NCBI RefSeq assembly: GCF_024502345.1 | Contig: NZ_JALDNN010000001.1 | Source of the DNA: Escherichia coli | GTDB lineage: Bacteria > Pseudomonadota > Gammaproteobacteria > Enterobacterales > Enterobacteriaceae | Length of the DNA stretch: 64,000 nt | Strand: one strand, 5' to 3' | Shown: piece after piece, positions 1 to 64,000 of the stretch | Layout: the number at the start of each line of letters is the position of its first letter | Numbering within the stretch: the stretch's first letter is position 1 | The notes under the pieces: generated by a model | Seen by the model: only the letters and a program-made list of their open reading frames with translations | What the model was told of the DNA's origin: nothing | Database searches by the model: none | Translations under genes and position numbers: made by a program

Positions 1-210
<210 letters not shown>

Positions 211-294
211 TCACTTCCTGCTGAATTGATTCAGGTCAGGCCAAATGGCGGTATTTTATACACAAAATGCGGGTCTGGCTCTCTTTTATACTGA

Positions 295-1197
295 TTATGA
301 AAGCATAGACCGTTTACCCTCCCTGGGTACGACGGAACAGGGGTCCTGATGGATAATCACATCCGATCCCGGAAAACGCCGTAAAATAGCCTGCTCTACC
401 TGATCCGCCACCATATGTGCCTGAACCAAAGGCAGAGAGTCTTCCATTTCCAAATGAATCTGAATAAAGCGGGTCGGCCCTGACTGCCGCGTGCGAAGAT
501 CGTGAGCGCCGCTAACACCCGGCCAGGAAGTCACGATATCAATAATTTCTTGCCGTTCCTCATCAGGCAATGCGCGATCCAGTAATGACTGTACCGCCTC
601 ATATCCCATGCGTAACGCGCTATATAAAATATAGATGCCGATTCCCAATGCAAACAGAGCATCGGCGCGATGCCAGCCGTACCAGGACAACCCCAGCGCC
701 AGCAGAATTGCGCCGTTCATCATAACATCAGACTGGTAATGTAGCATATCAGCCCGCACCGCCTGGCTTTGCGTCCGGCGCACCACCCAACGCTGAAACG
801 AGACAAGGATAATCGTACAAATTAGCGCCACAATTGTCACGATAACCCCGACGCCTGGATCTGTCATCGGTGTTGGAGATACCAGATGTTGAATACCCGT
901 CAAAAACAGGAATAGTGCCGAACCGGAGATAAACATACTTTGCGCCAGCGCCGCGAGGGACTCAGCTTTACCGTGACCAAACGAGTGATTATCGTCGGCA
1001 GGTTGCAGGGAATATCGCACCACCAGTAAATTCGTCAACGACGCGCCGATATCCACCAGCGAATCCACCAGCGCGGCGAGAATACTCACCGACCCGGTAT
1101 ACCACCATGCAAAAATTTTAATCAGCAATAGCAGCGAAGCCATCGCCGTCGCAGCAATCGCCGCCCGACTGACCAGCCGTCCATAAGATTGATTCAT
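295..1197 (-). CDS. fieF: Cation diffusion facilitator (Fe/Zn efflux), 300 aa
   Basis: ORF 295..1215; recognised FieF/YiiP sequence begins at internal Met [15 protein letters not shown] (start 1197). Confidence 0.9.
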
Positions 1198-1278
1198 AAA
1201 TACTCCCGCTATCAACTGACGCTAGTATAACGGAAGCAAATCATCTGCAATGCATTAAGCAGCAGGCAAATTGAGGAT

Positions 1279-1340
1279 AAAAAAAACCCCCACATCATGT
1301 GGGGGAAGACAGGGATGGTGTCTATGGCAAGGAAAACAGG
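1279..1340 (-). ncRNA. cpxQ: cpxP 3'UTR with rho-independent terminator; expected position of 3'UTR-derived sRNA CpxQ
   Basis: GC hairpin ccccacatcatgtggggg flanked by A-run/T-run at 1279-1306 directly downstream of cpxP stop; CpxQ is known to be processed from the cpxP 3' end. Ends not determinable from sequence. Confidence 0.4.
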
Positions 1341-1345
1341 GTTTA

Positions 1346-1846
1346 CTACTGGGAACGTGAGTTGCTACTACTCAATAGCTTCAACGATGAACTTTTTTGC
1401 CATTGCGTCACGTCACGCAACTGCTCCATTCGTTGTTGATGTTTCTCGTTTAAAACCGCTTGCTGCTCCGGCGTTAACAGGCGATACATTTGGTTGCGGA
1501 CTTTTGCCATCTCAACCTGACGAGCAATTTGCTCATTCGCCATTTTTTCTGCCTGTGCGCGCACAGCGTTTTCATCAAAATTTTCTGCGGTGACAAGGCG
1601 ATGCATTGTCTCCAGTTCGCTAACATTAACAGGAGGCTGTTCGTGCCGGGCCTGTTGCATAAGATCTCGCATCTGCTGACGCTGATGTTCGGTTAAACTT
1701 ATGCCGTCGAACATATGGCTCTGCGTACTGCGCTGCGTAAGTTCTTCACCCGGATGCCAGTTATCGCCTGAACCGACTTCAGCAGCGTGGCTTAATGAAC
1801 TGACTGCCAGCGTTGAGGCCATGACGGCAGCGGTAACTATGCGCAT
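1346..1846 (-). CDS. cpxP: Periplasmic Cpx-pathway inhibitor/adaptor CpxP, 166 aa
   Basis: ORF 1346..1849 ([18 protein letters not shown]...); recognised CpxP starts at second Met. Divergent from cpxR. Confidence 0.9.
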
Positions 1847-1925
1847 CATTTGCTCCCAAAATCTTTCTGTCGCGATTCAACGATAGAGAGTTTACGATTC
1901 AGGCTGCAAACATGCGTCAGGGGGT

Positions 1926-1940
1926 GTAAAACAACGTAAA
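1926..1940. promoter_or_regulatory. CpxR box (GTAAA-N5-GTAAA) in cpxP/cpxR divergent promoter region
   Basis: Sequence gtaaaacaacgtaaa at 1926-1940 matches the CpxR-P consensus tandem GTAAA repeat. Confidence 0.6.
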
Positions 1941-1995
1941 GTCATGGATTAGCGACGTCTGATGACGTAATTTCTGCCTCGGAGGTATTTAAACA

Positions 1996-2694
1996 ATGAA
2001 TAAAATCCTGTTAGTTGATGATGACCGAGAGCTGACTTCCCTATTAAAGGAGCTGCTCGAGATGGAAGGCTTCAACGTGATTGTTGCCCACGATGGGGAA
2101 CAGGCGCTTGATCTTCTGGACGACAGCATTGATTTACTTTTGCTTGACGTAATGATGCCGAAGAAAAATGGTATCGACACATTAAAAGCACTTCGCCAGA
2201 CACACCAGACGCCTGTCATTATGTTGACGGCGCGCGGCAGTGAACTTGATCGCGTTCTCGGCCTTGAGCTGGGCGCAGATGACTATCTCCCGAAACCGTT
2301 TAATGATCGTGAGCTGGTGGCACGTATTCGCGCGATCCTGCGCCGTTCGCACTGGAGCGAGCAACAGCAAAACAACGACAACGGTTCACCGACACTGGAA
2401 GTTGATGCCTTAGTGCTGAATCCAGGCCGTCAGGAAGCCAGCTTCGACGGGCAAACGCTGGAGTTAACCGGTACTGAGTTTACCCTGCTCTATTTGCTGG
2501 CACAGCATCTGGGTCAGGTGGTTTCCCGTGAACATTTAAGCCAGGAAGTGCTGGGCAAACGCCTGACGCCTTTCGACCGCGCTATTGATATGCACATTTC
2601 CAACCTGCGTCGTAAACTGCCGGATCGTAAAGATGGTCACCCGTGGTTTAAAACCTTGCGTGGTCGCGGCTATCTGATGGTTTCTGCTTCATGA
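1996..2694 (+). CDS. cpxR: Response regulator CpxR, 232 aa
   Basis: ORF MNKILLVDDDRELTSLLKELLEMEGF..., OmpR-family receiver + winged helix; overlaps cpxA start by 4 bp. Confidence 0.95.
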   Translation: MNKILLVDDDRELTSLLKELLEMEGFNVIVAHDGEQALDLLDDSIDLLLLDVMMPKKNGIDTLKALRQTHQTPVIMLTARGSELDRVLGLELGADDYLPKPFNDRELVARIRAILRRSHWSEQQQNNDNGSPTLEVDALVLNPGRQEASFDGQTLELTGTEFTLLYLLAQHLGQVVSREHLSQEVLGKRLTPFDRAIDMHISNLRRKLPDRKDGHPWFKTLRGRGYLMVSAS

Positions 2695-4064
2695 TAGGCA
2701 GCTTAACCGCGCGCATCTTCGCCATCTTCTGGCTGACGCTGGCGCTGGTGTTGATGTTGGTTTTGATGTTACCCAAGCTCGATTCACGCCAGATGACCGA
2801 GCTTCTGGATAGCGAACAGCGTCAGGGGCTGATGATTGAGCAGCATGTCGAAGCGGAGCTGGCGAACGATCCGCCCAACGATTTAATGTGGTGGCGGCGT
2901 CTGTTCCGGGCGATTGATAAGTGGGCACCGCCAGGACAGCGTTTGTTATTGGTGACCACCGAAGGCCGCGTGATCGGCGCTGAACGCAGCGAAATGCAGA
3001 TCATTCGTAACTTTATTGGTCAGGCCGATAACGCCGATCATCCGCAGAAGAAAAAGTATGGCCGCGTGGAACTGGTCGGTCCGTTCTCCGTGCGTGATGG
3101 CGAAGATAATTACCAACTTTATCTGATTCGTCCGGCCAGCAGTTCTCAATCCGATTTCATTAACTTACTGTTTGACCGCCCGCTATTACTGCTGATTGTC
3201 ACCATGCTGGTCAGTACGCCGCTGCTGTTGTGGTTGGCCTGGAGTCTGGCAAAACCGGCGCGTAAGCTGAAAAATGCTGCCGATGAAGTTGCCCAGGGAA
3301 ACTTACGCCAGCACCCGGAACTGGAAGCGGGGCCACAGGAATTCCTTGCCGCAGGTGCCAGTTTTAACCAGATGGTCACCGCGCTGGAGCGCATGATGAC
3401 CTCTCAGCAGCGTCTGCTTTCTGATATCTCTCACGAGCTGCGCACCCCGCTGACGCGTCTGCAACTGGGTACGGCGTTACTGCGCCGTCGTAGCGGTGAA
3501 AGCAAGGAACTGGAGCGTATTGAAACCGAAGCGCAACGTCTGGACAGCATGATCAACGATCTGTTGGTGATGTCACGTAATCAGCAAAAAAACGCGCTGG
3601 TAAGCGAGACCATCAAAGCCAACCAGTTGTGGGGCGAAGTGCTGGATAACGCGGCGTTCGAAGCCGAGCAAATGGGCAAGTCGTTGACGGTTAACTTCCC
3701 GCCTGGGCCGTGGCCGCTGTACGGCAATCCGAACGCCCTGGAAAGTGCGCTGGAAAACATTGTTCGTAATGCTCTGCGTTATTCCCATACGAAGATTGAA
3801 GTGGGCTTTGCGGTAGATAAAGACGGTATCACCATTACGGTGGACGACGATGGTCCTGGCGTTAGCCCGGAAGATCGCGAACAGATTTTCCGTCCGTTCT
3901 ATCGGACCGATGAAGCACGCGATCGTGAATCTGGCGGTACAGGATTGGGGCTGGCGATTGTTGAAACCGCCATTCAGCAGCATCGTGGCTGGGTTAAAGC
4001 AGAAGACAGCCCGCTGGGCGGTTTACGGCTGGTGATTTGGTTGCCGCTGTATAAGCGGAGTTAA
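2691..4064 (+). CDS. cpxA: Sensor histidine kinase CpxA, 457 aa
   Basis: ORF with TM segments, HAMP, H-box SHELRTPLTRL and ATPase motifs. Confidence 0.95.
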   Translation: MIGSLTARIFAIFWLTLALVLMLVLMLPKLDSRQMTELLDSEQRQGLMIEQHVEAELANDPPNDLMWWRRLFRAIDKWAPPGQRLLLVTTEGRVIGAERSEMQIIRNFIGQADNADHPQKKKYGRVELVGPFSVRDGEDNYQLYLIRPASSSQSDFINLLFDRPLLLLIVTMLVSTPLLLWLAWSLAKPARKLKNAADEVAQGNLRQHPELEAGPQEFLAAGASFNQMVTALERMMTSQQRLLSDISHELRTPLTRLQLGTALLRRRSGESKELERIETEAQRLDSMINDLLVMSRNQQKNALVSETIKANQLWGEVLDNAAFEAEQMGKSLTVNFPPGPWPLYGNPNALESALENIVRNALRYSHTKIEVGFAVDKDGITITVDDDGPGVSPEDREQIFRPFYRTDEARDRESGGTGLGLAIVETAIQQHRGWVKAEDSPLGGLRLVIWLPLYKRS

Positions 4065-4074
4065 ACTCCGCATT

Positions 4075-4156
4075 TGTAGGCAGGATAAGGCGTTTACGCC
4101 GCATCCGGCATTTGAGCAGGATGCCTGATGCGACGCTGATAGCGTCTTATCAGGCC
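4075..4156. repeat. REP/BIME palindromic element
   Basis: Paired inverted REP-like units (ggataaggcgtttacgccgcatccggca / gcctgatgcgacgc...cttatcaggcctac) between cpxA and yiiM. Confidence 0.7.
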
Positions 4157-4169
4157 TACACTCCGGGGG

Positions 4170-4844
4170 TTATTTTCCCCACAACCGGCGGGAAAAATCT
4201 TCGATCTTGCCGCTCAGTCGGCGCTTTTGCATCGTCCGCGTCCAGCTTTTCGATAACCCGGCGGCGGAGAGTAAACGGTGATATTGATCGTCATCAAACG
4301 GCATATGCCATGCGATGGCGGCAGCCTCCTGCACGGTCACATCGCTGACACGGGAAACCAACTCCAGCGGCGCGTCCGCAGACACTTTCCCTGGCGCTAT
4401 CACGCTATACAACCACCCCACTTTACCCGTGTTTTGCATCAACTGCGCTATATCGCTGATATCAAAATGGTAATTGAGTTTATAGCAAGGCGAGCGCGGC
4501 TGGCTGACCTGAATTAATGCCTCTCCCCAGCGGAAAATATCGCCAATATAAACATTACTTTCCGTGAGACCGTCGGTTGAGAGATTTTCGCCAAACGCAG
4601 GCGCAACAAACAACTCCGCCTGTTCCGGAAATTCCCGCGCCCAGTAGAGATAATGCTCACGAGGATAATGACACAGCGCTCTGTCTGGCCCGCCGTGAAC
4701 CTTTTTCTCCGCCTGCTCGTCACCTTCCAGCCCCAGCTCCGTCAGCATCAACTCACCATCAACCTGGATTTTAGCAATTGCGCTGGGTTTGCCTTCGGGA
4801 TAAGCCTGAATCTTGCCTGTGTATACATCAACCGGATATCGCAT
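4170..4844 (-). CDS. yiiM: MOSC-domain protein YiiM, 224 aa
   Basis: ORF 4170..4874; recognised protein begins MRYPVDVYTGKIQAYPEG (internal Met at 4844). Confidence 0.85.
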   Translation of the reverse strand: MRYPVDVYTGKIQAYPEGKPSAIAKIQVDGELMLTELGLEGDEQAEKKVHGGPDRALCHYPREHYLYWAREFPEQAELFVAPAFGENLSTDGLTESNVYIGDIFRWGEALIQVSQPRSPCYKLNYHFDISDIAQLMQNTGKVGWLYSVIAPGKVSADAPLELVSRVSDVTVQEAAAIAWHMPFDDDQYHRLLSAAGLSKSWTRTMQKRRLSGKIEDFSRRLWGK

Positions 4845-4992
4845 CTGTTCCCTCTCCACGAGAAATTTCCCCATTAGACCATATTTATTTTATGTCAGGC
4901 GTGCTGTTTTCGCGGTAAGTATCCAGGCAGGACCTCAATAGCAAACCGGACGAACGTTAGTTCATCCGGCGGTGGGGATTAAGGAAGCAGGT

Positions 4993-5976
4993 TTATTTCA
5001 CCGTACCTAAAATTTCGATTTTCGCCGCTCTGGCTTTGACTTTACGTGACCAGATAGAGGTAAGAATTGGCACCAGAATCGAAGTCACAATGACTGCCGT
5101 CGCTACCAGCGAAGTTGCTGCCGGAGCCATCGGTTTAAACGCAGGCACCATTTCTGCAATCAGCACAGGTGTCGCTACCGCGGCCCCTGCGGAACTGGAA
5201 GCGGCAATTCCGGCAGTGCCATCGCCACCGCCAATCAATTTATCGGCGATAATCAACGGAATACCGGTCACGATAATTACTGCCACACCCAACAGGATCC
5301 CCAGCAAACCTGTCTGGGCAATTACAGTCAAATCAATGGTATTGCCCAGTGCGAAGGCAAAGAATGGAATCAGCGTCTGCACCGCTTTGCTGAAAAATTC
5401 TCGTAATTCAGGGTCAAGGTTCCCCAGGGCAAAGCCCACCAGGAACGGTAATACTGCGCCGACGAAAACATGCGGTTCAAACGAGGCAATCCCGGCAGTG
5501 CCCAGAATAATCATCGTCATGAGCGGCCCGGACTCCAACGACATCAACACAAATGCCCCAGCTTCTTCTTTTGTGCCGTACTGCTGCATGATGGAAGCGT
5601 AAAGTCCGCCGTTGGTCATATCCATCGCCGCCACCAGCGCCAGCGTTGAAAGTCCGGCAAAGAATCCAACTTCAACACCATGTTCCGGAATAATGCGCGA
5701 GGCAATTGCCGCAACCACCCACGCGACGGCAATTTTAGTTACCACCAGCGTACCGGATTTACGCAGTACCGTTCCCGTCGCGCTTAATTTTATTGACGCC
5801 CCCATGCAAAAAAACCACACCGCCAGAATGGGCACCGTACCGGTAATCATCCCGTTGGTGAATGATCCAAAATATTTCCCCGCCCCCGGCGAGAAGGTGT
5901 GGCACAGTGCGCCAAGGAATAGCGGGACGAGCATCATCCCCCCCGGGATTTTCTCAATCGAGTGTTTTATCTGCAT
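4993..5976 (-). CDS. kdgT: 2-keto-3-deoxygluconate permease, 327 aa
   Basis: ORF 4993..5985; recognised KdgT begins [20 protein letters not shown]; polytopic membrane protein. Confidence 0.9.
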
Positions 5977-6151
5977 TTCCATCACCTGTCGGCATATTTT
6001 TAAGGGCTGATGCGTAATTCCTCAATGGAGCATCAGTGTTGATGGAAACGAAGATAGACATTCATTTAATCAATAAAAGTGATCAAAACCACATCAATTG
6101 AAACGCTGTTTTATTTTTATCGGATCATTGTTTTTATTTTGAAATTGATCA

Positions 6152-6190
6152 CAAAAAAACCACCGCCATTGGCGATGGTTCATTTTTTAA
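6152..6190 (-). terminator. Rho-independent terminator downstream of sodA
   Basis: Hairpin accaccgcc-att-ggcgatggt with flanking A-run and T-run, 46 bp past sodA stop. Confidence 0.5.
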
Positions 6191-6235
6191 GCTGATATGC
6201 GGCGTAAACGCCTCATTGCAGCAGACGGCAAATGA

Positions 6236-6856
6236 TTATTTTTTCGCCGCGAAACGTGCCGCTGCTTCGTCCCAGTTCACCACGTTCCAGAACTCTTTGA
6301 TGTAGTCCGGACGGCGGTTCTGGAATTTCAGGTAGTAAGCATGTTCCCACACATCCAGGCCCAGAATCGGGAAGCCGGAAGCGCCAGAAATAGCTTCACC
6401 CATCAGCGGGGAGTCCTGGTTAGCAGTAGAAACCACCGCCAGTTTATCGCCTTTCAGCACCAGCCATGCCCAGCCGGAACCAAAGCGGGAAGCTGCCGCT
6501 TTCTCAAATTCTGCTTTGAAGTTATCTACGGAACCGAAATCACGTTCGATAGCCGCTTTCAGGTCACCCTGCAGGGTGGTGCCTTTTTTCAGACCTTTCC
6601 AGAACAGGCTGTGGTTAGCGTGACCGCCAGCGTTGTTGCGCAGTACGGTTTTCTTGTCTGCTGGCAGCTGGTCCAGTTTGGTGATCAGCTCTTCAACCGG
6701 CAGGTTGGCAAATTCTGGCAGGCTTTCCAACGCCGCGTTGGCGTTGTTGACGTAGGTCTGATGGTGTTTGGTGTGGTGGATTTCCATGGTCTGCTTATCG
6801 AAGTGCGGTTCCAGGGCATCGTAAGCATACGGCAGGGATGGCAGGGTATAGCTCAT
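6236..6856 (-). CDS. sodA: Manganese superoxide dismutase, 206 aa
   Basis: ORF 6236..6862; [38 protein letters not shown] matches SodA. Confidence 0.95.
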
Positions 6857-6913
6857 ATTCATCTCCAGTATTGTCGGGCGGCCGATTGTTAATGCCGCGT
6901 AAGCAGTTGGTTC

Positions 6914-6949
6914 ATTATAGTTAATTAAATGATATTGAAAATGATTATC
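6914..6949 (-). promoter_or_regulatory. sodA promoter -10 (tataat) overlapping an AT-rich Fur-box-like operator
   Basis: Minus-strand reading gataatcattttcaatatcatttaattaactataat, iron-box-like hexamer repeats overlapping the -10. Confidence 0.5.
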
Positions 6950-7140
6950 AATGCCGCACTTTTCGTAAGGGTATGGTTTTGCAGGAAAATGCCCGAGATG
7001 TGAAGCAAATCACCCACTTAATGCCGTGATTGCCAGTAAATCGACAACGGCGGCAACAGGCGAAAGGTTAATCGACAGCACGATTTTTACACTCATCTCG
7101 TCGGAGATGTGACGCGACGAAAAATGATGAGGATAAGAAG

Positions 7141-8175
7141 ATGAGTAACGCGATTACGATGGGGATATTTTGGCATTTGATCGGCGCGGCCAGTGCAGCC
7201 TGTTTTTACGCTCCGTTCAAAAAAGTAAAAAAATGGTCATGGGAAACCATGTGGTCAGTCGGTGGGATTGTTTCGTGGATTATTCTGCCGTGGGCCATCA
7301 GCGCCCTGTTACTACCGAATTTCTGGGCGTATTACAGCTCGTTTAGTCTCTCTACGCTGCTGCCTGTTTTTCTGTTCGGCGCTATGTGGGGGATCGGTAA
7401 TATCAACTACGGCCTGACCATGCGTTATCTCGGCATGTCGATGGGAATTGGCATCGCCATTGGCATTACGTTGATTGTCGGTACGCTGATGACGCCAATT
7501 ATCAACGGCAATTTCGATGTGTTGATTAGCACCGAAGGCGGACGCATGACGTTGCTCGGCGTTCTGGTGGCGCTGATTGGCGTAGGGATTGTAACTCGAG
7601 CCGGGCAGTTGAAAGAGCGCAAGATGGGCATTAAAGCCGAAGAGTTCAATCTGAAAAAAGGACTGGTGCTGGCGGTGATGTGCGGCATTTTCTCTGCCGG
7701 GATGTCCTTTGCGATGAACGCCGCAAAACCGATGCATGAAGCCGCTGCCGCACTAGGCGTCGATCCACTGTATGTCGCTCTGCCAAGCTATGTTGTCATC
7801 ATGGGCGGCGGCGCGATCATTAACCTCGGTTTCTGTTTTATTCGTCTGGCAAAAGTGAAGGATTTGTCGCTAAAAGCCGACTTCTCGCTGGCAAAACCGC
7901 TGATCATTCACAATGTGTTACTCTCGGCACTGGGCGGGTTGATGTGGTATCTGCAATTCTTTTTCTATGCCTGGGGCCACGCCCGCATTCCGGCGCAGTA
8001 TGACTACATCAGTTGGATGCTGCATATGAGTTTCTATGTATTGTGCGGCGGTATCGTCGGGCTGGTGCTGAAAGAGTGGAACAATGCAGGACGCCGTCCG
8101 GTAACGGTGTTGAGCCTCGGTTGTGTGGTGATTATTGTCGCCGCTAACATCGTCGGCATCGGCATGGCGAATTAA
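7141..8175 (+). CDS. rhaT: L-rhamnose:H+ symporter, 344 aa
   Basis: [32 protein letters not shown]..., 10-TM permease; convergent with rhaR. Confidence 0.95.
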
Positions 8176-9020
8176 TCTTTCTGCGAATTGAGATGGCGCC
8201 ACTGGCTGGGCGTCATCCCGGTTTCCCGGGTAAACACCACCGAAAAATAGTTACTATCTTCAAAGCCACATTCGGTCGAAATATCACTGATTAACAGGCG
8301 GCTATGCTGGAGAAGATATTGCGCATGACACACTCTGACCTGCCGCAGATATTGATTGATGGTCATTCCAGTCTGCTGGCGAAATTGCTGACGCAAAACG
8401 CGCTCACTGCACGATGCCTCATCACAAAATTTATCCAGCGCAAAGGGACTTTTCAGGCTAGCCGCCAACCGGGTAATCAGCTTATCCAGCAACGTTTCGC
8501 TGGATGTTGGCGGCAACGAATCACTGGTGTAACGATGGCGATTCAGCAACATCACCAACTGCCCGAACAGCAACTCTGCCATTTCGTTAGCAAACGGCAC
8601 ATGCTGACTACTTTCATGCTCAAGCTGACCGATAACCTGCCGCGCCTGTGCCATCCCCATGCTACCTAAGCGCCAGTGTGGTTGCCCTGCGCTGACGCTA
8701 AATCCCGGAATCGCCCCCTGCCAGTCAAGATTCAGCTTCAGCCGCTCCGGGCAATAAATAATATTCTGCAAAACCAGATCGTTAACGGAAGCGTAGGAGT
8801 GTTTATCGTCAGCATGAATGTAAAAGAGATCGCCACGGGTAATGCGATAAGGGCGATCGTTGAGTACATGCAGACCATTACCGCGCCAGACAATCACCAG
8901 CTCACAAAAATCATGTGTATGTTCAGCAAAGACATCTTGCGGATAACGGTCAGCCACAGCGACTGCCTGCTGGTCGCTGGCAAAAAAATCATCTTTGAGA
9001 AGTTTTAACTGATGCGCCAC
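8172..9020 (-). CDS. rhaR: AraC-family activator RhaR, 282 aa from GTG start (a 312-aa form from ATG at 9110 is also possible)
   Basis: ORF track extends to 9194; the GTG at 9018-9020 gives [17 protein letters not shown]..., the RhaR N-terminus as I recall it, and sits 74 nt downstream of the rhaS stop. Confidence 0.85.
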
Positions 9021-9093
9021 CGTGGCTACCTCGGCCAGAGAACGAAGTTGATTATTCGCAATATGGCGTACAAATACGTTGAGAAGATTCGCG

Positions 9094-9930
9094 TTATTGC
9101 AGAAAACCATCCCGTCCCTGACGAATATCACGCGGTGACCAGTTAAACTCTCGGCGAAAAAGCGTCGAAAAGTGGTTACTGTCGCTGAATCCACAGCGAT
9201 AGGCGATGTCAGTAACGCTGGCCTCGCTGTGGCGTAGCAGATGTCGGGCTTTCATCAGTCGCAGGCGATTCAGGTATCGCTGAGGCGTCAGTCCCGTTTG
9301 CTGCTTAAGCTGCCGATGTAGCGTACGCAGTGAAAGAGAAAATTGATCCGCCACGGCATCCCAATTCACCTCATCGGCAAAATGGTCCTCCAGCCAGGCC
9401 AGAAGCAAGTTGAGACGTGATGCGCTGTTTTCCAGGTTCTCCTGCAAACTGCTTTTACGCAGCAAGAGCAGTAATTGCATAAACAAGATCTCGCGACTGG
9501 CGGTCGAGGGTAAATCATTTACCCCTTCCTGCTGTTCCATCTGTGCAACCAGCTGTCGCACCTGCTGCAATACGCTGTGGTTAACGCGCCAGTGGGAAGG
9601 ATACTGTCCGTCCTGCTCTTGTGGCAGCAACTGATTCAGCCCGGCGAGAAACTGAAATCGATCCGGCGAGCGATACAGCACATTAGTCAGACACAGATTA
9701 TCGGTATGTTCATACAGATGCCGATCATGGTCGCGCACAAAACAGACCGTGCCACCGGTGATGGTATAGGGCTGCCCATTAAACACATGAATACCCGTGC
9801 CATGTTCGACAATCACAATTTCATGAAAATCATGATGATGTTCAGGAAAATCCGCCTGCGGGAGCCGGGGTTCTATCGCCACGGACGCGTTACCAGACGG
9901 AAAAAAATCCACACTATGTAATACGGTCAT
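9094..9930 (-). CDS. rhaS: AraC-family activator RhaS, 278 aa
   Basis: [44 protein letters not shown]..., cupin + HTH. Confidence 0.95.
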
Positions 9931-12943
<3,013 letters not shown>

Positions 12944-12947
12944 ACAC

Positions 12948-13190
12948 TGCCGGATGCGGCACAAGTGCCTTATCCGGCCTACAGGTCGGCAACAGTTTTA
13001 GGCCTGATAAGACGCGACATCGCATCAGGCATTGATTGCCGGATGCGGCACAAGTGCCTTATCCGGCCTACAGGTCGGCAATAGTTGTAGGCCTGATAAG
13101 ACGCGACAGCGTCGCATCAGGCATTGATTGCCGGATGCGGCACGAGCGCCTTATCCGGCCTACGGGTCGTGCATCCGACAACACCGAATT
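12948..13190. repeat. REP/BIME cluster, roughly 100-bp unit present in about 2.5 tandem copies
   Basis: Unit ccggatgcggcacaagtgccttatccggcctacaggtcggcaa...gtaggcctgataagacgcgac...gcatcaggcattgatt repeated between rhaA and rhaD. Confidence 0.75.
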
Positions 13191-13206
13191 TACAGGAACA
13201 CAGAAC

Positions 13207-14031
13207 ATGCAAAATATTACCCAGTCCTGGTTTGTCCAGGGAATGATTAAAGCCACCTCCGACGCCTGGCTGAAAGGCTGGGACGAGCGCAACGGCGGCA
13301 ACCTGACGCTACGCCTGGATGACGCCGATATCGCACCATATCACGACAATTTCCACCAACAACCGCGCTATATCCCGCTCAGCCAGCCCATGCCTTTACT
13401 GGCAAATACACCGTTTATTGTCACCGGCTCGGGCAAATTCTTCCGTAACGTCCAGCTTGATCCTGCGGCTAACTTAGGCATCGTAAAAGTCGACAGCGAC
13501 GGCGCGGGCTACCACATTCTTTGGGGGTTAACCAACGAAGCCGTTCCCACTTCTGAACTTCCGGCTCACTTCCTTTCCCACTGCGAGCGCATTAAAGCCA
13601 CCAACAGTAAAGATCGGGTGATCATGCACTGCCACGCCACCAACCTGATCGCCCTCACCTATGTACTTGAAAACGACACCGCGGTCTTCACTCGCCAACT
13701 GTGGGAAGGCAGCACCGAGTGTCTGGTGGTATTCCCGGATGGCGTTGGCATTCTGCCGTGGATGGTACCCGGCACGGACGAAATCGGCCAGGCAACTGCC
13801 CAAGAGATGCAAAAACATTCGCTGGTGTTGTGGCCCTTCCACGGTGTGTTCGGTTCCGGACCGACGCTGGATGAAACCTTTGGTTTGATAGATACCGCAG
13901 AGAAATCAGCGGAAGTATTAGTGAAGGTTTATTCGATGGGCGGCATGAAACAGACTATCAGCCGTGAAGAGTTGATAGCGCTCGGCCAGCGTTTCGGCGT
14001 TACACCACTCGCCAGTGCGCTGGCGCTGTAA
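13207..14031 (+). CDS. rhaD: Rhamnulose-1-phosphate aldolase, 274 aa
   Basis: Internal Met [24 protein letters not shown] at 13207; the upstream part of ORF 13036..14031 reads through REP repeats and is not coding. Confidence 0.95.
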
Positions 14032-14040
14032 GGAGCAAAC

Positions 14041-14355
14041 ATGATCCGCAAAGCCTTTGTCATGCAGGTAAACCCCGACGCCCACGAAGAGTATCAGCGT
14101 CGGCATAACCCCATCTGGCCGGAACTGGAAGCAGTGCTGAAATCTCACGGTGCGCATAACTACGCCATCTATCTCGACAAAGCGCGTAATCTGCTGTTTG
14201 CCATGGTAGAGATTGAATCTGAAGAACGCTGGAATGCGGTTGCCAGTACTGATGTTTGCCAACGTTGGTGGAAATATATGACCGATGTTATGCCCGCTAA
14301 CCCGGATAACAGCCCGGTGAGTAGCGAGCTGCAAGAAGTGTTTTACCTGCCTTAA
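14041..14355 (+). CDS. rhaM: L-rhamnose mutarotase, 104 aa
   Basis: [49 protein letters not shown]... Confidence 0.9.
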
Positions 14356-14361
14356 TGAGTT

Positions 14362-14390
14362 GCGGTGCCGGAAAATATCCAGCACCGCGC
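14362..14390. terminator. Bidirectional hairpin between convergent rhaM and porin gene
   Basis: gcggtgc-cggaaaatatcca-gcaccgc inverted repeat in the 40-bp gap between the two stops. Confidence 0.45.
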
Positions 14391-14395
14391 CTTCA

Positions 14396-15811
14396 TCAGA
14401 AGAAGTATTTAAAGCGAACGCGTGCGCCGTAACGGTCATCAGTATCATCACCGTGTTTTTTATCACCGTCGCTATCCAGAATGGAGTAATACGTCCCGAG
14501 GTAAATATTAAAGTTCTCCATATCCATCACATTAGCGAACTGATAAGACGCATGAATGGTGTGAATGGAGTACGTCCCTTCATCATCAATCCAGCAGTCG
14601 TTATCACAAACTACACCGCTGAATTCATCAATCTTATTGTGCGCGTAGATATAACCGAGCTCGAAACGTTTCCACAGCGCGTTAATCCCGGCAGTGAAAT
14701 CTTTCTCATTATTAGCATCTAAATAGGCGGTATTAAGATTAACCACAATGCCATTGTCCGGATCCGTTTTCAGGCCGTTCCAGGTCATGCTCATCCCATA
14801 GCCGGTACGATCGGACTGATCGACAAAATTACCCTTGCTATCGGTATAACCATAAGCATTATTTACCACGTTCGCTTCCATCGCTGCGGAAACGGTGAAT
14901 TCTTCCGTCGGCGACCAGGCAATTACTGGGCGCAGATAAGCAACATTTTTCTGCTGCTCCATATCGCGTCCATGATAATTACCGTCATTATATAAAGATG
15001 TTCCGTCTTCAAGTAACGTGTTTAATTCAAAATACCAGTTATCGAGTTGTTTGCTGACGAGGAAATTACCGCCAGCGTTAGAGCGCCCGCGGCCCTCTTT
15101 CATCATATAGATATAACCGCTGCCATCGTCATAAAGATCGTTCGCAGTATTACCGGAATGTTCAACAAAGGTATCCTGATTCAGCGGGAACATATCGTAG
15201 GCTTCAAAACGGCCTACTTTGACCTTCCAGTCGTTTTCTTTGCCAAAGAAGAATACCGCATCATCGATATTTACTGAACCGTGCATATCACCCAGCGGTT
15301 GTGCGGAGAACCCGGAGAAATAACCGTTGTCCATCTTTCGCATACCGTCAAAACCTAACAGAATACGACCATTGAGATTCCACTGTTCATTAGTGGGATC
15401 GCTATTCACATCAGCGTTGGTCATTGCCAGCAGGCCATGATTACTTTCCGCATCCATATTAAATTCTACGTCGCCGTAGATTTTTAAATCGCCATAACCT
15501 GAAAGCAAAAGATTAGGTGAGGTGGCATTTTTCTTTGCAGATTCCGCCGTTGCCTGTCCATTTACCGGCGTATTGCCCTGAGCGGCCTTAATTTCGCGGA
15601 TCTCAGCGGCTTGTTGTGTCTGCAGCTGTTTAACCTGGCTCTCTGCTTTTGCCGCCCGCATTTCTGCCGCTTCCAGGCGTTCTTCCAGCAATGCCATGCG
15701 TTGTTCCAGCAATGCCATGCGTTGTTCCAGCGTTAAATGCTGTGTTTTTGCCATACCGGTACTACATGCCAATAATAAACCGATGGCTAAAGATAATGTC
15801 GATTTTTTCAT
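14396..15811 (-). CDS. Putative outer-membrane sugar porin (ScrY/OprB-like beta-barrel) with signal peptide and N-terminal coiled-coil extension, 471 aa
   Basis: N-terminus MKKSTLSLAIGLLLACSTGMA (signal peptide), then heptad-rich LEQRMALLEQRMALLEERLEAAEMRAAKAESQVKQLQ, then Y/G/N/D-rich alternating segments and C-terminal ...RVRFKYFF typical of OM beta-barrels; SD aggga 9 nt upstream of ATG. Family assignment is from sequence features only. Confidence 0.7.
   Translation of the reverse strand: MKKSTLSLAIGLLLACSTGMAKTQHLTLEQRMALLEQRMALLEERLEAAEMRAAKAESQVKQLQTQQAAEIREIKAAQGNTPVNGQATAESAKKNATSPNLLLSGYGDLKIYGDVEFNMDAESNHGLLAMTNADVNSDPTNEQWNLNGRILLGFDGMRKMDNGYFSGFSAQPLGDMHGSVNIDDAVFFFGKENDWKVKVGRFEAYDMFPLNQDTFVEHSGNTANDLYDDGSGYIYMMKEGRGRSNAGGNFLVSKQLDNWYFELNTLLEDGTSLYNDGNYHGRDMEQQKNVAYLRPVIAWSPTEEFTVSAAMEANVVNNAYGYTDSKGNFVDQSDRTGYGMSMTWNGLKTDPDNGIVVNLNTAYLDANNEKDFTAGINALWKRFELGYIYAHNKIDEFSGVVCDNDCWIDDEGTYSIHTIHASYQFANVMDMENFNIYLGTYYSILDSDGDKKHGDDTDDRYGARVRFKYFF
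15685..15726 (-). repeat. Perfect 21-bp tandem duplication inside the porin coiled-coil region (encodes LEQRMAL twice)
   Basis: ccagcaatgccatgcgttgtt occurs twice consecutively (15685-15705 and 15706-15726), in frame. Confidence 0.9.
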
Positions 15812-16288
15812 TATTTACGTTCCCTGAAATAAAGGAGACCCTACGCTTTCCAAAAGGAATACGTATATAGAGAAATATAAGGTGTGCACTTTCGAATTTT
15901 TAATCCAACTTCAGCAGGCCGATGGATAGTATCCCGCCGCATAATATGAGTAAATCCGCTGATTTCCTGGAACGTGAGGAATATAACAATAGTGCCGTTT
16001 TTAACTAAATATCGTAAAAAATATTAGATATGATTCACGCTGACTCATAAGCCACAAATATAAATAACGTTTAGACAAATTATCTGAGACATTTAAACAT
16101 TCACAAAATCATTAAATAATAACTCTTTATTCACAAGATTTATTTTACCTACTAATATGTGCCTTACGCCGCAAAATTTATCCTTCACTCTGCTTTATAT
16201 TGTCACGACTTCACGACATATCCGCGCTCATCACAAACCCGCCCCGCTATTACAATTAACTGAAATATTTTTTCATGGAGTCCGATTA

Positions 16289-16735
16289 ATGGCAGCTCTT
16301 ACTGCAAGCTGTATTGACCTGAATATTCAGGGCAATGGCGCTTATTCCGTTCTGAAGCAGTTGGCGACAATGGCGTTACAAAACGGTTTTATCACCGACT
16401 CACACCAGTTCCTGCAAACCCTGCTGCTGCGCGAAAAAATGCACTCCACCGGTTTTGGTTCTGGTGTCGCCGTGCCGCACGGTAAAAGCGCCTGCGTTAA
16501 ACAACCGTTCGTGTTATTCGCCCGCAAAGCGCAGGCTATTGACTGGAAAGCCAGCGACGGCGAAGACGTCAATTGCTGGATCTGCCTCGGCGTACCGCAA
16601 AGTGGCGAAGAGGATCAGGTCAAAATCATCGGCACACTGTGTCGCAAAATTATTCACCAGGAATTTATTCATCAACTGCAACAGGGCGATACCGACCAGG
16701 TGCTTGCCTTGTTAAATCAAACCCTCAGCTCATAA
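16289..16735 (+). CDS. frvA: PTS fructose-like EIIA component, 148 aa
   Basis: Internal Met MAALTASCIDLNIQGNGAYSVLKQLA... of ORF 16157..16735; EIIA(Fru/Ntr) fold with HGKSACV. Confidence 0.85.
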   Translation: MAALTASCIDLNIQGNGAYSVLKQLATMALQNGFITDSHQFLQTLLLREKMHSTGFGSGVAVPHGKSACVKQPFVLFARKAQAIDWKASDGEDVNCWICLGVPQSGEEDQVKIIGTLCRKIIHQEFIHQLQQGDTDQVLALLNQTLSS

Positions 16736-16745
16736 GGAAGTGGCG

Positions 16746-18197
16746 ATGGAGTCATCCTTACGTATTGTCGCGATCACCAACTGCCCCGCCGGGATCGCTC
16801 ACACCTACATGGTGGCGGAAGCCCTGGAACAGAAAGCCCGTTCTCTCGGCCATACCATTAAAGTGGAAACTCAAGGATCGAGCGGCGTCGAAAACCGCTT
16901 ATCCAGCGAAGAGATTGCCGCCGCCGATTACGTCATTCTCGCTACCGGGCGTGGCCTGAGCGGTGATGATCGCGCGCGGTTTGCCGGGAAGAAAGTTTAT
17001 GAGATTGCCATCTCCCAGGCGTTGAAAAATATCGACCAGATTTTCAGCGAATTACCGACAAACTCGCAGCTTTTTGCCGCAGATAGCGGCGTGAAGCTTG
17101 GCAAACAGGAAGTGCAAAGCGGCAGCGTGATGAGCCACCTGATGGCGGGCGTCTCTGCGGCGCTGCCGTTTGTCATCGGCGGTGGTATCCTGGTGGCGCT
17201 TGCCAACATGCTGGTGCAGTTCGGTTTGCCGTATACCGATATGTCGAAAGGCGCGCCGTCGTTTACCTGGGTAGTTGAATCCATCGGTTACCTTGGCTTC
17301 ACCTTTATGATCCCCATCATGGGCGCTTATATTGCCTCGTCGATTGCCGATAAACCGGCTTTCGCTCCGGCGTTTCTGGTTTGCTATCTGGCGAACGACA
17401 AAGCGCTGCTCGGCACCCAGTCGGGTGCGGGATTCCTCGGCGCGGTGGTGCTGGGGCTGGCGATTGGCTATTTCGTCTTCTGGTTCCGCAAAGTGCGCCT
17501 TGGCAAAGCATTACAACCGCTGCTCGGTTCAATGCTGATCCCGTTCGTTACTCTGCTGGTTTTCGGCGTGCTCACTTACTACGTTATCGGGCCGGTGATG
17601 TCCGACCTCATGGGCGGGCTGCTCCACTTCCTGAATACCATTCCTCCATCAATGAAGTTTGCGGCAGCGTTTCTGGTCGGTGCGATGCTGGCGTTCGATA
17701 TGGGCGGCCCCATCAATAAAACCGCCTGGTTCTTCTGCTTCTCACTGCTGGAAAAACACATTTATGACTGGTACGCCATCGTCGGCGTTGTCGCGCTGAT
17801 GCCGCCCGTTGCGGCGGGTCTTGCGACGTTCATTGCGCCCAAACTGTTTACCCGACAGGAAAAAGAGGCTGCCAGTAGTGCCATTGTGGTAGGTGCCACA
17901 GTCGCAACCGAACCGGCTATACCTTACGCTCTGGCAGCTCCGTTGCCGATGATTACCGCCAATACGCTGGCGGGTGGCATTACCGGCGTGCTGGTGATCG
18001 CTTTCGGAATCAAACGTCTGGCACCTGGTTTGGGTATCTTTGACCCGCTGATCGGCCTGATGTCGCCGGTGGGTTCGTTTTATCTGGTGCTGGCGATTGG
18101 CCTCGCGCTGAACATTTCATTCATTATCGTCCTGAAAGGATTGTGGTTACGCCGCAAAGCGAAAGCCGCGCAACAGGAGCTTGTCCATGAACATTGA
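16746..18197 (+). CDS. frvB: PTS fructose-like EIIBC component, 483 aa
   Basis: ORF 16740..18197, MESSLRIVAITNCPAGIAHTYMVAEALE... (EIIB CPAG motif) followed by polytopic EIIC. Confidence 0.85.
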   Translation: MESSLRIVAITNCPAGIAHTYMVAEALEQKARSLGHTIKVETQGSSGVENRLSSEEIAAADYVILATGRGLSGDDRARFAGKKVYEIAISQALKNIDQIFSELPTNSQLFAADSGVKLGKQEVQSGSVMSHLMAGVSAALPFVIGGGILVALANMLVQFGLPYTDMSKGAPSFTWVVESIGYLGFTFMIPIMGAYIASSIADKPAFAPAFLVCYLANDKALLGTQSGAGFLGAVVLGLAIGYFVFWFRKVRLGKALQPLLGSMLIPFVTLLVFGVLTYYVIGPVMSDLMGGLLHFLNTIPPSMKFAAAFLVGAMLAFDMGGPINKTAWFFCFSLLEKHIYDWYAIVGVVALMPPVAAGLATFIAPKLFTRQEKEAASSAIVVGATVATEPAIPYALAAPLPMITANTLAGGITGVLVIAFGIKRLAPGLGIFDPLIGLMSPVGSFYLVLAIGLALNISFIIVLKGLWLRRKAKAAQQELVHEH

Positions 18198-19257
18198 GTT
18201 ACTGCAACAGTTGTGCGAAGCCAGCGCCGTCAGCGGCGATGAACAGGAAGTTCGCGACATTCTGATAAACACGCTGGAACCTTGCGTTAATGAGATCACC
18301 TTTGATGGTCTGGGCAGCTTTGTTGCCCGTAAGGGGAATAAAGGTCCAAAAGTTGCCGTTGTCGGGCATATGGATGAAGTCGGCTTTATGGTCACCCACA
18401 TCGACGAGAGCGGTTTTCTGCGTTTCACCACCATTGGTGGCTGGTGGAATCAGTCAATGCTCAACCACCGGGTAACCATACGCACACACAAGGGATTTAA
18501 AATCCCTGGTGTGATTGGTTCCGTCGCACCTCATGCGTTAACGGAAAAGCAAAAGCAACAGCCGCTGTCATTTGATGAGATGTTCATTGATATTGGCGCG
18601 AACAGTCGCGATGAGGTGGAAAAACGCGGTGTGGCGATGGGCGATTTTATTAGCCCGGAAGCCAATTTTGCCTGCTGGGGCGAAGATAAAGTGGTCGGCA
18701 AGGCGCTGGATAACCGCATCGGCTGCGCAATGATGGCTGAACTATTGCAGACGGTGAATAATCCCGAAATTACGCTGTATGGCGTCGGCAGCGTGGAAGA
18801 AGAAGTTGGGCTACGCGGGGCACAAACCTCGGCGGAACACATTAAACCGGATGTGGTGATTGTGCTGGATACCGCTGTCGCAGGTGATGTTCCGGGCATT
18901 GATAACATTAAATACCCGCTGAAACTGGGCCAGGGGCCGGGGCTGATGCTGTTTGACAAGCGCTACTTCCCCAACCAGAAACTGGTAGCAGCGTTTAAAA
19001 ACTGTGCCACGCAGAATGATTTACCGCTGCAATTTTCCACCATGAAAACCGGAGCGACGGATGGCGGGCGCTACAACGTGATGGGCGGCGGGCGTCCGGT
19101 TGTCGCGCTGTGTCTGCCAACTCGTTATCTGCACGCCAACAGCGGTATGATTTCAAAAGCCGATTACGATGCTCTGCTCACGCTGATACGGGGTTTTCTG
19201 ACCACCTTAACTGCGGAGAAAGTCAACGCGTTTAGCCAGTTCCGTCAGGTGGATTAA
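18187..19257 (+). CDS. frvX: M42-family aminopeptidase/endoglucanase-like FrvX, about 356 aa
   Basis: ORF 18181..19257 MSMNIELLQQLCEASAVSGDEQEVRDIL...; exact start among the first three codons uncertain. Confidence 0.8.
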   Translation: MNIELLQQLCEASAVSGDEQEVRDILINTLEPCVNEITFDGLGSFVARKGNKGPKVAVVGHMDEVGFMVTHIDESGFLRFTTIGGWWNQSMLNHRVTIRTHKGFKIPGVIGSVAPHALTEKQKQQPLSFDEMFIDIGANSRDEVEKRGVAMGDFISPEANFACWGEDKVVGKALDNRIGCAMMAELLQTVNNPEITLYGVGSVEEEVGLRGAQTSAEHIKPDVVIVLDTAVAGDVPGIDNIKYPLKLGQGPGLMLFDKRYFPNQKLVAAFKNCATQNDLPLQFSTMKTGATDGGRYNVMGGGRPVVALCLPTRYLHANSGMISKADYDALLTLIRGFLTTLTAEKVNAFSQFRQVD

Positions 19258-21005
19258 TGCTAAACGAACGCCAGTTAAAGATTGTCGATCTGCTGGAGCA
19301 ACAGCCGCGCACGCCTGGCGAGCTGGCGCAACAGACTGGCGTTTCAGGCAGGACCATCCTGCGTGATATTGACTATCTCAACTTTACCCTTAACGGCAAA
19401 GCCCGCATTTTCGCCAGTGGCAGTGCGGGCTATCAGCTGGAAATCTTCGAGCGCCGCAGCTTTTTTCAGTTGCTGCAAAAGCACGATAACGACGATCGGC
19501 TGCTGGCGCTGTTATTACTGAATACCTTTACTCCCCGTGCGCAACTCGCCTCGGCGCTTAATTTGCCAGAAACGTGGGTCGCAGAGCGTCTGCCCCGGTT
19601 AAAACAGCGTTATGAACACGCTTGTTGCCTGGCCAGCCGCCCCGGTTTGGGCCATTTCATTGATGAGACAGAAGAGAAGCGCGTTATCTTGCTGGCGAAC
19701 TTGCTGCGCAAAGATCCGTTTTTAATTCCGCTGGCGGGCATAACACGAGACAACCTTCAGCATTTATCCACGGCCTGCGACAACCAACACCGCTGGCCGC
19801 TCATGCAGGGTGATTATCTCTCCAGCCTGATTCTGGCGATTTACGCCCTGCGTAATCAACTGACCGATGAGTGGCCGCAATATCCCGGTGACGAGATAAA
19901 ACAAATCGTTGAACATAGCGGTCTGTTTCTTGGTGATAACGCTGTAAGAACCCTGACGGGTTTGATAGAGAAACAGCATCAGCAAGCGCAGGTAATTTCA
20001 GCCGATCATGTGCTGGGGTTGCTGCAAAGGGTGCCAGGCATCGCGTCATTGAATATTATTGATACGCAGTTGGTTGAGAACATTACCGGGCATTTATTAC
20101 GTTGCCTTGCCGCACCGGTGTGGATTGCTGAGCACCGCCAAAGCAGCATGAATAACCTGAAAGCAGCCTGGCCTGCGGCCTTTGATATGAGTCTGCACTT
20201 TATTACGCTACTGCGTGAACAGCTCGATATTCCCCTTTTCGACAGCGATCTGATCGGTTTGTATTTTGCCTGTGCGCTGGAACGGCATCAAAACGAACGC
20301 CAGCCGATCATTTTGCTCTCGGACCAGAACGCGATTGCCACTATTAATCAGCTCGCCATTGAGCGCGATGTTTTACATTGTCGGGTGATTATTGCCCGTA
20401 GCTTAAGCGAACTTGTTGCCATTCGCGAAGAGATTGAGCCGTTATTGATCATTAACAACAGCCATTATTTACTGGATGACGCGGTAAATAATTACATCAC
20501 CGTAAAAAATATCATTACGGCTGCCGGTATCGAACAAATAAAACATTTTCTGGCGACGGCATTTATTCGCCAACAGCCGGAGCGTTTTTTCTCTGCCCCC
20601 GGAAGTTTTCATTATTCGAATGTACGCGGTGAAAGCTGGCAACATATTACCCGGCAAATTTGTGCGCAATTAGTGGCACAACACCATATTACCGCCGATG
20701 AAGCGCAACGGATCATCGCCCGCGAAGGCGAAGGTGAAAACCTGATTGTTAATCGCCTCGCCATCCCACATTGCTGGAGCGAACAGGAGCGACGTTTTCG
20801 TGGATTTTTTATTACCCTCGCCCAACCAGTTGAGGTGAATAACGAAGTCATTAACCATGTCTTGATCGCCTGCGCCGCCGCCGATGCGCGTCATGAGCTA
20901 AAAATATTTAGCTATCTGGCAAGCATATTGTGTCAGCATCCGGCGGAGGTTATTGCCGGGTTAACAGGATATGAGGCATTTATGGAGTTACTTCACAAGG
21001 GGTGA
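19257..21005 (+). CDS. frvR: Transcriptional regulator FrvR (HTH + PRD/EIIA-like domains), 582 aa
   Basis: ORF MLNERQLKIVDLLEQQPRTPGELAQQTGVSGRTILRDIDYLN... Confidence 0.85.
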   Translation: MLNERQLKIVDLLEQQPRTPGELAQQTGVSGRTILRDIDYLNFTLNGKARIFASGSAGYQLEIFERRSFFQLLQKHDNDDRLLALLLLNTFTPRAQLASALNLPETWVAERLPRLKQRYEHACCLASRPGLGHFIDETEEKRVILLANLLRKDPFLIPLAGITRDNLQHLSTACDNQHRWPLMQGDYLSSLILAIYALRNQLTDEWPQYPGDEIKQIVEHSGLFLGDNAVRTLTGLIEKQHQQAQVISADHVLGLLQRVPGIASLNIIDTQLVENITGHLLRCLAAPVWIAEHRQSSMNNLKAAWPAAFDMSLHFITLLREQLDIPLFDSDLIGLYFACALERHQNERQPIILLSDQNAIATINQLAIERDVLHCRVIIARSLSELVAIREEIEPLLIINNSHYLLDDAVNNYITVKNIITAAGIEQIKHFLATAFIRQQPERFFSAPGSFHYSNVRGESWQHITRQICAQLVAQHHITADEAQRIIAREGEGENLIVNRLAIPHCWSEQERRFRGFFITLAQPVEVNNEVINHVLIACAAADARHELKIFSYLASILCQHPAEVIAGLTGYEAFMELLHKG

Positions 21006-21008
21006 ACT

Positions 21009-21033
21009 GTGTCGGATGCGCCGCATCCGACAC
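21009..21033. terminator. Perfect 12-bp-stem hairpin between convergent frvR and yiiG
   Basis: gtgtcggatgcg-c-cgcatccgacac immediately after the frvR stop; no clear U-run, so may be structural rather than a true terminator. Confidence 0.4.
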
Positions 21034-21054
21034 TGCATTTATCATCAAAAACGT

Positions 21055-22110
21055 TTAACGCAGGCTATTATAGTCATCAACCATTTCGTTGTACTCGCGT
21101 AATGCTCTCGGGAAAGAGTCTTCGACCATCCAGCTTGAGTTTGCGTCCTGAAGTTGCTCTTTATCCCAGTCAGAGTACGGGACTTTATCTCTGATGCGGC
21201 GAACGTATTTTTTAGCCTCGAGTTGATACTGGCCTGCCGAATTAATAAACGAGAAATTCATGCCGCCTTTATCCGCTTCTTTGGCCTGCGCCACTAGCGT
21301 TTCCAGTTCAGACACTTTCTTCATTGCCGCATCAACATCAAACTTCTCTTGCGATATCAGGTTATTAATTTGTTTCGCTGAAATCATGACTGCCAGAGAA
21401 TAGTAGTGAAATGTTTTCCCTTCTCTTTCTTCAATATTTTTCAGTTCCGCAAGCTGGCGCTTATCGTTAATTTCCTGAATCGCCGCATGATAAGATTCTG
21501 CTACAGGTTCAAAGGTTTCCAGATTTTTTAAGAATGTCTGGTGCAGCGTTTTCCCTTTCGCAAACGCATCGTCTTTATAATTTTCCTGGGTGTAATATTT
21601 ATCCATTTCGTTAATGGTATTACCCAACGCCACGGCAGCATCGATATAACTCACCGCCACGCCATCAATTGGTTGCAGCGCAGGCGTTAACGCCACAGCA
21701 CTTTTTACGCCTTTTTCACACTCAGCGAGGTTGGATTCACTAATGCCGTAGATGCCATAAACAGTACGCTCTTCACCGGTAGGCCCCTGTTTAAAATCTT
21801 TCAGCCAGTCAACATAACGCGCCAGACTGCGCTGTACAGGGATCTGTAACTTGTTATAGCACTTGATATAGACATCCATTTTTTCGTCGAAAACCGCTTG
21901 TTCATCGACCACCGGTTGCGCAGGTGTTTCAGGTTTAGCTTCTGCTTTTGCAACGGGAGCTTCAGTAGGTTTCGCTTCAGGAGCTGGTGCGGCAGGTTGA
22001 CTATTGGCAGGCGGGGGCGTTTCTGTTTCGGCTTTTTTATCATCACAACCCGTCAGACCGAGGGCCATGATGGCGACTATAATAGCGGAAGATAATAAAT
22101 TCCTTTTCAT
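21055..22110 (-). CDS. yiiG: Lipoprotein YiiG, 351 aa
   Basis: ORF MKRNLLSSAIIVAIMALGLTGCDDKK... with lipobox LTGC and Pro/Ala/Glu-rich linker. Confidence 0.85.
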   Translation of the reverse strand: MKRNLLSSAIIVAIMALGLTGCDDKKAETETPPPANSQPAAPAPEAKPTEAPVAKAEAKPETPAQPVVDEQAVFDEKMDVYIKCYNKLQIPVQRSLARYVDWLKDFKQGPTGEERTVYGIYGISESNLAECEKGVKSAVALTPALQPIDGVAVSYIDAAVALGNTINEMDKYYTQENYKDDAFAKGKTLHQTFLKNLETFEPVAESYHAAIQEINDKRQLAELKNIEEREGKTFHYYSLAVMISAKQINNLISQEKFDVDAAMKKVSELETLVAQAKEADKGGMNFSFINSAGQYQLEAKKYVRRIRDKVPYSDWDKEQLQDANSSWMVEDSFPRALREYNEMVDDYNSLR

Positions 22111-22262
22111 TTAATTGCCTTATAAATATATAGATAAGAGAGTGAACATAATAAATGAAAAAAGAAAACGCCACTACACGCGTTTTATTTATAAATAAAA
22201 TAATAAAATTCACGAAATGAATAAGTCCTGCAATTTAATATATATCGCAGGACTTATTTTAA

Positions 22263-23096
22263 TTAATTGCTCAAACGCTGCGGATGGGTATAAACCGTTG
22301 CCCGACCCGGTTTACAAAAACCTACCAGTGTCAGATTACAGCGCTCAGCCACTTCTACAGCAAGCGTGGTCGCGGCAGACACCGCAAACAAAATCTCTAC
22401 GCCGCACATCGCCGACTTTTGCACCATTTCATAACTGGCACGACTGGAAACCAGTACCGCACCTTGCTGCCAGCTTTCCCCTTCTTGTGACCGGCGGCCT
22501 AACAGTTTGTCCAGCGCCACATGGCGACCCACGTCTTCATGCCCGCCGACCAATTCGCCAGATGGCAACATCCAGGCAGCGGCGTGAGTACAACCAGTCA
22601 GTTGCCCCACTGGCTGAAAATCGTTGAGATGACGTAATGCATCATCCAGTTTGTTGAGATCAAACGTCTGGGTGAACGGTAGCGGCTGCACCGGTTTTCC
22701 GATGTCATTAAGTTGCTCCACGCCGCATACACCACAGCCCGTACGTCCCGCCAGCGCCCGGCGACGCTCCTTCAACCCCATAAAGCGGCGGCTGGAAAGC
22801 TCAATTTGTACTTCAAGACCATTACAGGAAGGAACGACATCCATGCCGAAGATATCGCGCGGACTTTCGATAATCCCCTCTGAAAGCGAAAAACCGAGTG
22901 CAAAGTACTCAAGGTCTTTGGGTGACGCCATCATCACCACATGCGAAATGCCGTTGTAGACCAGCGCAACGGGAACTTCTTCCGCGACCTCATCTAACCG
23001 TGGGTGTTGTAAATCATCACGCCGCCATAACTCAATTTGACGAACACCTGTGATATTTGTCACATTTTTGATTTCTTTTTGCTGTGTTTTTTTCAC
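22263..23096 (-). CDS. fdhD: Formate dehydrogenase accessory sulfurtransferase FdhD, 277 aa
   Basis: [59 protein letters not shown]... Confidence 0.9.
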
Positions 23097-23289
23097 TTTC
23101 TCTTAACCAGATAAGAACACACACACCAACATTATGGTATTCTGTTACAAACCCTTCCTGGATGGAGGGAAATTGAGCCAATTCTGGACCTTTGCGGCCC
23201 CTTCCGCAAAGAAAAATAACTCCCACTCCCTGCACACGCAGCAAGCGAATGTAAATGGGACGTGACAATGTCGAAACAAGGAGCAATCC

Positions 23290-26200
23290 ATGCAGGTCAG
23301 CAGAAGGCAGTTCTTTAAGATCTGCGCTGGCGGTATGGCAGGCACCACGGCAGCGGCACTGGGTTTTGCACCCAGCGTAGCACTCGCGGAAACTCGGCAG
23401 TATAAACTGCTGCGCACCCGCGAAACCCGTAATACCTGCACCTATTGTTCCGTAGGCTGTGGGCTGTTGATGTACAGCCTCGGTGACGGAGCAAAAAACG
23501 CCAAAGCATCTATCTTCCATATCGAAGGCGATCCGGATCACCCGGTCAACCGCGGTGCACTTTGTCCGAAAGGCGCTGGCCTGGTGGATTTCATCCACTC
23601 CGAAAGCCGTCTGAAGTTTCCGGAATACCGTGCGCCAGGTTCTGATAAATGGCAGCAAATCAGTTGGGAAGAGGCGTTTGATCGCATCGCCAAACTGATG
23701 AAAGAAGACCGCGATGCTAACTACATTGCGCAAAACGCCGAAGGCGTGACTGTTAACCGCTGGCTCTCCACCGGGATGCTGTGTGCTTCCGCGTCGAGTA
23801 ACGAAACCGGCTATTTAACGCAAAAATTCTCCCGCGCGCTGGGTATGCTCGCGGTCGACAACCAGGCGCGTGTCTGACACGGACCAACGGTAGCAAGTCT
23901 TGCTCCAACATTTGGTCGCGGTGCGATGACCAACCACTGGGTCGACATCAAGAACGCCAACCTCGTCGTGGTGATGGGCGGTAACGCCGCTGAAGCTCAC
24001 CCGGTCGGGTTCCGCTGGGCGATGGAAGCCAAAATTCACAACGGCGCGAAGCTGATTGTGATCGATCCTCGCTTTACGCGTACGGCGGCGGTAGCTGACT
24101 ACTATGCCCCTATTCGTTCCGGTACTGACATTGCTTTCCTGTCAGGCGTATTGCTGTACCTGCTGAACAATGAAAAATTCAACCGCGAATACACCGAAGC
24201 CTATACCAACGCCAGCCTGATAGTGCGTGAGGATTACGGCTTTGAAGATGGCCTGTTCACCGGCTACGACGCGGAAAAACGCAAGTACGATAAATCCTCC
24301 TGGACTTATGAACTGGACGAAAACGGCTTCGCCAAACGCGATACCACGCTGCAACATCCGCGCTGCGTGTGGAACTTGCTGAAACAGCACGTTTCCCGCT
24401 ACACGCCAGATGTGGTTGAAAACATCTGTGGTACGCCAAAAGACGCGTTCCTGAAAGTCTGCGAATACATCGCAGAAACCAGTGCTCACGATAAAACTGC
24501 CTCGTTCCTGTATGCCCTCGGCTGGACGCAACACTCCGTTGGTGCGCAAAACATTCGTACGATGGCGATGATCCAGCTGCTGCTCGGCAATATGGGGATG
24601 GCCGGCGGCGGCGTTAACGCCCTGCGCGGTCACTCCAATATTCAGGGGCTGACGGACCTGGGGCTACTGTCGCAGAGTCTGCCAGGTTACATGACGCTGC
24701 CAAGCGAGAAGCAGACCGATCTGCAAACCTACCTTACCGCCAACACGCCAAAACCGCTGCTGGAAGGCCAGGTAAACTACTGGGGCAACTACCCGAAATT
24801 CTTCGTCTCTATGATGAAGGCCTTCTTTGGTGATAAAGCGACGGCGGAAAATAGCTGGGGCTTTGACTGGTTGCCGAAGTGGGATAAAGGCTACGACGTC
24901 CTGCAATACTTCGAGATGATGAAAGAAGGCAAGGTCAATGGCTATATCTGCCAGGGCTTTAACCCTGTTGCCTCATTCCCGAACAAAAACAAAGTGATCG
25001 GTTGTCTGTCGAAACTGAAGTTCCTCGTCACCATCGACCCGCTGAACACTGAAACCTCTAACTTCTGGCAGAACCACGGTGAGCTGAACGAAGTTGACTC
25101 GTCGAAGATCCAGACCGAAGTGTTCCGTCTGCCATCGACCTGCTTCGCAGAAGAGAACGGTTCAATCGTTAACTCAGGTCGCTGGTTGCAGTGGCACTGG
25201 AAAGGTGCGGACGCCCCGGGGATTGCGCTGACTGACGGTGAGATCCTCTCCGGTATCTTCCTGCGCTTGCGCAAGATGTATGCCGAACAGGGTGGCGCGA
25301 ACCCGGATCAGGTGCTGAACATGACCTGGAACTACGCCATTCCGCATGAGCCGAAGTCGGAAGAAGTAGCGATGGAGAGCAACGGTAAGGCGCTGGCCGA
25401 TATTACCGATCCGGCAACCGGTGCGGTTATCGTCAAGAAAGGCCAACAACTTAGCTCGTTCGCCCAATTGCGCGATGACGGTACAACCTCCTGTGGCTGC
25501 TGGATTTTCGCCGGTAGCTGGACGCCGGAAGGCAACCAGATGGCGCGTCGTGATAACGCCGATCCGTCTGGCCTCGGTAACACGCTGGGCTGGGCATGGG
25601 CATGGCCGCTTAACCGCCGCATTCTGTATAACCGCGCCTCCGCAGATCCGCAGGGTAACCCGTGGGATCCGAAGCGTCAGTTGCTGAAATGGGACGGCAC
25701 TAAGTGGACCGGCTGGGATATTCCGGACTACAGCGCAGCGCCTCCGGATAGCGGCGTCGGGCCGTTTATCATGCAGCAGGAAGGCATGGGGCGTCTGTTT
25801 GCCCTCGATAAGATGGCGGAAGGTCCGTTCCCGGAACACTACGAGCCGTTTGAAACGCCGCTGGGAACTAACCCGCTGCATCCAAACGTTATCTCGAACC
25901 CGGCTGCACGTATCTTTAAAGACGACGCCGAAGCATTGGGTAAAGCCGATAAGTTCCCGTATGTCGGAACCACCTATCGTCTGACCGAGCACTTCCACTA
26001 CTGGACCAAACACGCGCTGTTGAACGCGATTTTGCAACCAGAGCAGTTTGTGGAAATCGGGGAGTCGCTGGCGAATAAACTTGGCATTGCCCAGGGCGAT
26101 ACCGTGAAAGTCTCCTCCAACCGTGGCTATATCAAAGCCAAAGCGGTGGTGACCAAACGTATTCGCACGCTGAAAGCGAACGGCAAAGATATCGATACCA

Positions 26201-26340
26201 TCGGTATTCCGATTCACTGGGGCTATGAAGGCGTAGCTAAAAAAGGCTTTATTGCCAATACGTTAACGCCATTCGTTGGTGATGCGAACACGCAGACGCC
26301 GGAGTTTAAGTCCTTCCTTGTGAATGTGGAAAAGGTGTAA
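23290..26340 (+). CDS. fdoG: Formate dehydrogenase-O alpha subunit, selenoprotein, 1016 aa with in-frame TGA (Sec) at 23878-23880
   Basis: ORFs 23290..23877 and 23926..26340 are in the same frame, separated only by TGA; Tat signal RRQFFK, Mo-bisPGD domains; combined length 1016 aa. Confidence 0.95.
23878..23925 (+). promoter_or_regulatory. Selenocysteine UGA codon plus downstream SECIS-like hairpin
   Basis: Immediately 3' of the TGA: ggaccaa...(loop)...tttggtc inverted repeat, positioned as expected for a bacterial SECIS. Confidence 0.6.
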
Positions 26341-26352
26341 CGGAGACGACAT

Positions 26353-27255
26353 ATGGCTTATCAATCTCAAGATATCATTCGTCGTTCCGCGACTAACGGT
26401 CTGACCCCCGCGCCTCAGGCGCGGGACTTCCAGGAAGAAGTGGCGAAACTCATCGACGTCACCACCTGTATCGGCTGTAAAGCCTGTCAGGTGGCGTGTT
26501 CAGAGTGGAACGACATTCGCGATACCGTCGGCAATAACATTGGGGTGTACGACAACCCCAATGATTTAAGCGCCAAATCGTGGACGGTAATGCGCTTCTC
26601 GGAAGTGGAGCAGAACGACAAACTGGAATGGCTGATCCGCAAAGACGGCTGTATGCACTGTTCCGATCCAGGCTGCCTGAAAGCGTGCCCGGCGGAAGGT
26701 GCAATTATTCAGTATGCCAACGGTATCGTCGACTTCCAGTCCGAGCAGTGCATTGGCTGCGGTTATTGCATTGCGGGCTGTCCGTTCGACATTCCGCGCC
26801 TCAACCCGGAAGACAACCGCGTCTACAAATGTACGCTGTGCGTTGACCGCGTGGTGGTTGGGCAAGAACCAGCCTGCGTGAAGACCTGCCCAACGGGCGC
26901 GATTCACTTCGGTACGAAAGAGTCGATGAAAACGCTGGCGAGCGAGCGCGTTGCTGAGCTGAAAACCCGCGGTTACGACAATGCGGGTCTGTACGATCCG
27001 GCAGGCGTCGGTGGTACACACGTCATGTACGTGCTGCACCATGCTGACAAGCCAAATCTGTATCATGGCTTGCCGGAGAACCCGGAAATCAGCGAAACCG
27101 TGAAATTCTGGAAAGGCATCTGGAAACCGCTCGCGGCTGTTGGCTTTGCGGCTACCTTTGCGGCCAGTATCTTCCACTACGTGGGTGTCGGTCCGAACCG
27201 TGCGGATGAGGAAGAGAATAATCTGCACGAAGAGAAAGACGAGGAGCGCAAATGA
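26353..27255 (+). CDS. fdoH: Formate dehydrogenase-O iron-sulfur subunit, 300 aa
   Basis: ORF with four Cys-x2-Cys-x2-Cys-x3-Cys ferredoxin clusters and C-terminal TM anchor. Confidence 0.95.
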
Positions 27256-27887
27256 AACGACGTGACACCATCGTGCGCTACACCGCGCCGGAACGTATCA
27301 ACCACTGGATCACCGCCTTCTGCTTCATCCTGGCGGCGGTGAGCGGGCTGGGCTTTTTGTTCCCGTCCTTCAACTGGTTGATGCAAATCATGGGCACACC
27401 GCAGCTGGCGCGAATTCTGCACCCGTTTGTCGGCGTGGTTATGTTTGCCTCGTTCATCATCATGTTTTTCCGTTACTGGCATCACAACCTAATCAATCGG
27501 GATGATATCTTTTGGGCGAAGAATATTCGTAAGATCGTCGTCAACGAGGAAGTAGGTGACACCGGGCGTTATAACTTCGGTCAGAAATGCGTTTTCTGGG
27601 CGGCGATTATTTTCCTGGTTCTGCTGCTGGTGAGCGGCGTGATTATCTGGCGTCCTTATTTTGCGCCTGCTTTCTCAATCCCGGTGATCCGATTCGCGTT
27701 AATGCTGCATTCATTTGCCGCAGTGGCGTTAATTGTGGTTATCATGGTGCATATCTACGCCGCCCTTTGGGTGAAAGGCACGATTACCGCCATGGTGGAA
27801 GGATGGGTTACCAGCGCCTGGGCGAAGAAACATCACCCGCGCTGGTACCGTGAGGTCCGCAAGATAACGGAAAAGAAAGCTGAATGA
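27252..27887 (+). CDS. fdoI: Formate dehydrogenase-O cytochrome b556 subunit, 211 aa
   Basis: [38 protein letters not shown]..., 4-TM b-type cytochrome. Confidence 0.95.
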
Positions 27888-28813
27888 GTATTCGCATAAT
27901 CCCGCAAGATGAGCTGGGTTCGAGCGAGAAACGTACGGCGGATATGATTCCGCCGTTATTGTTCCCTCGGCTCAAGAATTTATACAACCGCCGCGCCGAG
28001 CGTCTGCGCGAGCTGGCAGAAAATAATCCGCTGGGTGATTACCTGCGCTTTGCTGCGCTTATCGCCCACGCCCAGGAAGTGGTGCTGTACGACCATCCGC
28101 TGGAGATGGATCTGACCGCGCGCATTAAAGAAGCCAGCGCACAGGGCAAGCCCCCGCTGGATATTCACGTTCTGCCGCGTGATAAGCACTGGCAAAAGCT
28201 GCTGATGGCGCTGATTGCTGAGCTGAAACCTGAAATGAGCGGCCCGGCGCTGGCAGTGATTGAGAATCTGGAGAAGGCATCGACTCAGGAGCTGGAAGAT
28301 ATGGCCAGCGCACTGTTTGCCTCTGATTTCTCATCCGTCAGCAGCGATAAAGCGCCGTTTATCTGGGCTGCACTGTCGCTCTACTGGGCGCAGATGGCCA
28401 ATCTGATCCCCGGCAAAGCCCGCGCTGAATACGGCGAGCAACGTCAATATTGCCCGGTTTGTGGTTCTATGCCGGTGTCCAGCATGGTGCAAATTGGCAC
28501 CACTCAGGGTCTGCGTTACCTGCACTGCAACCTGTGTGAAACCGAATGGCACGTAGTGCGCGTAAAATGCAGCAACTGTGAACAGAGCGGCAAACTGCAT
28601 TACTGGTCGCTGGATGACGAACAGGCCGCGATTAAAGCCGAAAGCTGCGATGACTGCGGCACTTACCTGAAGATTCTTTATCAGGAAAAAGAACCGAAAG
28701 TTGAAGCCGTGGCAGATGACCTCGCTTCTCTGGTACTGGACGCGCGAATGGAGCAAGAAGGCTATGCCCGCAGTTCCATCAACCCGTTCCTGTTTCCGGG
28801 TGAAGGGGAGTAA
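27884..28813 (+). CDS. fdhE: Formate dehydrogenase maturation protein FdhE, 309 aa
   Basis: ORF with paired CxxC motifs (CPVCGS, CNLCE, CSNCE, CDDCG). Confidence 0.95.
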
Positions 28814-28984
28814 TCTCTGACGTTTTCCGGGTGGCGCTGGTCGCCCGGATTACAGCTCATAGGGTGTGACGACACCATCTCTCGTATTCCGCGTTACCAC
28901 CTCAAGCTATGCCGCCAGTGCCGGTTTGGCCTCAATTTACCCACCACCACATCAATAAGGTTATGGGCATGAGACTGATGACAA

Positions 28985-29095
28985 GCGTAAGATTGCCTGA
29001 TGCGCTGCGCTTATCAGGCCTACCAATAAACTTCAATATATTGAATTTGCATGACTTTGTAGGCCTGATAAGGCGTTCACGCCGCATCCGGCATG
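28985..29095. repeat. REP/BIME palindromic element
   Basis: gcctgatgcgctgcgcttatcaggcctac ... gtaggcctgataaggcgttcacgccgcatccggca between fdhE and yiiF. Confidence 0.7.
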
Positions 29096-29142
29096 AACAA
29101 CGCGCACGTTGTCAGCAATCTGATTGACATCATTTTTTCCCA

Positions 29143-29361
29143 TTACCATTCCTCGCGCAGCTTACGCTGATATTCGACACCATCTTCCTCACACCCTTGC
29201 CAGATGCCAGGAACACTGGTTCTTGCTGTTTGCGATTGATTTATCAGGTATTGATCTACCGCTTCCCTTAATAGGTCCGCACGAGGAAGATTACGCTGCA
29301 CCTCGAGATCATCAAGTTGCTTAATCACCTCATTCGATAAATCGAGTAAAATTCTGCCCAT
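29143..29361 (-). CDS. yiiF: Ribbon-helix-helix (CopG-like) small DNA-binding protein, 72 aa
   Basis: ORF 29143..29385; recognised protein starts [39 protein letters not shown] (RHH fold signature). Confidence 0.75.
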
Positions 29362-29477
29362 ATCTATACCTACCAGAGAGTTCATAAATATCTCGCCAAT
29401 ATCATTTTTGAATCTATGGAGAGAAAAGTACCCTTGTCGAATCTTTAAAGAAAGCTCATTTACGAATCATTTTTTAT

Positions 29478-29499
29478 TTTTGCGAGGCGTTTTCCAGAT
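29478..29499. repeat. Copy A of a conserved ~22-bp element (tttttgcgaggcgttttccaga), about 115 bp upstream of yiiF
   Basis: Identical 22-mer also at 29927-29948; near-identical at 31151-31171. Copies A and B additionally share gttgcagtt 13 bp further on. Confidence 0.85.
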
Positions 29500-29604
29500 A
29501 TGATGTAACAGTTGCAGTTATTATAAGTTCAAGTAAAACAACCTTGTATTAATACCAGAATAAGGGCATCTGGTTTTTTATATTCAAGAATAAAAAAATT
29601 TTTG

Positions 29605-29823
29605 TCATTCCTTATGATCCTTACACTGATCATAAACACCTACTGTCTCACCCCTTTGCCTGCCTCTCTTTGCTTTACGCACCGGAAATTGCTGCCGCTC
29701 CAGATATTGCTCAACCGCTTCGCGTAAAATTGCAGATCGTGAAACCTTACGCCAGCCCCGAAGCTTGTTCAGCCGTTTAATTGCCTCTTCTGATAAATGA
29801 AGAAAAACCGTATTCATCGCCAT
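29605..29823 (-). CDS. yiiE: Ribbon-helix-helix (CopG-like) small DNA-binding protein, paralog of YiiF, 72 aa
   Basis: ORF 29605..29850; recognised protein starts MAMNTVFLHLSEEAIKRLNKLRGWRKVSRSAILREAVEQYL. Confidence 0.75.
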   Translation of the reverse strand: MAMNTVFLHLSEEAIKRLNKLRGWRKVSRSAILREAVEQYLERQQFPVRKAKRGRQRGETVGVYDQCKDHKE

Positions 29824-29926
29824 TACCACCACCTTACATATATTACTCATTAATGTATGTGCGAAAATTACGCCGGAAAATCATTTAAAAAAAGCGGATT
29901 TTTGCATGTCGTTTTGTTTTTGCGAG

Positions 29927-29948
29927 GCGTTTTCCAGAAATAATAAGA
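29927..29948. repeat. Copy B of the conserved 22-bp element, about 105 bp upstream of yiiE
   Basis: Exact 22/22 match to copy A. Confidence 0.85.
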
Positions 29949-30252
29949 GCGTTGCAGTTGTTTCATTTATTACTCAAAAATGGTTTAGTTATCGCCCAGG
30001 ATGAGTTATGGATGCTATGAATATATTATATTCAGGGATGTTTATTTTTTGATTGGATCTTTATTTGCATAATCTGAATGGTGTACCCGAAAAATGTCAG
30101 CATCCTAACAGCACCCGGATTTAAGGTGAAATTAATCATCCATCACAGACCGGTCAGTACTGCCACCAACCGGTCTTTACTTGTTCATCGTTATAATTTT
30201 GTTGGTAACAGTTCGGGAAACAAGGAATTCCTTCCGGAACCCCCCGGTATCA

Positions 30253-30342
30253 TCCGATAGCATTGACGTCAATCATCAGCGCGACGATGAGTTTTTTTAA
30301 TCGCATCATAGGGTGGCGACGTTCAGCACGATTACGGGTCAT
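30253..30342 (-). CDS. Candidate small ORF, 29 aa (MTRNRAERRHPMMRLKKLIVALMIDVNAIG), unknown function
   Basis: ATG preceded by AGGAG at 8-nt spacing (plus-strand ctcct 30351-30355); the ORF itself is below the ORF-track length cut-off. No homology recognised; may be spurious. Confidence 0.2.
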
Positions 30343-30427
30343 AGCAAAACTCCTGGGCAGGCGACCACTATGCCGCTTTCACAGGAGTTCTGAATGCTAG
30401 TGCTTTCTGTATGGCATAACCATGCCT

Positions 30428-30718
30428 CTAACGGTTAAGTGCTTGCAGCACATGTTGCGGATCATTGGCAATCGCTCGCAGCAAAGCCTTTGCAGGCCCG
30501 GTCGGTGAACGTCGCCCCTGCTCCCAGTTACGCAACGTGTCTACGCTTACAGAAATAAGATCGGCAAATTTAGATTGTGACAACCCTGAAGCGCGGCGTA
30601 TTTCTTTGATTTTCATAGCATCAACTTCAAAAGTCCGCGAAGGCTGTCGCGTTCCTTCAATAATTTCATTCATCTGGGCCATGCTGTGAGTCAACCGCTC
30701 AAAAAGTGCCTTATCCAT
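30428..30718 (-). CDS. XRE-family helix-turn-helix antitoxin (HigA/NadS-like), 96 aa
   Basis: ORF MDKALFERLTHSMAQMNEIIEGTRQPSRTFEVDAMKIKEIRRASGLSQSKFADLISVSVDTLRNWEQGRR...; HTH motif; ATG immediately abuts the stop of the upstream toxin-like ORF. Confidence 0.75.
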   Translation of the reverse strand: MDKALFERLTHSMAQMNEIIEGTRQPSRTFEVDAMKIKEIRRASGLSQSKFADLISVSVDTLRNWEQGRRSPTGPAKALLRAIANDPQHVLQALNR

Positions 30719-31030
30719 TTACCACCTCGTATTTAACAACCGGAGCATTGCTTTTCCCAGGGGAGACAGATCATCTTTAATACCCTTACGATAAATAAGC
30801 AGTAATCTGATCTCATAATGTTTAACCTGATGAAAGTAAATAACCCTGACACCAGCACGTTTCCCCTTTCCTCCTGACACCCATCGAACCTTTCTTAACC
30901 CACCAGTTTCAGGTATTACCTCACCATAGTCAGGATTCAAGGCTAGGAAAAACTGAAAACGACGGAATTCATCGTCGTTCAGCAGTTTTTGAACATCTTC
31001 AGTAAAAATTTCCGTTTCGATGAAGGGTAT
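30719..31030 (-). CDS. RelE/HigB-superfamily toxin-like gene (DUF1044 addiction-module killer type) lacking a canonical start codon; possibly inactive
   Basis: Frame open from stop at 31073-31075 down to 30719: ...IVIPFIETEIFTEDVQKLLNDDEFRRFQFFLALNPDYGEVIPETGGLRKVRWVSGGKGKRAGVRVIYFHQVKHYEIRLLLIYRKGIKDDLSPLGKAMLRLLNTRW. No ATG/GTG upstream of the TTG at 30940; the position where a start is expected from the family's typical N-terminus (M-x-FIET) is ATA (31028-31030). Confidence 0.55.
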   Translation of the reverse strand: MPFIETEIFTEDVQKLLNDDEFRRFQFFLALNPDYGEVIPETGGLRKVRWVSGGKGKRAGVRVIYFHQVKHYEIRLLLIYRKGIKDDLSPLGKAMLRLLNTRW

Positions 31031-31150
31031 AACTATACGCCATTGGCTTAGAGTAACAATCCTTTTTGTACGTCATTGACGTACCCTTGAAACCACTAGC
31101 TTACTGATAGTGCTCCAGCAAAACCCCGTCTCTGCCGGGTTTGTCTTTAC

Positions 31151-31171
31151 TTTTGCGAGGCGCTTTCCAGA
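31151..31171. repeat. Copy C of the conserved element (ttttgcgaggcgctttccaga), between the toxin-like gene and the esterase gene
   Basis: 20/21 match to copies A/B; lies about 80-120 bp upstream of the toxin-like reading frame on the minus strand and 12 bp upstream of a GTG on the plus strand. Confidence 0.8.
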
Positions 31172-31246
31172 TTTTCCACATCCGTGAATTTCCCTGTATC
31201 CATCCAGCAGAAACGAGTGTATAAAACTGTACATTCATACAGCAAG

Positions 31247-32167
31247 ATGAGTTCTACTATGGCACTGGAAAAAGGAATTGCAGAGTTAGTCGAAGAGTTT
31301 ATCGCTGCGGGTCGCCCCTCATCGCGTCAACAAAGTATTGCACAGCGCAGGGAGGGCTATATCGCCAGCGCTGTCCTTGCGGGTGAGACAGAAACGCGGG
31401 TAGATATTCAGACTATCGAACTTGAAGGGATGACCTTACGAATAGTGTCACCGCTGAATGCCCCGACATTACTCCCGACGATAATTTATTACTACGGTGG
31501 CTGTTTTGTTAGCGGCGGGTTCGCAACTCACGACAACCAGCTGCGCCAGTTAGCCTATTACGGGCAATGTCGTGTTATTGCCGTCCAGTATCGGCTGGCA
31601 CCGGAACATACTTTCCCCGCCGCCCATGATGATGCGCAACGAGGTGCAGAATTAGTCTTGCAACACGCCGAACGACTTGGCGTTGATAAACAGCGGATAA
31701 CTCTTGCCGGTGACAGTGCGGGCGGACATCTGGCGCTGGTAACTGCTTTGCGATTAAAGCGTGCTGGCGAGTGGCAACCTGCACAACTCATATTAATTTA
31801 TCCCATGCTTGATGCGACTGCGCATTTCGAAAGCTATATCCGCAATGGTCACGATTACATCATCACACGCGATACTCTACTGAGCGGCTTTGAGATGTAC
31901 CTACCAGATATTGATCGCAAGCATCCTGAAGCCAGTCCTCTATGGCGAGATGATTTTAATGGCTTGCCGCCTGTACATATCATTACCGCTGAATACGACC
32001 CACTTTGCGATGAAGGTGAAGCGTTGTATCACCGCATGACCGAGCAAGGAGTGCAATGTACCTGCCAACGCTACCCTGGCGTTATCCACGGATTTTTTCA
32101 GTTAGGTGGTATCAGCGAGGCCGCGCGATCGGCACTACGGGATGTTGCCTGGAGAGCGGGAAGGTAA
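31247..32167 (+). CDS. Alpha/beta-hydrolase, family IV (HSL/Aes-like) esterase, about 307 aa
   Basis: ORF 31184..32167; oxyanion-hole region YYYGGCF, nucleophile elbow GDSAGG, DPLCDEG and C-terminal HGFF catalytic-His motif. Start chosen at first ATG (31247); GTG at 31184 also possible. Confidence 0.75.
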   Translation: MSSTMALEKGIAELVEEFIAAGRPSSRQQSIAQRREGYIASAVLAGETETRVDIQTIELEGMTLRIVSPLNAPTLLPTIIYYYGGCFVSGGFATHDNQLRQLAYYGQCRVIAVQYRLAPEHTFPAAHDDAQRGAELVLQHAERLGVDKQRITLAGDSAGGHLALVTALRLKRAGEWQPAQLILIYPMLDATAHFESYIRNGHDYIITRDTLLSGFEMYLPDIDRKHPEASPLWRDDFNGLPPVHIITAEYDPLCDEGEALYHRMTEQGVQCTCQRYPGVIHGFFQLGGISEAARSALRDVAWRAGR

Positions 32168-32182
32168 CTTCGGACCTGGGCC

Positions 32183-32215
32183 CTGAAAAGGTTTTCAGAT
32201 TGAAAACCTTTTCAG
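32183..32215. terminator. Perfect 14-bp-stem hairpin between convergent esterase gene and yiiD
   Basis: ctgaaaaggttttc-agatt-gaaaaccttttcag, exact inverted repeat, U-rich on both strands. Confidence 0.6.
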
Positions 32216-32230
32216 TCAAGTAAAACGCCC

Positions 32231-33220
32231 CTACTCTTCTTCGTTCCCGCCCTCTTCATACGGGCCAAATGGCTTCGCGGGCAGAACGATATACGTGCCT
32301 TCAAACACTGCACCCGGCGTCTCGTCGCCAAAGATTTCAACTTGCATCTGCACCCGTGCTTTTCGTCCGCGCGCCAGACGGTCGAGATCGCCGCTTAAGG
32401 CACCAAGGTCGGCTACCGCATGGGGTTTACCGCTAATCGGTTTGCTGTAGCGGATATGCGCATCCGCCAGAATAATCGTTCCGCCGAGGTGGCGTTCACG
32501 CAGCATCAGCCAGATAAGCCCCCAACCGGTGAGCGTCGCCAGCGAGAATAAACTCCCGGCAAACAGCGTATGGTGCGGATTCTGATTGCCGGTTTCCGGC
32601 ATGGTGGTGATAAATTTTTGCCCGGTATATTGTTGAATACGCACGCCCATTTTTTCACTAAGCGGGATATGTTCGTACCACGCCTGTTGCAGCTGCGCGC
32701 ACCAGTCGCCGCGATGCAAAATATCATCCAGAGTGGCGACGGGCTTAATCATCAAAAAATGGCGAATCGGCGTGGTGGTTGGCGTGGTGATTTCTCCCTG
32801 ATTAACAAACCCCAGCTTGGCGAAAAACTCCACCGCGTCTTCACGGGCGCTACAGGTCACGCGCTTAACGCCTTCCTGACGCGCCACCGACTCTAGGGTC
32901 ATCGCCATCAGCGTTCCTAACCCTTTGTCCTGCACGTCCGGGTGAACGGCCATAAAGCGAATGGACGCTTCATTGTCGGCATTAATATACAGTCGGCCTA
33001 CCGCCACCAGATTACCCTGCTCGTCGACGACCATCTGGTGATGCGCCATCGCATCCCACGCGTCGCGTTCCGAACCTTTTGGTTGATGCAGGGGCTTACG
33101 CAACATTTCCCAGCGAAACTGATAGTAACGCTCTAATTCTTCTTCTGTTTGTGGAACCCGAAGGTGATACATAGCGATACTCTCTCTTGTTTCCCGTGAC
33201 AACCCTGGAAGCTGGCTCAT
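32231..33220 (-). CDS. yiiD: GNAT acetyltransferase / thioesterase fusion protein YiiD (FabY), 329 aa
   Basis: [49 protein letters not shown]... Confidence 0.9.
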
Positions 33221-33654
33221 ACCTGCAACCAGAATGTCACGGGGCCATCATTGACCAGCGATACCTGCATATCCGCAGCGAAGCGTCCTGTTTGCGTGTT
33301 CATCTCTTGCTGACGGCAGCGTTCGACGAAATAGTCATATAACGCCTCTGCGCGATCCGGTGATGCACCTTTGGAGAAACTTGGGCGCATCCCCCGTTCG
33401 GTATCTGCGGCGAGGGTAAACTGGGAAACCACCAGCACACTGCCGCCCGCCTGTTGCACGTTGAGATTCATCTTGCCTTCGGCATCGCTAAAGATGCGGT
33501 AGCCGAGCACACGCTCGCACAGACGGTTTGCTTTCTGTTCGTCGTCATCCTTTTCGACACCCAATAACACCAAAAGTCCCGCGCCAATTTCGCCCGTCAC
33601 TTCTCCCTCCACGGTGACGCTGGCACGGGTTACGCGTTGAATTAATGCAATCAT
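33217..33654 (-). CDS. dtd: D-aminoacyl-tRNA deacylase, 145 aa
   Basis: [48 protein letters not shown]...; 4-bp overlap with yiiD and yihY. Confidence 0.95.
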
Positions 33655-34523
33655 GGTTCGTCGTCTTCTTCTTGTTCAGCTGCTTGTTTTAGTTTGCGGT
33701 ATTCCCCGAGAGTGACAGTAATTTCCGCGCCAAGCAAGACGATACACCATGTCCAGTAGACCCAAACAAAGAGAATGGGGATCACCGCCAGCACACCGTA
33801 AATGAGCTGATATGAGGGGAACATGGTGATATAAAGCGCGAAACCTTTCTTTCCTGCTTCGAACAGGAGTGCAGCAACAAACGCGCCGACAATCGCGTCG
33901 CGGTTAGGTACGCGGATGGTTGGAACAATGCTGTACAGCAACCAGAAGGAGATCCACGACAACAGCAGCGGAAAAATACGCAGCACGTTGTCGATGACAG
34001 TATTGAGATCGCTCGCCCAGCGCAGGGAGAGCAAATAGGAACTGATCGCCAGACTGGCCCCTGCCAGCAGCGGCCCCAGCGTTAAAATCATCCAGTACAC
34101 GGCGAACGAGTAAATTTTTGGTCGAGCTCGTTTACTGCGCCAGATGGTATTCAACGCGCTATCGATGGAGTACATCAACAATAACGCGGTGACGATCAGC
34201 CCGCACGCCCCAACGGCGGTCATCTTGTTGGAATTGGCAACAAATTGTTCGATATACCGCTGAATAACATCGCCAGTAGCAGGCAGAAAGTTGGCAAAAA
34301 TAAAGTGACGCAACTGAATGCTGACGTCGGAAAACATGGGAAAAGCGGCGAAAAGCGCAAAAACAACGGCAACCAGCGGCACTAATGAGAGCAACGACAC
34401 ATAGGCAAGGTTACCTGCCAGGGTTGTCATGTTGTCCTCATCAATGCGTTGCCAGAGTAGTTTCAGCCAGGCCCATAGCGGACGGGTACGGTGCCTGGCT
34501 TTGTCCTGAATGGTTTTTAGCAT
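33651..34523 (-). CDS. yihY: Inner-membrane protein YihY (formerly called rbn), 290 aa
   Basis: [53 protein letters not shown]..., polytopic. Confidence 0.9.
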
Positions 34524-35116
34524 AACACCTTCGCGAAATAGTCCGGGATGGTGGTTTTATCTTTCACCAGAATACTGGTAATGCCCAGCTGATTAGCTCC
34601 TTCTATATTATCGGCGTTATCGTCGAAAAAGGCCGTATCGCTGGGTGAAAAACCTTCCGCCTGCAAAACATGCTGGTAAATTCGAGCTTCAGGTTTGCGC
34701 ATCCCCAGATCTTGCGACAGATAGATATGGTCAGCAGCATCACGAATTTCCGGGTATTCTTCCGGCCAGAAGGTGGTATGCAGGCGGTTGGTATTGGAAA
34801 GCACCACCACGCGATGCTCCTGCTCACGCAGTTTATGCATGATGGCGATCACTTCCGGGCGCAGCGCAACAAACACCGCCTGCCAGCCGTGAGAGAACTG
34901 CTCGTAGCTTAGCGGTAGAGCCATCTCATGACACAGCGCCTCTGCGAACGCTTCGTCGCTAATTTCCCCGCGCTCATGCTGATGAAACGCCTCCCCCATA
35001 TGAAAACTCTTCTTAAGCGATGCCAGCGGAATACGCGTTAAATCGCTCCAGGCTCCCAGCACACGGTTAAAGTCGATATCGACAATCACATTACCTAAAT
35101 CAAAGATATAGAGCAT
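34517..35116 (-). CDS. yihX: HAD-family alpha-D-glucose-1-phosphate phosphatase, 199 aa
   Basis: ORF 34517..35137; recognised start [19 protein letters not shown] (HAD motif I DxGxV). Confidence 0.85.
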
Positions 35117-35226
35117 TTTTGCCTCCTTTCGCGCCACAAGAAATTAACTGTAGCGGGAAAGGATGGGTTTGGCTATGTGGCAAGGTATGAAGCCAGGTCA
35201 ACGGTCACAAAAATCTACGCGTCTTC

Positions 35227-36000
35227 CTAGGGAAGAATGATTTCAATTTGGCTGTCTTGTAAGCGTGATTTTAGCGCAGCGGGCGGCAGCTCGTCGGTGA
35301 AGAGCGCGGTGACCTGTGCCACGTTACCAATTTCAACCGCCGCCGAAGCATGATACTTAGTGTGATCGGCGACCAGCAGGATATTTCTCGCGTGCGCCAT
35401 CATCGTTTTCACCACGTTAGCTTCGTTTACATCAAACTCCATCAACGCGCCATCGCTCTCGATTGCGCCTACGCTTGTTACCAGATAATCAGCACGAAAA
35501 TCGGCCACAAAGGACGCCGCTGAAGGGCCAATGATCCCGCTATTATGAGAGCGCAACGTACCGCCGGGCACCATCACTTCAAAGCGCGGGTTGTGGTAAA
35601 GAATATGCGCCACACGCAGGCTGTTGGTGATTATCCGCAAATGATTATGGTTAAGTAACGCCCGGGCGACATGCTCAACGGTCGTACCAATGGTGATAAA
35701 TATTGTTGAACCATCAGGAATATAGTCTGCCACCGCTTCGGCAATCGCTTTTTTTTCCTCGGTTTGCGAAACCTCACGCTGCTCGAACGCCGTATTAACG
35801 ACGCTGGAAGCCCGACCCGCGCCACCGTGATGGCGCGTAATCAGGCCTTGCTCGCTTAATTTACGAATATCCCGGCGCACCGTCTGCGTGGAGACATCCA
35901 GCAGATTTGCCAGCTCATCAATATTCATATACCCACGCTCGGCGATCAGCATGAGGAGTTGGTCGTGCCGCGGGTTACCGGTTAGTTCGGTAAGGCTCAT
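35227..36000 (-). CDS. yihW: DeoR-family repressor of the sulfoquinovose cluster (CsqR/YihW), about 257 aa
   Basis: ORF 35227..36024; start placed at internal Met MSLTELTGNPRHDQLLMLIAERGYMNIDELANLL by recollection of the K-12 protein. Confidence 0.8.
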   Translation of the reverse strand: MSLTELTGNPRHDQLLMLIAERGYMNIDELANLLDVSTQTVRRDIRKLSEQGLITRHHGGAGRASSVVNTAFEQREVSQTEEKKAIAEAVADYIPDGSTIFITIGTTVEHVARALLNHNHLRIITNSLRVAHILYHNPRFEVMVPGGTLRSHNSGIIGPSAASFVADFRADYLVTSVGAIESDGALMEFDVNEANVVKTMMAHARNILLVADHTKYHASAAVEIGNVAQVTALFTDELPPAALKSRLQDSQIEIILP

Positions 36001-36033
36001 GAAAATTCCTCGAAAAACCATCACCCTGGCATT

Positions 36034-36930
36034 TTATACAAAAAGTGACAAAAAAGATCGGGTTTGATCACAGTCAGGGATCCCGGCTCGTCCACCGGGA
36101 CGCGTGCATTTCAACGCCGCTACACCGCTGGCGAAGCGGACTGACTCCGCTAAATCCCCACCTGTTGCCAGCGCCACCGCCAATGCGCCGTGAAAAACAT
36201 CACCCGCACCTGTGGTATCTACCACATCAACTTTGAAGGCCGGTTGATGTTGACGCCCGCCATTTTCCAGCCAGTCACAGCCTGCGCTGCCCTGGGTCAC
36301 ATAGACATGACCATTTGTGAGCGTTTGTGCCTGTTTTAGCGCACTGGCCATCTCTTTCACACCCGTTAAGCGCGCCAGACCCGGTTCTGAAAAGGCCGCA
36401 TGATCGCTTAATGCCACCAGCTCGCTGATATCCTGCGGCGTAATATCACCGTCCAGAACGGTCATCACGCCCGCCTGCCGGGCCAGAGTGAAGGCTTTTT
36501 TAGCGCCGTCGTGCCAGCGTACATCTGCCAGCACAACATCCCACTGAGAGAAATCAATTTCCTCCAACCACTCTGCGTCAGGCAGCAGGTCCGGGCTGGG
36601 GTAGTTAATGATTATCCGCTCGCCTGTGGCATCCACCATGATGGCGGATTGCGATGATTTCGCCTGGTTATACCGTTTGGTGTAACGGGTGTTAACGCCC
36701 CAGGATTCCAGCTCTGCCAGCAGGCTGTTGCCCGTGTCGTCATCACCTACGCGACCCATAAAATCAACCTGCGCCCCCAGCCTTGCCGCCGCAACCGCTG
36801 CCGTCGCCGCTGGCCCGCCACCAACTTCCGTATAATTTCTCGCCACGTATTTACCGCTCTCCGTCGGTAACCCTTCCACGTAATAGATGCGATCCATCAC
36901 GGTTATACCTACACAAGCAACACGAATCAT
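36034..36930 (-). CDS. yihV: Sulfofructose kinase (PfkB family), 298 aa
   Basis: ORF 36034..36936; MIRVACVGITVMDRIYYVEGLPTESGKYVA..., ribokinase-like GAGD motif. Confidence 0.85.
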   Translation of the reverse strand: MIRVACVGITVMDRIYYVEGLPTESGKYVARNYTEVGGGPAATAAVAAARLGAQVDFMGRVGDDDTGNSLLAELESWGVNTRYTKRYNQAKSSQSAIMVDATGERIIINYPSPDLLPDAEWLEEIDFSQWDVVLADVRWHDGAKKAFTLARQAGVMTVLDGDITPQDISELVALSDHAAFSEPGLARLTGVKEMASALKQAQTLTNGHVYVTQGSAGCDWLENGGRQHQPAFKVDVVDTTGAGDVFHGALAVALATGGDLAESVRFASGVAALKCTRPGGRAGIPDCDQTRSFLSLFV

Positions 36931-37097
36931 GGTCATTCCTTAAACATTTTGGGATGCGTTCATTTTAATTTCACCAATTGTTTAAAAAGTGACGGCTGTC
37001 AATTTTTTGACTATAAATTACAAATACGATCAAAAACAGACAATCAAAGCGTGTCATAAATGACAAAAAGTGACATCGCTGTATTCAGGAGAAGGTT

Positions 37098-37994
37098 ATG
37101 GCAGCAATCGCGTTTATCGGTTTAGGACAAATGGGTTCGCCAATGGCGAGCAATTTATTGCAGCAAGGGCACCAACTTCGCGTCTTTGATGTGAATGCCG
37201 AGGCTGTGCGGCATCTGGTAGACAAAGGCGCGACTCCCGCCGCCAACCCGGCGCAGGCCGCTAAAGATGCCGAATTTATCATTACCATGTTGCCGAATGG
37301 CGATCTGGTGCGCAGCGTGTTGTTCGGTGAGAACGGCGTTTGCGAAAGCTTATCTACCGATGCGCTGGTCATTGATATGTCGACCATCCATCCGCTGCAA
37401 ACCGATAAATTGATTGCCGATATGCAAGCCAAAGGCTTCAGCATGATGGATGTTCCGGTAGGCCGTACTTCTGCAAATGCCATTACCGGTACTCTGTTAC
37501 TGCTGGCTGGCGGCACCGCTGAACAAGTTGAACGTGCCACGCCGATCCTGATGGCGATGGGCAGTGAGTTGATCAACGCTGGCGGTCCGGGCATGGGGAT
37601 CCGCGTTAAGCTCATCAACAACTATATGAGCATCGCACTCAATGCGCTTTCGGCAGAAGCTGCCGTTTTGTGCGAAGCCCTGAATCTTCCCTTCGATGTT
37701 GCCGTCAAAGTGATGAGCGGTACCGCCGCCGGTAAAGGCCACTTCACCACTTCCTGGCCAAACAAAGTCCTCAGCGGAGATCTTTCTCCCGCCTTCATGA
37801 TCGATCTTGCCCATAAGGATCTTGGCATCGCCCTTGATGTCGCCAACCAGCTGCATGTGCCAATGCCGCTGGGGGCCGCCTCACGGGAGGTTTATAGCCA
37901 GGCGCGCGCAGCGGGTCGCGGTCGCCAGGACTGGTCCGCCATTCTGGAACAGGTCCGTGTCAGTGCCGGGATGACTGCCAAAGTAAAAATGTAA
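37098..37994 (+). CDS. yihU: 3-sulfolactaldehyde reductase, 298 aa
   Basis: [40 protein letters not shown]..., NAD-binding GLGxMG. Confidence 0.9.
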
Positions 37995-38017
37995 CGACTG
38001 GATAAAGGAATAAATGA

Positions 38018-38896
38018 ATGAATAAGTACACCATCAACGACATTACGCGCGCATCGGGCGGTTTTGCCATGCTGGCGGTCGATCAGCGCGAAGCCATGCG
38101 CATGATGTTTGCCGCGGCTGGGGCACCCGCTCCGGTAGCCGATAGCGTTTTAACTGATTTCAAAGTTAACGCGGCGAAGACCCTCTCGCCTTATGCCTCG
38201 GCGATTCTGGTAGATCAACAATTCTGTTACCGCCAGGTGGTTGAGCAAAACGCGATTGCCAAAAGTTGCGCCATGATTGTCGCCGCCGATGAGTTCATTC
38301 CTGGCAACGGTATTCCGGTAGATAGCGTGGTCATTGACCGCAAAATCAATCCGCTACAGATCAAACAAGACGGTGGCAAAGCCTTAAAACTGCTGGTGCT
38401 GTGGCGTAGTGATGAAGATGCGCAGCAACGCCTGGATATGGTGAAAGAGTTTAACGAACTGTGCCACTCACACGGCCTGGTAAGCATTATTGAGCCAGTC
38501 GTCCGCCCACCACGTCGTGGCGATAAATTCGATCGCGAACAAGCGATCATCGATGCCGCCAAAGAGCTGGGCGACAGTGGCGCTGACCTCTACAAAGTTG
38601 AAATGCCGCTTTACGGTAAAGGTCCGCAACAAGAGCTTCTCAGTGCTTCACAACGTCTGAATAACCATATCAATATGCCGTGGGTGATCCTCTCTTCCGG
38701 TGTCGACGAAAAACTGTTCCCGCGTGCCGTACGCGTGGCAATGACAGCGGGTGCATCGGGCTTCCTGGCTGGTCGTGCCGTCTGGGCATCGGTCGTCGGT
38801 TTACCAGACAACGAGTTGATGCTGCGTGACGTTTGTGCACCGAAATTACAACAACTGGGCGATATCGTCGACGAAATGATGGCTAAACGCCGTTAA
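38018..38896 (+). CDS. yihT: Sulfofructose-phosphate aldolase, 292 aa
   Basis: [34 protein letters not shown]... Confidence 0.9.
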
Positions 38897-38911
38897 GATG
38901 GGGATACAAAA

Positions 38912-40153
38912 ATGAAATGGTTTAACACTTTAAGTCACAACCGTTGGCTGGAACAGGAAACCGATCGCATCTTTGATTTTGGTAAAAATTCCGTAGTACC
39001 GACCGGATTTGGCTGGTTAGGCAATAAAGGGCAAATCAAAGAAGAGATGGGCACCCATCTGTGGATCACAGCTCGTATGTTGCACGTTTATTCCGTTGCT
39101 GCGGCGATGGGTCGACCTGGCGCTTACTCGTTGGTTGATCACGGTATTAAAGCCATGAACGGCGCACTGCGCGATAAAAAATATGGCGGCTGGTATGCCT
39201 GTGTGAATGACGAGGGCGTGGTGGATGCCTCCAAACAGGGCTATCAACATTTCTTTGCTCTGCTGGGTGCTGCCAGCGCCGTCACTACCGGTCATCCGGA
39301 AGCGCGCAAGCTGCTCGATTACACCATTGAAATTATCGAGAAATACTTCTGGAGCGAAGAAGAGCAGATGTGCCTGGAGTCCTGGGACGAAGCCTTCAGC
39401 AAAACCGAAGAGTACCGCGGCGGCAATGCCAATATGCACGCAGTGGAAGCTTTCTTAATTGTTTATGACGTAACGCATGACAAAAAATGGCTGGATCGCG
39501 CGATTCGCGTGGCTTCCGTGATTATCCACGACGTCGCAAGAAATAATCATTATCGCGTTAACGAACACTTCGATACCCAGTGGAATCCGCTGCCGGATTA
39601 CAACAAAGATAACCCGGCGCACCGCTTCCGCGCGTTCGGAGGTACACCAGGCCACTGGATCGAATGGGGCCGTTTAATGCTGCACATCCACGCGGCCCTG
39701 GAAGCCCGTTGCGAACAACCGCCAGCATGGTTGCTAGAAGATGCCAAAGGTCTGTTTAACGCCACCGTGCGTGATGCCTGGGCACCCGATGGTGCGGACG
39801 GGATTGTTTATACCGTTGACTGGGAAGGAAAACCGGTGGTCCGCGAACGTGTGCGTTGGCCTATCGTCGAAGCGATAGGTACGGCCTACGCGCTCTACAC
39901 CGTCACCGGCGATCGCCAGTATGAAACCTGGTATCAGACATGGTGGGACTACTGCATTAAGTACCTGATGGACTATGAAAATGGTTCCTGGTGGCAGGAG
40001 CTGGATGCGGACAATAAAGTCACCACGAAAGTCTGGGACGGCAAACAGGATATTTATCACCTGCTGCATTGCCTGGTGATCCCGCGTATCCCGTTAGCGC
40101 CAGGCCTGGCTCCGGCAGTTGCGGCGGGTCTGCTGGATATTAACGCGAAATAA
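38912..40153 (+). CDS. yihS: Sulfoquinovose isomerase (AGE-family epimerase/isomerase), 413 aa
   Basis: [43 protein letters not shown]... Confidence 0.9.
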
Positions 40154-40333
40154 CTGACTAAAAAAAAACGACATATCAGGCTGCACGCCGGGTATGTCGT
40201 TATTCAATAAAGGTACCTCGTATGCAAATCACCAACATGCATTGCAGTGGACAGACCGTTTCACTTGCCGCGGGGGATTATCACGCGACCATTGTGACCG
40301 TCGGTGCAGGTCTGGCTGAATTAACCTTTCAGG

Positions 40334-41554
40334 TGTAGATTCAATTGGTCAACGCAACAGTTATGTGAAAACATGGGGTTGCGGAGGTTTTTTGAATGAG
40401 ACGAACATTTACAGCAGAGGAAAAAGCCTCTGTTTTTGAACTATGGAAGAACGGAACAGGCTTCAGTGAAATAGCGAATATCCTGGGTTCAAAACCCGGA
40501 ACGATCTTCACTATGTTAAGGGATACTGGCGGCATAAAACCCCATGAGCGTAAGCGGGCTGTAGCTCACCTGACACTGTCTGAGCGCGAGGAGATACGAG
40601 CTGGTTTGTCAGCCAAAATGAGCATTCGTGCGATAGCTACTGCGCTGAATCGCAGTCCTTCGACGATCTCACGTGAAGTTCAGCGTAATCGGGGCAGACG
40701 CTATTACAAAGCTGTTGATGCTAATAACCGAGCCAACAGAATGGCGAAAAGGCCAAAACCGTGCTTACTGGATCAAAATTTACCATTGCGAAAGCTTGTT
40801 CTGGAAAAGCTGGAGATGAAATGGTCTCCAGAGCAAATATCAGGATGGTTAAGGCGAACAAAACCACGTCAAAAAACGCTGCGAATATCACCTGAGACAA
40901 TTTATAAAACGCTGTACTTTCGTAGCCGTGAAGCGCTACACCACCTGAATATACAGCATCTGCGACGGTCGCATAGCCTTCGCCATGGCAGGCGTCATAC
41001 CCGCAAAGGCGAAAGAGGTACGATTAACATAGTGAACGGAACACCAATTCACGAACGTTCCCGAAATATCGATAACAGACGCTCTCTGGGGCATTGGGAG
41101 GGCGATTTAGTCTCAGGTACAAAAAACTCTCATATAGCCACACTTGTAGACCGAAAATCACGTTATACGATCATCCTTAGACTCAGGGGCAAAGATTCTG
41201 TCTCAGTAAATCAGGCTCTTACCGACAAATTCCTGAGTTTACCGTCAGAACTCAGAAAATCACTGACATGGGACAGAGGAATGGAACTGGCCAGACATCT
41301 AGAATTTACTGTCAGCACCGGCGTTAAAGTTTACTTCTGCGATCCTCAGAGTCCTTGGCAGCGGGGAACAAATGAGAACACAAATGGGCTAATTCGGCAG
41401 TACTTTCCTAAAAAGACATGTCTTGCCCAATATACTCAACATGAACTAGATCTGGTTGCTGCTCAGCTAAACAACAGACCGAGAAAGACACTGAAGTTCA
41501 AAACACCGAAAGAGATAATTGAAAGGGGTGTTGCATTGACAGATTGAATCTACA
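40334..41554 (+). mobile_element. IS30 insertion sequence, 1221 bp, with 2-bp target-site duplication GG
   Basis: Terminal inverted repeats tgtagattcaattggtcaacgcaacag (left) and gtgttgcattgacagattgaatctaca (right); GG at 40332-40333 and 41555-41556; contains 383-aa transposase ORF. Confidence 0.92.
40396..41547 (+). CDS. insI: IS30 transposase, 383 aa
   Basis: ORF MRRTFTAEEKASVFELWKNGTGFSEIANILGSKPGTIFTMLRDTGGIKPHERKRAV...; DDE motif region HWEGDLV. Confidence 0.9.
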   Translation: MRRTFTAEEKASVFELWKNGTGFSEIANILGSKPGTIFTMLRDTGGIKPHERKRAVAHLTLSEREEIRAGLSAKMSIRAIATALNRSPSTISREVQRNRGRRYYKAVDANNRANRMAKRPKPCLLDQNLPLRKLVLEKLEMKWSPEQISGWLRRTKPRQKTLRISPETIYKTLYFRSREALHHLNIQHLRRSHSLRHGRRHTRKGERGTINIVNGTPIHERSRNIDNRRSLGHWEGDLVSGTKNSHIATLVDRKSRYTIILRLRGKDSVSVNQALTDKFLSLPSELRKSLTWDRGMELARHLEFTVSTGVKVYFCDPQSPWQRGTNENTNGLIRQYFPKKTCLAQYTQHELDLVAAQLNNRPRKTLKFKTPKEIIERGVALTD

Positions 41555-42407
41555 GGGCTGTCATTTAGTTATTCCACATAAACCCGAAGAGATGCCGCTG
41601 GCACATCTGGGCAAAGTCCTTATTCCGTGGCCGAACCGGATCGCCAACGGCTGTTATCGCTATCAGGGGCAGGAATATCAGTTACCCATTAATGAACATG
41701 GTTCAAAAGCCGCTATTCATGGGCTGCTCGCCTGGCGTGACTGGCAAATCAGCGAATTAACCGCCACCAGCGTTACCCTGACAGCTTTTCTGCCACCCAG
41801 TTACGGCTATCCGTTTATGCTGGCTTCGCAGGTTGTTTATTCGCTCAATGCACGCACGGGTCTTTCCGTTGAGATCGCAAGTCAGAATATTGGTACTGTG
41901 ACCGCACCCTATGGTGTGGGTATTCATCCTTATTTAACCTGCAACTTAACATCTGTTGATGAATATCTGTTCCAGCTTCCGGCAAACCAGGTTTATGCCG
42001 TCGATGAGCACGCTAATCCGACAACGCTTCACCACGTTGATGAGCTGGATTTAAATTTCACGCAGGCGAAAAAAATAGCCGCGACAAAAATCGACCACAC
42101 CTTTAAAACCGCTAATGATCTGTGGGAAATAACCATTACCCATCCACAACAGGCGCTTTCGGTAAGCCTTTGTTCCGATCAACCCTGGGTGCAGATTTAT
42201 AGCGGCGAAAAATTACAGCGTCAGGGACTGGCAGTTGAACCTATGAGTTGCCCACCTAACGCCTTTAATTCAGGTCTCGACTTATTATTACTGGAACCAG
42301 GGAAAACGCACCGCCTGTTTTTTAATATTTACGGGCAGCACAATTAATTTTATTAAGAAAAGAACGAGATCATTGTTTAGGGTTGTATTTACACAACAGG
42401 AAATATC

Positions 42408-43283
42408 ATGGACTTTTTTACGTTATTTTCACCGGATGGGGTCATGCTGGAAACAAACGTGGTATGTATCGTTATCGCGTTAATGTTTCTTTATACCTTT
42501 GTGGGGATATGCGCGGGATTTGGCGGTGGTTTAACCACCATGCCGCTCGTCACGTTAATGCTCCCCGTAAAAATGGCAACTCCGCTCTCGGTGATTGTCG
42601 GCACCGCGACCGCCTTGTACGCCACCTGGCTGTCACGTAAAGAAACGGATTGGCGATCGGCAATGGTACTGATTATTTTCTCGTTTCTGGGAATACCCGT
42701 CGGTTTATATGCGCTGTCATATTTACCCGACCATTTTATGAAAGTGGGCTTAGGCGGATTCCTTATCCTGTACTCCTTTTACAGTATGTTTATTCCACGC
42801 CTGCCGATTTATGACCGCAACTGGATCGCCGCACCTATCGGCGCTGTGGCAGGAGCGTTAGGGGCAGCGTTTTCAACCAACGGACCGCCGATGGTTATCT
42901 ACGGTATGCTGCGTAACTTAGGCCCGGCGGCATTTCGTGGCACTCTGAACGCTTTCTTCACCGCAAACAACATCGCGGTGATCGGCGGGCTGGCGACCAG
43001 CGGAATTTTGACTGTTTCTATCTTTAAACTGGTGCTGTTTTGTATTCCCACCATGATCCTCGGTTCACTGGTTGGACAATATGTGCATAAACGCATTTCA
43101 GTCAAAGTGTTCCGTGTGATGGTCTTTTTGTTGCTGATTGCCTCCGGTTCTATGTTGATAAAAGGCGCGCTGGGAATTCCCGCTGCTGCCGCGCTTCTGC
43201 CTCCTTTTACCTTGTTAGTTATACTGCAACTGGCATTTGGTAAAAAAGTGGCGGCAATCCGCCGGGCTGAAGAAAGTAAATAA
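42408..43283 (+). CDS. TauE/SafE-family (DUF81) membrane permease, putative sulfite/sulfonate exporter, 291 aa
   Basis: ORF MDFFTLFSPDGVMLETNVVCIVIALMFLYTFVGICAGFGGGLTTMPLV...; multiple TM segments with the glycine-rich motif (AGFGGG..P) typical of TauE/SafE proteins; SD aggaaa before ATG. Confidence 0.7.
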   Translation: MDFFTLFSPDGVMLETNVVCIVIALMFLYTFVGICAGFGGGLTTMPLVTLMLPVKMATPLSVIVGTATALYATWLSRKETDWRSAMVLIIFSFLGIPVGLYALSYLPDHFMKVGLGGFLILYSFYSMFIPRLPIYDRNWIAAPIGAVAGALGAAFSTNGPPMVIYGMLRNLGPAAFRGTLNAFFTANNIAVIGGLATSGILTVSIFKLVLFCIPTMILGSLVGQYVHKRISVKVFRVMVFLLLIASGSMLIKGALGIPAAAALLPPFTLLVILQLAFGKKVAAIRRAEESK

Positions 43284-43391
43284 TCACTTATGCGGGTTTT
43301 AATTTATACCAGCACCACATTCTTTAATTAATGAAACCTGTAACAACAGGATGGCATGAAATATTAGCTTTATACTCTATGGAGATTATTT

Positions 43392-45424
43392 ATGGATACG
43401 CCACGCCCACAATTACCAGATTTTCAGTTTCATCAGAATAACGACAGTTTTACCCTACATTTTCAACAGCGTCTTATTTTAACCCATAGCAAAGATAATC
43501 CTTGTTTATGGATTGGTTCAGGTATTGCGGATATCGATATGTTCCGCGGCAATTTCAGCATTAAAGATAAACTACAGGAGAAAATTGCGCTTACCGACGC
43601 CATCGTCAGCCAGTCGCCGGATGGTTGGTTAATCCATTTCAGCCGTGGTTCTGACATTAGCGCCACGCTGAATATCTCTGCCGACGATCAGGGCCGTTTA
43701 TTGCTGGAACTACAAAACGACAACCTTAACCACAACCGTATCTGGCTGCGCCTTGCCGCTCAACCAGAGGACCATATCTACGGCTGCGGCGAACAGTTTT
43801 CCTACTTCGATCTGCGTGGCAAACCGTTCCCGCTATGGACCAGTGAACAAGGCGTTGGTCGCAATAAACAAACCTATGTCACCTGGCAGGCCGACTGCAA
43901 AGAAAATGCGGGCGGCGACTATTACTGGACTTTCTTCCCACAGCCTACGTTTGTCAGCACGCAGAAGTATTACTGCCATGTTGATAACAGTTGCTATATG
44001 AACTTCGACTTTAGTGCCCCGGAATACCATGAACTGGCGCTGTGGGAAGACAAAGCAACGCTGCGTTTTGAATGTGCTGACACATACATCTCCCTGCTGG
44101 AAAAATTAACCGCCCTGCTGGGACGCCAGCCAGAACTGCCCGACTGGATTTATGACGGAGTAACGCTCGGCATTCAGGGCGGGACGGAAGTGTGCCAGAA
44201 GAAACTGGACACCATGCGTAACGCGGGCGTGAAGGTCAACGGCATCTGGGCGCAGGACTGGTCCGGTATTCGTATGACCTCTTTTGGCAAACGCGTGATG
44301 TGGAACTGGAAGTGGAACAGCGAAAACTACCCGCAACTGGATTCGCGTATCAAGCAGTGGAACAAAGAGGGCGTGCAGTTCCTTGCCTATATCAACCCGT
44401 ATGTTGCCAGTGATAAAGATCTCTGCGAAGAGGCGGCAAAGCGCGGTTATCTGGCAAAAGATGTCGCCGGTGGCGACTATCTGGTGGAGTTTGGCGAGTT
44501 CTACGGCGGCGTTGTCGATCTCACCAATCCGGAAGCCTACGCCTGGTTCAAGGAAGTTATCAAAAAGAACATGATTGAACTCGGCTGCGGCGGCTGGATG
44601 GCTGACTTCGGCGAGTATCTGCCCACCGACACGTACCTGCATAACGGCATCAGCGCGGAAATTATGCATAACGCCTGGCCCGCGCTGTGGGCGAAATGTA
44701 ACTACGAAGCCTTGAAGAAACGGGCAAGCTCGGCGAGATCCTCTTCTTTATGCGCGCCGGTTCTACCGGTAGCCAGAAATACTCCACCATGATGTGGGCG
44801 GGTGACCAGAACGTGGACTGGAGTCTGGACGATGGCCTGGCGTCGGTTGTCCCGGCGGCGCTATCTCTGGCAATGACCGGACATGGCCTGCATCACAGCG
44901 ACATTGGCGGTTATACCACCCTGTTTGAGATGAAGCGCAGCAAAGAGCTGCTGCGCTGGTGCGATTTCAGCGCCTTCACGCCGATGATGCGCACCCACGA
45001 AGGTAACCGTCCTGGCGACAACTGGCAGTTTGACGGCGACGCGGAAACCATCGCCCATTTCGCCCGTATGACCACCGTCTTCACCACCCTGAAACCTTAC
45101 CTGAAAGAGGCCGTCGCGCTGAATGCGAAGTCCGGCCTGCCGGTTATGCGCCCGCTGTTCCTGCATTACGAAGACGACGCGCAGACCTATTCCCTGAAAT
45201 ATCAGTACCTGTTAGGTCGCGACATTCTGATTGCTCCGGTACACGAAGAAGGTCGCAGCGACTGGACGCTCTATCTGCCAGAGGATAACTGGGTCCACGC
45301 CTGGACCGGAGAAACCTTCCACGGTGGAGAAATAACTGTTGAAGCGCCCATCGGCAAGCCGCCGGTCTTTTATCGCGCCGACAGCGAATGGGCTGCACTG
45401 TTCGCCTCGTTAAAAAACATCTAA
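43392..45424 (+). pseudogene. yihQ: GH31 sulfoquinovosidase yihQ carrying a 1-bp frameshift near 44714
   Basis: ORF 43392..44792 (466 aa) and out-of-frame ORF 44750..45424 (224 aa) together cover one ~678-aa GH31 protein; reading cttgaagaaacg as cttgGaagaaacg restores a single frame (...NYEALEETGKLGEILFFMRAGSTGSQ...). Confidence 0.75.
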
Positions 45425-45469
45425 TCATGCCCGCCCGTGGGGAAACTCACGGGCAAATGGAGAATAACG

Positions 45470-46855
45470 ATGAGTCACATCACAACGGAAGATCCGGCAA
45501 CTTTGCGCCTGCCCTTTAAAGAGAAACTCTCTTACGGTATCGGCGATCTGGCCTCTAACATCCTGCTGGATATTGGTACGCTTTATCTTTTGAAGTTTTA
45601 TACCGACGTTCTGGGGCTACCTGGCACCTATGGCGGCATTATCTTTTTGATCTCGAAATTCTTTACCGCCTTTACCGATATGGGAACCGGCATCATGTTG
45701 GATTCCCGGCGTAAGATTGGCCCGAAAGGTAAGTTCCGCCCTTTCATTTTGTACGCGTCATTCCCGGTCACCTTATTGGCAATCGCTAACTTTATCGGCA
45801 CACCGTTCGATGTCACTGGTAAAACGGTGATGGCCACTATTCTATTTATGCTCTACGGGCTGTTTTTCAGCATGATGAACTGCTCCTACGGCGCAATGGT
45901 TCCCGCCATTACCAAAAACCCCAACGAACGCGCATCGCTGGCGGCATGGCGTCAGGGTGGTGCTACATTGGGCCTGCTGCTGTGTACGGTGGGATTCGTG
46001 CCGGTGATGAACCTTATCGAAGGTAATCCGCAACTGAGCTACGTTTTCGCCGCCACGCTATTTTCACTGTTCGGCCTGCTGTTTATGTGGATCTGCTACT
46101 CGGGCGTGAAAGAGCGTTATGTCGAAACCCAACCTGCTAATCAGGCGCAAAAGCCAGGCTTGCTGCAATCTTTCCGCGCAATTGCCGGTAACCGCCCACT
46201 GTTCATTCTGTGTATTGCCAACCTCTGCACCTTAGGGGCGTTTAACGTCAAGCTCGCCATTCAGGTCTATTACACCCAGTACGTGCTTAACGATCCCATC
46301 CTGTTGTCGTATATGGGATTTTTTAGCATGGGCTGTATTTTCATCGGCGTGTTCCTGATGCCTGGCGCAGTTAGACGTTTTGGTAAGAAGAAGGTCTATA
46401 TCGGCGGCCTGCTGATTTGGGTGCTTGGCGATCTGCTCAACTATTTCTTCGGCGGCGGCTCGGTCAGTTTTGTGGCGTTCTCCTGCCTGGCATTCTTTGG
46501 CTCGGCGTTTGTTAACAGCCTGAACTGGGCGCTGGTTTCCGACACCGTCGAGTACGGCGAGTGGCGCACCGGTGTCCGTTCTGAAGGGACGGTCTACACC
46601 GGCTTCACCTTCTTTCGCAAAGTGTCTCAGGCGCTGGCTGGTTTCTTCCCCGGCTGGATGCTGACGCAAATCGGCTATGTGCCGAACGTGGCGCAGGCTG
46701 ACCACACCATTGAAGGGTTGCGCCAGCTGATCTTCATCTACCCAAGCGCACTGGCGGTAGTCACCATTGTGGCGATGGGTTGCTTCTACAGTCTGAACGA
46801 GAAGATGTACGTCCGCATTGTTGAAGAAATAGAAGCCCGTAAACGCACGGCGTAA
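45470..46855 (+). CDS. yihP: GPH-family (sugar:cation symporter) transporter, 461 aa
   Basis: ORF 45437..46855; start MSHITTEDPATLRLPFKEKLSYGIGDLASN with SD aatggaga. Confidence 0.85.
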   Translation: MSHITTEDPATLRLPFKEKLSYGIGDLASNILLDIGTLYLLKFYTDVLGLPGTYGGIIFLISKFFTAFTDMGTGIMLDSRRKIGPKGKFRPFILYASFPVTLLAIANFIGTPFDVTGKTVMATILFMLYGLFFSMMNCSYGAMVPAITKNPNERASLAAWRQGGATLGLLLCTVGFVPVMNLIEGNPQLSYVFAATLFSLFGLLFMWICYSGVKERYVETQPANQAQKPGLLQSFRAIAGNRPLFILCIANLCTLGAFNVKLAIQVYYTQYVLNDPILLSYMGFFSMGCIFIGVFLMPGAVRRFGKKKVYIGGLLIWVLGDLLNYFFGGGSVSFVAFSCLAFFGSAFVNSLNWALVSDTVEYGEWRTGVRSEGTVYTGFTFFRKVSQALAGFFPGWMLTQIGYVPNVAQADHTIEGLRQLIFIYPSALAVVTIVAMGCFYSLNEKMYVRIVEEIEARKRTA

Positions 46856-46894
46856 TAATAAACGACGCCCTGCGGGGCGTTATAAGGAGTGATT

Positions 46895-48298
46895 ATGTCT
46901 GACCATAATCCACTGACATTAAAACTGAATCTGCGGGAAAAAATCGCCTATGGTATGGGCGACGTTGGTTCGAATTTAATGCTTAGCATCGGTACTCTGT
47001 ATCTCCTCAAATTTTATACCGATGAATTAGGGATGCCAGCTTACTATGGCGGGATTATCTTTCTGGTGGCGAAGTTTTTTACCGCGTTTACCGATATGCT
47101 CACCGGATTTTTACTCGACTCGCGGAAAAATATTGGGCCTAAAGGCAAATTTCGTCCCTTTATTTTATATGCAGCGGTTCCGGCGGCGTTAATTGCAACG
47201 CTCCAGTTTATCGCCACCACTTTTAGTTTGCCGGTTAAAACGACGATTGCCACGGCGCTGTTTATGATGTTTGGGCTTTCATACAGTCTGATGAACTGCT
47301 CGTATGGCGCGATGATCCCGGCAATTACCAAAAACCCGAATGAGCGCGCGCAGCTCGCTGCTTACCGCCAGGGTGGTGCAACCATAGGGCTATTGATTTG
47401 TACCGTGGCGTTTATTCCGTTGCAGTCGCTTTTTTCTGACTCAACCGTCGGTTATGCCTGTGCGGCACTTATGTTCTCCATTGGCGGCTTTATTTTTATG
47501 ATGCTGTGCTACAGAGGCGTCAAAGAGCATTATGTGGACACAGCGCCAACCGGACATAAAGCCAGTATTCTCAAATCATTTTGCGCGATATTTCGGAATC
47601 CGCCATTGCTGGTTTTATGCATTGCTAACTTGTGTACCCTGGCGGCATTTAATATCAAACTGGCGATTCAGGTCTATTACACCCAGTATGTGCTGCATGA
47701 TATTAATTTATTGTCGTGGATGGGATTCTTCAGTATGGGATGCATCCTCATCGGCGTATTACTGGTGCCATTAACTGTAAAATGTTTTGGTAAAAAACAG
47801 GTTTATTTAGCTGGCATGGTGCTATGGGCGGTTGGTGATATCCTGAATTATTTCTGGGGAAGTAACTCTTTCACTTTCGTCATGTTCTCTTGTGTCGCCT
47901 TTTTTGGCACGGCCTTTGTAAACAGCCTGAACTGGGCGCTGGTACCAGATACCGTAGATTACGGTGAATGGAAAACCGGTATTCGTGCCGAAGGTTCTGT
48001 TTATACCGGTTATACCTTCTTTCGTAAAATTTCTGCCGCACTTGCTGGCTTCTTGCCAGGCATTATGCTGACGCAAATCGGTTATGTTCCCAACATCGCG
48101 CAAAGTGATGCGACATTACAGGGTTTGCGTCAGCTCATTTTTATCTGGCCTTGTGCACTGGCAATTATTGCTGCATTGACGATGGGATTCTTTTACACAC
48201 TCAATGAAAAACGGTTTGCGTTGATTATTGAGGAAATCAACCAACGCAAAAATAAAGAAATTGAGACAGAAGAAAAAACGGCTTCCGTAACGTTATAA
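46895..48298 (+). CDS. yihO: GPH-family sulfoquinovose transporter, 467 aa (paralog of yihP)
   Basis: ORF 46889..48298; start MSDHNPLTLKLNLREKIAYGMGDVGSNLML with SD aaggag 5 nt upstream. Confidence 0.85.
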   Translation: MSDHNPLTLKLNLREKIAYGMGDVGSNLMLSIGTLYLLKFYTDELGMPAYYGGIIFLVAKFFTAFTDMLTGFLLDSRKNIGPKGKFRPFILYAAVPAALIATLQFIATTFSLPVKTTIATALFMMFGLSYSLMNCSYGAMIPAITKNPNERAQLAAYRQGGATIGLLICTVAFIPLQSLFSDSTVGYACAALMFSIGGFIFMMLCYRGVKEHYVDTAPTGHKASILKSFCAIFRNPPLLVLCIANLCTLAAFNIKLAIQVYYTQYVLHDINLLSWMGFFSMGCILIGVLLVPLTVKCFGKKQVYLAGMVLWAVGDILNYFWGSNSFTFVMFSCVAFFGTAFVNSLNWALVPDTVDYGEWKTGIRAEGSVYTGYTFFRKISAALAGFLPGIMLTQIGYVPNIAQSDATLQGLRQLIFIWPCALAIIAALTMGFFYTLNEKRFALIIEEINQRKNKEIETEEKTASVTL

Positions 48299-48364
48299 AT
48301 GTCAATAGCCGCTATTTCCATCCTGGTGGGTGGCGGCCTCCCTACGTTTAAAAATGGACTTATT

Positions 48365-49057
48365 ATGAAAAATATTAATGCAATAATTTTATTATCTTCT
48401 CTGACCTCTGCCTCAGTATTCGCTGGCGCATACGTCGAAAACAGGGAGGCATATAATCTCGCCTCCGATCAGGGCGAGGTTATGCTACGTGTGGGTTATA
48501 ACTTCGATATGGGCGCGGGTATTATGTTAACCAATACCTACACCTTTCAGCGAGAAGATGAACTAAAACATGGATATAACGAAATCGAAGGTTGGTATCC
48601 GTTATTTAAACCAACCGATAAATTAACCATCCAGCCCGGTGGCTTAATTAATGATAAGAGTATCGGTTCGGGTGGTGCAGTGTATCTGGACGTCAACTAT
48701 AAATTTGTACCATGGTTTAATCTGACAGTACGAAATCGCTATAACCATAATAACTATAGTTCAACAGATTTGAGCGGGGAACTGGATAATAATGACACCT
48801 ATGAAATTGGTACCTACTGGAATTTTAAAATCACCGATAAGTTCTCCTATACATTTGAGCCACATTATTTTATACGCGTAAATGACTTTAATAGCAGCAA
48901 TGGAAAAGATCATCACTGGGAAATCACTAACACCTTCCGTTATCGCATTAATGAACACTGGCTGCCTTATTTCGAATTACGCTGGTTAGATCGTAATGTC
49001 GAACCGTACCACCGCGAGCAAAACCAGATTCGTATCGGGACGAAGTATTTCTTCTGA
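48365..49057 (+). CDS. ompL: Outer-membrane porin OmpL, 230 aa
   Basis: Internal Met MKNINAIILLSSLTSASVFAGAY... of ORF 48299..49057; ends ...IRIGTKYFF. Confidence 0.85.
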   Translation: MKNINAIILLSSLTSASVFAGAYVENREAYNLASDQGEVMLRVGYNFDMGAGIMLTNTYTFQREDELKHGYNEIEGWYPLFKPTDKLTIQPGGLINDKSIGSGGAVYLDVNYKFVPWFNLTVRNRYNHNNYSSTDLSGELDNNDTYEIGTYWNFKITDKFSYTFEPHYFIRVNDFNSSNGKDHHWEITNTFRYRINEHWLPYFELRWLDRNVEPYHREQNQIRIGTKYFF

Positions 49058-49061
49058 TGTG

Positions 49062-49145
<84 letters not shown>

Positions 49146-49147
49146 AA

Positions 49148-50413
49148 TTAAGCTTCAGCCGCCAGCATCTCTTTCTTACGTTGGCTAATACGCTTAACCA
49201 GCATTACGGAAACCACCGCACCACAGAATGCGAAGCAGGCCATAATGCCAAACACGATTTTGTAGCCAATAATCCCCGGATTTAAATCCAGAATGTAGCC
49301 ATACAGACTGAAGCAGAACATCGCCGGGGCGTAACCAATAAAGCTACCCAACGCCATCGCCGCGCCTGTTTTATTTTCAGCAATTTTTGCTTCGCCGATA
49401 GGTGCAAAAAATACGGCTCGCTGTGTAAAGACTATCGCGCCAAAGCCCAGCGTACATGCCATCCCTAAATAGACCGGCATACTTTCGTGCGGCAGCATAA
49501 TCAACAGTACGAGCGCAGCGGTACTGATGATAAAGGTGTAGCATAGATATTTACTCGGCGATTTCAGGATCTTATCTGAAATCATGCCACCAATCGGTCC
49601 ACCAATCATTTTCAGACAGTATTGGTTAATGATGCCGTAAGCCCCCACCAGCGCAACGGGCAATAGATAGATGTTTTTCAGGAATGGAATGAAGAATGTC
49701 AGGCCACAGTAAACCGCGTAAACGAAGAAGACGTTGAAAGCGATAAGCCAGATAGTTTTGTCTTTCAGCACCGAGGTCATACTGGTGTTTTGCGATGCCC
49801 CGTCTTCTTTTTTCACCTCAACGGACGGTGCCTCTTCTTTGTCATTCAGGACAAAGAAAATAATAATGCCTACGGCAATCACAATAAGGGAATAGAACCA
49901 GATGCCTGCTTTAAAACCTAATAAGCCACTGCCAAACCAGGTAAATACTGCCAACGCAGAAAATGCCACCACGGTATCGACAATGCCACGCCCTGTTTCG
50001 AAGAAGCCAAACAACCGACCTTGTTGTTCGCTATTGCCCAATCGACTTACCGACTTGAGCAAGACCGGCCAGTTCATCATGTCGCAAGTAACGCCAAATA
50101 GCGCCCAGACAAAGAGGATGCCCCAATACCCCGGCATTGTCGTCAAATAAACACCCAGTAATCCTGTCGCAATGAGTGAGAATGACATGGTGTATCTGCG
50201 CGGTAGTTTATCGGCAAAATAAATAGACAGAAAAAAGCCCACTGTGGTGACAAATGAGTTTACCGACATAGCATTACCAATTTGACCATTGGTCAAATGG
50301 AAATATTCCTGCATCGGGATATAAAACGCATCTTTCAGCGACGGTAATTTATAAATTGTACCGCCACACAGTGTTAATAGACTAAATAACGCCCATTTCT
50401 TTTTCGTGAGCAT
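49148..50413 (-). CDS. yihN: MFS transporter YihN, 421 aa
   Basis: ORF MLTKKKWALFSLLTLCGGTIYKLPSLKDAFYIPMQEYF..., 12-TM MFS pattern. Confidence 0.85.
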   Translation of the reverse strand: MLTKKKWALFSLLTLCGGTIYKLPSLKDAFYIPMQEYFHLTNGQIGNAMSVNSFVTTVGFFLSIYFADKLPRRYTMSFSLIATGLLGVYLTTMPGYWGILFVWALFGVTCDMMNWPVLLKSVSRLGNSEQQGRLFGFFETGRGIVDTVVAFSALAVFTWFGSGLLGFKAGIWFYSLIVIAVGIIIFFVLNDKEEAPSVEVKKEDGASQNTSMTSVLKDKTIWLIAFNVFFVYAVYCGLTFFIPFLKNIYLLPVALVGAYGIINQYCLKMIGGPIGGMISDKILKSPSKYLCYTFIISTAALVLLIMLPHESMPVYLGMACTLGFGAIVFTQRAVFFAPIGEAKIAENKTGAAMALGSFIGYAPAMFCFSLYGYILDLNPGIIGYKIVFGIMACFAFCGAVVSVMLVKRISQRKKEMLAAEA

Positions 50414-50514
50414 AACATCCCCTAAGCGATTTTTAAAATCACTGTTTTAAAGGCAATAAGATACCGACCATTCATATAGAATGGTTTTATTAACTGCGTA
50501 TGAGTTAAAACTTA

Positions 50515-51495
50515 TTAGTGGTTCAGAAGATGGTTTGCCTCTTGTTTGATTTGTTGTAGTACGTTACGCACATGATTTATCTGATTAATTGCATCTTCTT
50601 TTTCTTTACGTAACCGCGCATCCAGTAAATGATTTTCTGGTAGGGGTGTTTCACTCATCTGGCGATAAGGGATCCACGGATTATCATCTTCGTCTTCAAA
50701 GCGGAACGCCGGCGCATAGTAATCAACCTCTTCTTCCAGGCCATATGCCGTCACCTGCGGCTCATCATCACCAAGGCAGATAAGGTGCGTTAATAACGCT
50801 TTGAACGGCATATCACCCTGACCTGAAATACAGGCTTTATGACCCAGGCCACCCTGTTCTTTAACGATCAAGGCATCTTTAATATGGACCTGGGTAATAT
50901 GCGGTGCCATCGTTTTTAAGGCGTCGATGGGATGCTCATTTGCATTGATCATGTTCGCAAAATCAAACAGTAAGGAAAGAGACTCCATCTCACTTTCTTT
51001 GACCAGCGACACCAACTCATGACTTTTTAAATCTTCATGCTGCTCGATCGTAAAAGTCAGGCCGCTGTCCTGATACGTTTCCCGTACATAGGCAATGTCG
51101 TTAGCGATAATCGATAATACGTCGCGCAAATTACCTTCATAACGTGGATAAAAACGTACGGACGATGCCCCAGTTTTCAACGCGATGGCGACGGCTTCGT
51201 CAATAGATGCCTTATCTGAGGCGCTGGTTTCAATATGAATATCAAGGTTCAGACGGCGGGCTTTATCCCCAAAGGCAGAGAGTTCTTTATCGTCCATATT
51301 ACCAAGAGAAAAACGCTCGCCATCCAGAACATGGATTTTGACGCCACGTAGATTATTTTCACTTGCGATATCAAGTAAATCAGCAGGCAACACTCTTTCC
51401 AGCCGCATATTTAAATGAAAGGCATAAGCATGTAAATAAAGAGGAAGAGTGTCGACACGTTGTAGAATCTTTCTTGCGTTATTTATTGTCACCAT
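50515..51495 (-). CDS. yihM: Sugar-phosphate isomerase/epimerase (TIM-barrel) family protein YihM, 326 aa
   Basis: ORF MVTINNARKILQRVDTLPLYLHAYAFHLNMRLERVLPADLLDIASENNLRGVKIH... Confidence 0.85.
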   Translation of the reverse strand: MVTINNARKILQRVDTLPLYLHAYAFHLNMRLERVLPADLLDIASENNLRGVKIHVLDGERFSLGNMDDKELSAFGDKARRLNLDIHIETSASDKASIDEAVAIALKTGASSVRFYPRYEGNLRDVLSIIANDIAYVRETYQDSGLTFTIEQHEDLKSHELVSLVKESEMESLSLLFDFANMINANEHPIDALKTMAPHITQVHIKDALIVKEQGGLGHKACISGQGDMPFKALLTHLICLGDDEPQVTAYGLEEEVDYYAPAFRFEDEDDNPWIPYRQMSETPLPENHLLDARLRKEKEDAINQINHVRNVLQQIKQEANHLLNH

Positions 51496-51502
51496 AAAAC
51501 AC

Positions 51503-52213
51503 CTACAGATTAATGATGAGGTCTACGGCCTCAAATCGCCAATATTCAATATCTATCTGGACAATATTGCCTTGCTGGTCGGCGCGATGCTTTTCAATTA
51601 AGATCGCTGGCATACCCGCAGAACCGCCAAGATACTTGCTGATATCGCCCGGCATTCTGACGGGTTTGAAAATCAATTTTTTTACTACCGTCTCTTTTTG
51701 GTAGCACTTTTCCCAGACTGCAGAAAATGAGTGGTTTTCAAGTTGTTCAATAAAACCCGGAGCAACTTCAGGATTAATATATGTTTCGTGATAGAAAACT
51801 TTATGTCCTTCCAGCGCCCCCCAGCCGGTGATGCGATAGAGTTCAGTTGATGGCGTCACTGCAATCAGTGGCGCGAGCGTCTGGGGAATGTCGCTGGTAC
51901 GGCTTTTCTCGGTAAACCCCCAGGAAGGTTCCCGCCCTTGCTCAATTGCGGCCCGCTGAAAGCTCGCCGACAGCTCCGGACTGTAATTAAATCGCGGCTG
52001 GGTCACGAACCACCCCTTACGATCCTTACGGAAGATTTTGGATTCTGCCTCGAGGTTCAACAACGCCTGGCGCAGCGTCATACGTTTAATGCCCAGCAGT
52101 TCTCCCAGCTCTCTTTCTGAAGGGAGTTTTCCACCCGGCGTGGTGATGCCATCTTTCAACCACCGATCCAGTTTCTCTTTTGCATTTTCTACGGTGGATT
52201 GATTCTCCGCCAT
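51503..52213 (-). CDS. yihL: GntR-family transcriptional regulator YihL, 236 aa
   Basis: ORF MAENQSTVENAKEKLDRWLKDGITTPGGKLPSERELGELLGIKRMTLRQALLNL... (GntR HTH). Confidence 0.85.
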   Translation of the reverse strand: MAENQSTVENAKEKLDRWLKDGITTPGGKLPSERELGELLGIKRMTLRQALLNLEAESKIFRKDRKGWFVTQPRFNYSPELSASFQRAAIEQGREPSWGFTEKSRTSDIPQTLAPLIAVTPSTELYRITGWGALEGHKVFYHETYINPEVAPGFIEQLENHSFSAVWEKCYQKETVVKKLIFKPVRMPGDISKYLGGSAGMPAILIEKHRADQQGNIVQIDIEYWRFEAVDLIINL

Positions 52214-52379
52214 TGTTTAATCCTTTTGGTTTAAACCAGATGAAGCATCTTACGCTTACGCCAAAAAAGAAAGCAATTAACGGTGTATGACTTTGCAGAT
52301 AATTGTGACAAAGCTCTCTATTGACGTAATCCCAGACTTATAAGGGAGATACTCGCATTGGTGTGCGCTCACGACAGGT

Positions 52380-52412
52380 AAAAAAAAACCTGCCAGCGAT
52401 GGCAGGTTTTTT
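52380..52412 (-). terminator. Rho-independent terminator downstream of typA
   Basis: cctgccagcgatggcagg hairpin flanked by a 9-nt A-run and 6-nt T-run. Confidence 0.6.
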
Positions 52413-52429
52413 ATAACTAAAAAACGAAA

Positions 52430-54253
52430 TTAATCGTCTTTCGGTGCGCGGTTAGCGCGACGACGATCGTTTTCCGTCAGGTGACGTTTACGAATACGGA
52501 TAGAGGTCGGAGTCACTTCTACCAGTTCGTCATCATCGATGAACTCCAGAGCTTGTTCCAGAGTCATGCGGATAGGCGGAACCAGAACAACAGCTTCGTC
52601 AGTACCGGAAGCACGCATGTTGGTCAGTTTCTTACCGGTCAGGCAGTTTACAGTCAGGTCGTTAGAGCGGCTATGAATACCGATAATCTGACCTTCGTAA
52701 ACTTCTGCACCGTGACCGAGGAACAGCTTACCGCGATCCTGCAGACCGAACAGCGCGAACGCGACCGCTTTACCCTGACCGTTAGAGATCAGTACACCGT
52801 TCTGACGCTGACCCACTTCGCCCGGACGTACGTCGTCGTAGTGGCTGAAGGTGGAGTACAGCAGACCAGTACCGGAAGTCATGGTCATGAACTCAGAACG
52901 GAAGCCAATCAGACCACGGCTTGGGATCACGTAGTCGAGACGTACGCGGCCTTTACCGTCTGGATTCATGTTTTTCAGGTCGCCTTTACGTTCGCCCAGC
53001 GCCTGCATTACAGAACCCTGATGCTGTTCTTCAACGTCCAGAGTCACGTTTTCATATGGCTCTTGTTTACGACCGTCGATTTCACGGAAGATAACTTTCG
53101 GACGGGATACCGCCAGTTCGAAACCTTCACGACGCATGTTTTCGATCAGAACAGACAGGTGTAGTTCGCCACGACCAGAAACGCGGAACGCATCAGCGTC
53201 TTCGGTTTCTTCTACGCGCAGCGCAACGTTGTGTACCAGTTCTTTGTTCAGACGATCCAGGATCTGACGAGACGTTACGAACTTACCTTCTTTACCGCAG
53301 AACGGCGAGGTGTTAACGCAGAAGAACATAGAAACGGTCGGCTCATCAACGGAGAGTGCCGGCAGCGCTTCAACGTTTTGCGTGTCGCAAACGGTGTCAG
53401 AAATGTTCAGTTCGCCAAGGCCCGTGATCGCAACGATATCGCCAGCTTCCGCCAGATCGGTTTCGATACGTTCCAGACCGAGGTGGCCCAGCACTTTACC
53501 GACTTTCGCGTTGCGGGTTTTGCCTTCGCTATCGATGATAGTAACCTGCTGGTTCGGCTTCACTTTACCGCGCTTGATGCGGCCAATGCCGATAACGCCA
53601 ACATAGCTGTTGTAATCGAGCTGAGAAATCTGCATCTGGAACGGACCGTCAAGGTCAACGTCCGGCGCAGGAACGTGGTCAACAATCGCCTGGTACAGCG
53701 GGGTCATGTCTTCCGCCATATCTTCGTGGTCCAGACCCGCGATACCGTTCAGCGCAGAAGCGTAAACGATCGGGAAGTCCAGCTGCTCGTCGGTCGCGTC
53801 GAGGTTAACGAACAGATCGAATACCTGATCCACAACCCAATCAGGACGCGCGCCAGGGCGGTCAACTTTGTTGATAACAACAATCGGCTTCAGGCCGTAA
53901 GCAAACGCTTTTTTGGTTACGAAGCGCGTTTGCGGCATCGGGCCGTCAAATGCGTCAACCACCAGCAGCACTGAGTCTACCATGGACATTACACGTTCAA
54001 CTTCACCACCGAAGTCGGCGTGCCCCGGGGTATCAACGATGTTGATACGGTAATCATTCCATTTGATAGCGGTGTTTTTCGCGAGGATGGTAATCCCACG
54101 CTCTTTCTCCAAATCGTTGGAGTCCATCACGCGCTCTTGGGTTTCGGCACGAGAGTCGAACGTACCGGATTGTTGGAGCAGCTTGTCTACCAGGGTGGTT
54201 TTACCATGGTCTACGTGCGCGATGATGGCGATATTACGCAATTTTTCGATCAC
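52430..54253 (-). CDS. typA: Ribosome-associated translational GTPase TypA/BipA, 607 aa
   Basis: [35 protein letters not shown]... (G1 motif AHVDHGKTT). Confidence 0.95.
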
Positions 54254-54399
54254 AACTTTGCCTCAGGCATTAGAAATAGCGCGTTATTGTACACGGATTA
54301 ATCGCACTACAAAACAGGATCACAAACATCCTCCGCAAACAAGTATTGCAGAGTCCCTTTGTGATCGCTTTCACGGAGCATAAAAAGGGTTATCCAAAG

Positions 54400-54545
54400 G
54401 TCATTGCACCAATATAGTGCTTAATGTTTCCATTGAAGCACTATATTGGTGCAACATTCACATCGTGGTGCAGCCCTTTTGCACGATGGTGCGCATGATA
54501 ACGCCTTTTAGGGGCAATTTAAAAGTTGGCACAGTTTTCGCTTTA
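54400..54545 (+). promoter_or_regulatory. glnA control region: NtrC enhancer sites and sigma-54 promoter glnAp2
   Basis: NtrC-type dyads tgcaccaatatagtgc, gcactatattggtgca, gtggtgcag...tgcacgatggtgcgc; sigma-54 element ttggcacagttttcgct (GG at 54528-54529, GC at 54540-54541, N10 spacing). Confidence 0.75.
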
Positions 54546-54625
54546 TCTTTTTTACGGCGACACGGCCAAAATAATTGCAGATTTCGTTACCACGACGACA
54601 ATGACCAATCCAGGAGAGTTAAAGT

Positions 54626-56035
54626 ATGTCCGCTGAACACGTACTGACGATGCTGAACGAGCACGAAGTGAAGTTTGTTGATTTGCGCTTCACCGATACC
54701 AAAGGTAAAGAACAGCACGTCACTATCCCTGCTCATCAGGTGAATGCTGAATTCTTCGAAGAAGGCAAAATGTTTGACGGCTCCTCGATTGGCGGCTGGA
54801 AAGGCATTAACGAATCCGACATGGTGCTGATGCCAGACGCATCCACCGCAGTGATTGACCCGTTCTTCGCCGACTCCACCCTGATTATCCGTTGCGACAT
54901 CCTTGAACCTGGCACCCTGCAAGGCTATGACCGTGACCCGCGCTCCATCGCGAAGCGCGCTGAAGATTACCTGCGTTCTACTGGCATTGCCGACACCGTA
55001 CTGTTCGGGCCAGAACCTGAATTCTTCCTGTTCGATGACATCCGTTTCGGATCATCTATCTCCGGTTCTCATGTTGCTATCGACGATATCGAAGGCGCAT
55101 GGAACTCCTCCACCCAATATGAAGGTGGTAACAAAGGTCACCGTCCGGCAGTGAAAGGCGGTTACTTCCCGGTTCCGCCGGTAGACTCTGCTCAGGATAT
55201 TCGTTCTGAAATGTGTCTGGTGATGGAACAGATGGGTCTGGTGGTTGAAGCCCATCACCACGAAGTAGCGACTGCTGGTCAGAACGAAGTGGCTACCCGC
55301 TTCAATACCATGACCAAAAAAGCTGACGAAATTCAGATCTACAAATATGTTGTGCACAACGTAGCGCACCGCTTCGGTAAAACCGCGACCTTTATGCCAA
55401 AACCGATGTTCGGTGATAACGGCTCCGGTATGCACTGCCACATGTCTCTGTCTAAAAACGGCGTTAACCTGTTCGCAGGCGACAAATACGCAGGTCTGTC
55501 TGAGCAGGCGCTGTACTACATTGGCGGCGTAATCAAACACGCTAAAGCGATTAACGCCCTGGCAAACCCGACCACCAACTCTTATAAGCGTCTGGTCCCG
55601 GGCTACGAAGCACCGGTAATGCTGGCTTACTCTGCACGCAACCGTTCTGCGTCTATCCGTATTCCGGTGGTTTCTTCTCCGAAAGCGCGTCGTATCGAAG
55701 TGCGTTTCCCGGACCCGGCGGCTAACCCGTACCTGTGCTTTGCTGCCCTGCTGATGGCCGGTCTTGATGGCATCAAGAACAAGATCCATCCGGGCGAAGC
55801 CATGGACAAAAACCTGTATGACCTGCCGCCAGAAGAAGCGAAAGAGATCCCACAAGTTGCAGGCTCTCTGGAAGAAGCACTGAACGAGCTGGATCTGGAC
55901 CGCGAGTTCCTGAAAGCCGGTGGCGTGTTCACGGATGAAGCGATCGATGCGTACATCGCTCTGCGTCGCGAAGAAGATGACCGCGTGCGTATGACTCCGC
56001 ATCCGGTAGAGTTTGAGCTGTACTACAGCGTCTAA
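54626..56035 (+). CDS. glnA: Glutamine synthetase, 469 aa
   Basis: [42 protein letters not shown]...; adenylylation-site region NLYDLP. Confidence 0.97.
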
Positions 56036-56038
56036 TAG

Positions 56039-56121
56039 TTGAAGTTGTACTACCCGGCGCAACAACGCCGGGATTTAGTTGCCGTGGAAACTTTCAGCCC
56101 ATCTCTGCATGGGCTTTTTTC
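56039..56121 (+). ncRNA. glnZ: glnA 3'UTR with two hairpins and rho-independent terminator; expected position of 3'UTR-derived sRNA GlnZ
   Basis: Hairpins ccggcgc-aaca-acgccgg (56054-56071) and gcccat-ctctgc-atgggc followed by tttttt (56097-56120). The sRNA assignment is from literature, not sequence. Confidence 0.4.
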
Positions 56122-56159
56122 TCCGTCAATTCTCTGATGCTTCGCGCTTTTTATCCGTA

Positions 56160-56190
56160 AAAAGCTATAATGCACTAAAATGGTGCAACC
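56160..56190 (+). promoter_or_regulatory. glnL promoter with overlapping NtrC site
   Basis: -10-like tataat followed by NtrC-type dyad gcactaaaatggtgca just upstream of glnL. Confidence 0.5.
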
Positions 56191-56208
56191 TGTTCAGGAG
56201 ACTGCTTT

Positions 56209-57258
56209 ATGGCAACAGGCACGCAGCCCGATGCTGGGCAGATCCTCAACTCGCTGATTAACAGTATTTTGTTAATCGATGACAACCTGGCGATCCATTA
56301 CGCCAACCCCGCCGCGCAACAACTGCTCGCCCAAAGCTCCCGCAAATTGTTTGGTACGCCGTTACCGGAACTGTTGAGCTACTTCTCATTAAATATTGAG
56401 CTGATGCAAGAAAGTCTGGAGGCGGGGCAAGGTTTTACCGATAACGAAGTGACGCTGGTGATCGACGGTCGCTCGCATATCCTTTCTGTGACGGCCCAGC
56501 GTATGCCGGACGGCATGATCCTGCTGGAGATGGCGCCGATGGATAACCAGCGCCGCTTAAGTCAGGAACAGCTACAGCACGCCCAGCAGGTTGCTGCCCG
56601 TGATTTAGTGCGCGGCCTGGCACATGAGATTAAAAATCCGCTTGGCGGTTTACGTGGCGCGGCGCAGCTACTCAGCAAAGCATTACCTGACCCGTCACTA
56701 CTGGAATATACCAAAGTGATTATCGAACAGGCGGACCGGCTGCGAAATCTGGTCGACCGTCTGTTGGGGCCGCAGCTGCCCGGTACGCGCGTGACCGAAA
56801 GTATTCACAAAGTAGCTGAACGCGTGGTAACGCTGGTGTCGATGGAACTGCCGGACAACGTGCGGTTGATTCGTGATTACGATCCCAGCCTGCCGGAACT
56901 GGCGCACGACCCGGATCAAATTGAACAGGTCTTGCTGAATATTGTGCGCAATGCGCTACAGGCGCTGGGGCCGGAGGGTGGTGAAATCATTCTGCGTACC
57001 CGCACCGCGTTTCAACTGACCTTACACGGCGAGCGCTACCGGCTGGCGGCGCGGATTGATGTGGAAGATAACGGGCCAGGCATTCCGCCTCATTTGCAGG
57101 ATACGCTGTTTTACCCGATGGTCAGCGGCCGCGAAGGTGGCACCGGGCTTGGCTTATCCATCGCTCGTAATTTGATTGATCAGCATTCAGGCAAAATTGA
57201 ATTTACCAGTTGGCCAGGGCATACCGAGTTCTCGGTTTACCTGCCTATCAGGAAATAA
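56209..57258 (+). CDS. glnL: Nitrogen-regulation sensor kinase NtrB, 349 aa
   Basis: [40 protein letters not shown]... (PAS + H-box HEIKNPL). Confidence 0.95.
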
Positions 57259-57269
57259 AGGTGACGTTT

Positions 57270-58679
57270 ATGCAACGAGGGATAGTCTGGGTAGTCGATG
57301 ACGATAGTTCCATCCGTTGGGTGCTTGAACGTGCGCTCGCTGGAGCGGGTTTAACCTGTACGACATTTGAGAACGGCGCGGAGGTACTGGAGGCGCTGGC
57401 GAGCAAAACGCCGGATGTGCTGCTTTCAGATATCCGTATGCCGGGAATGGACGGGCTGGCGCTGCTCAAGCAGATTAAACAGCGCCATCCGATGCTTCCG
57501 GTCATCATTATGACCGCACATTCCGATCTGGATGCTGCCGTCAGCGCCTATCAACAAGGGGCGTTCGATTATCTGCCCAAACCGTTTGATATCGACGAAG
57601 CCGTGGCGCTGGTTGAGCGCGCCATCAGTCATTACCAGGAACAGCAGCAGCCGCGTAATGTTCAGCTTAACGGCCCAACGACCGATATCATCGGCGAAGC
57701 GCCAGCCATGCAGGACGTGTTCCGTATTATCGGTCGGCTTTCGCGTTCTTCTATTAGCGTGCTGATTAACGGCGAATCCGGTACCGGTAAAGAACTGGTC
57801 GCTCATGCCCTGCATCGCCACAGTCCGCGAGCCAAAGCGCCGTTTATCGCGCTGAATATGGCAGCTATCCCAAAAGATTTGATCGAATCAGAACTGTTTG
57901 GTCACGAGAAAGGCGCGTTTACCGGCGCGAATACCATTCGTCAGGGGCGTTTTGAACAGGCTGATGGCGGTACATTATTTCTCGATGAAATTGGCGATAT
58001 GCCGCTGGATGTGCAGACGCGTTTGCTGCGCGTGCTGGCAGACGGTCAGTTTTACCGCGTTGGCGGCTATGCGCCGGTGAAAGTGGATGTGCGGATTATC
58101 GCTGCCACTCACCAGAATCTCGAACAGCGGGTGCAGGAAGGTAAGTTCCGTGAGGATCTGTTCCACCGCCTGAACGTTATCCGCGTTCATCTGCCGCCAC
58201 TGCGTGAGCGTCGGGAAGATATTCCCCGCCTGGCACGCCATTTTTTACAGGTTGCTGCGCGCGAACTGGGCGTAGAAGCGAAGTTGCTGCATCCGGAAAC
58301 CGAAGCTGCTCTGACGCGTCTGGCGTGGCCGGGTAACGTACGCCAGCTGGAAAACACCTGTCGCTGGCTAACAGTGATGGCCGCCGGGCAGGAAGTGTTG
58401 ATTCAGGATTTGCCCGGTGAACTGTTTGAATCAACGGTTGCGGAGAGTACTTCGCAAATGCAACCGGACAGTTGGGCAACGCTGTTAGCACAGTGGGCAG
58501 ATCGGGCGCTACGTTCCGGTCATCAAAATCTGCTTTCCGAAGCGCAGCCAGAGCTGGAGCGGACGTTACTGACGACCGCGTTGCGACATACGCAGGGGCA
58601 TAAACAGGAAGCGGCGCGGCTACTCGGCTGGGGCCGCAACACTCTGACGCGTAAGTTAAAAGAGTTAGGGATGGAGTGA
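57270..58679 (+). CDS. glnG: Nitrogen-regulation response regulator NtrC, 469 aa
   Basis: Internal Met [23 protein letters not shown] of ORF 57210..58679; sigma-54 AAA+ domain GESGTGKE and C-terminal HTH. Confidence 0.95.
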
Positions 58680-58790
58680 TTCACGGCTTGTGTGTAAAGA
58701 TTGATTATTGAGCGCAAATTGCTGGTATTTTGCGCTTTACTGTTCCGATAAGTTCAGTATGATCTTGCCCGGAAAACGGGGAGAGTCATT

Positions 58791-58901
58791 ATGCTGGAAT
58801 CAATAATTAATCTGGTATCGAGTGGCGCAGTTGACAGCCACACACCGCAAACTGCCGTTGCTGCCGTGCTGTGTGCCGCGATGATTGGGCTGTTTAGTTG
58901 A
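58791..58901 (+). CDS. yshB: Small membrane protein, 36 aa
   Basis: ATG at 58791 with SD ggggagag upstream; MLESIINLVSSGAVDSHTPQTAVAAVLCAAMIGLFS; I recall this as the K-12 small protein YshB. Below ORF-track cut-off. Confidence 0.55.
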   Translation: MLESIINLVSSGAVDSHTPQTAVAAVLCAAMIGLFS

Positions 58902-58924
58902 GTTTCAGATTGCTGATGAAGTGC

Positions 58925-59040
58925 TCTTTGTTCATGCCGGATGCGGCGTGAACGCCTTATCCGGTCTACAAAAGCAATATTTTCAACAGGTTTTGTAGGC
59001 CTGATAAGCGTAGCGCATCAGGCAATCTTGTTCTCAGCAC
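58925..59040. repeat. REP/BIME palindromic element
   Basis: gccggatgcggcgtgaacgccttatccggtctac ... gtaggcctgataagcgtagcgcatcaggca between yshB and hemN. Confidence 0.7.
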
Positions 59041-59090
59041 ATTGATGGCGCTTTCGTTTTCTACTTTGTAAACGAAGCGCCATTCACTAT

Positions 59091-60464
59091 TTAAATCACC
59101 CGAGAGAACTGCTGCATCCGCGCTTTCTGGCGCAGATAGGTATCAAAGCACATGCAAATGTTGCGGATCAGCAAGCGACCTTTCGCCGTCACCTGTATTC
59201 CCTTCTCATCCACATCCACCAGCCCATCTTTTGCTAACGGGGCGAGCAGCTTGAGATCTTCCGCAAAGTAATCAGCGAAGTGCAAATCCCACTGTTTCTC
59301 AATAGGGGCGTAATCCAGACGGAAGTTGCAGATGAGCGACTTAATCACATCGCGGCGAATACAATCATCACGCGTTAGCGCAATACCACGCCACAGCGCA
59401 TTGCCTTGTTCATCCACTTGCTGATAGTACTGTTTCAACTCTTTCTGGTTCTGCGCGTAGCAGTCGCCAATCATGCTGATGGCGGAAACGCCCATCCCCA
59501 GCAGATCGGTATCGCCCTGAGTGGTGTAGCCCTGGAAATTACGATGCAGCACGCCTTCACGCTGGGCCACCGCCAGCTCGTCATCCGGACGGGCAAAGTG
59601 ATCCATACCGATAAACTGATAGCCCGATTGCGTCAGGAAGGCGATGGTTTCCTGCAGGATATCGAGTTTTTGCTGCGGACTCGGCAGGTCAGCATCTTTG
59701 ATTTTGCGCTGAGCAGCAAAAATGGTCGGCAGATGCGCGTAGTTAAAGACACTCAGACGATCGGGGTTCAGCTCCGCCACACGTTTCAGGGTAAAGGCGA
59801 AACTCTCCGGCGTCTGTTTCGGCAGGCCGTAAATCAGGTCGATGTTGGTGGAGGTAAAACCAATCTCACGCGCATGGTTAAGCAGTGCAAAGATGAACTC
59901 TTCATCCTGCTCGCGGTTAACCAGACGTTGCACTTCTTTGTTGAAGTCCTGCACGCCCATGCTCAGGCGATTAAAGCCTTCGGCGCGTAAATGATCGAGT
60001 ACATCCAGTTCGATTTCCCGCGGATCGACTTCGATCGAAATCTCCGCATCGGCATTGAACTGGAAGTTTTCGTGCAGCAGCTTCATCAGGCGGCTGATTT
60101 GCGCTTTATTAAGATACGTCGGCGTTCCGCCGCCCCAGTGCAATTGGCTGACGTGACGCCCGGCGAACAGCGGTGCACGATGGACGATTTCTTGCTCCAG
60201 CGCGTCCAGATACTGATCGGCCTTGTGCTGTTGGCGAGTAACAATCTTATTGCAGCCGCAGAAGTAACAAAGCTTATGGCAGAACGGGATATGTACGTAG
60301 AGAGATAATGGACGCTCAGGATAGCGCGCCACGGCTTGTAAAAACGCCTGTTCGCCGAAGTCTTCTGAAAACTCCAGCGCGGTCGGGTACGAGGTGTATC
60401 GTGGCCCGGAATAGTTATATTTCTGGATCAGGGCCAGATCCCAGTCGATTTGCTGTACAGACAT
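59091..60464 (-). CDS. hemN: Oxygen-independent coproporphyrinogen III oxidase (radical SAM), 457 aa
   Basis: ORF 59091..60470; MSVQQIDWDLALIQKYNYSGPRYTSYPTALEF...; CxxxCxxC motif CHKLCYFCGC. Confidence 0.95.
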   Translation of the reverse strand: MSVQQIDWDLALIQKYNYSGPRYTSYPTALEFSEDFGEQAFLQAVARYPERPLSLYVHIPFCHKLCYFCGCNKIVTRQQHKADQYLDALEQEIVHRAPLFAGRHVSQLHWGGGTPTYLNKAQISRLMKLLHENFQFNADAEISIEVDPREIELDVLDHLRAEGFNRLSMGVQDFNKEVQRLVNREQDEEFIFALLNHAREIGFTSTNIDLIYGLPKQTPESFAFTLKRVAELNPDRLSVFNYAHLPTIFAAQRKIKDADLPSPQQKLDILQETIAFLTQSGYQFIGMDHFARPDDELAVAQREGVLHRNFQGYTTQGDTDLLGMGVSAISMIGDCYAQNQKELKQYYQQVDEQGNALWRGIALTRDDCIRRDVIKSLICNFRLDYAPIEKQWDLHFADYFAEDLKLLAPLAKDGLVDVDEKGIQVTAKGRLLIRNICMCFDTYLRQKARMQQFSRVI

Positions 60465-60652
60465 GCTCACTCCTTCCGATGGCGTCTCTGGCGGCTACGG
60501 CGTACCGGCGGATGCCCGTTTCGGGTCATCAGCCGGTTGCGCAGCCACTTTTGTCGCCGCGACAACCGCTGTAGTTTAACGAATAACCACACCAGATAAC
60601 ATATAACCGGAAGGGTTATCAGCAGAACGGGAAGGCCCACGGCGGCAATCCG

Positions 60653-61159
60653 TTAGTTGCCCCGCAGCAGACGCATCATGTCTTCTTGCTTCTCGTCTTC
60701 TTCCTCTTCTTCGTCATCGTCATAAGAGAGGCCGAGTTTCTGCATCAACTCATCAATACGATCCAGTTTAGCATCCACCCAGGATTGCTCTTCGGCACTC
60801 AGGGTTTCGCCTGCTTCCAGACGTTCCAGCAGCGCATCCAGACGCTCATCCGTTTCCAGTAATTCCAACTCCGCCTGCGGTGAAAGCATAGGTTTCTCAC
60901 TCTTCGGTTTGTGCTGTTTGGTGACTTTTTCAGTCACGCCCAATGGAATAGGGGTTTTACTGCCAATACGTGGATCTTTTGGTGCGTTCTGGCCTTTGCT
61001 GCCTGACGTGGTGTTACCGCCCGCTGCGCGGCTGCCCGGCGCATGACCACGACGTTTTTTCTGACGCTTGCGGTCACGTGCTTCCTGATTCAGCTCTTCG
61101 CGCGTTTTGCGACGCGCTTTTGCATGACCTTTGCTGCGTGATGGTGAAGATGGTTTCAT
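60653..61159 (-). CDS. yihI: Der GTPase-activating protein YihI, 168 aa
   Basis: Internal Met [40 protein letters not shown]... of ORF 60653..61222; basic N-terminus, acidic C-terminus. Confidence 0.85.
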
Positions 61160-61228
61160 AATGGTTCGTCTTTTAGCCGTTTTATTCAGTATAGATTTGC
61201 GGCGGAATCTAACAGAAAGCAAGCAAAG

Positions 61229-61470
61229 AAAAAAGGCGACAGATTACTCTGTCGCCTTTTTTCCTGACTCATAACCCTTAACGGGTCTTACAATCCTTGC
61301 AGGCCGCCAACACACCCTGTTTTTCCATTAGCCGGAACAATCCGTGTTGATTCCATTTCCGTTTAATTACGTCTCCGGACGTTTGTCTTCCTGACAATCC
61401 TCTGTCTTCGCCTCCTGGCGCTCCTGACCCTCATCCTGAGTCATTGTTCCTGTTAGCGTCCTCGCTCTAT
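61229..61470 (-). ncRNA. csrC: CsrA-sequestering sRNA CsrC
   Basis: Minus strand carries many GGA motifs in short hairpin contexts (caggatgagggtcaggagcgccaggaggcgaagacagaggattgtcaggaaga...) and ends in a GC hairpin plus U-run (plus-strand aaaaaaggcgacagattactctgtcgcctttttt); location between yihI and engB as in K-12. Ends approximate. Confidence 0.75.
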
Positions 61471-61740
61471 GGGTGCTACTTTACGCCTTTGCTTTAAACA
61501 AACAATCAACCGCCATCAGTATTTGCACATTTTCAGAGTTTTATATAAAAGCAATTAACTGATTTATATAGCTTATTTGACATGCATCGCAGAATTTTCT
61601 CTGCTATTTCGCATAAAGACTATCGGCAATGTCTCACAAAGCGTATGGCTTTTACTTACAACGCTCACGCCGAAAAATCCGCCTTTTATTATGGTTCAGG
61701 TATAATCGCCGCAAAGCTTTGACTGACGGAGACGACCGCT

Positions 61741-62373
61741 TTGACTAATTTGAATTATCAACAGACGCATTTTGTGATGAGTGCGCCTGATATTCGCCAC
61801 CTACCTTCCGATACCGGAATTGAAGTGGCTTTTGCAGGCCGTTCCAACGCAGGTAAATCCAGCGCGCTGAACACGCTGACTAACCAGAAAAGCCTGGCTC
61901 GTACCTCAAAAACCCCTGGACGCACCCAGCTTATCAACCTGTTTGAAGTGGCTGACGGCAAGCGTCTGGTTGACTTGCCTGGGTACGGTTATGCGGAAGT
62001 CCCGGAAGAGATGAAGCGCAAATGGCAGCGCGCGCTCGGCGAGTACCTCGAAAAACGTCAGAGCCTACAAGGTCTGGTAGTGCTAATGGATATTCGCCAT
62101 CCGCTGAAAGATTTGGATCAGCAGATGATTGAGTGGGCGGTAGACAGCAATATCGCCGTGTTGGTACTGCTGACCAAAGCGGACAAACTGGCAAGTGGCG
62201 CACGTAAAGCGCAATTGAATATGGTGCGTGAAGCGGTGCTGGCGTTTAACGGTGATGTGCAGGTTGAAACGTTTTCTTCGCTGAAGAAACAAGGCGTGGA
62301 CAAGCTGCGGCAGAAACTGGATACCTGGTTTAGCGAGATGCAGCCTGTAGAAGAAACGCAGGACGGCGAATAA
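61741..62373 (+). CDS. engB: Ribosome-biogenesis GTPase EngB (YihA), 210 aa
   Basis: [49 protein letters not shown]...; ORF track start at 61741 is a TTG. Confidence 0.9.
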
Positions 62374-62389
62374 TTTTCTTGCCTTAATG

Positions 62390-62480
62390 CTTGTGCCGGA
62401 TGTGGCGTATCCGGCCCGTAAATTCAATAGATTACAATTCTACCGTTGGCCTGATAAACATGGCGCATCAGGCATTGCGG
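62390..62480. repeat. REP/BIME palindromic element
   Basis: tgccggatgtggcgtatccggcc ... ggcctgataaacatggcgcatcaggca between engB and spf. Confidence 0.65.
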
Positions 62481-62496
62481 ATTTTTTCTTTCGCCC

Positions 62497-62607
62497 AATA
62501 AAAAACGCCCCAGTCATTACTGACTGGGGCGGCTAAAATATTCAGCCAAATCCGATTACGTGAAGTAAAAGGTCTGAAAGATAGAACATCTTACCTCTGT
62601 ACCCTAC
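62497..62607 (-). ncRNA. spf: Spot 42 sRNA
   Basis: Reverse complement reads gtagggtacagaggtaagatgttctatctttcagaccttttacttcacgtaatcggatttggctgaatattttagccgccccagtcagtaatgactggggcgttttttatt, the Spot 42 sequence with its terminator. Confidence 0.88.
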
Positions 62608-62754
62608 GCGACTAACTTTACTCTTTTTTGTTCAGTTCAGAAAGCACTTTTTGTAATTTTTTTTCAGTTGTTGCATAGGAATTTCTAATAGCCATCACAA
62701 AACGTGACAGCTTATGTTGCTTACTTACGAAAAAAGGGCATGTTCAGGCGAATC

Positions 62755-64000
62755 TTAGTGCGCCTGATCCCAGTTTTCGCCACTCCCCACTTCCACCAGC
62801 AACGGCACATCCAGACGGGTACAGTTTTCCATCAGTTGATGAATCTGCTTCGCGACGGCATCAACATCATCTTTATGAACTTCAAATACCAGTTCATCGT
62901 GTACTTGCATGATCATACGTACACGCGGTTGCTCAGCCTGTAACCACGCATCAACGGCAATCATCGCCCGTTTGATAATGTCGGCGGCGGTTCCCTGCAT
63001 TGGCGCGTTAATGGCTGCACGTTCAGCCGCTGCACGACGAGCACCATTGCTGGATTTGATATCCGGCAGATACAGACGGCGTCCGTCCAGCGTTTCAACG
63101 TAGCCCTGCTCTTTCGCCTGAGCACGGGTGCGTTCCATATACTCCAGCACGCCAGGGTAGCGTTCGAAGTAAAGGTCCATGTACTTCTGCGCTTCTTTAC
63201 GTGGAATGTTCAATTGCCGCGCCAGACCGAAAGCACTCATGCCATAAATCAGACCAAAGTTGATCGCTTTCGCGCTACGGCGTTGCTCGCTGGTGACGGT
63301 TTCCAGTGGCAAACCAAACACTTCTGCCGCCGTTGCCCGGTGGATATCTTTTCCTTCCGCGAATGCGGTCAGCAAGCCTTTGTCACGCGAAAGATGCGCC
63401 ATAATGCGCAGTTCAATCTGCGAGTAGTCCGCTGAGACAATCACATAATCCTCTGGCGCAATAAACGCCTGGCGGATACGACGACCTTCTTCGTTACGCA
63501 CCGGAATGTTTTGCAGGTTAGGATCGGTTGACGATAAACGTCCCGTTGCAGTTACTGCCTGGTGATAAGAGGTATGCACACGCCCGGTTTTCGGGTTGAT
63601 CATCAGCGGCAGCTTGTCGGTGTAGGTCGATTTCAGCTTCGCCAGACCACGATACTCCAGAATCACTTTTGGCAACGGATAGTCCAGCGCCAGTTCTTCC
63701 AGTACCTCTTCCGACGTTGACGGCGCGCCACCCGGCGTTTTCTTCAGCGGTTTAATGCCCTGTTTTTCAAAGAGAATGGTTTGTAACTGCTTGGTGGAAG
63801 AAAGGTTAAATTCCTCACCTGCAATTTCATGCGCTTTCTTTTCCAGCTCAGCCAGACGAAGGGTGAGCTCTTCAGAATGATTGTGCAGCACTTTCGGATC
63901 GATCTTCACACCGTTACGTTCAATGCGTGAAAGCACCGGCACCAGCGGCATTTCGATATTCTCGAAGACGTTCAACGGCCCTTTGTGTTTTTGCAGATCC
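62755..64000 (-). CDS. polA: DNA polymerase I, C-terminal polymerase domain only (gene continues beyond window end)
   Basis: ORF 62755..63975 reaches the window end; ...[79 protein letters not shown]. Confidence 0.95.

Follow-up and report, generated by a model that had tools for sequence, protein, structure and literature searches.

In Escherichia coli, the CRP-S motif of Sinha et al. (2009) is TGCGA-6N-TTCCA, as given by Sondberg et al. (2019) (PMC6728893). The motif is non-palindromic, it occurs without preference of orientation, and both of its different half-sites are needed for Sxy dependence (Sondberg et al. 2019). The site of ppdD is weakly bound by CRP, and ppdD is induced 90-fold by Sxy (Cameron and Redfield 2006). 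CRP-S sites and Sxy have already been tied to toxin–antitoxin genes: the P1 promoter of hicAB, toxTA of Haemophilus influenzae, and the Sxy-induced chpSB, higBA, and hokD.

We analyzed a stretch of 64,000 nt of E. coli DNA (the window; contig NZ_JALDNN010000001.1 of assembly GCF_024502345.1), in which a sequence-only reading had pointed to a 22-bp element repeated upstream of yiiF, yiiE, and a toxin/esterase junction. The 22-mer matches the published CRP-S motif, so that the expected binding partner is cAMP–CRP with Sxy. Each copy is very likely an E. coli-type CRP-S site and a candidate for control by cAMP–CRP and Sxy (TfoX). The genes yiiF and yiiE and the toxin–antitoxin/esterase pair are probably members of the competence regulon, and we infer binding by CRP–Sxy and induction by Sxy at these sites.

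The three copies of the element

The repeat is real, with an exact 22-mer at A and B and a near copy at C (Table 1). The sequence-only reading had A (29478–29499) 1 bp off and B (29927–29948) 10 bp off. Its single mismatch for the third copy holds over the 21 nt that it considered; over 22 nt, copy C differs from A and B at two positions. Dinucleotide-preserving shuffles never gave a 22-mer match at three mismatches or fewer (0/100).

Table 1. Features of the yiiF–yiiE–esterase region, in window coordinates
Feature	Coordinates	Strand	Remarks
yiiF	29143–29385	-	RHH (CopG-like), orphan VapB-type antitoxin; weak RHH_1 match; K-12 start annotated at 29361
Duplicated block around site A	29423–29522		Partner 29863–29962 around site B; period 440 bp
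Putative CRP-S site A	29477–29498	-	TTTTTGCGAGGCGTTTTCCAGA on + strand; TGCGA half toward yiiF; exact TGCGA-N6-TTCCA
yiiE	29605–29823	-	RHH paralogue of yiiF, 40% identity
Putative CRP-S site B	29917–29938	-	22-mer identical to A (TTTTTGCGAGGCGTTTTCCAGA); TGCGA half toward yiiE
nadS, HTH antitoxin	30428–30718	-	NF041265, 60.7 bits (cut-off 60)
Toxin gene of toxin–nadS operon	30719–31030	-	RelE/HigB-like; weak PF06296 match; annotated in strain M8
Sigma-70-like promoter TTGTTA-16-TATAGT (31059–31032) and adjoining palindrome	31032–31084	-	Promoter scan
Putative CRP-S site C	31150–31171		CTTTTGCGAGGCGCTTTCCAGA; divergent intergenic region; TGCGA half toward toxin–nadS, TTCCA half toward esterase gene
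Alpha/beta hydrolase (hormone-sensitive-lipase-like esterase)	31259–32167	+	87 nt from TTCCA side of site C

As had been claimed, every copy precedes a gene on the minus strand, with the same orientation relative to that gene each time. The gap between site and start is 91 nt for the yiiF ATG at 29385 (115 nt for the K-12 start), 93 nt for the yiiE ATG at 29823, and 119 nt for the toxin start position at 31030, where an ATA replaces ATG in this window. A shared cis-regulatory module upstream of these genes is supported.

Match to the CRP-S motif

Copies A, B, and C match the core at 10 out of 10 positions (T4G5C6G7A8-N6-T15T16C17C18A19). In the window, the exact core occurs at these three copies only, where 0.21 matches are expected; with one mismatch allowed, there are five matches for 5.6 expected. 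The two half-sites of the element differ (TGCGA and TTCCA) and position 6 is a C, as CRP-S sites demand. A canonical CRP site (CRP-N, TGTGA-N6-TCACA, with T6) was rejected, since the element has C at position 6 and TTCCA in place of TCACA as its second half. The element is not known to fit the marbox, the Ada box, the Hin hix half-site, the sites of PurR, Cra, and IclR, or the direct repeats of response regulators.

Relaxed searches showed variation at positions 10, 11, and 13 of the 22-mer, all within the N6 spacer, and at the outermost bases. Among nine E. coli alleles, site A has one variable position. In site B, the polymorphisms of the E. coli alleles fall at spacer positions 10 and 11, and one allele lineage (L001, L058) carries a decayed TTCCA half, which makes site B dispensable in some strains. 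The spacer bases G9, G10, and C11 are near-invariant, and known CRP contacts do not account for them. Across loci, the element is found in both orientations, in line with the reports on CRP-S.

Two other types of conserved element were considered and rejected. For a small conserved peptide (WK[TA]PRK frame), no frame is consistently open and no consistent start occurs at the enterobacterial loci. For a structured RNA or a longer unit, there is no Rfam match at the copies (E ≤ 1) and there are no conserved positions beyond ~21 nt.

Promoters and transcription starts

The centers of the sites are ~83 nt upstream of the yiiF transcription start predicted by a promoter scan and ~109 nt upstream of the start deduced by homology from that of Klebsiella pneumoniae yiiF. 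Both distances exceed the classical CRP positions, barring a separate promoter just downstream of the site, where we found no convincing -10 element. The Cappable-seq supplements contain no rows for the region; only a start of K. pneumoniae yiiF was found. A palindrome, ATCAC-TG-GTGAT, occurs between the -35 and the -10 of the K. pneumoniae yiiF promoter.

The sequence-only reading had suggested an operator through which the RHH proteins YiiE and YiiF regulate their own genes. The 22-mer would then offer two blocks of ~7 bp, TTGCGAG and TTTCCAG, 11 bp apart and each bound by one RHH dimer. Two of the three copies do precede RHH genes, and the spacing of the two conserved blocks corresponds to one helical turn. 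However, the element is non-palindromic and does not overlie the promoter, its distance from the predicted -35 downstream being over 35 nt, and the K. pneumoniae yiiF promoter has a palindrome of its own. The same sequence also precedes sxy, ppdD, ybaV, yhcG, Gp49/HTH and RelBE operons, and a PTS gene, which have no RHH partner. Such an operator function is thus very improbable.

A minus-strand sigma-54 promoter (CTGGAAAACGCCTCGCA, GG-N10-GC) driving the three small genes could also be read in the 22-mer, with GG and GC correctly spaced by 10 nt and pointing toward the genes. With a weight matrix built on 50 ChIP-seq sites, though, the element scores 3.7–4.4 bits, against at least 7.9 for true sites (median 16.1), which places it near rank 300 among the 128,000 positions of the window. 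A sigma-54 site is listed in fdoI and none at yiiE/yiiF (Bonocora et al. 2015), nor is there one in RpoN genomic SELEX. We regard a sigma-54 promoter as extremely unlikely.

Tandem duplication of yiiF and yiiE

Around sites A and B, the 100-nt duplicated blocks are 71% identical outside the core. They contain the gttgcagtt common to both flanks, which lies 12 nt beyond the copies. The A and B 22-mers do not differ at all, against identities of just 40% between YiiF and YiiE and 71% between the flanks. Copies A and B come from one cassette that was duplicated in tandem long ago, with a period of 440 bp. Copy C stands outside this series because it has only ~27 nt in common with A and B, so that the proposed serial duplication of one cassette applies to A and B and fails for C.

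In E. coli W4, Enterobacter, and C. freundii, vapC follows yiiF. The gene yiiE has been reported as bound by H-NS and induced by SlyA. The fdhE–fabY locus is hypervariable, and in strain FY10 a deletion of yiiF has its endpoint precisely at the left border of copy A. By reading of the sequences, the FY10 junction has a short TATT microhomology.

The variability of fdhE–fabY and the FY10 junction, together with the presence of the element in many accessory cassettes (among the matches listed), would suit a recombination or attachment site at the junctions of mobile toxin–antitoxin cassettes. Yet in a ~690-bp relBE insert, delimited by comparing occupied and empty cybC–nrdG intervals, the element is ~100 nt inside and not at the edge. 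No inverted partner occurs at up to 4–5 mismatches, and the K-12 deletion breakpoints fall away from the copies. In FY10, the right flank of copy A still resembles that of copy B, and the FY10 state is therefore a deletion. A role in recombination is exceedingly improbable.

The toxin–nadS/esterase region

Between the toxin gene and site C, the palindrome GTACGTCA-T-TGACGTAC (31068–31084) adjoins the sigma-70-like promoter. From its sequence, the segment 31032–31084 is a candidate for a proximal promoter of the toxin–antitoxin operon repressed by the antitoxin. On the other side of copy C, in Citrobacter, Phytobacter, and Superficieibacter, a constant spacing of 81–90 nt separates the TTCCA half from the divergent esterase gene.

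Occurrence across genomes

In E. coli, the element occurs at 1–4 places per genome (median 2), with at least one in 5413 of 5426 genomes. The element does not qualify as a genome-wide repeat unrelated to gene starts, the case that the sequence-only reading had held against its own proposal.

In many Enterobacteriaceae, among the matches listed, the motif is upstream of relBE, three Gp49/HTH toxin–antitoxin operons, and yiiF–vapC, as well as of symE-like genes, rhuM, and yhcG. The underlying scan of genome contigs (at least 50 stretches, with the E. coli reference genome absent) is a sample and not a census. The cassettes with the motif comprise VapB-like yiiF (alone or together with vapC), RelE-like/NadS, Gp49/HTH, RelBE, SymE-like, RhuM, YhcG, and the esterase. 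Four loci (L042, L048, L049, and L050) share a downstream block resembling REP-type hairpins. Searches of plasmids and phages returned mostly chromosome fragments labeled as plasmids, and no phage-borne element was found in them.

Unrelated loci in many genera carry the same 19–21 nt with flanks devoid of any similarity. This observation bears on whether the 22-mer is a relic left by duplication and without function, or is alike in its copies through gene conversion alone. The location of A and B within a tandem duplication and the decay of B in some strains would be expected of a relic. The recurrence at unrelated loci would not, nor would a core kept at 100% against 71% for the flanks and 40% for the proteins, nor variable bases that are mostly in the spacer. 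We judge both cases highly unlikely.

A possible regulation by Sxy

With CRP-S sites at A, B, and C, cAMP–CRP alone would bind the 22-bp site weakly and would activate only jointly with Sxy (TfoX). When cAMP is high and Sxy has accumulated, CRP–Sxy would occupy all three sites and switch on an upstream Sxy-dependent promoter. Transcription would then proceed from site A into yiiF, from site B into yiiE, and from site C into toxin–nadS, and perhaps from site C into the divergent esterase gene as well. The toxin–antitoxin operon would retain a second promoter near the start codon, beside the palindrome as a possible operator for the antitoxin. Sites A and B, once formed by the tandem duplication of one cassette, would both have been kept intact by selection.

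It is possible, but on the whole doubtful, that near-consensus CRP-S sites are recurrent in horizontally acquired toxin–antitoxin or defense-type cassettes across Enterobacteriaceae. If they are, the accessory-genome share of the Sxy/TfoX regulon would go far beyond the competence genes of K-12, Sxy would link a program of toxin–antitoxin and defense gene expression to the uptake of DNA, and the conserved GGCG spacer would be among the features read by Sxy–CRP. Near-consensus sites in unrelated cassette families of many genera could help to explain the purpose of the cryptic E. coli Sxy regulon.

For the long-uncharacterized yiiE and yiiF and the strain-variable toxin–antitoxin/esterase module, control by cAMP–CRP with Sxy is a testable regulatory assignment. 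It would add to an emerging pattern of toxin–antitoxin modules under the competence regulator, known from E. coli hicAB and H. influenzae toxTA. The gain is incremental because the type of element, CRP-S, is already known. A literature search on the sequence of the 22-mer itself gave no match. No paper among those searched ties yiiE, yiiF, or yhcG to Sxy, and the listing of Sinha et al. (2009) may already contain the K-12 sites.

Comparison with known systems

The validated K-12 sites, taken from NC_000913.3, are ATTTGCGAGGCTCTTTCCGAAA for sxy, ATTTGCGAGGCGTTACGAAGAA for ppdD, and TTTTGCGAGGCGGCTTCAGGA for ybaV, and the element here is TTTTGCGAGGCG(T/C)TTTCCAGA. All four have TTTGCGAGGC in common, and a longer 11-mer, TTTGCGAGGCG, is shared by the element with ppdD and ybaV. 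The gap between site and ATG is 100–127 nt for sxy, ppdD, ybaV, and ppdA, compared with 91–119 nt here (87 nt for the esterase). In sxy, ppdD, and ybaV, as in yiiF, yiiE, and the toxin gene, the gene lies on the side of the TGCGA half. The reversed orientation is found in ppdA, and likewise in the esterase, relBE, and Gp49 cassettes.

The sxy promoter (Jaskolska and Gerdes 2015; Sondberg et al. 2019) has a CRP-S site with the same architecture, TGCGA and TTCC(G/A) halves around a 6-bp spacer, with the TGCGA half next to the gene and 126 nt to the ATG. Over the 22-mer, it is identical to A and B at 16 of 22 positions and to C at 17 of 22. Its distal half is TTCCG, whereas the consensus form TTCCA is present here. 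The product of sxy regulates competence, unlike those of the present genes, which are of the RHH, toxin–antitoxin, and esterase types. Sxy dependence is experimental for sxy and deduced from the sequence for the present sites. In ppdD, ybaV, and ppdA (Cameron and Redfield 2006), the second halves (ACGAA, TTCAG, and TTCCC) are less consensus-like than TTCCA and, unlike here, the genes encode the DNA-uptake machinery.

With hicAB and H. influenzae toxTA, the differences concern the toxin, which is HicA in hicAB and a weak RelE PF06296 match here, and the CRP-S sites of H. influenzae, which are palindromic. The likenesses concern the organization: a toxin-first type II operon with an upstream CRP-S-type site and a second promoter near the start codon. 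This second promoter is repressed by the antitoxin in hicAB and toxTA; at toxin–nadS, the candidate is sigma-70-like and next to a palindrome. In other Enterobacteriaceae, Gp49 toxins (PF05973; ToxT belongs to COG4679) follow the same 19-mer. The layout of hicAB, with P1 controlled by CRP-S and P2 repressed by the antitoxin, parallels the arrangement proposed for toxin–nadS.

A probable CRP-S element upstream of yiiF, yiiE, and the toxin–nadS operon

A 22-bp element is found three times in the E. coli gene order fdoI–fdhE–yiiF–yiiE–(toxin–nadS)–esterase–fabY–dtd, always 5′ of a minus-strand gene and in the same orientation (see the table). The repeat noticed by the sequence-only reading is real, with its coordinates corrected by 1 bp (copy A) and 10 bp (copy B); in 100 shuffles of the window, there is no match to the 22-mer with three or fewer mismatches.

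Features in the window and validated CRP-S sites of K-12 (NC_000913.3)
Feature	Position in window	Sequence	Gap to start	Remark
Copy A	29477–29498	TTTTTGCGAGGCGTTTTCCAGA	91 nt to yiiF ATG (29385); 115 nt to K-12 yiiF start (29361)	exact
Copy B	29917–29938	TTTTTGCGAGGCGTTTTCCAGA	93 nt to yiiE ATG (29823)	exact
Copy C	31150–31171	CTTTTGCGAGGCGCTTTCCAGA	119 nt to toxin start (31030); 87 nt to divergent esterase ATG (31259)	two mismatches
9-mer	29511–29519; 29951–29959	GTTGCAGTT
Toxin gene	30719–31030 (minus)			start at 31028–31030
In-frame toxin TTG	30940
σ70-like promoter	31059–31032	TTGTTA-16-TATAGT
Palindrome	31068–31084	GTACGTCA-T-TGACGTAC
34-nt direct repeat	28829–28862; 30311–30344
REP/BIME stretch	28997–29098	CTTATCAGGCCTACCAA / TTTGTAGGCCTGATAAG		inverted repeat
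σ54 match in fdoI	27405–27421 (+)	CTGGCGCGAATTCTGCA
σ54 promoter-like site	54526–54542 (+)	TTGGCACAGTTTTCGCT
469-aa ORF	54626–56035
K-12 sxy		ATTTGCGAGGCTCTTTCCGAAA	126 nt to ATG
K-12 ppdD		ATTTGCGAGGCGTTACGAAGAA	125 nt to ATG
K-12 ybaV		TTTTGCGAGGCGGCTTCAGGA	about 127 nt to ATG
K-12 ppdA		TTCTTCGAGACGCCTTCCCGAA	100 nt to ATG	opposite orientation
K-12 yhcG		ATATGCGAAGAGCTTTCCTGAA	106 nt to ATG	diverged copy

Including the T-run, the sequence of the element is TTTT GCGA / GGCG(T/C)T / TTCCA GA. CRP-S sites, bound by cAMP-CRP acting with Sxy (TfoX), are an already known kind of element: the E. coli motif given by Sinha et al. 2009, 5′-T4G5C6G7A8-6N-T15T16C17C18A19-3′, is not palindromic and favors neither orientation with respect to the promoter, and, at the sxy promoter site TGCGA...TTCCG, Sxy-dependent activation required both different half-sites (Sondberg et al. 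2019, PMC6728893). Copies A, B, and C match 10/10 core positions and are the only exact core matches in the 64 kb (0.21 expected); with one mismatch allowed, the matches are at chance level (5 vs. 5.6 expected). In relaxed searches and E. coli alleles, variation occurs at positions 10, 11, and 13 of the 22-mer and at the outermost bases; the three positions lie in the spacer, the pattern predicted for a dimeric CRP-type site. There are two exceptions: T4 is C in copy A of strain 1428 (L056), and site B upstream of yiiE reads TTTTTGCGAGACGGCATCCAAAG in the lineage of E. coli 2/0 and 32A22CPO009 (L001, L058), with the TGCGA half retained, the TTCCA half gone, and a 60-nt insertion further upstream. 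These data establish the sequence identity, conservation pattern, position, and recurrence of the element.

The 9-mer GTTGCAGTT, 12 nt outward from the TTCCA half at both A and B, is retained in almost every E. coli allele compared. In K-12, strings with TTGCA(A/G) occur also near the CRP-S sites of ppdA, ppdD, and ybaV.

On the minus strand, the element (CTGGAAAACGCCTCGCA) contains the GG-N10-GC of a σ54 promoter. A matrix derived from 50 ChIP-seq sites gives it 3.7–4.4 bits vs. a true-site minimum of 7.9, and yiiE and yiiF are absent from the lists of both the ChIP-seq study and the genomic SELEX study; this reading is rejected. The matrix scores highest in the window (17.9 bits) inside fdoI, 468 bp 5′ of fdhE; the sequence there is identical to that of the intragenic ChIP-seq site IS47 (Bonocora 2015). 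Another strong σ54 promoter-like site, upstream of the 469-aa ORF, is one base off the K-12 glnA site TTGGCACAGATTTCGCT listed by Bonocora, so that the ORF is presumably glnA.

Distribution among Enterobacteriaceae

TTGCGAGRCGYTTTCCAGA was scanned in one genome per species, and at least 50 stretches matched. Among the matches listed, about half are from Enterobacteriaceae (Escherichia, Citrobacter, Enterobacter, Kosakonia, Lelliottia, Leclercia, Pluralibacter, Trabulsiella, Phytobacter, Buttiauxella, and others); every one of these is intergenic, and their flanks are mutually unrelated. The non-enterobacterial ones listed fall within long ORFs and are apparently chance matches. In an anchored alignment of 21 instances, no position is conserved outside tTCTGGAAAGCGCCTCGCAAa. 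No reading frame is open consistently across the loci, as a small ORF would have it, and Rfam has no match at the copies, as an RNA family would; both readings are rejected.

The neighbors are often toxin–antitoxin or defense-type genes: yiiF–vapC (Enterobacter, C. freundii), toxin–nadS directly adjoining fdhE (C. amalonaticus), a RelBE cassette between cybC and nrdG, Gp49/HTH operons (three contexts), a symE-like gene and rhuM, and yhcG (58% of E. coli genomes). Neighbors of other types are a PTS gene (Kosakonia) and the esterase, at a fixed 81–90 nt in four genera. The element could mark a cassette junction; in the occupied vs. empty cybC–nrdG site, it lies ∼100 nt inside the ∼690-bp relBE insert, just upstream of the relBE promoter and operator, and no inverted partner was found, so that a junction is rejected as well. 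In Lelliottia, Leclercia, and other Enterobacteriaceae (loci L042, L048, L049, and L050), a second common block, GCGTTGCGGCACATCCGCA...GGCGTAGGAACC, forms hairpins ∼100 nt downstream from the element; this block is apparently a genus-specific REP-type element and no part of the site.

Origin and variation in E. coli

Serial duplication of one cassette had been proposed for the three copies. It holds for A and B, which lie inside a 440-bp tandem duplication, but not for C, which has only ∼27 nt in common with them. The 100-nt blocks around A and B are 71% identical, YiiF and YiiE only 40%, and the 22-mers 100%, which indicates that the core was held constant while its surroundings drifted. The search for further genomic copies, suggested earlier, gives 1–4 places per E. 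coli genome (median 2), with at least one in 5413/5426 genomes; the element is not a dispersed repeat.

The fdhE–fabY locus is hypervariable among E. coli strains. K-12 has copies A and B only; some other strains have vapC after a yiiF-like gene, DUF6708 genes, or transposases. A deletion of yiiF together with the REP region (window 28891–29479) is seen in the lineage typified by strain FY10 (L055), and strain 1428 lacks this stretch too; the junction, ctcgtatt/TTGCGAGG, coincides with the left edge of site A and has a TATT microhomology. Strain 1428 additionally lacks the toxin–nadS pair. The REP/BIME-type palindromes between fdhE and yiiF (Rfam ES036 match, 39.6 bits) are wholly absent in strains without yiiF. 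An imperfect 34-nt direct repeat (74% identity, 1482 bp apart), just 3′ of fdhE and 3′ of nadS, brackets the REP–yiiF–yiiE block and might be the trace left when the yiiF/yiiE block inserted long ago.

Proposed regulation and comparison with known systems

From the sequence, cAMP-CRP and Sxy would occupy sites A, B, and C and activate upstream promoters reading into yiiF, yiiE, and the toxin–nadS operon; site C possibly also serves the divergent esterase gene. The site centre is at about −83 relative to the scan-predicted yiiF promoter and about −109 relative to the yiiF start deduced from that of K. pneumoniae yiiF; no convincing −10 was found directly 3′ of the sites. yiiE is reported as H-NS-bound and SlyA-induced. 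The toxin gene starts with ATA CCC vs. ATG CTC in strain M8, so that the strain carrying the window has lost the canonical start codon but has an intact antitoxin gene; translation from TTG, the next in-frame start, would yield a truncated 73-aa product.

Validated K-12 promoters were read directly from the genome. The sxy, ppdD, and ybaV sites have TTTGCGAGGC in common with the window copies, one base longer for ppdD and ybaV (TTTGCGAGGCG); the sxy site agrees with A/B at 16/22 positions and with C at 17/22. The TGCGA half is gene-proximal at these three, as at yiiF, yiiE, and the toxin gene. The ppdD site is bound weakly by CRP, and the ppdD gene shows a 90-fold, CRP- and cAMP-dependent induction by Sxy (Cameron and Redfield 2006). 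Upstream of K-12 hicA (L068), the best element-like match, ATCAGGAAGGAAGATTCCAGAA, 113 nt before the ATG, has the TTCCAGAA half and lacks the TGCGA half. The second half-sites at the competence genes read here are TTCCG, ACGAA, TTCAG, and TTCCC, whereas the yiiE and yiiF sites carry the published TTCCA; it is therefore plausible that the K-12 yiiE/yiiF sites may already stand in the tables of Sinha 2009. Site C is in non-K-12 DNA, and its association with diverse toxin–antitoxin/defense cassettes across genera appears undescribed in the accessible literature.

Over-expression of Sxy also induces chpSB, higBA, and hokD, according to a recent review. [quoted passage not shown] At toxin–nadS, a CRP-S-type site is combined with a proximal σ70-like promoter and an adjoining palindrome, which would be the same two-promoter logic as in hicAB.

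What the first reader, a model, noticed from the sequence alone, without database searches (positions are those of the whole stretch)
30428..31075. Toxin-antitoxin pair whose toxin has no canonical start codon
A RelE/HigB-superfamily toxin-like frame (GGLRKVRW...GVRVIYF...LLLIYRKGIKDDL) is followed, with the stop abutting the ATG, by an XRE-HTH antitoxin, which is the toxin-first order typical of HigBA-like modules. The toxin frame is open for 117 codons but contains no ATG or GTG before a TTG at codon 45, and the codon where family members start (M-x-FIET) is ATA. That looks like a single G-to-A change killing the toxin start while the antitoxin stays intact, giving either an orphan antitoxin/regulator or a toxin made at low level from a non-canonical start. 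I do not recall this pair in K-12.
Basis: partly seen in the sequence, partly recalled or inferred. Interest (0 to 1): 0.6.

Follow-up and report, generated by a model that had tools for sequence, protein, structure and literature searches.

The report
HigB2 toxin gene with lost start codon
This E. coli strain carries a known chromosomal toxin-antitoxin pair whose toxin gene has lost its ATG start (now ATA) while the antitoxin/repressor gene is intact, which is an ordinary early step of toxin-gene decay.

Summary
On the minus strand there is a 117-codon open frame (31072-30722). It has ATA at codon 15 (31030) and no ATG or GTG before a TTG at codon 45. A 96-aa XRE-HTH gene (30718-30428) follows, with its ATG abutting the toxin stop.

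The toxin is a homolog of Vibrio cholerae HigB-2 (E 1e-18), and the antitoxin is a NadS/HigA-2-type protein. The pair sits in the fabY(yiiD)-fdhE islet found in 2636 of 5426 complete E. coli genomes, and it is syntenic in four other enterobacterial genera. It has been catalogued as a predicted relE-1/yiaG-1 module.

ATA is derived. 2532 E. coli genomes and all four other genera have ATG at that codon, and the family is 103 aa long (M-[LI]-F-I-E-T). The ATA allele is real: at least three independent assemblies carry it. It arose separately in eight other genomes. Frameshifts inactivate the toxin in further lineages.

In the window lineage two substitutions, L2P and E92G, hit columns that are conserved in 93 of 93 homologs. 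The antitoxin keeps its own strong ribosome-binding site, and a HigA2-type operator lies upstream.

The most likely reading is a silenced toxin pseudogene beside a retained antitoxin/autorepressor. Trace initiation from AUA (about 1-2% of AUG) is not excluded. This is ordinary and of low interest.

The parts
31068..31084 (-). Candidate operator: perfect palindrome GTACGTCA-a-TGACGTAC (GTACG-N7-CGTAC). The in-frame upstream stop TGA (31075-31073) lies inside it.
   Evidence: It occurs once in the 64-kb window, against 0.01 expected. The TACG.CA.TG.CGTA core is invariant across E. coli, Pseudocitrobacter, Salmonella, Enterobacter and Cronobacter. Its geometry matches the footprinted V. cholerae HigA2 operator TGTACGC-N5-GCGTACA (PMC11006873).
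31065..31092 (-). Inferred operon promoter: -35 TTTCAA (31092-31087), 16-nt spacer filled by the operator, -10 TACAAA (31070-31065).
   Evidence: Inference only. This placement mirrors V. cholerae, where the operator starts after the -35 element and extends over the -10 element. The T-A of the -10 is invariant in the five-genus alignment. The hexamers are too weak for the consensus scan to call.
31034..31052 (-). Conserved block TCTAAGC-CAATG-GCGTATA just upstream of the start. It may be a second, imperfect operator or a translation-initiation region.
   Evidence: T.AGC.A.TGGCGTA is invariant across five genera. GCGTATA matches the V. cholerae half-site GCGTACA at 6 of 7 positions. Its function is inferred.
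31032..31059 (-). Consensus-scan promoter-like site TTGTTA-16-TATAGT (TATAAT in other E. coli), ending 1 nt before the start codon. Probably not the operon promoter.
   Evidence: One search found 1 site against 1.3 expected. The -10 element is not conserved in Salmonella or Cronobacter. A transcript from this site would lack the start codon.
31028..31030 (-). ATA at the position of the family's ATG start codon (derived G-to-A change).
   Evidence: The ATG allele 30-mer is in 2532 E. coli genomes and the ATA allele 30-mer in 8.
30719..31030 (-). higB2-like toxin ORF: 103 codons counted from ATA, plus the TAA stop. The catalytic residues are intact but the canonical start is lost.
   Evidence: E about 1e-18 to V. 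cholerae HigB-2. Equivalents of R51/R64/Y82/K84 are present as R49/R62/Y80/K82. L2P and E92G fall in columns conserved in 93 of 93 homologs. The window frame has no Pfam or NCBIfam hit.
30948..30990 (-). Strong A-tract/stem/U-tract hairpin inside the 5' part of the toxin ORF (terminator-like).
   Evidence: -17.2 kcal/mol, z -6.0 in the window, against -11.0 (z -1.45) in the common E. coli allele. It is strengthened by the substitutions that cause T18N and S23R. Its function is unknown.
30723..30728 (-). Shine-Dalgarno sequence GAGGTG for the antitoxin, inside the last codons of the toxin ORF.
   Evidence: Read directly from ...ACGAGGTGGTAAATG. It implies that antitoxin translation does not depend on toxin translation.
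30428..30718 (-). nadS/higA2-like antitoxin and autorepressor (96 aa): an N-terminal segment of about 30 aa plus a C-terminal XRE-HTH domain.
   Evidence: NF041265 NadS, 60.7 bits against a cutoff of 60. E 1.8e-8 to V. cholerae HigA-2. Orthologs carry PF13560/PF01381. The DNA is identical to the S51 allele.

Best explanation
This is a chromosomal HigB2/HigA2-type (RelE-superfamily toxin with a NadS-family XRE-HTH antitoxin) type II toxin-antitoxin operon in the fabY(yiiD)-fdhE islet of E. coli. In this strain's lineage the toxin's ATG has mutated to ATA.

Shown:
- The homology of both genes.
- The family start position.
- The derived state of ATA.
- The presence of the allele in several independent assemblies.
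- The intact antitoxin with its own GAGGTG ribosome-binding site.
- A conserved GTACG-N7-CGTAC palindrome upstream.

Inferred:
- With no canonical start and no recognisable Shine-Dalgarno sequence in front of it, the toxin is made at a negligible level or not at all, and it has begun to decay (L2P, E92G).
- The operon is still transcribed from a promoter that overlaps the palindrome.
- NadS/HigA2 is translated independently, binds the palindrome as a dimer and represses its own promoter.
- The locus therefore now acts as an orphan antitoxin/autoregulator next to a toxin pseudogene. If made, the toxin would be a ribosome-dependent mRNA endonuclease like V. cholerae HigB2.
For: Homology. Toxin: HigB-2 at E about 1e-18. 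Antitoxin: NadS equivalog and HigA-2 at E 1.8e-8.

Family start. 103 of the 134 retrieved proteins are 103 aa long, and 91 of 93 non-E. coli homologs begin MLFIET or MIFIET.

ATG is ancestral. It is present in four other genera at the syntenic locus and in 2532 of 2636 E. coli carriers.

The ATA allele is real. It is in assemblies L008, L009 and L010, and its product is recorded on 35 contigs.

Toxin knock-outs recur while nadS stays annotated intact. A separate ATA allele occurs in 8 genomes; it differs from the window at -3 and +5 around the mutated base. A +G frameshift occurs in 133 genomes. Truncated forms are recorded from SE15 and 536.

Signs of decay. L2P and E92G hit columns that are L/I/V and E in 93 of 93 homologs. 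The window frame is the only one of 16 aligned members with no PF06296 match. Against S51 there are 5 nonsynonymous and 1 synonymous differences in the toxin and 0 differences in the antitoxin.

AUA start strength. AUA initiates at about 1-2% (range 0.02-3%) of AUG in E. coli reporters (bioRxiv 10.1101/063800).

Operator. The palindrome is unique in the window, conserved across genera, and has the same geometry as the footprinted V. cholerae HigA2 operator.

Precedent. Toxin pseudogenes beside orphan antitoxins are already reported in E. coli (PMC7232551).
Against: The ORF is still open over all 103 codons, and all four catalytic residues are intact. AUA is a measurable near-cognate start. PGAP and GenBank annotate the ATA-start CDS as an intact protein. 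The excess of substitutions in the toxin over the antitoxin is statistically weak: 6 versus 0 on about 300 bp each, against a background divergence of about 1.1%. No expression, toxicity or DNA-binding data exist for this locus in E. coli. The promoter assignment is inferred.
Confidence: 0.7

Rival explanations
1. Attenuated but live module. The AUA codon serves as a weak start, so HigB2 is still made at roughly 1% of the normal rate. The pair remains a functional, dosage-reduced toxin-antitoxin system kept by selection.
For: AUA initiates at 0.02-3% of AUG in E. coli. The ORF is open and the catalytic residues are intact. The allele persists across a lineage with internal diversity: L008 differs from the window at 7 of 721 sites. 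The same G-to-A change arose twice.
Against: There is no recognisable Shine-Dalgarno sequence before the start, so initiation was probably already weak and dependent on AUG (sequence). L2P and E92G alter positions conserved in 93 of 93 homologs. Frameshift alleles in 133 or more genomes show that the toxin is dispensable. The absence of nonsynonymous differences between L008 and the window is an artefact of retrieving loci by exact protein sequence. A recurrent G-to-A transition in a 3-base target is also expected for simple loss of function.
Confidence: 0.22
2. The toxin is made from another start: the TTG at codon 45 (a 73-aa product), an upstream start as in the 122-aa homologs, or the out-of-frame upstream ATG at 31043 followed by a frameshift.
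For: TTG at 30940 opens a 73-aa ORF that still contains the beta-sheet core and the catalytic residues. Eight homologs are annotated at 122 aa. [AG]TG GCG is conserved upstream in all five genera.
Against: No homolog starts at the TTG-equivalent position. The 74-84-aa records are labelled partial. There is no Shine-Dalgarno sequence before the TTG, and that product would lack the N-terminal 44 residues that align with the solved V. cholerae HigB2 structure. In the window the upstream frame is closed by TGA at 31075, inside the operator. The 122-aa calls begin MYVNGV, which is the operator palindrome itself read as codons. The upstream ATG is in a different frame relative to the toxin start in Enterobacter, which has a 1-nt insertion, so no conserved peptide or frameshift site exists.
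Confidence: 0.03
3. Artefact: the ATA is a sequencing or assembly error, or the frame is a chance ORF.
For: None found.
Against: The same ATA CCC sequence is in three separately deposited assemblies, and the product is recorded on 35 contigs. Homology to HigB-2 is at E 1e-18.
Confidence: 0.01

Closest known systems
Vibrio cholerae HigB2-HigA2 (higBA-2; PDB 5JA8/5JA9/5JAA; operator complex described in PMC11006873)
   Same: Toxin-first operon. The toxin is 41% identical, with all four catalytic residues (R51, R64, Y82, K84) conserved. The antitoxin has a C-terminal XRE-HTH domain (E 1.8e-8) preceded by an N-terminal segment of about 30 residues. The DNA-contact residues N72 and R77 are conserved as N64 and R69. 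The upstream palindrome has the same GTACG-N7-CGTAC geometry.
   Different: The window toxin starts with ATA rather than ATG. It is a chromosomal core-islet locus, not a superintegron cassette. The HigA2 contact residues R68 and E71 are D60 and R63 here, and the operator flanks differ. A second conserved half-site-like block lies next to the start. Nothing has been tested experimentally in E. coli.
relE-1/yiaG-1 (TA27, NRG857_19405/19410) of AIEC NRG857c and UPEC CFT073
   Same: Same locus by gene sizes (312 nt and 291 nt), by gene order and by position between yiiD (fabY) and fdhE. It is absent from K-12 and HS (PMC7232551). This is the ATG-bearing form, the form that 2532 complete genomes carry.
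   Different: The window allele has ATA in place of ATG plus five amino-acid changes. The published description is a bioinformatic prediction only.
Decayed chromosomal toxin-antitoxin loci with orphan antitoxins in E. coli (for example the parE-1 pseudogene with higA in CFT073, and orphan higA in NRG857c/CFT073)
   Same: The toxin is inactivated while the HTH antitoxin gene is retained. At this very locus there are also a +G frameshift allele in 133 genomes and truncated forms in SE15 and 536.
   Different: Here the lesion is a start-codon point mutation, which leaves the ORF open. Annotation pipelines therefore still call it an intact protein.

Membership tests
HigB-2 / RelE-superfamily toxin (Pfam PF06296, former DUF1044) | Significant sequence similarity to characterised HigB-2 over the whole domain | tested here: met
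   phmmer E 8e-19 to 2e-18, residues 3-96 aligned to V. cholerae HigB-2 chains; 41% identity in alignment A2.
HigB-2 / RelE-superfamily toxin (Pfam PF06296, former DUF1044) | Match to the Pfam PF06296 profile | tested here: not met
   The window frame has no Pfam hit even at E<=10. By contrast, 13 of 16 aligned relatives match at E<=0.001 and 15 of 16 at E<=0.1. The profile is weak for this subfamily, and the window allele is the only member that fails.
HigB-2 / RelE-superfamily toxin (Pfam PF06296, former DUF1044) | Catalytic residues equivalent to V. cholerae HigB2 R51, R64, Y82, K84 | tested here: met
   R49, R62, Y80 and K82 are present in the window frame and in 92-93 of 93 homologs.
HigB-2 / RelE-superfamily toxin (Pfam PF06296, former DUF1044) | A translatable gene with a canonical start at the family N-terminus (M-[LI]-F-I-E-T) | tested here: not met
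   ATA at 31030; there is no ATG, GTG or TTG before codon 45. Homologs have ATG there.
HigB-2 / RelE-superfamily toxin (Pfam PF06296, former DUF1044) | Ribosome-dependent mRNA cleavage and growth inhibition | not testable with these tools
   Needs expression and in vitro translation assays.
HigA-2 / NadS-family antitoxin (NCBIfam NF041265; XRE-HTH) | Score above the curated NadS equivalog cutoff | tested here: met
   60.7 bits against a cutoff of 60, so it passes only barely. RefSeq annotates the identical DNA in S51 as nadS.
HigA-2 / NadS-family antitoxin (NCBIfam NF041265; XRE-HTH) | C-terminal XRE-type HTH domain similar to V. cholerae HigA2 | tested here: met
   E 1.8e-8 to 1.8e-7, residues 31-89. 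Orthologs carry PF13560/PF01381.
HigA-2 / NadS-family antitoxin (NCBIfam NF041265; XRE-HTH) | N-terminal disordered segment that folds onto the toxin and neutralises it | not testable with these tools
   A segment of about 30 residues precedes the HTH, as in V. cholerae HigA2, but it shows no alignable similarity. Binding was not tested.
HigA-2 / NadS-family antitoxin (NCBIfam NF041265; XRE-HTH) | Palindromic operator overlapping the operon promoter | tested here: met
   GTACGTCAaTGACGTAC at 31068-31084 is unique in the window, conserved in five genera, and has the same spacing as TGTACGC-N5-GCGTACA. Binding itself was not tested.
Functional type II toxin-antitoxin module | Adjacent co-oriented toxin and antitoxin genes in one operon | tested here: met
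   TAA (30721-30719) abuts ATG (30718). Both genes are on the minus strand.
Functional type II toxin-antitoxin module | The toxin is expressed and toxic, and is neutralised by the cognate antitoxin | not testable with these tools
   The loss of the start codon and the L2P/E92G changes argue against it, but no experiment is available.

The most novel reading that the evidence does not exclude
The ATG-to-ATA change is not decay but dosage tuning. It arose at least twice independently in E. coli at the same base. It leaves a catalytically intact HigB2 made at about 1% of the normal rate from AUA. In the window lineage, two amino-acid-changing substitutions that also build a strong terminator-like hairpin (30948-30990) inside the toxin ORF may retune transcription into nadS at the same time.
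Probability: 0.1. Interest if true: 0.45.

Novelty: already known. Interest (0 to 1): 0.15.

Why it matters
The finding has little wider consequence. It records one more way that chromosomal toxin-antitoxin loci decay: a start-codon point mutation that leaves the antitoxin in place.

Its main use is as a caution for annotation. The ORF stays open, so PGAP and GenBank list the ATA-start frame as an intact "RelE/ParE family toxin" or "hypothetical protein". Protein-level surveys of toxin-antitoxin repertoires would therefore count this strain as a toxin carrier.

The comparative work also gives a usable regulatory map for an uncharacterised module present in about half of E. coli: an operator with V. 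cholerae HigA2 geometry and an independent ribosome-binding site for the antitoxin.

Tried and rejected
- Pfam and NCBIfam scans of the toxin frame returned nothing. Family assignment therefore rests on similarity to PDB HigB-2 sequences and on relatives that do match PF06296.
- Literature searches for "NadS" with antitoxin or HigA found no description of the family name. The only relevant item was a PIRT-seq note that a K-12 nadS gene is expressed.
- The TTGTTA-16-TATAGT promoter hit was rejected as the operon promoter. It is no better than chance (1 found, 1.3 expected), its -10 is not conserved in Salmonella or Cronobacter, and its transcript would start after the start codon.
- A conserved upstream ATG/GTG (31043) suggested a small upstream ORF or a frameshift route. 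This was rejected because its frame relative to the toxin start differs in Enterobacter.
- The TTG at codon 45 and the 122-aa upstream-start forms were rejected as starts.
- The apparent purifying selection on the toxin (0 nonsynonymous, 2 synonymous differences between the window and L008) was discarded. L008 was retrieved by exact protein identity, so the result is forced.
- Comparing substitution counts in the toxin and antitoxin against S51 gives only weak statistics, given about 1.1% background divergence.
- The window's phylogroup or sequence type was not determined. The nearest complete E. coli genomes are only 98.9-99.0% identical over 10-12 kb. GenBank does label the exact protein as E. 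coli.
- An Rfam search of 29000-32500 found no RNA family within the toxin-antitoxin locus.

Full report
**1. What is in the sequence**

The feature lies on the minus strand. After an in-frame TGA (31075-31073) there are 117 sense codons up to a TAA at 30721-30719. The only ATG-like codons before codon 45 are near-cognates: ATT at codon 5, ATA at codons 13 and 15, ATC, ATT and CTG. The first canonical start is TTG at codon 45 (30940). The ATG of a 96-aa ORF (30718-30428) directly follows the TAA.

**2. Identity of the two genes**

- The toxin frame matches Vibrio cholerae HigB-2 chains in the PDB at E about 1e-18 over residues 3-96, with 41% identity.
- The four residues shown by mutagenesis to matter for V. 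cholerae HigB2 activity (R51, R64, Y82, K84; PMC5416850) are present as R49, R62, Y80 and K82. They are essentially invariant in 93 homologs.
- The window frame itself gets no Pfam or NCBIfam hit. Yet 13 of 16 aligned relatives match PF06296 (RelE, former DUF1044) at E<=0.001, and 15 of 16 at E<=0.1. The window frame is the only member that fails.
- The downstream protein passes the NCBIfam NadS equivalog, barely (60.7 bits against a cutoff of 60). Its HTH domain matches V. cholerae HigA-2 at E 1.8e-8.

**3. Where the family starts, and which allele is ancestral**

Among the 93 of these that are less than 90% identical to the E. coli form, 91 begin MLFIET or MIFIET.

DNA was fetched for four other genera: Pseudocitrobacter, Salmonella, Enterobacter and Cronobacter. 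In each the pair lies next to fdhE, and in most also next to the same alpha/beta hydrolase and fabY. All four have ATG at the codon that is ATA in the window.

The counts in 5426 complete E. coli genomes are as follows:

| Class | Genomes |
|---|---|
| Carry the locus | 2636 |
| 30-mer spanning the start with ATG | 2532 |
| Same 30-mer with ATA | 8 |

**4. The allele is real and belongs to a lineage**

No complete RefSeq E. coli genome carries the window's own allele. The best match over 721 bp is 99.0%. The window as a whole is only 98.9-99.0% identical to the nearest complete genome over 10-12 kb.

The M-initiated translation of the window frame is on record as an E. coli protein (EFN3830514.1 and others) on 35 contigs, the longest 4.74 Mb. 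Three representative assemblies all read ATA CCC. One of them (GCA_001484475.1) is identical to the window over 721 bp, and another differs at 7 sites. This excludes a sequencing error.

The eight complete genomes with ATA (S51 and relatives) carry the common E. coli sequence at -3 (A, not G) and at +5 (T, not C) around the mutated base. Their ATA is therefore most simply an independent event.

**5. Other inactivated toxin alleles at this locus**

- A +G frameshift in the GGGG run is present in 133 complete genomes and is flagged "frameshifted" by PGAP.
- Protein records from SE15 (69 aa, frameshifted tail, 70 contigs) and from 536 (ECP_4099, 53 aa) are further truncated forms.
- nadS is annotated intact in every row inspected.

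Recurrent loss of the toxin with retention of the antitoxin is the pattern already reported for other E. coli modules (PMC7232551). The same paper lists this very locus as the predicted relE-1/yiaG-1 pair (TA27) of NRG857c. It describes the locus as syntenic in CFT073 and missing from K-12 and HS between yiiD and fdhE.

**6. Signs of decay in the window lineage**

Against the S51 allele the window has 7 differences in 721 bp. All are in or just before the toxin ORF, and none is in nadS.

- Five change amino acids: L2P, T18N, S23R, Q91L and E92G.
- One is synonymous.
- One lies at -3.

T18N, S23R and Q91L fall in variable columns. Position 2 is L, I or V in 93 of 93 homologs, and position 92 is E in 93 of 93.

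This fits relaxed constraint, but the numbers are small. With about 1.1% background divergence, the contrast between toxin and antitoxin is only weakly significant. The absence of nonsynonymous differences between the window and L008 carries no weight, because L008 was retrieved by exact protein identity.

**7. Regulatory anatomy (mostly inferred)**

A perfect palindrome, GTACGTCA-a-TGACGTAC (31084-31068), occurs once in the window against 0.01 expected. Its core is invariant in five genera. It has the same GTACG-N7-CGTAC spacing as the footprinted V. cholerae HigA2 operator TGTACGC-N5-GCGTACA, which starts after the -35 element and extends over the -10 element (PMC11006873).

Two of the four base-contacting residues of V. 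cholerae HigA2 are conserved (N72 and R77, here N64 and R69). The other two differ, which matches a shared core with different flanks.

By analogy I place the promoter at TTTCAA-16-TACAAA (31092-31065). A second conserved block, TCTAAGC-CAATG-GCGTATA (31052-31034), sits just before the start and may be a second operator or part of the initiation region.

There is no recognisable Shine-Dalgarno sequence in front of the toxin start. The antitoxin, in contrast, has GAGGTG four bases before its ATG (30728-30723). It can therefore be translated whether or not the toxin frame is.

**8. Mechanism I commit to**

The operon is still transcribed and autorepressed by NadS/HigA2. The toxin frame is essentially untranslated and is an early-stage pseudogene. 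The locus now functions as an orphan antitoxin/regulator.

AUA supports initiation at about 1-2% (range 0.02-3%) of AUG in E. coli reporters (bioRxiv 10.1101/063800). A trace of toxin therefore cannot be excluded, and I give that rival about 0.2.

Starts at the TTG, further upstream, or through the out-of-frame upstream ATG were examined and rejected.

**9. Verdict**

The thing itself is a rare allele of a catalogued, widespread, uncharacterised toxin-antitoxin islet, and it shows a well-known kind of decay. Novelty: already known. Interest: low.

Noticed in passing
window 30948-30990 (minus strand): An A-tract/stem/U-tract hairpin lies inside the toxin ORF: -17.2 kcal/mol with z -6.0 in the window, against -11.0 with z -1.45 in the common E. 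coli allele. The hairpin is absent in Enterobacter and Pseudocitrobacter. Two of the window allele's amino-acid-changing substitutions (ACC>AAC, also present in AVS0093, and AGT>CGT) complete the stem. Whether it terminates or attenuates transcription into nadS is unknown.
   Followed up: partly
L005 1813-1850 (Salmonella enterica, GCA_020803635.1): At the syntenic Salmonella locus the toxin is intact (103 aa, ATG). The antitoxin has what looks like a -1 frameshift in an A-run at about codon 10, leaving an 84-aa ORF that starts at the equivalent of M13 and lacks the start of the presumed toxin-neutralising segment. The toxin protein is listed in about 1000 collection blocks, so this arrangement may be common in Salmonella.
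   Followed up: partly
L004 1501-1560 (Pseudocitrobacter), and proteins P0009, P0025, P0037: The 122-aa annotated forms of the toxin begin MYVNGVH..., which is the operator palindrome (ATG TAC GTC AAT GGC GTA C) read as codons. These N-terminal extensions are almost certainly over-extended gene calls.
   Followed up: partly
window 29016-29058 (minus strand) and 29062-29098 (plus strand): There is an Rfam hit to the ES036 (CssrF) sRNA above its gathering score (39.6 against 37.6 bits). Next to it is a sub-threshold naRNA4 (CssrE) hit. Both lie below the yiiE ORF (29605-29850); I did not place them relative to yiiF or fdhE.
   Followed up: no
window 29850-30428, compared with L002, L003 and L008: The spacer between nadS and yiiE is polymorphic. 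Some strains carry about 450 bp more, with hypothetical ORFs of 70 and 92 aa (WP_000197769.1, WP_001306650.1). The window and L009 lack them.
   Followed up: no
L001 and L002, upstream of the alpha/beta hydrolase: In strains S51 and 18KM2445 a transposase gene (frameshifted in S51) and a truncated hypothetical gene sit where fabY-dtd-yihY lie in the window and in AVS0093. The islet border is therefore a site of rearrangement.
   Followed up: no
E. coli K-12 BW25113 (NZ_CP009273, locus RS26030), not in the window: K-12 lacks this pair, but PGAP annotates a nadS gene there. A PIRT-seq study reports the first evidence that it is expressed (PMC12350097). Its relation to the antitoxin studied here was not examined.
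   Followed up: no

Follow-up and report, generated by a model that had tools for sequence, protein, structure and literature searches.

A family-IV esterase resident between fdhE and fabY in Enterobacteriaceae and probably lost by deletion from half of Escherichia coli

We have examined an esterase gene in a stretch of 64,000 nucleotides of Escherichia coli DNA (assembly GCF_024502345.1, contig NZ_JALDNN010000001.1; the whole stretch is referred to as the window). Very probably, this gene encodes a cytoplasmic family-IV esterase which is a long-term resident of its locus and has been removed by deletions from about half of E. coli, the hairpin behind it being a relic of a higBA module and Tyr79 of its oxyanion loop a change specific to E. 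coli. The original prediction had presented the gene as cargo. In our reading it is a widespread enterobacterial esterase, carried by roughly half of E. coli, including UPEC, non-O157 EHEC and commensal strains, and amounts to a missing annotation, not to a new kind of system.

The gene and its immediate neighbours are as follows.

31259-32167, plus strand: esterase coding sequence, 302 aa, TAA stop codon at 32165-32167; family IV (HSL-type) alpha/beta-hydrolase of the GDSAG subfamily
31184-31258, plus strand: in-frame upstream extension of the open reading frame, from GTG 31184; the start in RefSeq and in every ortholog corresponds to ATG 31259
30428-30718, minus strand: HTH (XRE) antitoxin gene, annotated as NadS family (HTH_3, E=7.5e-10; NadS, 60.7 bits against a cut-off of 60)
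30719-31030, minus strand: RelE/HigB-like toxin reading frame, read from translation and a three-way alignment; annotated as a RelE/ParE toxin in one genome
32231-33172, minus strand: fabY (yiiD/madA), the convergent neighbour, with YiiD_C and GNAT domains; RefSeq annotation

The longest open reading frame extends from GTG 31184 to 32167 (327 aa), and the gene had been given this span. The frame itself is real, but the start lies 75 nt too far upstream of ATG 31259. The shorter form (302 aa, beginning MALEKGIAE) is supported by the RefSeq start in strains M8 and UTI89 and by the orthologs of other genera, all of which begin with MALEKGIA or MVLEKGIA. The stretch 31184-31258 is probably untranslated and would serve as 5' leader and promoter region; a promoter scan found no sigma-70 consensus on the plus strand upstream of the esterase. 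As had been stated, the gene points away from the toxin-antitoxin (TA) pair on the minus strand (30428-31030) and towards the convergent yiiD/fabY, on which the map of reading frames and the RefSeq annotation agree.

Assignment of the protein to family IV is supported by profile, catalytic motifs and fold. All of the motifs named in the original prediction (GDSAGG, DPLCDEG and HGFF) were found in an intact alpha/beta-hydrolase, which matches the Pfam profile Abhydrolase_3 (PF07859) with E=1.7e-70, scoring 237.5 bits where 25 are required; the match spans residues 100-305 of the long reading frame and positions 1-209 of the 210 in the profile. The catalytic residues were located as follows.

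31709-31726, plus strand: nucleophile elbow G-D-S153-A-G-G, with the Ser153 codon at 31715-31717 (sequence reading and alignment)
31997-31999, plus strand: catalytic acid Asp247, within DPLCDEG (invariant in the alignment)
32087-32089, plus strand: catalytic base His277, within HGFF (invariant in the alignment)

Their conservation, on which the assignment could have foundered, is complete in a 31-sequence alignment, where Ser153, Asp247, His277 and the oxyanion glycines G80 and G81 are invariant together with G151, D152, A154 and G155; in wider sets of aligned relatives Asp occupies position 247 in 139 of 140 and His position 277 in all 138. The nearest solved homologs, sought as had been proposed, are the family-IV esterases EH1AB1, LAE6, PestE and Est8 (E from 1e-50 to 1e-53, the first three at about 1e-53), with which the HGGG, GDSAG, DPL and HGF blocks align. 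An AF2 model (pLDDT 91.5, pTM 0.93; core confident throughout) consists of N-terminal helices at 5-16 and 27-41 plus a beta-sheet core, and Foldseek placed it at TM 0.89-0.94 to the HSL esterases LAE6, Est8, EH1AB1 and PestE. Enzymes of family IV are built of a cap and a catalytic domain and carry GXSAG and HGGG motifs, two glycines forming the oxyanion hole (PMC8767022, PMC5070724, PMC10099132). The protein thus combines the family-IV/HSL profile, the fold with an N-terminal helical cap, the GXSAG motif and the Ser-Asp-His triad.

Closer identities were considered and rejected. The best-scoring NCBIfam model was that of the LipP1 family HSL (NF058653), which reached 245.8 bits over residues 32-322 of the long reading frame, below its cut-off of 350. 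The gene had been called Aes-like, which holds at the level of a paralog, but it is not Aes itself (acetyl esterase NF007547, 146.5 bits against 389). Chloramphenicol hydrolase EstDL136 (NF033149) was likewise discarded, with 169.3 bits against 500, and the protein stays below the cut-off of each of the GESAG, GTSAG and GCSAG subfamily models. Since it scores under every NCBIfam equivalog cut-off, no substrate can be transferred to it from a characterised enzyme, and a literature search found no report of an enzymatic assay, expression or phenotype for this protein or any ortholog. From its sequence and family, we predict a cytoplasmic serine carboxylesterase with broad specificity for short- to medium-chain esters. 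By analogy with the family, Ser153 of GDSAGG would attack the ester carbonyl, His277 and Asp247 would act as the proton relay, main-chain amides of Gly80, Gly81 and Ala154 would stabilise the oxyanion, and the N-terminal helical cap would gate the pocket.

The distribution of the gene argues that it has long resided in the fdhE-fabY interval, and its description as imported cargo is not supported. Orthologs (70-83% amino acid identity) are present in 61 species representatives of the Enterobacteriaceae, the next relatives reaching only 34-42%, and the arrangement fdhE, esterase, then fabY and dtd in the opposite orientation is found in nearly all 61. Identity of the esterase follows that of its flanks (Pearson 0.72, 1176 species pairs), and its GC content (51.8%) is close to that of the window (50.8%). 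The dN/dS values, 0.10-0.11 within E. coli and 0.07-0.10 between genera, indicate a gene which evolves fast, yet is under purifying selection.

In E. coli itself the gene is present in 2673 of 5426 complete genomes. It had been described as missing from K-12, and it is indeed absent from the K-12 derivatives MC4100 and J53. The segment concerned was delimited by BLAST of the window against MC4100.

30221-32230: window segment lacking in K-12, 2010 bp

This segment takes in the last part of the yiiE-TA spacer, both TA genes, the esterase and the spacer with the hairpin, and its right edge coincides exactly with the fabY stop codon. It is shorter than the roughly 2.4 kb proposed for an accessory islet.

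That proposal (the TA pair and the esterase as an islet of about 2-2.4 kb, inserted horizontally between yiiE and yiiD, with the esterase as TA-stabilised cargo) draws on several real observations: the segment is missing from K-12 and O55:H7 and occurs in only 49% of complete genomes, the TA genes have a lower GC content (44.8%), and E. coli esterase alleles are less similar (95.4% at the nucleotide level) than the flanking genes (98-99%). Allele replacement at this locus is also seen in Salmonella, where the flanks of subsp. salamae and arizonae are 98.5% identical and their esterases only 75.7%, a mismatch which shows that such replacement occurs. Against it stands a gene order that is constant in dozens of genera, 50 of the 61 esterase-bearing species representatives having no trace of the TA pair. 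The GC content of the esterase is native, and the low-GC foreign DNA lies in K-12 and O55:H7. No mobility genes were found in 30221-32230, nor any integrase, att-like repeats or tRNA at its flanks. The marks of a horizontally acquired islet (odd composition, mobility genes or att boundaries, a syntenic site that is empty in related genera) are thus lacking here. With the O55:H7 junction described below, which looks like a deletion product, we consider the islet very unlikely and largely refuted by synteny.

No Escherichia species representative was among the matches of the species-level ortholog scan, which implies that retention in E. coli was accompanied by several losses in sister species. 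Re-import of the esterase into E. coli by homologous recombination is possible.

The esterase adjoins fabY in nearly all orthologous loci, and in nearly all of the 61 species this adjacency is kept, often with 8-45 bp between the stop codons, which could suggest functional coupling to FabY, a malonyl-ACP decarboxylase/GNAT protein (PMC8666670), for instance in the hydrolysis of acyl esters or thioesters during initiation of fatty-acid synthesis. We regard such coupling as highly improbable, because convergent genes cannot be co-transcribed, K-12 and O157-type strains possess FabY without the esterase, distant relatives of the esterase (34-42%) have no fabY nearby, and the interval between esterase and fabY accommodates TA modules.

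In K-12, contrary to the original prediction, yiiD does not directly follow yiiE; the site is occupied by 474 bp of unrelated, AT-rich DNA (33% GC). In O55:H7 it holds a 2.3-kb cassette of 38% GC, to whose right end the K-12 filler is 96.6% identical. The filler matches this cassette only, and no esterase remnant was found in K-12. In terms of sequence, K-12 and O55:H7 carry a low-GC foreign cassette or its stump. In strain P31_YH1 the esterase and the low-GC cassette are found side by side. The route between these states is suggested by a repeat, one copy of which lies in the window.

30348-30453: one copy of a repeat of about 105 bp, comprising the 3' end of the antitoxin gene and its downstream flank

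Some E. coli have a second copy directly after the esterase, at the edge of the low-GC cassette, and positions 3983-4086 of locus L091 match the window copy at 85%. The O55:H7 junction is a hybrid repeat, its left half of the window type and its right half that of the cassette copy, and it keeps the 3' flank of the antitoxin gene; both features identify it as what remained once the TA pair and the esterase had been deleted.

We propose that, in some strains, the cassette lay on the right-hand side of the esterase, that recombination between the two repeats would then have removed the TA pair and the esterase to give the O55:H7 state, and that a further deletion would have produced that of K-12. 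Strain SC434, in which 5' and 3' stumps of the esterase lie next to an intact higBA, points to a second route, an internal deletion of the esterase in that lineage. The order of these events is our inference from sequence comparison, with at least two routes of loss in E. coli. Synteny, native GC content, divergence that tracks the flanks, foreign DNA in K-12 and O55:H7 and the hybrid-repeat junction together reverse the polarity of the acquired-islet reading. That K-12 lacks the gene is no sign of acquisition, and K-12 appears to be the derived, deleted state. The locus is a clear case in which to follow the probable turnover of TA modules and of a low-GC cassette around a resident gene, with a repeat-deletion junction that can still be read.

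The TA genes themselves seem to come and go. Citrobacter farmeri as well as Salmonella subsp. salamae and arizonae have, at the equivalent place, an antitoxin with 86-88% amino acid identity. The M8 copy of the toxin gives a weak match to the RelE profile PF06296 (E=0.0045), and in the window the toxin start codon is ATA in place of ATG; a megablast search with a 28-nt exact word, which would detect this exact start variant only, found no match in other genomes. Turnover around the esterase would involve a RelE/NadS or vapBC pair on its left and a higBA pair on its right; Citrobacter, Salmonella and one E. coli lineage have the latter in the interval from esterase to fabY.

A trace of the right-hand module may survive in the window.

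32183-32215: palindrome with a 15-bp stem and a 3-nt loop, in the 63-bp spacer between esterase and fabY

A perfect hairpin at the 3' end of the gene had been predicted with a stem of 14 bp; the hairpin is perfect, but 15 bp were counted, positions 32183-32197 being fully paired with 32201-32215. Its predicted fold is stable (MFE -27.3 kcal/mol in a 76-nt context, z = -3.95; 1 of 200 shuffles as stable). An intrinsic (Rho-independent) terminator was rejected, since the stem is A/T-rich, no T-run follows the hairpin on either strand and the terminator scan made no call. Nor is it a dispersed REP-like repeat, as it is single-copy per genome and confined to this locus in 2308 genomes. Its core, GTTTTCAGATTGAAAAC, aligns with TTTTCA-NN-TGAAAA palindromes that immediately precede higB in Citrobacter, Salmonella, Pluralibacter, Pseudocitrobacter and E. 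coli SC434. The hairpin behind the esterase stop codon is therefore probably what remains of the operator region of a lost higBA module, rather than a dedicated terminator, and we take this "terminator-like" element for an orphaned operator. As an RNA hairpin it may still serve the two transcripts that converge here.

Another feature of this esterase concerns the loop that forms its oxyanion hole, which in Aes has the canonical form HGGG.

31493-31504, plus strand: oxyanion-loop motif Y79-G80-G81-C82, YGGC in place of the family HGGG

This motif had been overlooked in the original prediction. Among close orthologs, 114 of 120 have HGGC, and YGGC is confined to the six clusters nearest the query, which are 90-98% identical to it and of which three are source-named E. 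coli; in a set of diverse relatives, 142 of 145 have His at position 79. The Tyr codon TAC lies within a 45-mer that 2636 of 2638 E. coli genomes share without a difference; with the His codon in its place, the 45-mer had no match. The replacement of His79 by Tyr is, at the sequence level, a lineage-specific change which is common to all E. coli copies and rare in the family, while the change of the third motif Gly to Cys extends to the whole enterobacterial clade. Both hole-forming glycines, G80 and G81 (for their role see PMC5070724 and PMC8767022), are kept and invariant, although the motif as a whole reads YGGC. Mutagenesis of the motif His is not among the experiments in PMC10099132, PMC5070724 and PMC8767022, where the residues tested are the glycines and the one that follows the motif. 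A Tyr in the HGG motif of the E. coli enzyme raises a testable structure-function question for family-IV esterases.

Two opposite consequences of this change can be envisaged. The first is decay: the E. coli copy might be crippled by the loss of a His that nearly all diverse relatives possess and that is replaced for good only in E. coli, and hence be deleted repeatedly, as the at least two independent routes, the 51% of genomes without the gene and the lost start codon of the neighbouring toxin might indicate. We find this doubtful, considering that a full-length, intact reading frame is present in about 2636 E. coli genomes, that dN/dS within E. coli (0.10) is not above the between-genera value, that Gly80, Gly81, Ala154 and the triad are intact and that the modelled core is confident throughout. 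The second is that the fixed substitution was not neutral and retuned the enzyme, giving a lineage-specific activity that is selected in half of E. coli and dispensable in the rest. The Tyr hydroxyl could aid stabilisation of the transition state, or the preference for substrate or acyl transfer could be shifted. This, too, we consider unlikely; if true, it would mean an esterase activity particular to the lineage and upheld by selection in half the species. A related and similarly tentative idea is that the esterase acts as a fixed "anchor" between two recurrent sites of integration and decay of TA modules.

Several known systems can be set beside the resident esterase favoured here. The metagenomic esterases EH1AB1 (PDB 6i8d) and LAE6 (5jd4), PestE from Pyrobaculum calidifontis (2yh2) and Est8 (4ypv) share its fold of cap and catalytic domain, with roughly 35-45% identity over the latter and aligned GDSAG, DPLxDEG and HGF loops; they carry HGGG where the E. 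coli protein has YGGC, and they are not its orthologs. EH1AB1 is a broad-range, substrate-promiscuous esterase (bioRxiv 10.1101/2022.09.10.507389), and a similar promiscuity or chain-length preference of the E. coli protein is, by analogy, only a lead. Aes (ybaC; PDB 4krx) belongs to the same family (Abhydrolase_3/HSL) and host species, is cytoplasmic and has the same triad layout (phmmer E=5e-31), but it is a paralog encoded at another locus. HjEstP1/LipP1 of Haloarcula japonica (PMC11614938) is likewise a family-IV enzyme, intracellular and devoid of a signal peptide, but is archaeal and halophilic.

As regards gene order, the closest parallel is STM4032 of Salmonella Typhimurium, a putative ortholog, reported as the single gene between the TA modules sehAB and sehCD (PMC3868539, the only hit of the literature search, since retracted and used here for gene order only). 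It is flanked by a HigBA-like module and, on the opposite side, by a RelE/HTH one, and in Salmonella subsp. salamae, arizonae and diarizonae the esterase occupies an STM4032-like position. In the E. coli window the higBA side of this arrangement is gone, and the palindrome alone is left of it.

The esterase gene described in the original prediction is real, apart from small corrections to its start and to the stem length of the hairpin that follows it, and it already carries a generic annotation in RefSeq. The longest open reading frame on the plus strand extends from a GTG at 31184 to the TAA at 32165-32167 (327 aa), and this start, adopted previously, is placed 75 nt too far to the 5' side. 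The RefSeq annotation of M8 and UTI89 begins the same gene at the ATG that corresponds to 31259, for a length of 302 aa, and the orthologs of other genera, whose N-termini read MALEKGIA or MVLEKGIA, all begin at that position. Because these two sources agree, we define the coding sequence as 31259-32167. The ORF map and the annotation bear out the proposed arrangement, in which the esterase is divergent from the TA pair and convergent with its right neighbour:

30428-30718, minus strand: HTH/NadS antitoxin gene, half of a two-gene TA module
30719-31030, minus strand: RelE/HigB-like toxin gene, the other half of this module
32231-33172, minus strand: fabY (formerly yiiD), convergent with the esterase

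The gene is present in 2673 of the 5426 complete E. coli genomes and, as stated in the original prediction, is missing in K-12 derivatives; it is also missing in O55:H7. Its interpretation as cargo of an accessory islet acquired together with the TA pair is not supported. Orthologs with 70-83% amino acid identity occur in 61 Enterobacteriaceae species representatives (the genera include Citrobacter, Pseudocitrobacter, Superficieibacter, Enterobacter, Klebsiella, Kluyvera, Kosakonia, Leclercia, Lelliottia, Raoultella and Salmonella subspecies), beyond which identity drops to 34-42%, in unrelated phyla. Nearly all of the 61 have fdhE upstream, in the same orientation as the esterase, and fabY-dtd downstream in convergent orientation. 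The GC content of the gene (51.8%) is close to that of the window (50.8%), and although the esterase evolves much faster than the flanking fdhE and fabY, its identity correlates with theirs (Pearson 0.72, 1176 species pairs). These data argue for the reverse polarity, i.e. a resident gene that would have been lost, not gained, by the strains without it. One caveat comes from Salmonella subsp. salamae and arizonae (L009 and L065), whose fdhE and fabY flanks are 98.5% identical while their esterases share only 75.7% (dN 0.17, dS about 2), a divergence equal to the between-genus level. This points to replaced or very old alleles; near-identical flanks around divergent esterases indicate that replacement by recombination does occur at this locus. 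Two of 2675 esterase matches fall on plasmid-labelled records, which could be misassigned replicons or real transfer.

The manner of the loss can be read from the junctions. When the window is compared with the K-12 derivative MC4100, homology ends at 30220 and resumes at 32231, exactly at the fabY stop codon; the intervening K-12 filler (474 bp, 33% GC) shares 96.6% identity with the right end of a cassette (2.3 kb, 38% GC) occupying the same site in O55:H7. Strain P31_YH1 carries both the esterase and the cassette, the latter abutting the esterase stop codon on its right side, together with two directly oriented copies of a sequence of about 105 bp:

P31_YH1, repeat copy 1: shortly after the antitoxin gene (corresponds to window 30348-30453)
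P31_YH1, repeat copy 2: left edge of the cassette
L091, 3985-6350: low-GC cassette
L003 (O55:H7), 2848-5140: low-GC cassette
L002 (K-12), 2600-3074: remnant of the cassette

In O55:H7 the junction is chimeric, its left part matching copy 1 and its right part copy 2, which is the product expected from recombination between the repeats with deletion of the antitoxin, toxin and esterase genes. Such an event would have produced the O55:H7 state, and a later deletion within the cassette the K-12 state, in which just the final ~474 bp are left, an annotated pseudogene fragment among them; we infer this order from the structure of the junctions. The cassette contains a 304-aa ORF and a truncated 297-aa ORF; for the former, annotations differ between two genomes (“transposase” and “hypothetical”), and a Pfam search with it returned nothing above threshold. 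In the soil isolate SC434 the esterase is reduced to its first ~29 nt and last ~55 nt, a second, independent loss.

TA modules turn over on both sides of the gene. Across species the fdhE-esterase gap is bimodal (modes of about 150-350 and about 860-970 bp), and the long form holds either a RelE/NadS-type pair or a vapBC pair. The former was found in 10 of the 61 species representatives (antitoxin identity 85-88%), with an antitoxin fragment only in an eleventh; coupling of the esterase to the TA pair is therefore unlikely, the pair being absent next to most orthologs. The vapBC pair of C. youngae (L018 4180-4850; PIN E=9.5e-18, RHH E=1.1e-6) has an antitoxin clearly homologous to E. coli YiiF (window 29143-29385), and the vapC-yiiF pair is intact in SC434 (L093 1816-2432). 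Only about 70 nt of vapC are left in the window and in K-12, the remainder being replaced by about 228 bp of other sequence (28906-29133), so that YiiF is an orphaned antitoxin in both. The esterase-fabY gap of the species representatives measures 3-45 bp or roughly 150-870 bp, and the long form, in the loci opened, contains a HigB/HigA module (L018 6016-6770; HigB_toxin E=1.1e-22). The constancy of fabY at this border might be taken as a sign of functional coupling, but this is unsupported: the two genes are convergent, and K-12 FabY works without the esterase. In S. Typhimurium the gene order sehAB, STM4032, sehCD (PMC3868539; a retracted paper, from which only the order is taken) fits an esterase with TA modules on either side.

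The fdhE-to-TA stretch also varies within E. coli (L004, UTI89, 2242-2520; L092, S87, 1542-2786; L091, 1608-2160): UTI89 lacks yiiF, some strains carry additional small ORFs (92 and 70 aa, hypothetical), and others an inserted DUF6708 gene pair. The upstream regions of yiiF and yiiE (29440-29522 and 29879-29962) share a segment of ~84 bp with about 77% identity, so the control regions of these two orphan RHH genes appear paralogous. In the window, the toxin start codon (31028-31030, minus strand) is ATA, compared with ATG in M8 and UTI89, as part of three clustered substitutions (MLFI to IPFI). There is no in-frame upstream ATG, GTG or TTG, and this strain may not translate the toxin; the ATA variant, searched as a 45-mer, matched none of the 5426 complete genomes. 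The divergent intergenic region contains a perfect palindrome, GTACGTCA-T-TGACGTAC (31068-31084), just upstream of the only sigma-70-like promoter called there (31059 to 31032, minus strand). This promoter would drive the TA operon; the palindrome is probably an antitoxin operator and could also influence esterase transcription.

A perfect hairpin does follow the gene, as predicted, with a stem of 15 bp rather than 14: starting fifteen bases past the stop codon, 32183-32197 pairs with 32201-32215 around a 3-nt loop (folding energy of the 76-nt context -27.3 kcal/mol; compared with shuffled sequences, z = -3.95). In 2308 genomes the hairpin is single-copy and confined to this locus. No T-run adjoins it and a terminator scan made no call. 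The hairpin core, GTTTTCAGATTGAAAAC, can be aligned with one of a pair of TTTTCA-NN-TGAAAA palindromes located between the esterase stop and the higB start in Citrobacter, Salmonella diarizonae, Pluralibacter and Pseudocitrobacter, and at the same place in E. coli SC434; the alignment establishes homology at the sequence level. The stretch just before the start codon of a TA module is the usual position of an antitoxin operator. On both grounds we read the hairpin as a remnant of a higBA control region that would have persisted after deletion of the module; the operator function, like any present-day role of the hairpin, is putative.

A feature overlooked in the original prediction concerns the oxyanion hole. 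Family IV is defined by the motifs GXSAG and HGGG, and the hole is formed by the two central glycines of HGGG and the Ala following the Ser (PMC8767022, PMC5070724, PMC10099132); we found no mutagenesis of the motif His in these papers. In the esterase the equivalent motif is Y79-G-G-C82. HGGC is found in 114 of the 120 closest database clusters; YGGC is confined to the six nearest the query sequence (identity 90-98%), of which three are source-named, all as E. coli. Of 145 aligned relatives (from 150 diverse representatives of 50%-identity clusters), 142 have His here; Tyr appears once, in a fragment. A 45-mer across the Tyr codon TAC has the same sequence in 2636 of the 2638 E. coli genomes carrying it, and the same 45-mer with CAC (His) had zero matches among the E. 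coli genomes searched. Together, these counts make His79-to-Tyr a fixed, E. coli-specific substitution at a nearly invariant position. Despite it, the gene is still constrained, with dN/dS of 0.10-0.11 within E. coli (dN 0.015 and dS 0.156 for the window compared with UTI89) and 0.07-0.10 between genera. Most esterase-carrying genomes are 95-97% identical to window 31184-32215 and only 6 of 2673 match it at 99% or more (best, mouse strain M8, 99.0%), so this strain holds an uncommon allele of a fast-evolving gene. The value of specialist follow-up is limited to two points, the His-to-Tyr change and the readable history of deletion and TA turnover.

The family assignment is correct. All three motifs named previously were found in the sequence:

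31715-31717, plus strand: Ser153, nucleophile elbow GDSAGG
31997-31999, plus strand: Asp247, acid loop DPLCDEG
32087-32089, plus strand: His277, base loop HGFF

These catalytic residues, as well as Gly80, Gly81, Asp152, Ala154 and Gly155, are invariant in a 31-sequence alignment, and the Pfam profile Abhydrolase_3 matches with E=1.7e-70. The AlphaFold2 model built from this alignment (pLDDT 91.5, pTM 0.93) and the solved homologs concur. No NCBIfam equivalog cut-off was reached (LipP1 245.8, cut-off 350; chloramphenicol hydrolase 169.3, cut-off 500), which indicates a separate, uncharacterised orthologous group inside family IV, and our literature search found no publication dealing with the esterase or its orthologs. 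Judged from sequence, the N-terminus has no signal-peptide character, hence a cytoplasmic location is predicted. The best-supported description is a predicted cytoplasmic serine carboxylesterase, which would act by the canonical family-IV mechanism. Its substrate range is probably broad, by analogy with its nearest characterised relatives, the substrate-promiscuous EH1AB1 (bioRxiv 10.1101/2022.09.10.507389) and the intracellular family-IV esterase HjEstP1 (PMC11614938), an extrapolation given that no equivalog threshold was reached.

To conclude, the esterase is a new member of a very well-known enzyme family. The nearest solved structures by sequence are the family-IV (HSL-type) esterases EH1AB1 and LAE6 (E~2e-53), PestE, Est8, AFEST and EST2, and the model superposes on such enzymes with TM 0.89-0.94, so that EH1AB1, LAE6, PestE and Est8 are relatives in both fold and sequence. 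E. coli Aes, in contrast, is far more distant (5e-31, and 146.5 against an equivalog cut-off of 389) than these other family-IV esterases.

Follow-up and report, generated by a model that had tools for sequence, protein, structure and literature searches.

The yihX-yihY-dtd-fabY operon of Escherichia coli: candidate translational coupling at two short overlaps and a likely separate start for fabY

The window, the whole stretch of 64,000 nucleotides that was analysed, is E. coli chromosome, with 99.3% identity to strain R1. The minus strand carries four co-directional genes, annotated in E. coli R1 and K-12 as yihX, yihY, dtd and fabY (synonyms yiiD and madA); by the present analysis their spacings are −7, −4 and +44 nt (Table 1). 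The row of four minus-strand genes described in the first-pass annotation is confirmed, and so are the gene identities; the family assignments lie above curated cut-offs. YihX matches the NF006991 equivalog (HAD-IA) with 399 bits (cut-off 295) over residues 1–199 from ATG 35116. YihY, a member of the BrkB family, matches NF002457 over its full length with 477 bits (cut-off 307). Dtd scores 256.5 bits against TIGR00256 (cut-off 101.5) over residues 1–145, and 197 bits against PF02580. FabY joins PF00583 (residues 31–138) and PF09500 (residues 174–313) in one polypeptide, and its C-terminal domain matches 1T82 (2.8e-30). The interval 33217–35137, previously given to all four genes, holds yihX, yihY and dtd only; fabY sits at 32231–33172. 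An Rfam scan of 31000–37200 gave zero matches.

Table 1. Features of the yihX-yihY-dtd-fabY locus, in the order of transcription
Feature	Coordinates	Strand	Basis
Promoter-like block upstream of yihX	35143..35177	-	Conserved in 35 Enterobacteriaceae loci
Predicted yihX Shine-Dalgarno (SD), AAGGAGG	35122..35128	-	Anti-SD duplex −11.6 kcal/mol
yihX, alpha-D-glucose-1-phosphate phosphatase (HAD superfamily), 199 aa	34517..35116	-	Same start annotated in R1 and K-12
yihX/yihY 7-nt overlap, ATGCTAA	34517..34523	-	yihX stop and yihY start
yihY	33651..34523	-	NF002457 and PF03631 matches
Synonymous-site constraint block, end of yihY and dtd codons 1–16	33605..33680	-	8-codon windows, permutation
yihY/dtd 4-nt overlap, ATGA, probable termination-reinitiation site	33651..33654	-	Sequence, spacing conservation
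dtd, D-aminoacyl-tRNA deacylase, 145 aa	33217..33654	-	TIGR00256, PF02580
Predicted hairpin around dtd stop and ATG 33220	33193..33246	-	5′ arm in last dtd codons, 3′ arm in spacer
Predicted non-coding dtd-fabY spacer, 44 nt (first 16 fabY codons in K-12 annotation)	33173..33216	-	Codon diversity
Putative fabY ribosome-binding motif, AAGAGAGAG	33180..33188	-	Anti-SD duplex −5.1 kcal/mol
fabY (yiiD/madA), GNAT and malonyl-ACP decarboxylase hot-dog, 313 aa	32231..33172	-	Conserved start; PF00583, PF09500
Perfect hairpin, 15-bp stem, 3-nt loop; candidate transcript 3′ end in this strain	32183..32215	-	Perfect pairing; no U-tract

The operon is already known and catalogued. It is given as a single four-gene unit, yihXY-dtd-yiiD, on the basis of RegulonDB (PMC4421995), and PMC12083536 likewise handles it as an operon with yihX at its head. 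The genes, their order and their strand in the K-12 RegulonDB/EcoCyc unit are identical to those in the window; at the protein level identity is 100% for YihY, Dtd and FabY and 99% for YihX. The two strains differ 3′ of fabY, where the window strain has a gene for an alpha/beta-hydrolase and the perfect hairpin of Table 1, neither of which occurs in K-12; the K-12 sequence diverges directly after the fabY stop codon. The operon as such matters little as a finding: it is catalogued, no gene spacing in E. coli is commoner than a short overlap, and every product except YihY has been characterised individually. Of 2,987 co-directional gene pairs in E. coli, 707 (24%) have a spacing between −8 and +6 nt, and −4 is the most frequent value (PMC10666635); two consecutive short overlaps in an operon are thus unremarkable.

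Candidate signals for transcription and translation lie at the 5′ end of the operon. The start of yihX had been set at 35137, a GTG that opens the longest reading frame, 21 nt too far upstream of ATG 35116. The anti-SD duplex for that GTG is +0.9 kcal/mol, as against the value in Table 1 for the ATG, and AAGGAG before yihX is kept in 35 loci; judged from the sequence, yihX is initiated at this strong SD. In the 110-nt csqR-yihX spacer lie a predicted −35 element TAGCCA (35175–35170) and, after a 17-nt spacer, a predicted −10 element TACAGT (35152–35147) inside GCTACAGTTAAT, with a predicted transcription start at about 35140. The block, caTAGtCAAa...ccTTTcCCGCTACAGTTA, is near-invariant in 35 Enterobacteriaceae loci irrespective of the upstream gene, and a terminator often stands before it. 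Only 8 of 12 positions agree with the sigma-70 consensus, and the consensus scan passed the block over. A literature search for a sigma-S connection of the promoter gave nothing relevant. Transcription would start from this promoter, and read-through from csqR may also enter the operon.

The transcript would then run through all four genes and probably end at the hairpin just past fabY. This hairpin lies 15 nt beyond the fabY stop, between convergent genes, and it lacks a U-tract, which sets it apart from canonical intrinsic terminators. Scanning the gene junctions returned no terminator-like site.

Spacings considered predictive of translational coupling run from about −8 to +10 nt (PMC10666635), a range that accommodates yihX/yihY and yihY/dtd and excludes dtd/fabY. 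The overlap formerly proposed for every junction holds for the first two, at 7 and 4 nt, and fails for the third, where the PGAP and comparative start leaves a 44-nt gap. Reinitiation in native E. coli pairs is nearly lost at a spacing of +38 nt (PMC10666635); that between dtd and fabY is +44 nt.

Among core Enterobacteriaceae, 25 loci have yihX and yihY at −7 and 9 loci have them at −4; in other families the two genes lie +3 to +174 nt apart. Coupling from yihX to yihY at the −7 overlap can reasonably be proposed from the sequence. Most of the translation of yihY, whose SD is weak, would most likely come from ribosomes that finish yihX and then reinitiate.

For the yihY/dtd junction, coupling is a particularly reasonable reading. 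A spacing of −4 occurs in 56 of 78 Enterobacterales loci and, outside that order, in three unrelated contexts. In E. coli the anti-SD duplex of dtd reaches just −1.9 kcal/mol, and folding predicts less structure here than in shuffled sequence. Two 8-codon stretches at this junction, with values of 0.103 and 0.125 (P = 0.0005 and 0.0015 by permutation), are the lowest of the four-gene block, whose mean is 0.47. RNA structure was considered as the source of this synonymous constraint at the 5′ end of dtd; covariation was absent and the consensus weak. Given the near-absent SD, the unstructured RNA and the strongest synonymous constraint at the junction, we infer coupling from yihY to dtd at the −4 ATGA, and dtd, essentially SD-less and with an AU-rich start, would most likely be translated largely by reinitiation after yihY. 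Among the adjacencies of the four genes, yihY-dtd is the only one with signs of selection.

The two overlaps resemble the termination-reinitiation (TeRe) systems with −4, −1 and −8 spacings, such as hyfHI, astDB and menDH of E. coli (Huber et al. 2019, 2023). The yihY/dtd ATGA is similar to theirs; the 7-nt overlap of yihX and yihY puts the two genes in the same relative frame as yihY/dtd, and both SDs are weak or absent. The dtd/fabY junction differs, as its spacing is outside the coupled range. TeRe overlaps are also enriched 4.5-fold for complex subunits, whereas the products of yihX, yihY and dtd are not known as a complex.

The overlaps might instead be neutral by-products of compaction and stop-codon loss, each gene being initiated independently and the gene order being a historical accident. 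Of all spacings, −4 evolves most readily (PMC12548453), the products of 69.6% of closely spaced pairs in E. coli are not complex subunits (PMC10666635), and one of five native E. coli −4 pairs that were tested, bioBF, was uncoupled, the other four being strictly coupled (PMC6728339). The yihX/yihY overlap is limited to core Enterobacteriaceae, which also suits a neutral origin, and so does the invariable dtd start ATGAT (Met-Ile), which has TGA built in. Such an origin fits less well with a dtd that is almost SD-less in E. coli, and with the stronger dtd SDs of lineages in which yihY and dtd are separated (median −6.1 kcal/mol, as against −4.3 in overlapped lineages; P = 5e-4, without correction for phylogeny). 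The peak of synonymous constraint at yihY/dtd, together with the retention of the pair, mostly at −4, despite changing flanks, argues against it further. We regard neutral overlap as unlikely.

The start of fabY decides the third junction. The K-12 model begins at ATG 33220 and gives 329 residues, with a 4-nt overlap with dtd, and NCBI PGAP begins at ATG 33172 and gives 313 residues. Across 67 Enterobacterales loci the N-terminus MYHLRVP, whose start is ATG 33172, is universally conserved, and the region upstream of it is hypervariable. A purine-rich motif of the GAGAG type stands about 8–9 nt before the conserved ATG in 67 of 67 loci, as GAGAGA in nearly all. Diversity by codon position over the 48-nt extension of the K-12 model is 0.20/0.23/0.24, without periodicity, as against 0.045/0.025/0.36 in fabY proper; dtd too shows strong codon periodicity. 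The spacer varies from 14 to 150 nt across loci, and in many genera it is interrupted by in-frame stops or offers no start codon; loci of Cedecea, Buttiauxella, Erwinia, Yersinia, Hafnia, Budvicia and Plesiomonas have a 48-nt stretch that contains stops or lacks a start.

The conserved MYHLRVP start, the invariant motif, the lack of codon periodicity and the upstream stops together argue for a non-coding spacer of 44 nt, and comparative analysis places the fabY start at ATG 33172. It was reported that the GNAT domain occupies residues 19–162 of the 329-residue model (PMC8666670), and a domain that begins only at residue 19 supports the same start. The K-12 model thus begins 48 nt too far upstream by the present comparative evidence. 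It is very probably an over-extension to the longest reading frame, with 16 spurious N-terminal residues in UniProt P0ADQ2, and these residues are probably either not translated or not under selection. The N-terminus of P0ADQ2 matters for expression or N-terminal tagging, for instance in pET28a constructs on residues 1–329. With regard to the MadA and MadB malonyl-ACP decarboxylases (Whaley et al. 2021, PMC8666670), FabY of the window is the two-domain MadA, GNAT plus YiiD_C hot-dog; the protein is the same, and the annotated N-terminus alone is in question. Translation of fabY would proceed from ATG 33172 through its own GAGAGA motif and without overlap. The coupling of dtd to fabY claimed earlier is not supported, as the conserved start lies 44 nt past the dtd stop and carries its own invariant ribosome-binding motif.

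The centroid fold of a 131-nt segment in E. coli consists of the dtd-stop hairpin alone, at −32.4 kcal/mol. A smaller consensus hairpin at the dtd stop was obtained from 24 Enterobacteriaceae, in which 91.7% of cells pair, against 19–44% when the partners are slid, and it has one covarying pair (UA 9, CG 8, UG 5). The conserved hairpin is suggestive only. Inverted repeat I4, in which the spacer shows long-range complementarity to yihY, was judged a coincidence.

Taken as a whole, the locus is the known E. coli yihX-yihY-dtd-fabY operon, probably with its own promoter, reinitiation at yihY and dtd, and a separate fabY start. The four genes might in practice fail to form one transcription unit, if internal promoters supplied most of the expression of fabY, and perhaps of dtd, or if the hairpin that straddles the dtd stop gave partial insulation. 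The separate ribosome-binding motif of fabY would fit such a split, as would the longer spacers before fabY elsewhere: some loci of Yersinia and Serratia have 64–150 nt, and locus L083 has 130 nt. In E. coli, however, the spacer measures only 44 nt, the hairpin has no U-tract, the RegulonDB-derived lists hold the four genes together (PMC4421995), and a consensus scan, itself insensitive, found no promoter-like site on the minus strand inside the genes. A split unit is therefore rather improbable. Serial coupling of four overlapped genes, in which a single ribosome flux sets all four outputs, can draw on the K-12 fabY start that overlaps the dtd stop, and on an ATGA at dtd/fabY that is kept in about 30 core Enterobacteriaceae loci with ATG 33220 in frame and open, but it is highly improbable, because conservation of the FabY N-terminus sets in only 16 codons later, at the ATG with the invariant motif, the one that PGAP also picks, the 48-nt stretch is aperiodic and interrupted or start-less in several genera, and ATG 33220 is within the predicted hairpin. 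A ribosome that reinitiates at ATG 33220 could still yield a minor FabY isoform of 329 residues.

The architecture of the operon had been called conserved. The four-gene unit is listed (PMC4421995) but is not kept uniformly: only yihY-dtd is widely kept, and yihX is found in Enterobacterales only. The yihY-dtd pair is retained in several gammaproteobacterial lineages with flanks that differ each time. A locus search with a 9-sequence YihY alignment returned Enterobacterales and Orbaceae only, and the distant contexts come from 11 single look-ups. The ancestral upstream neighbour is typA/bipA. We propose an old yihY-dtd pair downstream of typA, often followed by fabY; yihX would have entered between these two genes, typA and yihY, in Enterobacterales and have come to overlap yihY in Enterobacteriaceae alone. 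Some 15 kb, from yihL to csqR and including the sulfoquinovose genes, now part typA from the yihX promoter in E. coli, Salmonella and Citrobacter.

In Bacillus subtilis, dtd is arranged with relA. The two arrangements are alike in that dtd, a small housekeeping gene, stands as a later cistron after one with a role in translation or stress. They differ in that the immediate partner of dtd in Gammaproteobacteria is the membrane protein YihY and not a stringent-response enzyme.

The biochemical function of YihY is not known, according to an EcoCyc statement cited in 10.64898/2026.03.31.715626. Its AF2 model consists of helices only (pLDDT 77.5), and its comparison with solved structures gave no informative match. 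A Dtd-like C-terminal domain in long YihY homologues of 400–450 residues was considered and rejected; a weak Rrf2-like similarity was seen instead.

The products of the four genes need not share a pathway. The retention of yihY-dtd across differing flanks, together with the strongest nucleotide-level constraint of the operon, is the ground for a more daring and quite improbable reading, that YihY and Dtd are direct functional partners, YihY, a six-helix membrane protein, exporting or otherwise handling what Dtd releases, whether D-amino acids or another product. FabY, which is frequently adjacent, has a GNAT domain that could conceivably act on the same metabolites and modify them. If this were true, yihY-dtd, perhaps with fabY, would be a module for the detoxification of D-amino acids or of mischarging. 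The widely conserved yihY-dtd pair thus offers a cheap lead to the function of the orphan membrane protein YihY.

The 3.2 kb around yihX–fabY matches 5,425 of 5,426 complete E. coli genomes, with strain R1 at the top (99.3%). ORF listing and reading of the sequence bear out the four consecutive minus-strand genes of the first-pass annotation, and R1 and K-12 annotation names them yihX, yihY, dtd and fabY (yiiD/madA), directly downstream of csqR (yihW). In profile searches all four assignments exceed curated cut-offs: glucose-1-phosphatase equivalog for YihX, BrkB family for YihY, TIGR00256 for Dtd, and GNAT plus YiiD_C domains for FabY. Compared with K-12, YihX shows 99% identity and the other three proteins 100%. 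The block is an ordinary one and already known. The yihXY-dtd-yiiD unit is among the E. coli four-gene operons compiled using RegulonDB transcription units (PMC4421995), and a 2025 operon-dynamics study treated yihX as the operon head (PMC12083536).

The earlier observation is partly confirmed and its interpretation partly supported. Its interval for the operon, 33217–35137, leaves out fabY entirely, and its upper end is the GTG heading the maximal ORF, not the accepted yihX start. That ATG is preceded by AAGGAGG, with an anti-SD duplex of −11.6 kcal/mol versus +0.9 for the GTG, which falls about at the predicted transcript start. Overlap at each junction had been claimed; it holds for yihX/yihY and yihY/dtd, but at dtd/fabY it depends on the gene model. 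The K-12 RefSeq fabY begins at an ATG overlapping the dtd stop, whereas PGAP in R1 begins 48 nt further downstream, leaving a 44-nt gap to dtd.

Features of the yihX–fabY region (window positions)
Feature	Position	Strand	Remark
typA–yihX interval	~35117–52300		yihL to csqR
Predicted −35 of yihX	35175–35170	minus	TAGCCA, in conserved block
Predicted −10 of yihX	35152–35147	minus	TACAGT, 17-nt spacer from −35
−10 region	35143–35154		GCTACAGTTAA
GTG of maximal ORF	35137	minus	
Accepted yihX ATG	35116	minus	
yihX/yihY overlap	34523–34517	minus	7 nt; ...GTG TTA TGC TAA / ATG CTA AAA
yihY/dtd overlap	33654–33651	minus	4 nt; ...CCA TGA / ATG ATT
dtd codons 7–16	~33605–33630	minus	CGCGTAACCCGTGCCAGCGTCACCGTGGAG
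Predicted hairpin at dtd stop	33193–33246		last dtd codons pair with spacer; encloses dtd stop and upstream ATG
Upstream fabY ATG	33220	minus	K-12 model, 329 aa
fabY purine motif	33180–33188	minus	
Conserved fabY ATG	33172	minus	PGAP model, 313 aa
Perfect hairpin	32183–32215		15 bp, 3-nt loop; 15 nt past fabY stop, between convergent fabY and alpha/beta-hydrolase gene
fabY–yiiE interval	~29400–32230		
Alpha/beta-hydrolase gene	31184/31259–32167	plus	

To decide between the two fabY models, the four genes were mapped in 80 yihY-centred loci, one genome per species, from Enterobacteriaceae, Erwiniaceae, Yersiniaceae, Hafniaceae, Budviciaceae, Plesiomonas and Orbaceae. In every locus the fabY frame carries the N-terminal MYHLRVPxTxxEL, whose first residue is Met17 of the K-12 model. 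Upstream of this point the sequence is hypervariable and varies in length; many genera have in-frame stops there, and others offer no start codon where dtd stops. Between 14 and 150 nt separate the dtd stop from the conserved ATG, and (A/G)GAGAGA(G/A) lies 8–9 nt 5′ of this ATG in 67/67 Enterobacterales loci. Nucleotide diversity per codon position was compared in the 23 loci sharing the 44-nt dtd–fabY spacing. It is flat over the 48-nt extension (0.20/0.23/0.24) versus 0.045/0.025/0.36 for the next 48 fabY codons and 0.089/0.051/0.41 for the last 48 dtd codons. Whaley et al. placed the GNAT domain at residues 19–162 of the 329-residue model (PMC8666670). The conserved N-terminus, invariant motif, flat periodicity and domain boundary together argue that 33173–33216 is a non-coding spacer. 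These comparisons point to a fabY start at the conserved ATG with its own ribosome-binding site, and the "overlap" of the fourth gene is then an artefact of choosing the longest ORF. The K-12 RefSeq/UniProt FabY model (YiiD, P0ADQ2; 329 aa) appears 16 codons too long, over 33173–33220; recombinant constructs in the literature span residues 1–329 (PMC8666670). Since about 30 core Enterobacteriaceae loci still have the upstream ATG, reinitiating ribosomes could conceivably make a minor extended isoform. Although the purine motif is a poor partner for the anti-SD (−5.1 kcal/mol), it is better conserved than SDs usually are and may therefore serve some additional function.

The dtd stop codon sits in or near the loop of the predicted hairpin at that site. 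In E. coli this hairpin alone forms the centroid of the folded 131-nt segment (−32.4 kcal/mol). A smaller version is kept in 24 Enterobacteriaceae sampled at genus level, where 91.7% of cells pair versus 19–44% with slid partners. Covariation is seen at one pair, which joins the first base of the Leu codon to the first base past the dtd stop (UA 9, CG 8, UG 5). The data are suggestive of a conserved hairpin, which might act in mRNA stability, in partial insulation of fabY or in masking of the spurious ATG.

Translational coupling had been proposed for the whole block. A spacing of −4 (negative values denoting overlap) is the commonest between co-directional genes (PMC12548453, PMC6728339, PMC10666635), and 24% of such E. 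coli pairs lie within −8 to +6 nt (PMC10666635). Strict coupling was found in 4/5 native −4 pairs tested (PMC6728339); coupling drops steeply with distance, to almost none at +38 nt (PMC10666635). The yihX/yihY overlap is accompanied by a weak SD (−3.9 kcal/mol), and the SD of dtd reaches just −1.9 kcal/mol. Folding predictions give the RNA surrounding the dtd start less structure than 198 of 200 shuffled sequences. Across loci the median dtd SD is −4.3 kcal/mol where yihY and dtd overlap (n=57) versus −6.1 where they are 2–45 nt apart (n=19; Mann–Whitney P = 5e-4, uncorrected for phylogeny). A codon-wise scan of synonymous diversity over the four-gene block in 29 core loci (mean 0.47) found its two lowest windows in the last eight yihY codons (0.125; permutation P = 0.0015) and dtd codons 9–16 (0.103; P = 0.0005). 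These data fit, without proving, reinitiation-dependent translation of dtd. The dtd start is always ATGAT (Met-Ile); with a TGA built into it, the −4 arrangement is easy to evolve.

Synonymous sites of dtd codons 7–16 are almost frozen in core Enterobacteriaceae but not in Erwinia, Serratia, Yersinia and Gilliamella, where they vary; a search for conserved, covarying structure at these codons was negative. One ENA contig carries a 434-residue YihY-Dtd fusion from a frameshift in GAAGAAGACGACGAACC just 5′ of ATGA, and in two NCBI E. coli assemblies YihY is lengthened to 369 and 343 aa by internal tandem duplications. Both forms are probably assembly errors or rare variants.

When the 160 nt preceding yihX were aligned across 35 loci of Enterobacteriaceae, a near-invariant block, caTAGtCAAa-N-ccTTTcCCGCTACAGTTA, stood out, with AAGGAG and then the ATG after it. 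This block occurs regardless of the upstream gene and is often preceded by a clear terminator. Matching only 8/12 consensus positions and missed by a consensus scan, it ranks as a candidate promoter, albeit a well-conserved one. Its −10 region resembles KCTAYRCTTAA, the extended −10 sequence of sigma-S-dependent promoters; no RpoS–yihX link was found in the literature.

A scan found no terminator-like site at any yihX–fabY junction. The perfect hairpin past fabY has no U-tract on either strand. It is missing in K-12, whose sequence departs directly past the fabY stop codon, and among the loci compared the inverted repeat is seen only in the R1 lineage. The fabY–yiiE interval of this strain holds the hydrolase gene and a small pair, a hypothetical and a NadS-family protein; K-12 has instead about 850 bp of unannotated DNA.

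The architecture had also been called conserved. Gene order is indeed kept through most Enterobacterales, but junction spacings differ between lineages. Only core Enterobacteriaceae have a yihX/yihY spacing of −7 or −4, the others ranging from +3 to +174 nt; for yihY/dtd, 56/78 loci are at −4. Edwardsiella is without an adjacent fabY, and Orbaceae have just yihY-dtd. Beyond Enterobacterales, 4/8 informative contigs place dtd immediately after yihY (three at −4, one at +7), each time with different flanks: typA/fabY, unknown/rplN, SPOR gene/phosphatase and ychJ-like/aroA. About 45 Enterobacterales loci have typA (bipA) 133–300 nt ahead of yihX; in Plesiomonas and two other gammaproteobacterial contigs it directly precedes yihY. 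In E. coli, yihL to csqR, a stretch of about 15 kb with the genes for sulfoquinovose catabolism, separates typA from yihX. Comparison with loci L015–L073 of our set indicates that typA is the ancestral upstream neighbour of yihX. In the simplest history, an old yihY-dtd pair would have stood behind typA, often followed by fabY; yihX would have been inserted in the Enterobacterales ancestor and joined to yihY through an overlap in Enterobacteriaceae, and the sulfoquinovose island would have come later. With such a layered history no obvious four-way functional link is to be expected, and only yihY-dtd looks selected as a pair. Among closely spaced pairs, 70% do not encode complex subunits (PMC10666635).

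A 2026 preprint proposed that YihY is remotely similar to CysZ and mitochondrial carriers (10.64898/2026.03.31.715626). A search of the YihY AF2 model (pLDDT 77.5) against solved structures found no informative relative; CysZ was absent from the top 60 matches, and the search therefore gave that proposal no support. The common homologues of 400–450 aa outside Enterobacterales (P0134, P0136 and P0145) have a C-terminal cytoplasmic domain, with weak Rrf2/winged-helix similarity under the Pfam cut-off.

Useful by-products of the analysis are corrected starts for fabY and yihX, together with a conserved candidate promoter; the pairing with dtd also gives a lead on YihY, an orphan membrane protein.

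Follow-up and report, generated by a model that had tools for sequence, protein, structure and literature searches.

Does the Escherichia coli genome sampled here still have a working gene for the mutarotase YihR and, if that gene has been broken by an insertion sequence, is the break genuine, is it recent, and does its influence reach the genes behind it? The stretch of DNA analysed, called the window, is 64 kb long and holds the sulfoquinovose (sulfo-EMP) cluster, with csqR(yihW)-yihV on the minus strand and yihU-T-S-R-(tauE)-Q-P-O-ompL on the plus strand. The answer given here, to which a probability of roughly 0.93 is attached, is that codon 38 of yihR was hit by a single insertion of a canonical IS30, in an ancestor of a rare E. 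coli lineage of the human gut. A literature search yielded no paper naming yihR together with IS30. The yihR::IS30 allele is undescribed, but it is a polymorphism between strains and nothing new in kind, as the element and the process are already known.

The element and its target site

Reading of 39900-42600 together with a script check places a complete IS30, of exactly 1221 bp, at 40334-41554, and this is the sole IS30 copy within the window. The element and the short duplication that frames it comprise:

40332..40333, no strand: target duplication, left GG copy, read from the sequence (empty site GGG)
40334..41554, plus strand: IS30, complete, 1221 bp, with its transposase oriented the same way as yihR; 0 mismatches against the L020, L025 and L026 copies
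40334..40359, plus strand: IS30 left inverted repeat (IRL), 26 nt, 88%, from a repeat search
40396..41547, plus strand: IS30 transposase gene, intact, a 383-aa ORF without stops; NF033563, PF13936 and PF00665
41529..41554, plus strand: IS30 right inverted repeat (IRR), from the repeat search, holding an outward-facing TTGACA at 41536-41541
41555..41556, no strand: target duplication, right GG copy, read from the sequence

The element starts with TGTAGATTCAATTGGTCAACGCAACA and ends with TGTTGCATTGACAGATTGAATCTACA, and its 26-nt inverted repeats are complementary at 23 positions. In a profile search the transposase scores 276 bits against the model 'IS30 family transposase' (NF033563, cutoff 80), and 46,003 blocks of the public assembly collection contain the identical protein, which carries the Pfam domains PF13936 HTH_38 and PF00665 rve. 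At the DNA level there is no mismatch in 1221 positions against three public copies and there are 2 in 1221 against IS30A of K-12 MG1655. Length and inverted repeats of about 26 bp, an HTH/DDE transposase ORF, a 2-bp duplication and near-identity to the reference are all found, and the element is an IS30 by every defining test and essentially identical to the reference. As its ORF and inverted repeats are intact, the copy in yihR is presumed to be active. The sequence-only reading from which the analysis started had described the element, its repeats, its transposase and the GG duplication correctly.

That 2 bp were duplicated follows from the empty site, which reads GGG where GG now stands on either side of the element. 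Duplications of 2 bp are also found at 7 of the 10 other IS30 copies sampled. IS30 transposes by a copy-out-paste-in route that leaves 2-bp duplications, and its reported preference is for near-palindromic hot spots or for its own ends (PMC9333248). Entry into codon 38 of yihR would have been by this normal route with a 2-bp staggered cut in the target. In a small sample, 10 public IS30 copies and IS30A of K-12, the flanks are symmetric about the duplicated pair, which has on either side two bases and then GC, followed by an A-rich arm on the left and a T-rich arm on the right. The yihR flanks, GGCTGAATTAACCTTTCAGG on one side and GGGCTGTCATTTAGTTATTC on the other, are without this pattern and share with it a short CAG..CTG symmetry and the T-rich right arm; judged by that small sample of sites, the yihR site is not a hot-spot target and looks to be an off-consensus one. 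A near-palindromic hot spot or an adjacent IS30 inverted repeat is a preference, not a requirement, for IS30 insertion.

What is left of yihR and of the genes behind it

The insertion leaves yihR in two pieces behind an intact yihS:

38912..40153, plus strand: yihS (sulfoquinovose isomerase), intact upstream neighbour, a 413-aa ORF syntenic with the annotated yihS in NZ_AP042570.1
40222..40338, plus strand: yihR 5' fragment, 37 native codons followed by Val and TAG from the left end of IS30, making a 38-aa junction ORF
41557..42347, plus strand: yihR 3' fragment, codons 38-300 and the stop, inside ORF 41544-42347; PF01263 Aldose_epim hit in the 251-aa protein called in public contigs

With the yihR ATG at 40222, IS30 entered after the first base of codon 38, so the earlier wording 'after codon 37' holds in the numbering of a 300-aa protein (the K-12 annotation begins 8 codons earlier). 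The 5' fragment reads ...AELTFQV and meets its TAG stop at 40336-40338, within IRL. On the far side an open frame runs from a TTG at 41544, inside IRR, into the 3' part, and has no recognisable ribosome-binding site; a fusion of transposase and YihR is ruled out, the frames being different and the transposase stopping at 41545-41547. Codon 38 is split by 1221 bp and the present genome has no intact, expressible yihR. The allele is null and YihR is cut to a 38-aa peptide, since the remaining 263 codons are parted from the promoter and the ribosome-binding site. Gene knockout by an inserted IS is textbook material.

Taking out IS30 and one GG restores, as had been foreseen, a 300-aa ORF (...LTFQGCHLVIPH...). 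It matches the aldose-1-epimerase profile NF011719 end to end (618 bits, cutoff 251, residues 1-299 of 300), is identical to K-12 YihR at 289 of 300 residues, and recurs unchanged, as a protein, in 23,544 blocks. The gene is a well-characterised member of the sulfo-EMP cluster, in whose order it falls between yihS and yihQ, as it does in NZ_AP042570.1 and in K-12. Over the 600 bp of the reconstructed empty site there is 100% identity to E. coli OkiPb01695 (NZ_AP042570.1), where yihS and yihR are annotated, which bears out a simple, clean insertion. When the wider comparison that had been proposed was made, an empty site (at least 80% coverage of the 600 bp) was present in 3980 of the 5426 complete E. 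coli genomes.

The weight of this loss for metabolism depends on the origin of the substrate. YihS acts on beta-SQ while the product of YihQ is alpha-SQ, and without an enzyme the anomers interconvert slowly (half-life ~299 min; PMC8006165). The mismatch in anomers together with the slow spontaneous reaction implies that the mutarotase matters mainly for glycoside-derived substrate, and the genes that follow are relevant here:

42408..43283, plus strand: gene for a TauE/SafE-family membrane protein, 291 aa; PF01925, annotated 'sulfite exporter TauE/SafE family protein' in NZ_AP042570.1
43392..45424, plus strand: yihQ (sulfoquinovosidase) pseudogene, by alignment to OkiPb01695 (L001); ORFs 43392-44792 and 44750-45424
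45470..49057, plus strand: yihP, yihO and ompL, apparently intact from their ORFs, from 461-, 467- and 252-aa calls in matching contigs and from the NZ_AP042570.1 annotation

A 'permease' gene had been noted after yihR. The gene is there, but its product is the TauE/SafE-family membrane protein, which is lacking in K-12, where a 198-bp gap lies between yihR and yihQ instead. Export of sulfite or of DHPS is a candidate role for it. It is present in 1295 of the 5426 complete E. coli genomes and is not listed in the description of the yih cassette as having two forms, long and short (PMC12608037).

The lesion in yihQ, which the first reading had missed along with the identity of the 'permease' and the IS5, IS1 and nonsense lesions of other lineages described below, is a 1-bp deletion (CCC to CC) near 44709-44711 in the alignment to OkiPb01695, and it leaves ORFs of 466 and 224 aa. 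An additional, in-frame, 3-bp deletion (GCT) lies near 44946. Against NF007746, a profile for YihQ-type glycosidases, the two pieces align to positions 3-446 and 455-680. The frameshift is in a CCC run and in this assembly alone could be a sequencing error, but 49 blocks of public assemblies contain the identical 466-aa fragment, so that it is not a one-off error. Loss of yihR and the separate yihQ frameshift together would leave the sulfoquinovose-glycoside branch inactive in this lineage, with the prediction that the clone is unable to use sulfoquinovosyl glycerol or sulfolipid-derived sulfoquinovose by the canonical route. For annotation purposes both yihR and yihQ are pseudogenes here.

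Whether the insertion also silences what lies behind it is a matter of where transcription starts. In K-12, yihR, yihP, yihO and ompL are all induced by sulfoquinovose with log2FC of at least 5 (PMC12608037), and CsqR binds strongly at a single target, the yihU/yihV spacer (PMC8249747). A simple scan of the plus strand from 39800 to 43500, of a kind that weak or activator-dependent promoters escape, found no sigma-70-like promoter. The simplest reading of the single CsqR site, the induction of the downstream genes and the outcome of the scan is that induced transcription comes from upstream through yihR. IS30 would then sit between the only known CsqR-controlled promoter region and tauE-yihQ-yihP-yihO-ompL, and sulfoquinovose-induced transcription of these genes would probably be lowered too, the likely causes being untranslated RNA past the transposase stop and termination within IS30. 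With the element present tauE would come after some 860 nt of RNA that is probably untranslated, a situation favourable to termination. It tells against polarity that a simple scan of IS30 gave no intrinsic terminator within the element, although both terminators in IS30 and polarity caused by it were reportedly described by Dalrymple and Arber (Gene, 1986). An effect of this kind on tauE-yihQPO-ompL is plausible, though the frameshift makes it partly moot for yihQ itself.

A structure upstream has a bearing on the same matter:

40167..40201, plus strand: stem-loop in the yihS-yihR spacer, RNA fold dG -19.9 kcal/mol, z -3.3; terminator-like call on the minus strand

It has an A9 run before it and a weak U-tail after it, and may be a partial terminator or attenuator of the yihUTS transcript. 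The literature refers to the upstream genes as the 'yihUTS operon', and this term and the stem-loop together suggest that yihR and the downstream genes could have a promoter of their own. Should such a promoter lie between IS30 and tauE, the insertion would leave the genes downstream untouched.

The element could even have the opposite effect, with read-out into the yihR remnant (yihR') and beyond, starting either at the transposase promoter or at a hybrid one pairing the IRR TTGACA (41536-41541) with TGTCAT at 17-bp spacing, and so CsqR-independent expression of yihR', tauE, yihQ', yihP, yihO and ompL. The same IRR hexamer, given a suitable -10, forms the strong Pjunc promoter of IS30 IR-IR junctions (PMC9333248), where by our own reading of the sequence TTGACA-N17-TAGATT arises at the IRR-NN-IRL joint; the candidate in yihR matches the consensus at 10 of 12 positions, and the transposase ORF ends 7 nt before the end of IS30 with no terminator found after it. 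However, position 2 of the candidate -10 is not the critical A, and the promoter scan did not pick up this -10, so the hybrid promoter is rated weak; moreover tauE would still be preceded by the ~860 nt of probably untranslated yihR' RNA, and neither yihR nor yihQ could give a full-length product. Activation in place of polarity is accordingly considered improbable, and reduced transcription of the downstream genes is preferred.

Probably one insertion, inherited by a rare lineage

The left junction is absent from all 5426 complete RefSeq E. coli genomes, and IS30 is a multi-copy element, found in up to 23 places per genome. Both facts would suit an assembly artefact, with IS30 reads misplaced inside an intact yihR, and the sequence-only reading had named assembly error as what would overturn it. 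Public assemblies speak against this. The 38-aa junction ORF is on record in 85 blocks, and the exact left junction is in all 8 of the independent contigs fetched, each of which runs 30-532 nt into IS30 and then ends; ending inside the element is usual for short-read contigs at repeats. The exact right junction is in at least 10 contigs (L002-L005, L010, L011, L044, L045, L047 and L048). From the left L012 extends 532 nt into IS30 and from the right L044 extends 761 nt, so that jointly they span the entire element, and L044 is 100% identical to the window over 5554 nt. Both junctions are present in the isolate assembly GCA_050029375.1 and also in the metagenome ERZ27263756; GCA_050022275.1 and GCA_050023715.1 are further isolates of the lineage. 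The 2-bp duplication with collinear flanks is, besides, what true transposition leaves. An artefact is effectively refuted, its residual probability being negligible.

NCBI isolates, ENA metagenomes and Logan assemblies are the sources of the contigs with a junction, several human-gut metagenomes among them, and against the window the flanks of these contigs show 0-5 SNPs per 6-9 kb. From this low flank diversity a single ancestral event is deduced. Two metagenome contigs, L012 and L015, are more distant, with 21 and 57 SNPs against the window. Their divergence, the known hot-spot targets of IS30 (PMC9333248) and an IS5 situated in another lineage only ~10 bp from the IS30 site could be taken to mean that the element has entered a hot spot here repeatedly and independently. 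But all the extra SNPs of L012 and L015 lie more than 850 nt from the junction, as fits recombination or chimeric metagenome assembly, and orientation and junction are identical across all contigs. The site fits poorly the near-palindromic pattern at other IS30 copies. IS30 is absent here from every complete genome, and any break in the 600-bp empty-site segment is present in at most 20 of 4000 genomes, a scarcity that argues against an IS30 hot spot. Recurrent insertion is very improbable, and the pattern is read as one insertion in an ancestor, passed down within a rare E. coli lineage of the human gut that has diversified slightly since. The insertion had been called clean and probably recent; clean it is, but it is fixed in a much-sampled lineage in which 1-5 SNPs have already arisen per 6-9 kb of flank, and it is a clone marker and not a fresh event.

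Among the 5426 complete genomes no close relative of the lineage was found, the best match to the flanking core being 99.3% over 15 kb on one side and 97.9% over 25 kb on the other. A Shigella origin was considered, as the E. coli set lacks the lineage and IS1 is present in a related contig, but it is unsupported: the 64-kb window shows one IS, and the site is adjoined by a short-read contig of 99 kb. The junction itself, for instance as the 38-aa ORF ending ...LTFQV, is a specific marker with which this rare human-gut clone can be tracked in isolates and metagenomes.

Within and around the lineage there are further changes to the cluster. Two members bearing the IS30, L006 (3918-5304) and L010 (3945-5331), have yihP split into 185 and 282 aa, and L008 (5085-5297) has a gap of ~220 bp in yihO; these suggest that decay continued after the insertion. 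In the metagenome scaffolds L007 (1-49) and L008 (1-49), which are 99.7-99.96% identical to the window and have the same yihQ frameshift, yihR is cut at 42103 beside a piece of an IS66-family tnpC, either by further rearrangement or because the scaffolds are chimeric. The frameshift is also shared by L009 (GCA_014329185.1), on a 1%-divergent background; that contig ends at an IS1 before yihR. As to which came first, the IS30 or the yihQ frameshift, among contigs gathered by look-up of the 251-aa YihR fragment the sole one with a truncated yihR and an intact yihQ is L046, in which the truncation is IS5-borne and the haplotype is another.

Elsewhere in the window, between fdhE and fabY, two adjacent minus-strand ORFs of 96 aa (HTH antitoxin-like) and 73 aa at 30428-30940 resemble a toxin-antitoxin pair and are beside a 327-aa esterase-like ORF at 31184-32167.

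Decay of the cassette elsewhere and comparison with known systems

Other lineages have lesions of their own at this locus. L046 (positions 1-134; ERZ27246681 k141_8395) has an IS5 at yihR TTAG, the equivalent of window positions 41564-41567 and so the one ~10 bp from the IS30 site; it is a different E. coli haplotype, 98.9% identical and with yihQ intact, and its yihR knockout is independent. In L009 (1-109) an IS1 end abuts the yihR-tauE spacer at about window position 42360, and in L035 (6129-6826) and L038 (6681-7058) yihL/typA come directly after an IS1, with tauE through yihM deleted (the extent is also given as tauE-yihN). OkiPb01695, whose NZ_AP042570.1 is the closest complete genome at the locus, has yihR intact, but its yihV, yihU and yihQ are annotated with internal stops (5001-5897, 6065-6961 and 11136-13172), an independent decay of the cassette; the stop in yihQ is a TGG to TAG change at 13051.

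These lesions invite the thought that entry steps for sulfoquinovose glycosides are repeatedly lost under selection in gut-adapted E. coli, the yihR::IS30 and yihQ-frameshift alleles being one case of it, or, in a narrower variant, that IS30 drives CsqR-independent expression of the downstream transporters. The IS5 in yihR, the IS1 insertions and deletions, the OkiPb01695 nonsense mutations and the published short cassette can be cited for selected loss; they are anecdotal, and the low break rate in complete genomes does not favour it. Taken together these proposals are unlikely, if less so than the alternatives weighed above. Were selected loss true, sulfoglycolysis would be costly or counter-selected in some host niches. 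For the preferred single inherited insertion the importance beyond strain biology is little, though it adds a small data point for the yih cassette as an unstable, often degraded module.

Three known systems offer comparison. IS30A of K-12 (NC_000913.3 270541-271761; insI1) has the same 1221 bp, inverted repeats, single 383-aa transposase ORF and 2-bp duplication, and is identical at 1219 of 1221 positions; location alone sets the yihR copy apart, its target being unlike the near-palindromic hot spots at IS30A and most sampled copies. Published variants in the structure of the yih cassette, a long ompL-yihOPQRSTUVW and a short yihTUVW form, have led to its being called an evolutionarily labile module (PMC12608037). 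As in the short form, the early steps (yihQ, yihR) are lost here too, but the loss is by IS insertion and frameshift within a long cassette, which has the extra TauE/SafE gene. With the IS-mediated pseudogenisation of host-restricted E. coli and Shigella there is likeness in the insertional knockout, in point lesions in the same pathway and in the parallel IS1 and IS5 hits elsewhere. The difference is that the window shows one IS and short-read contigs of 99 kb flank the site, from which it appears that this genome is not heavily IS-expanded.
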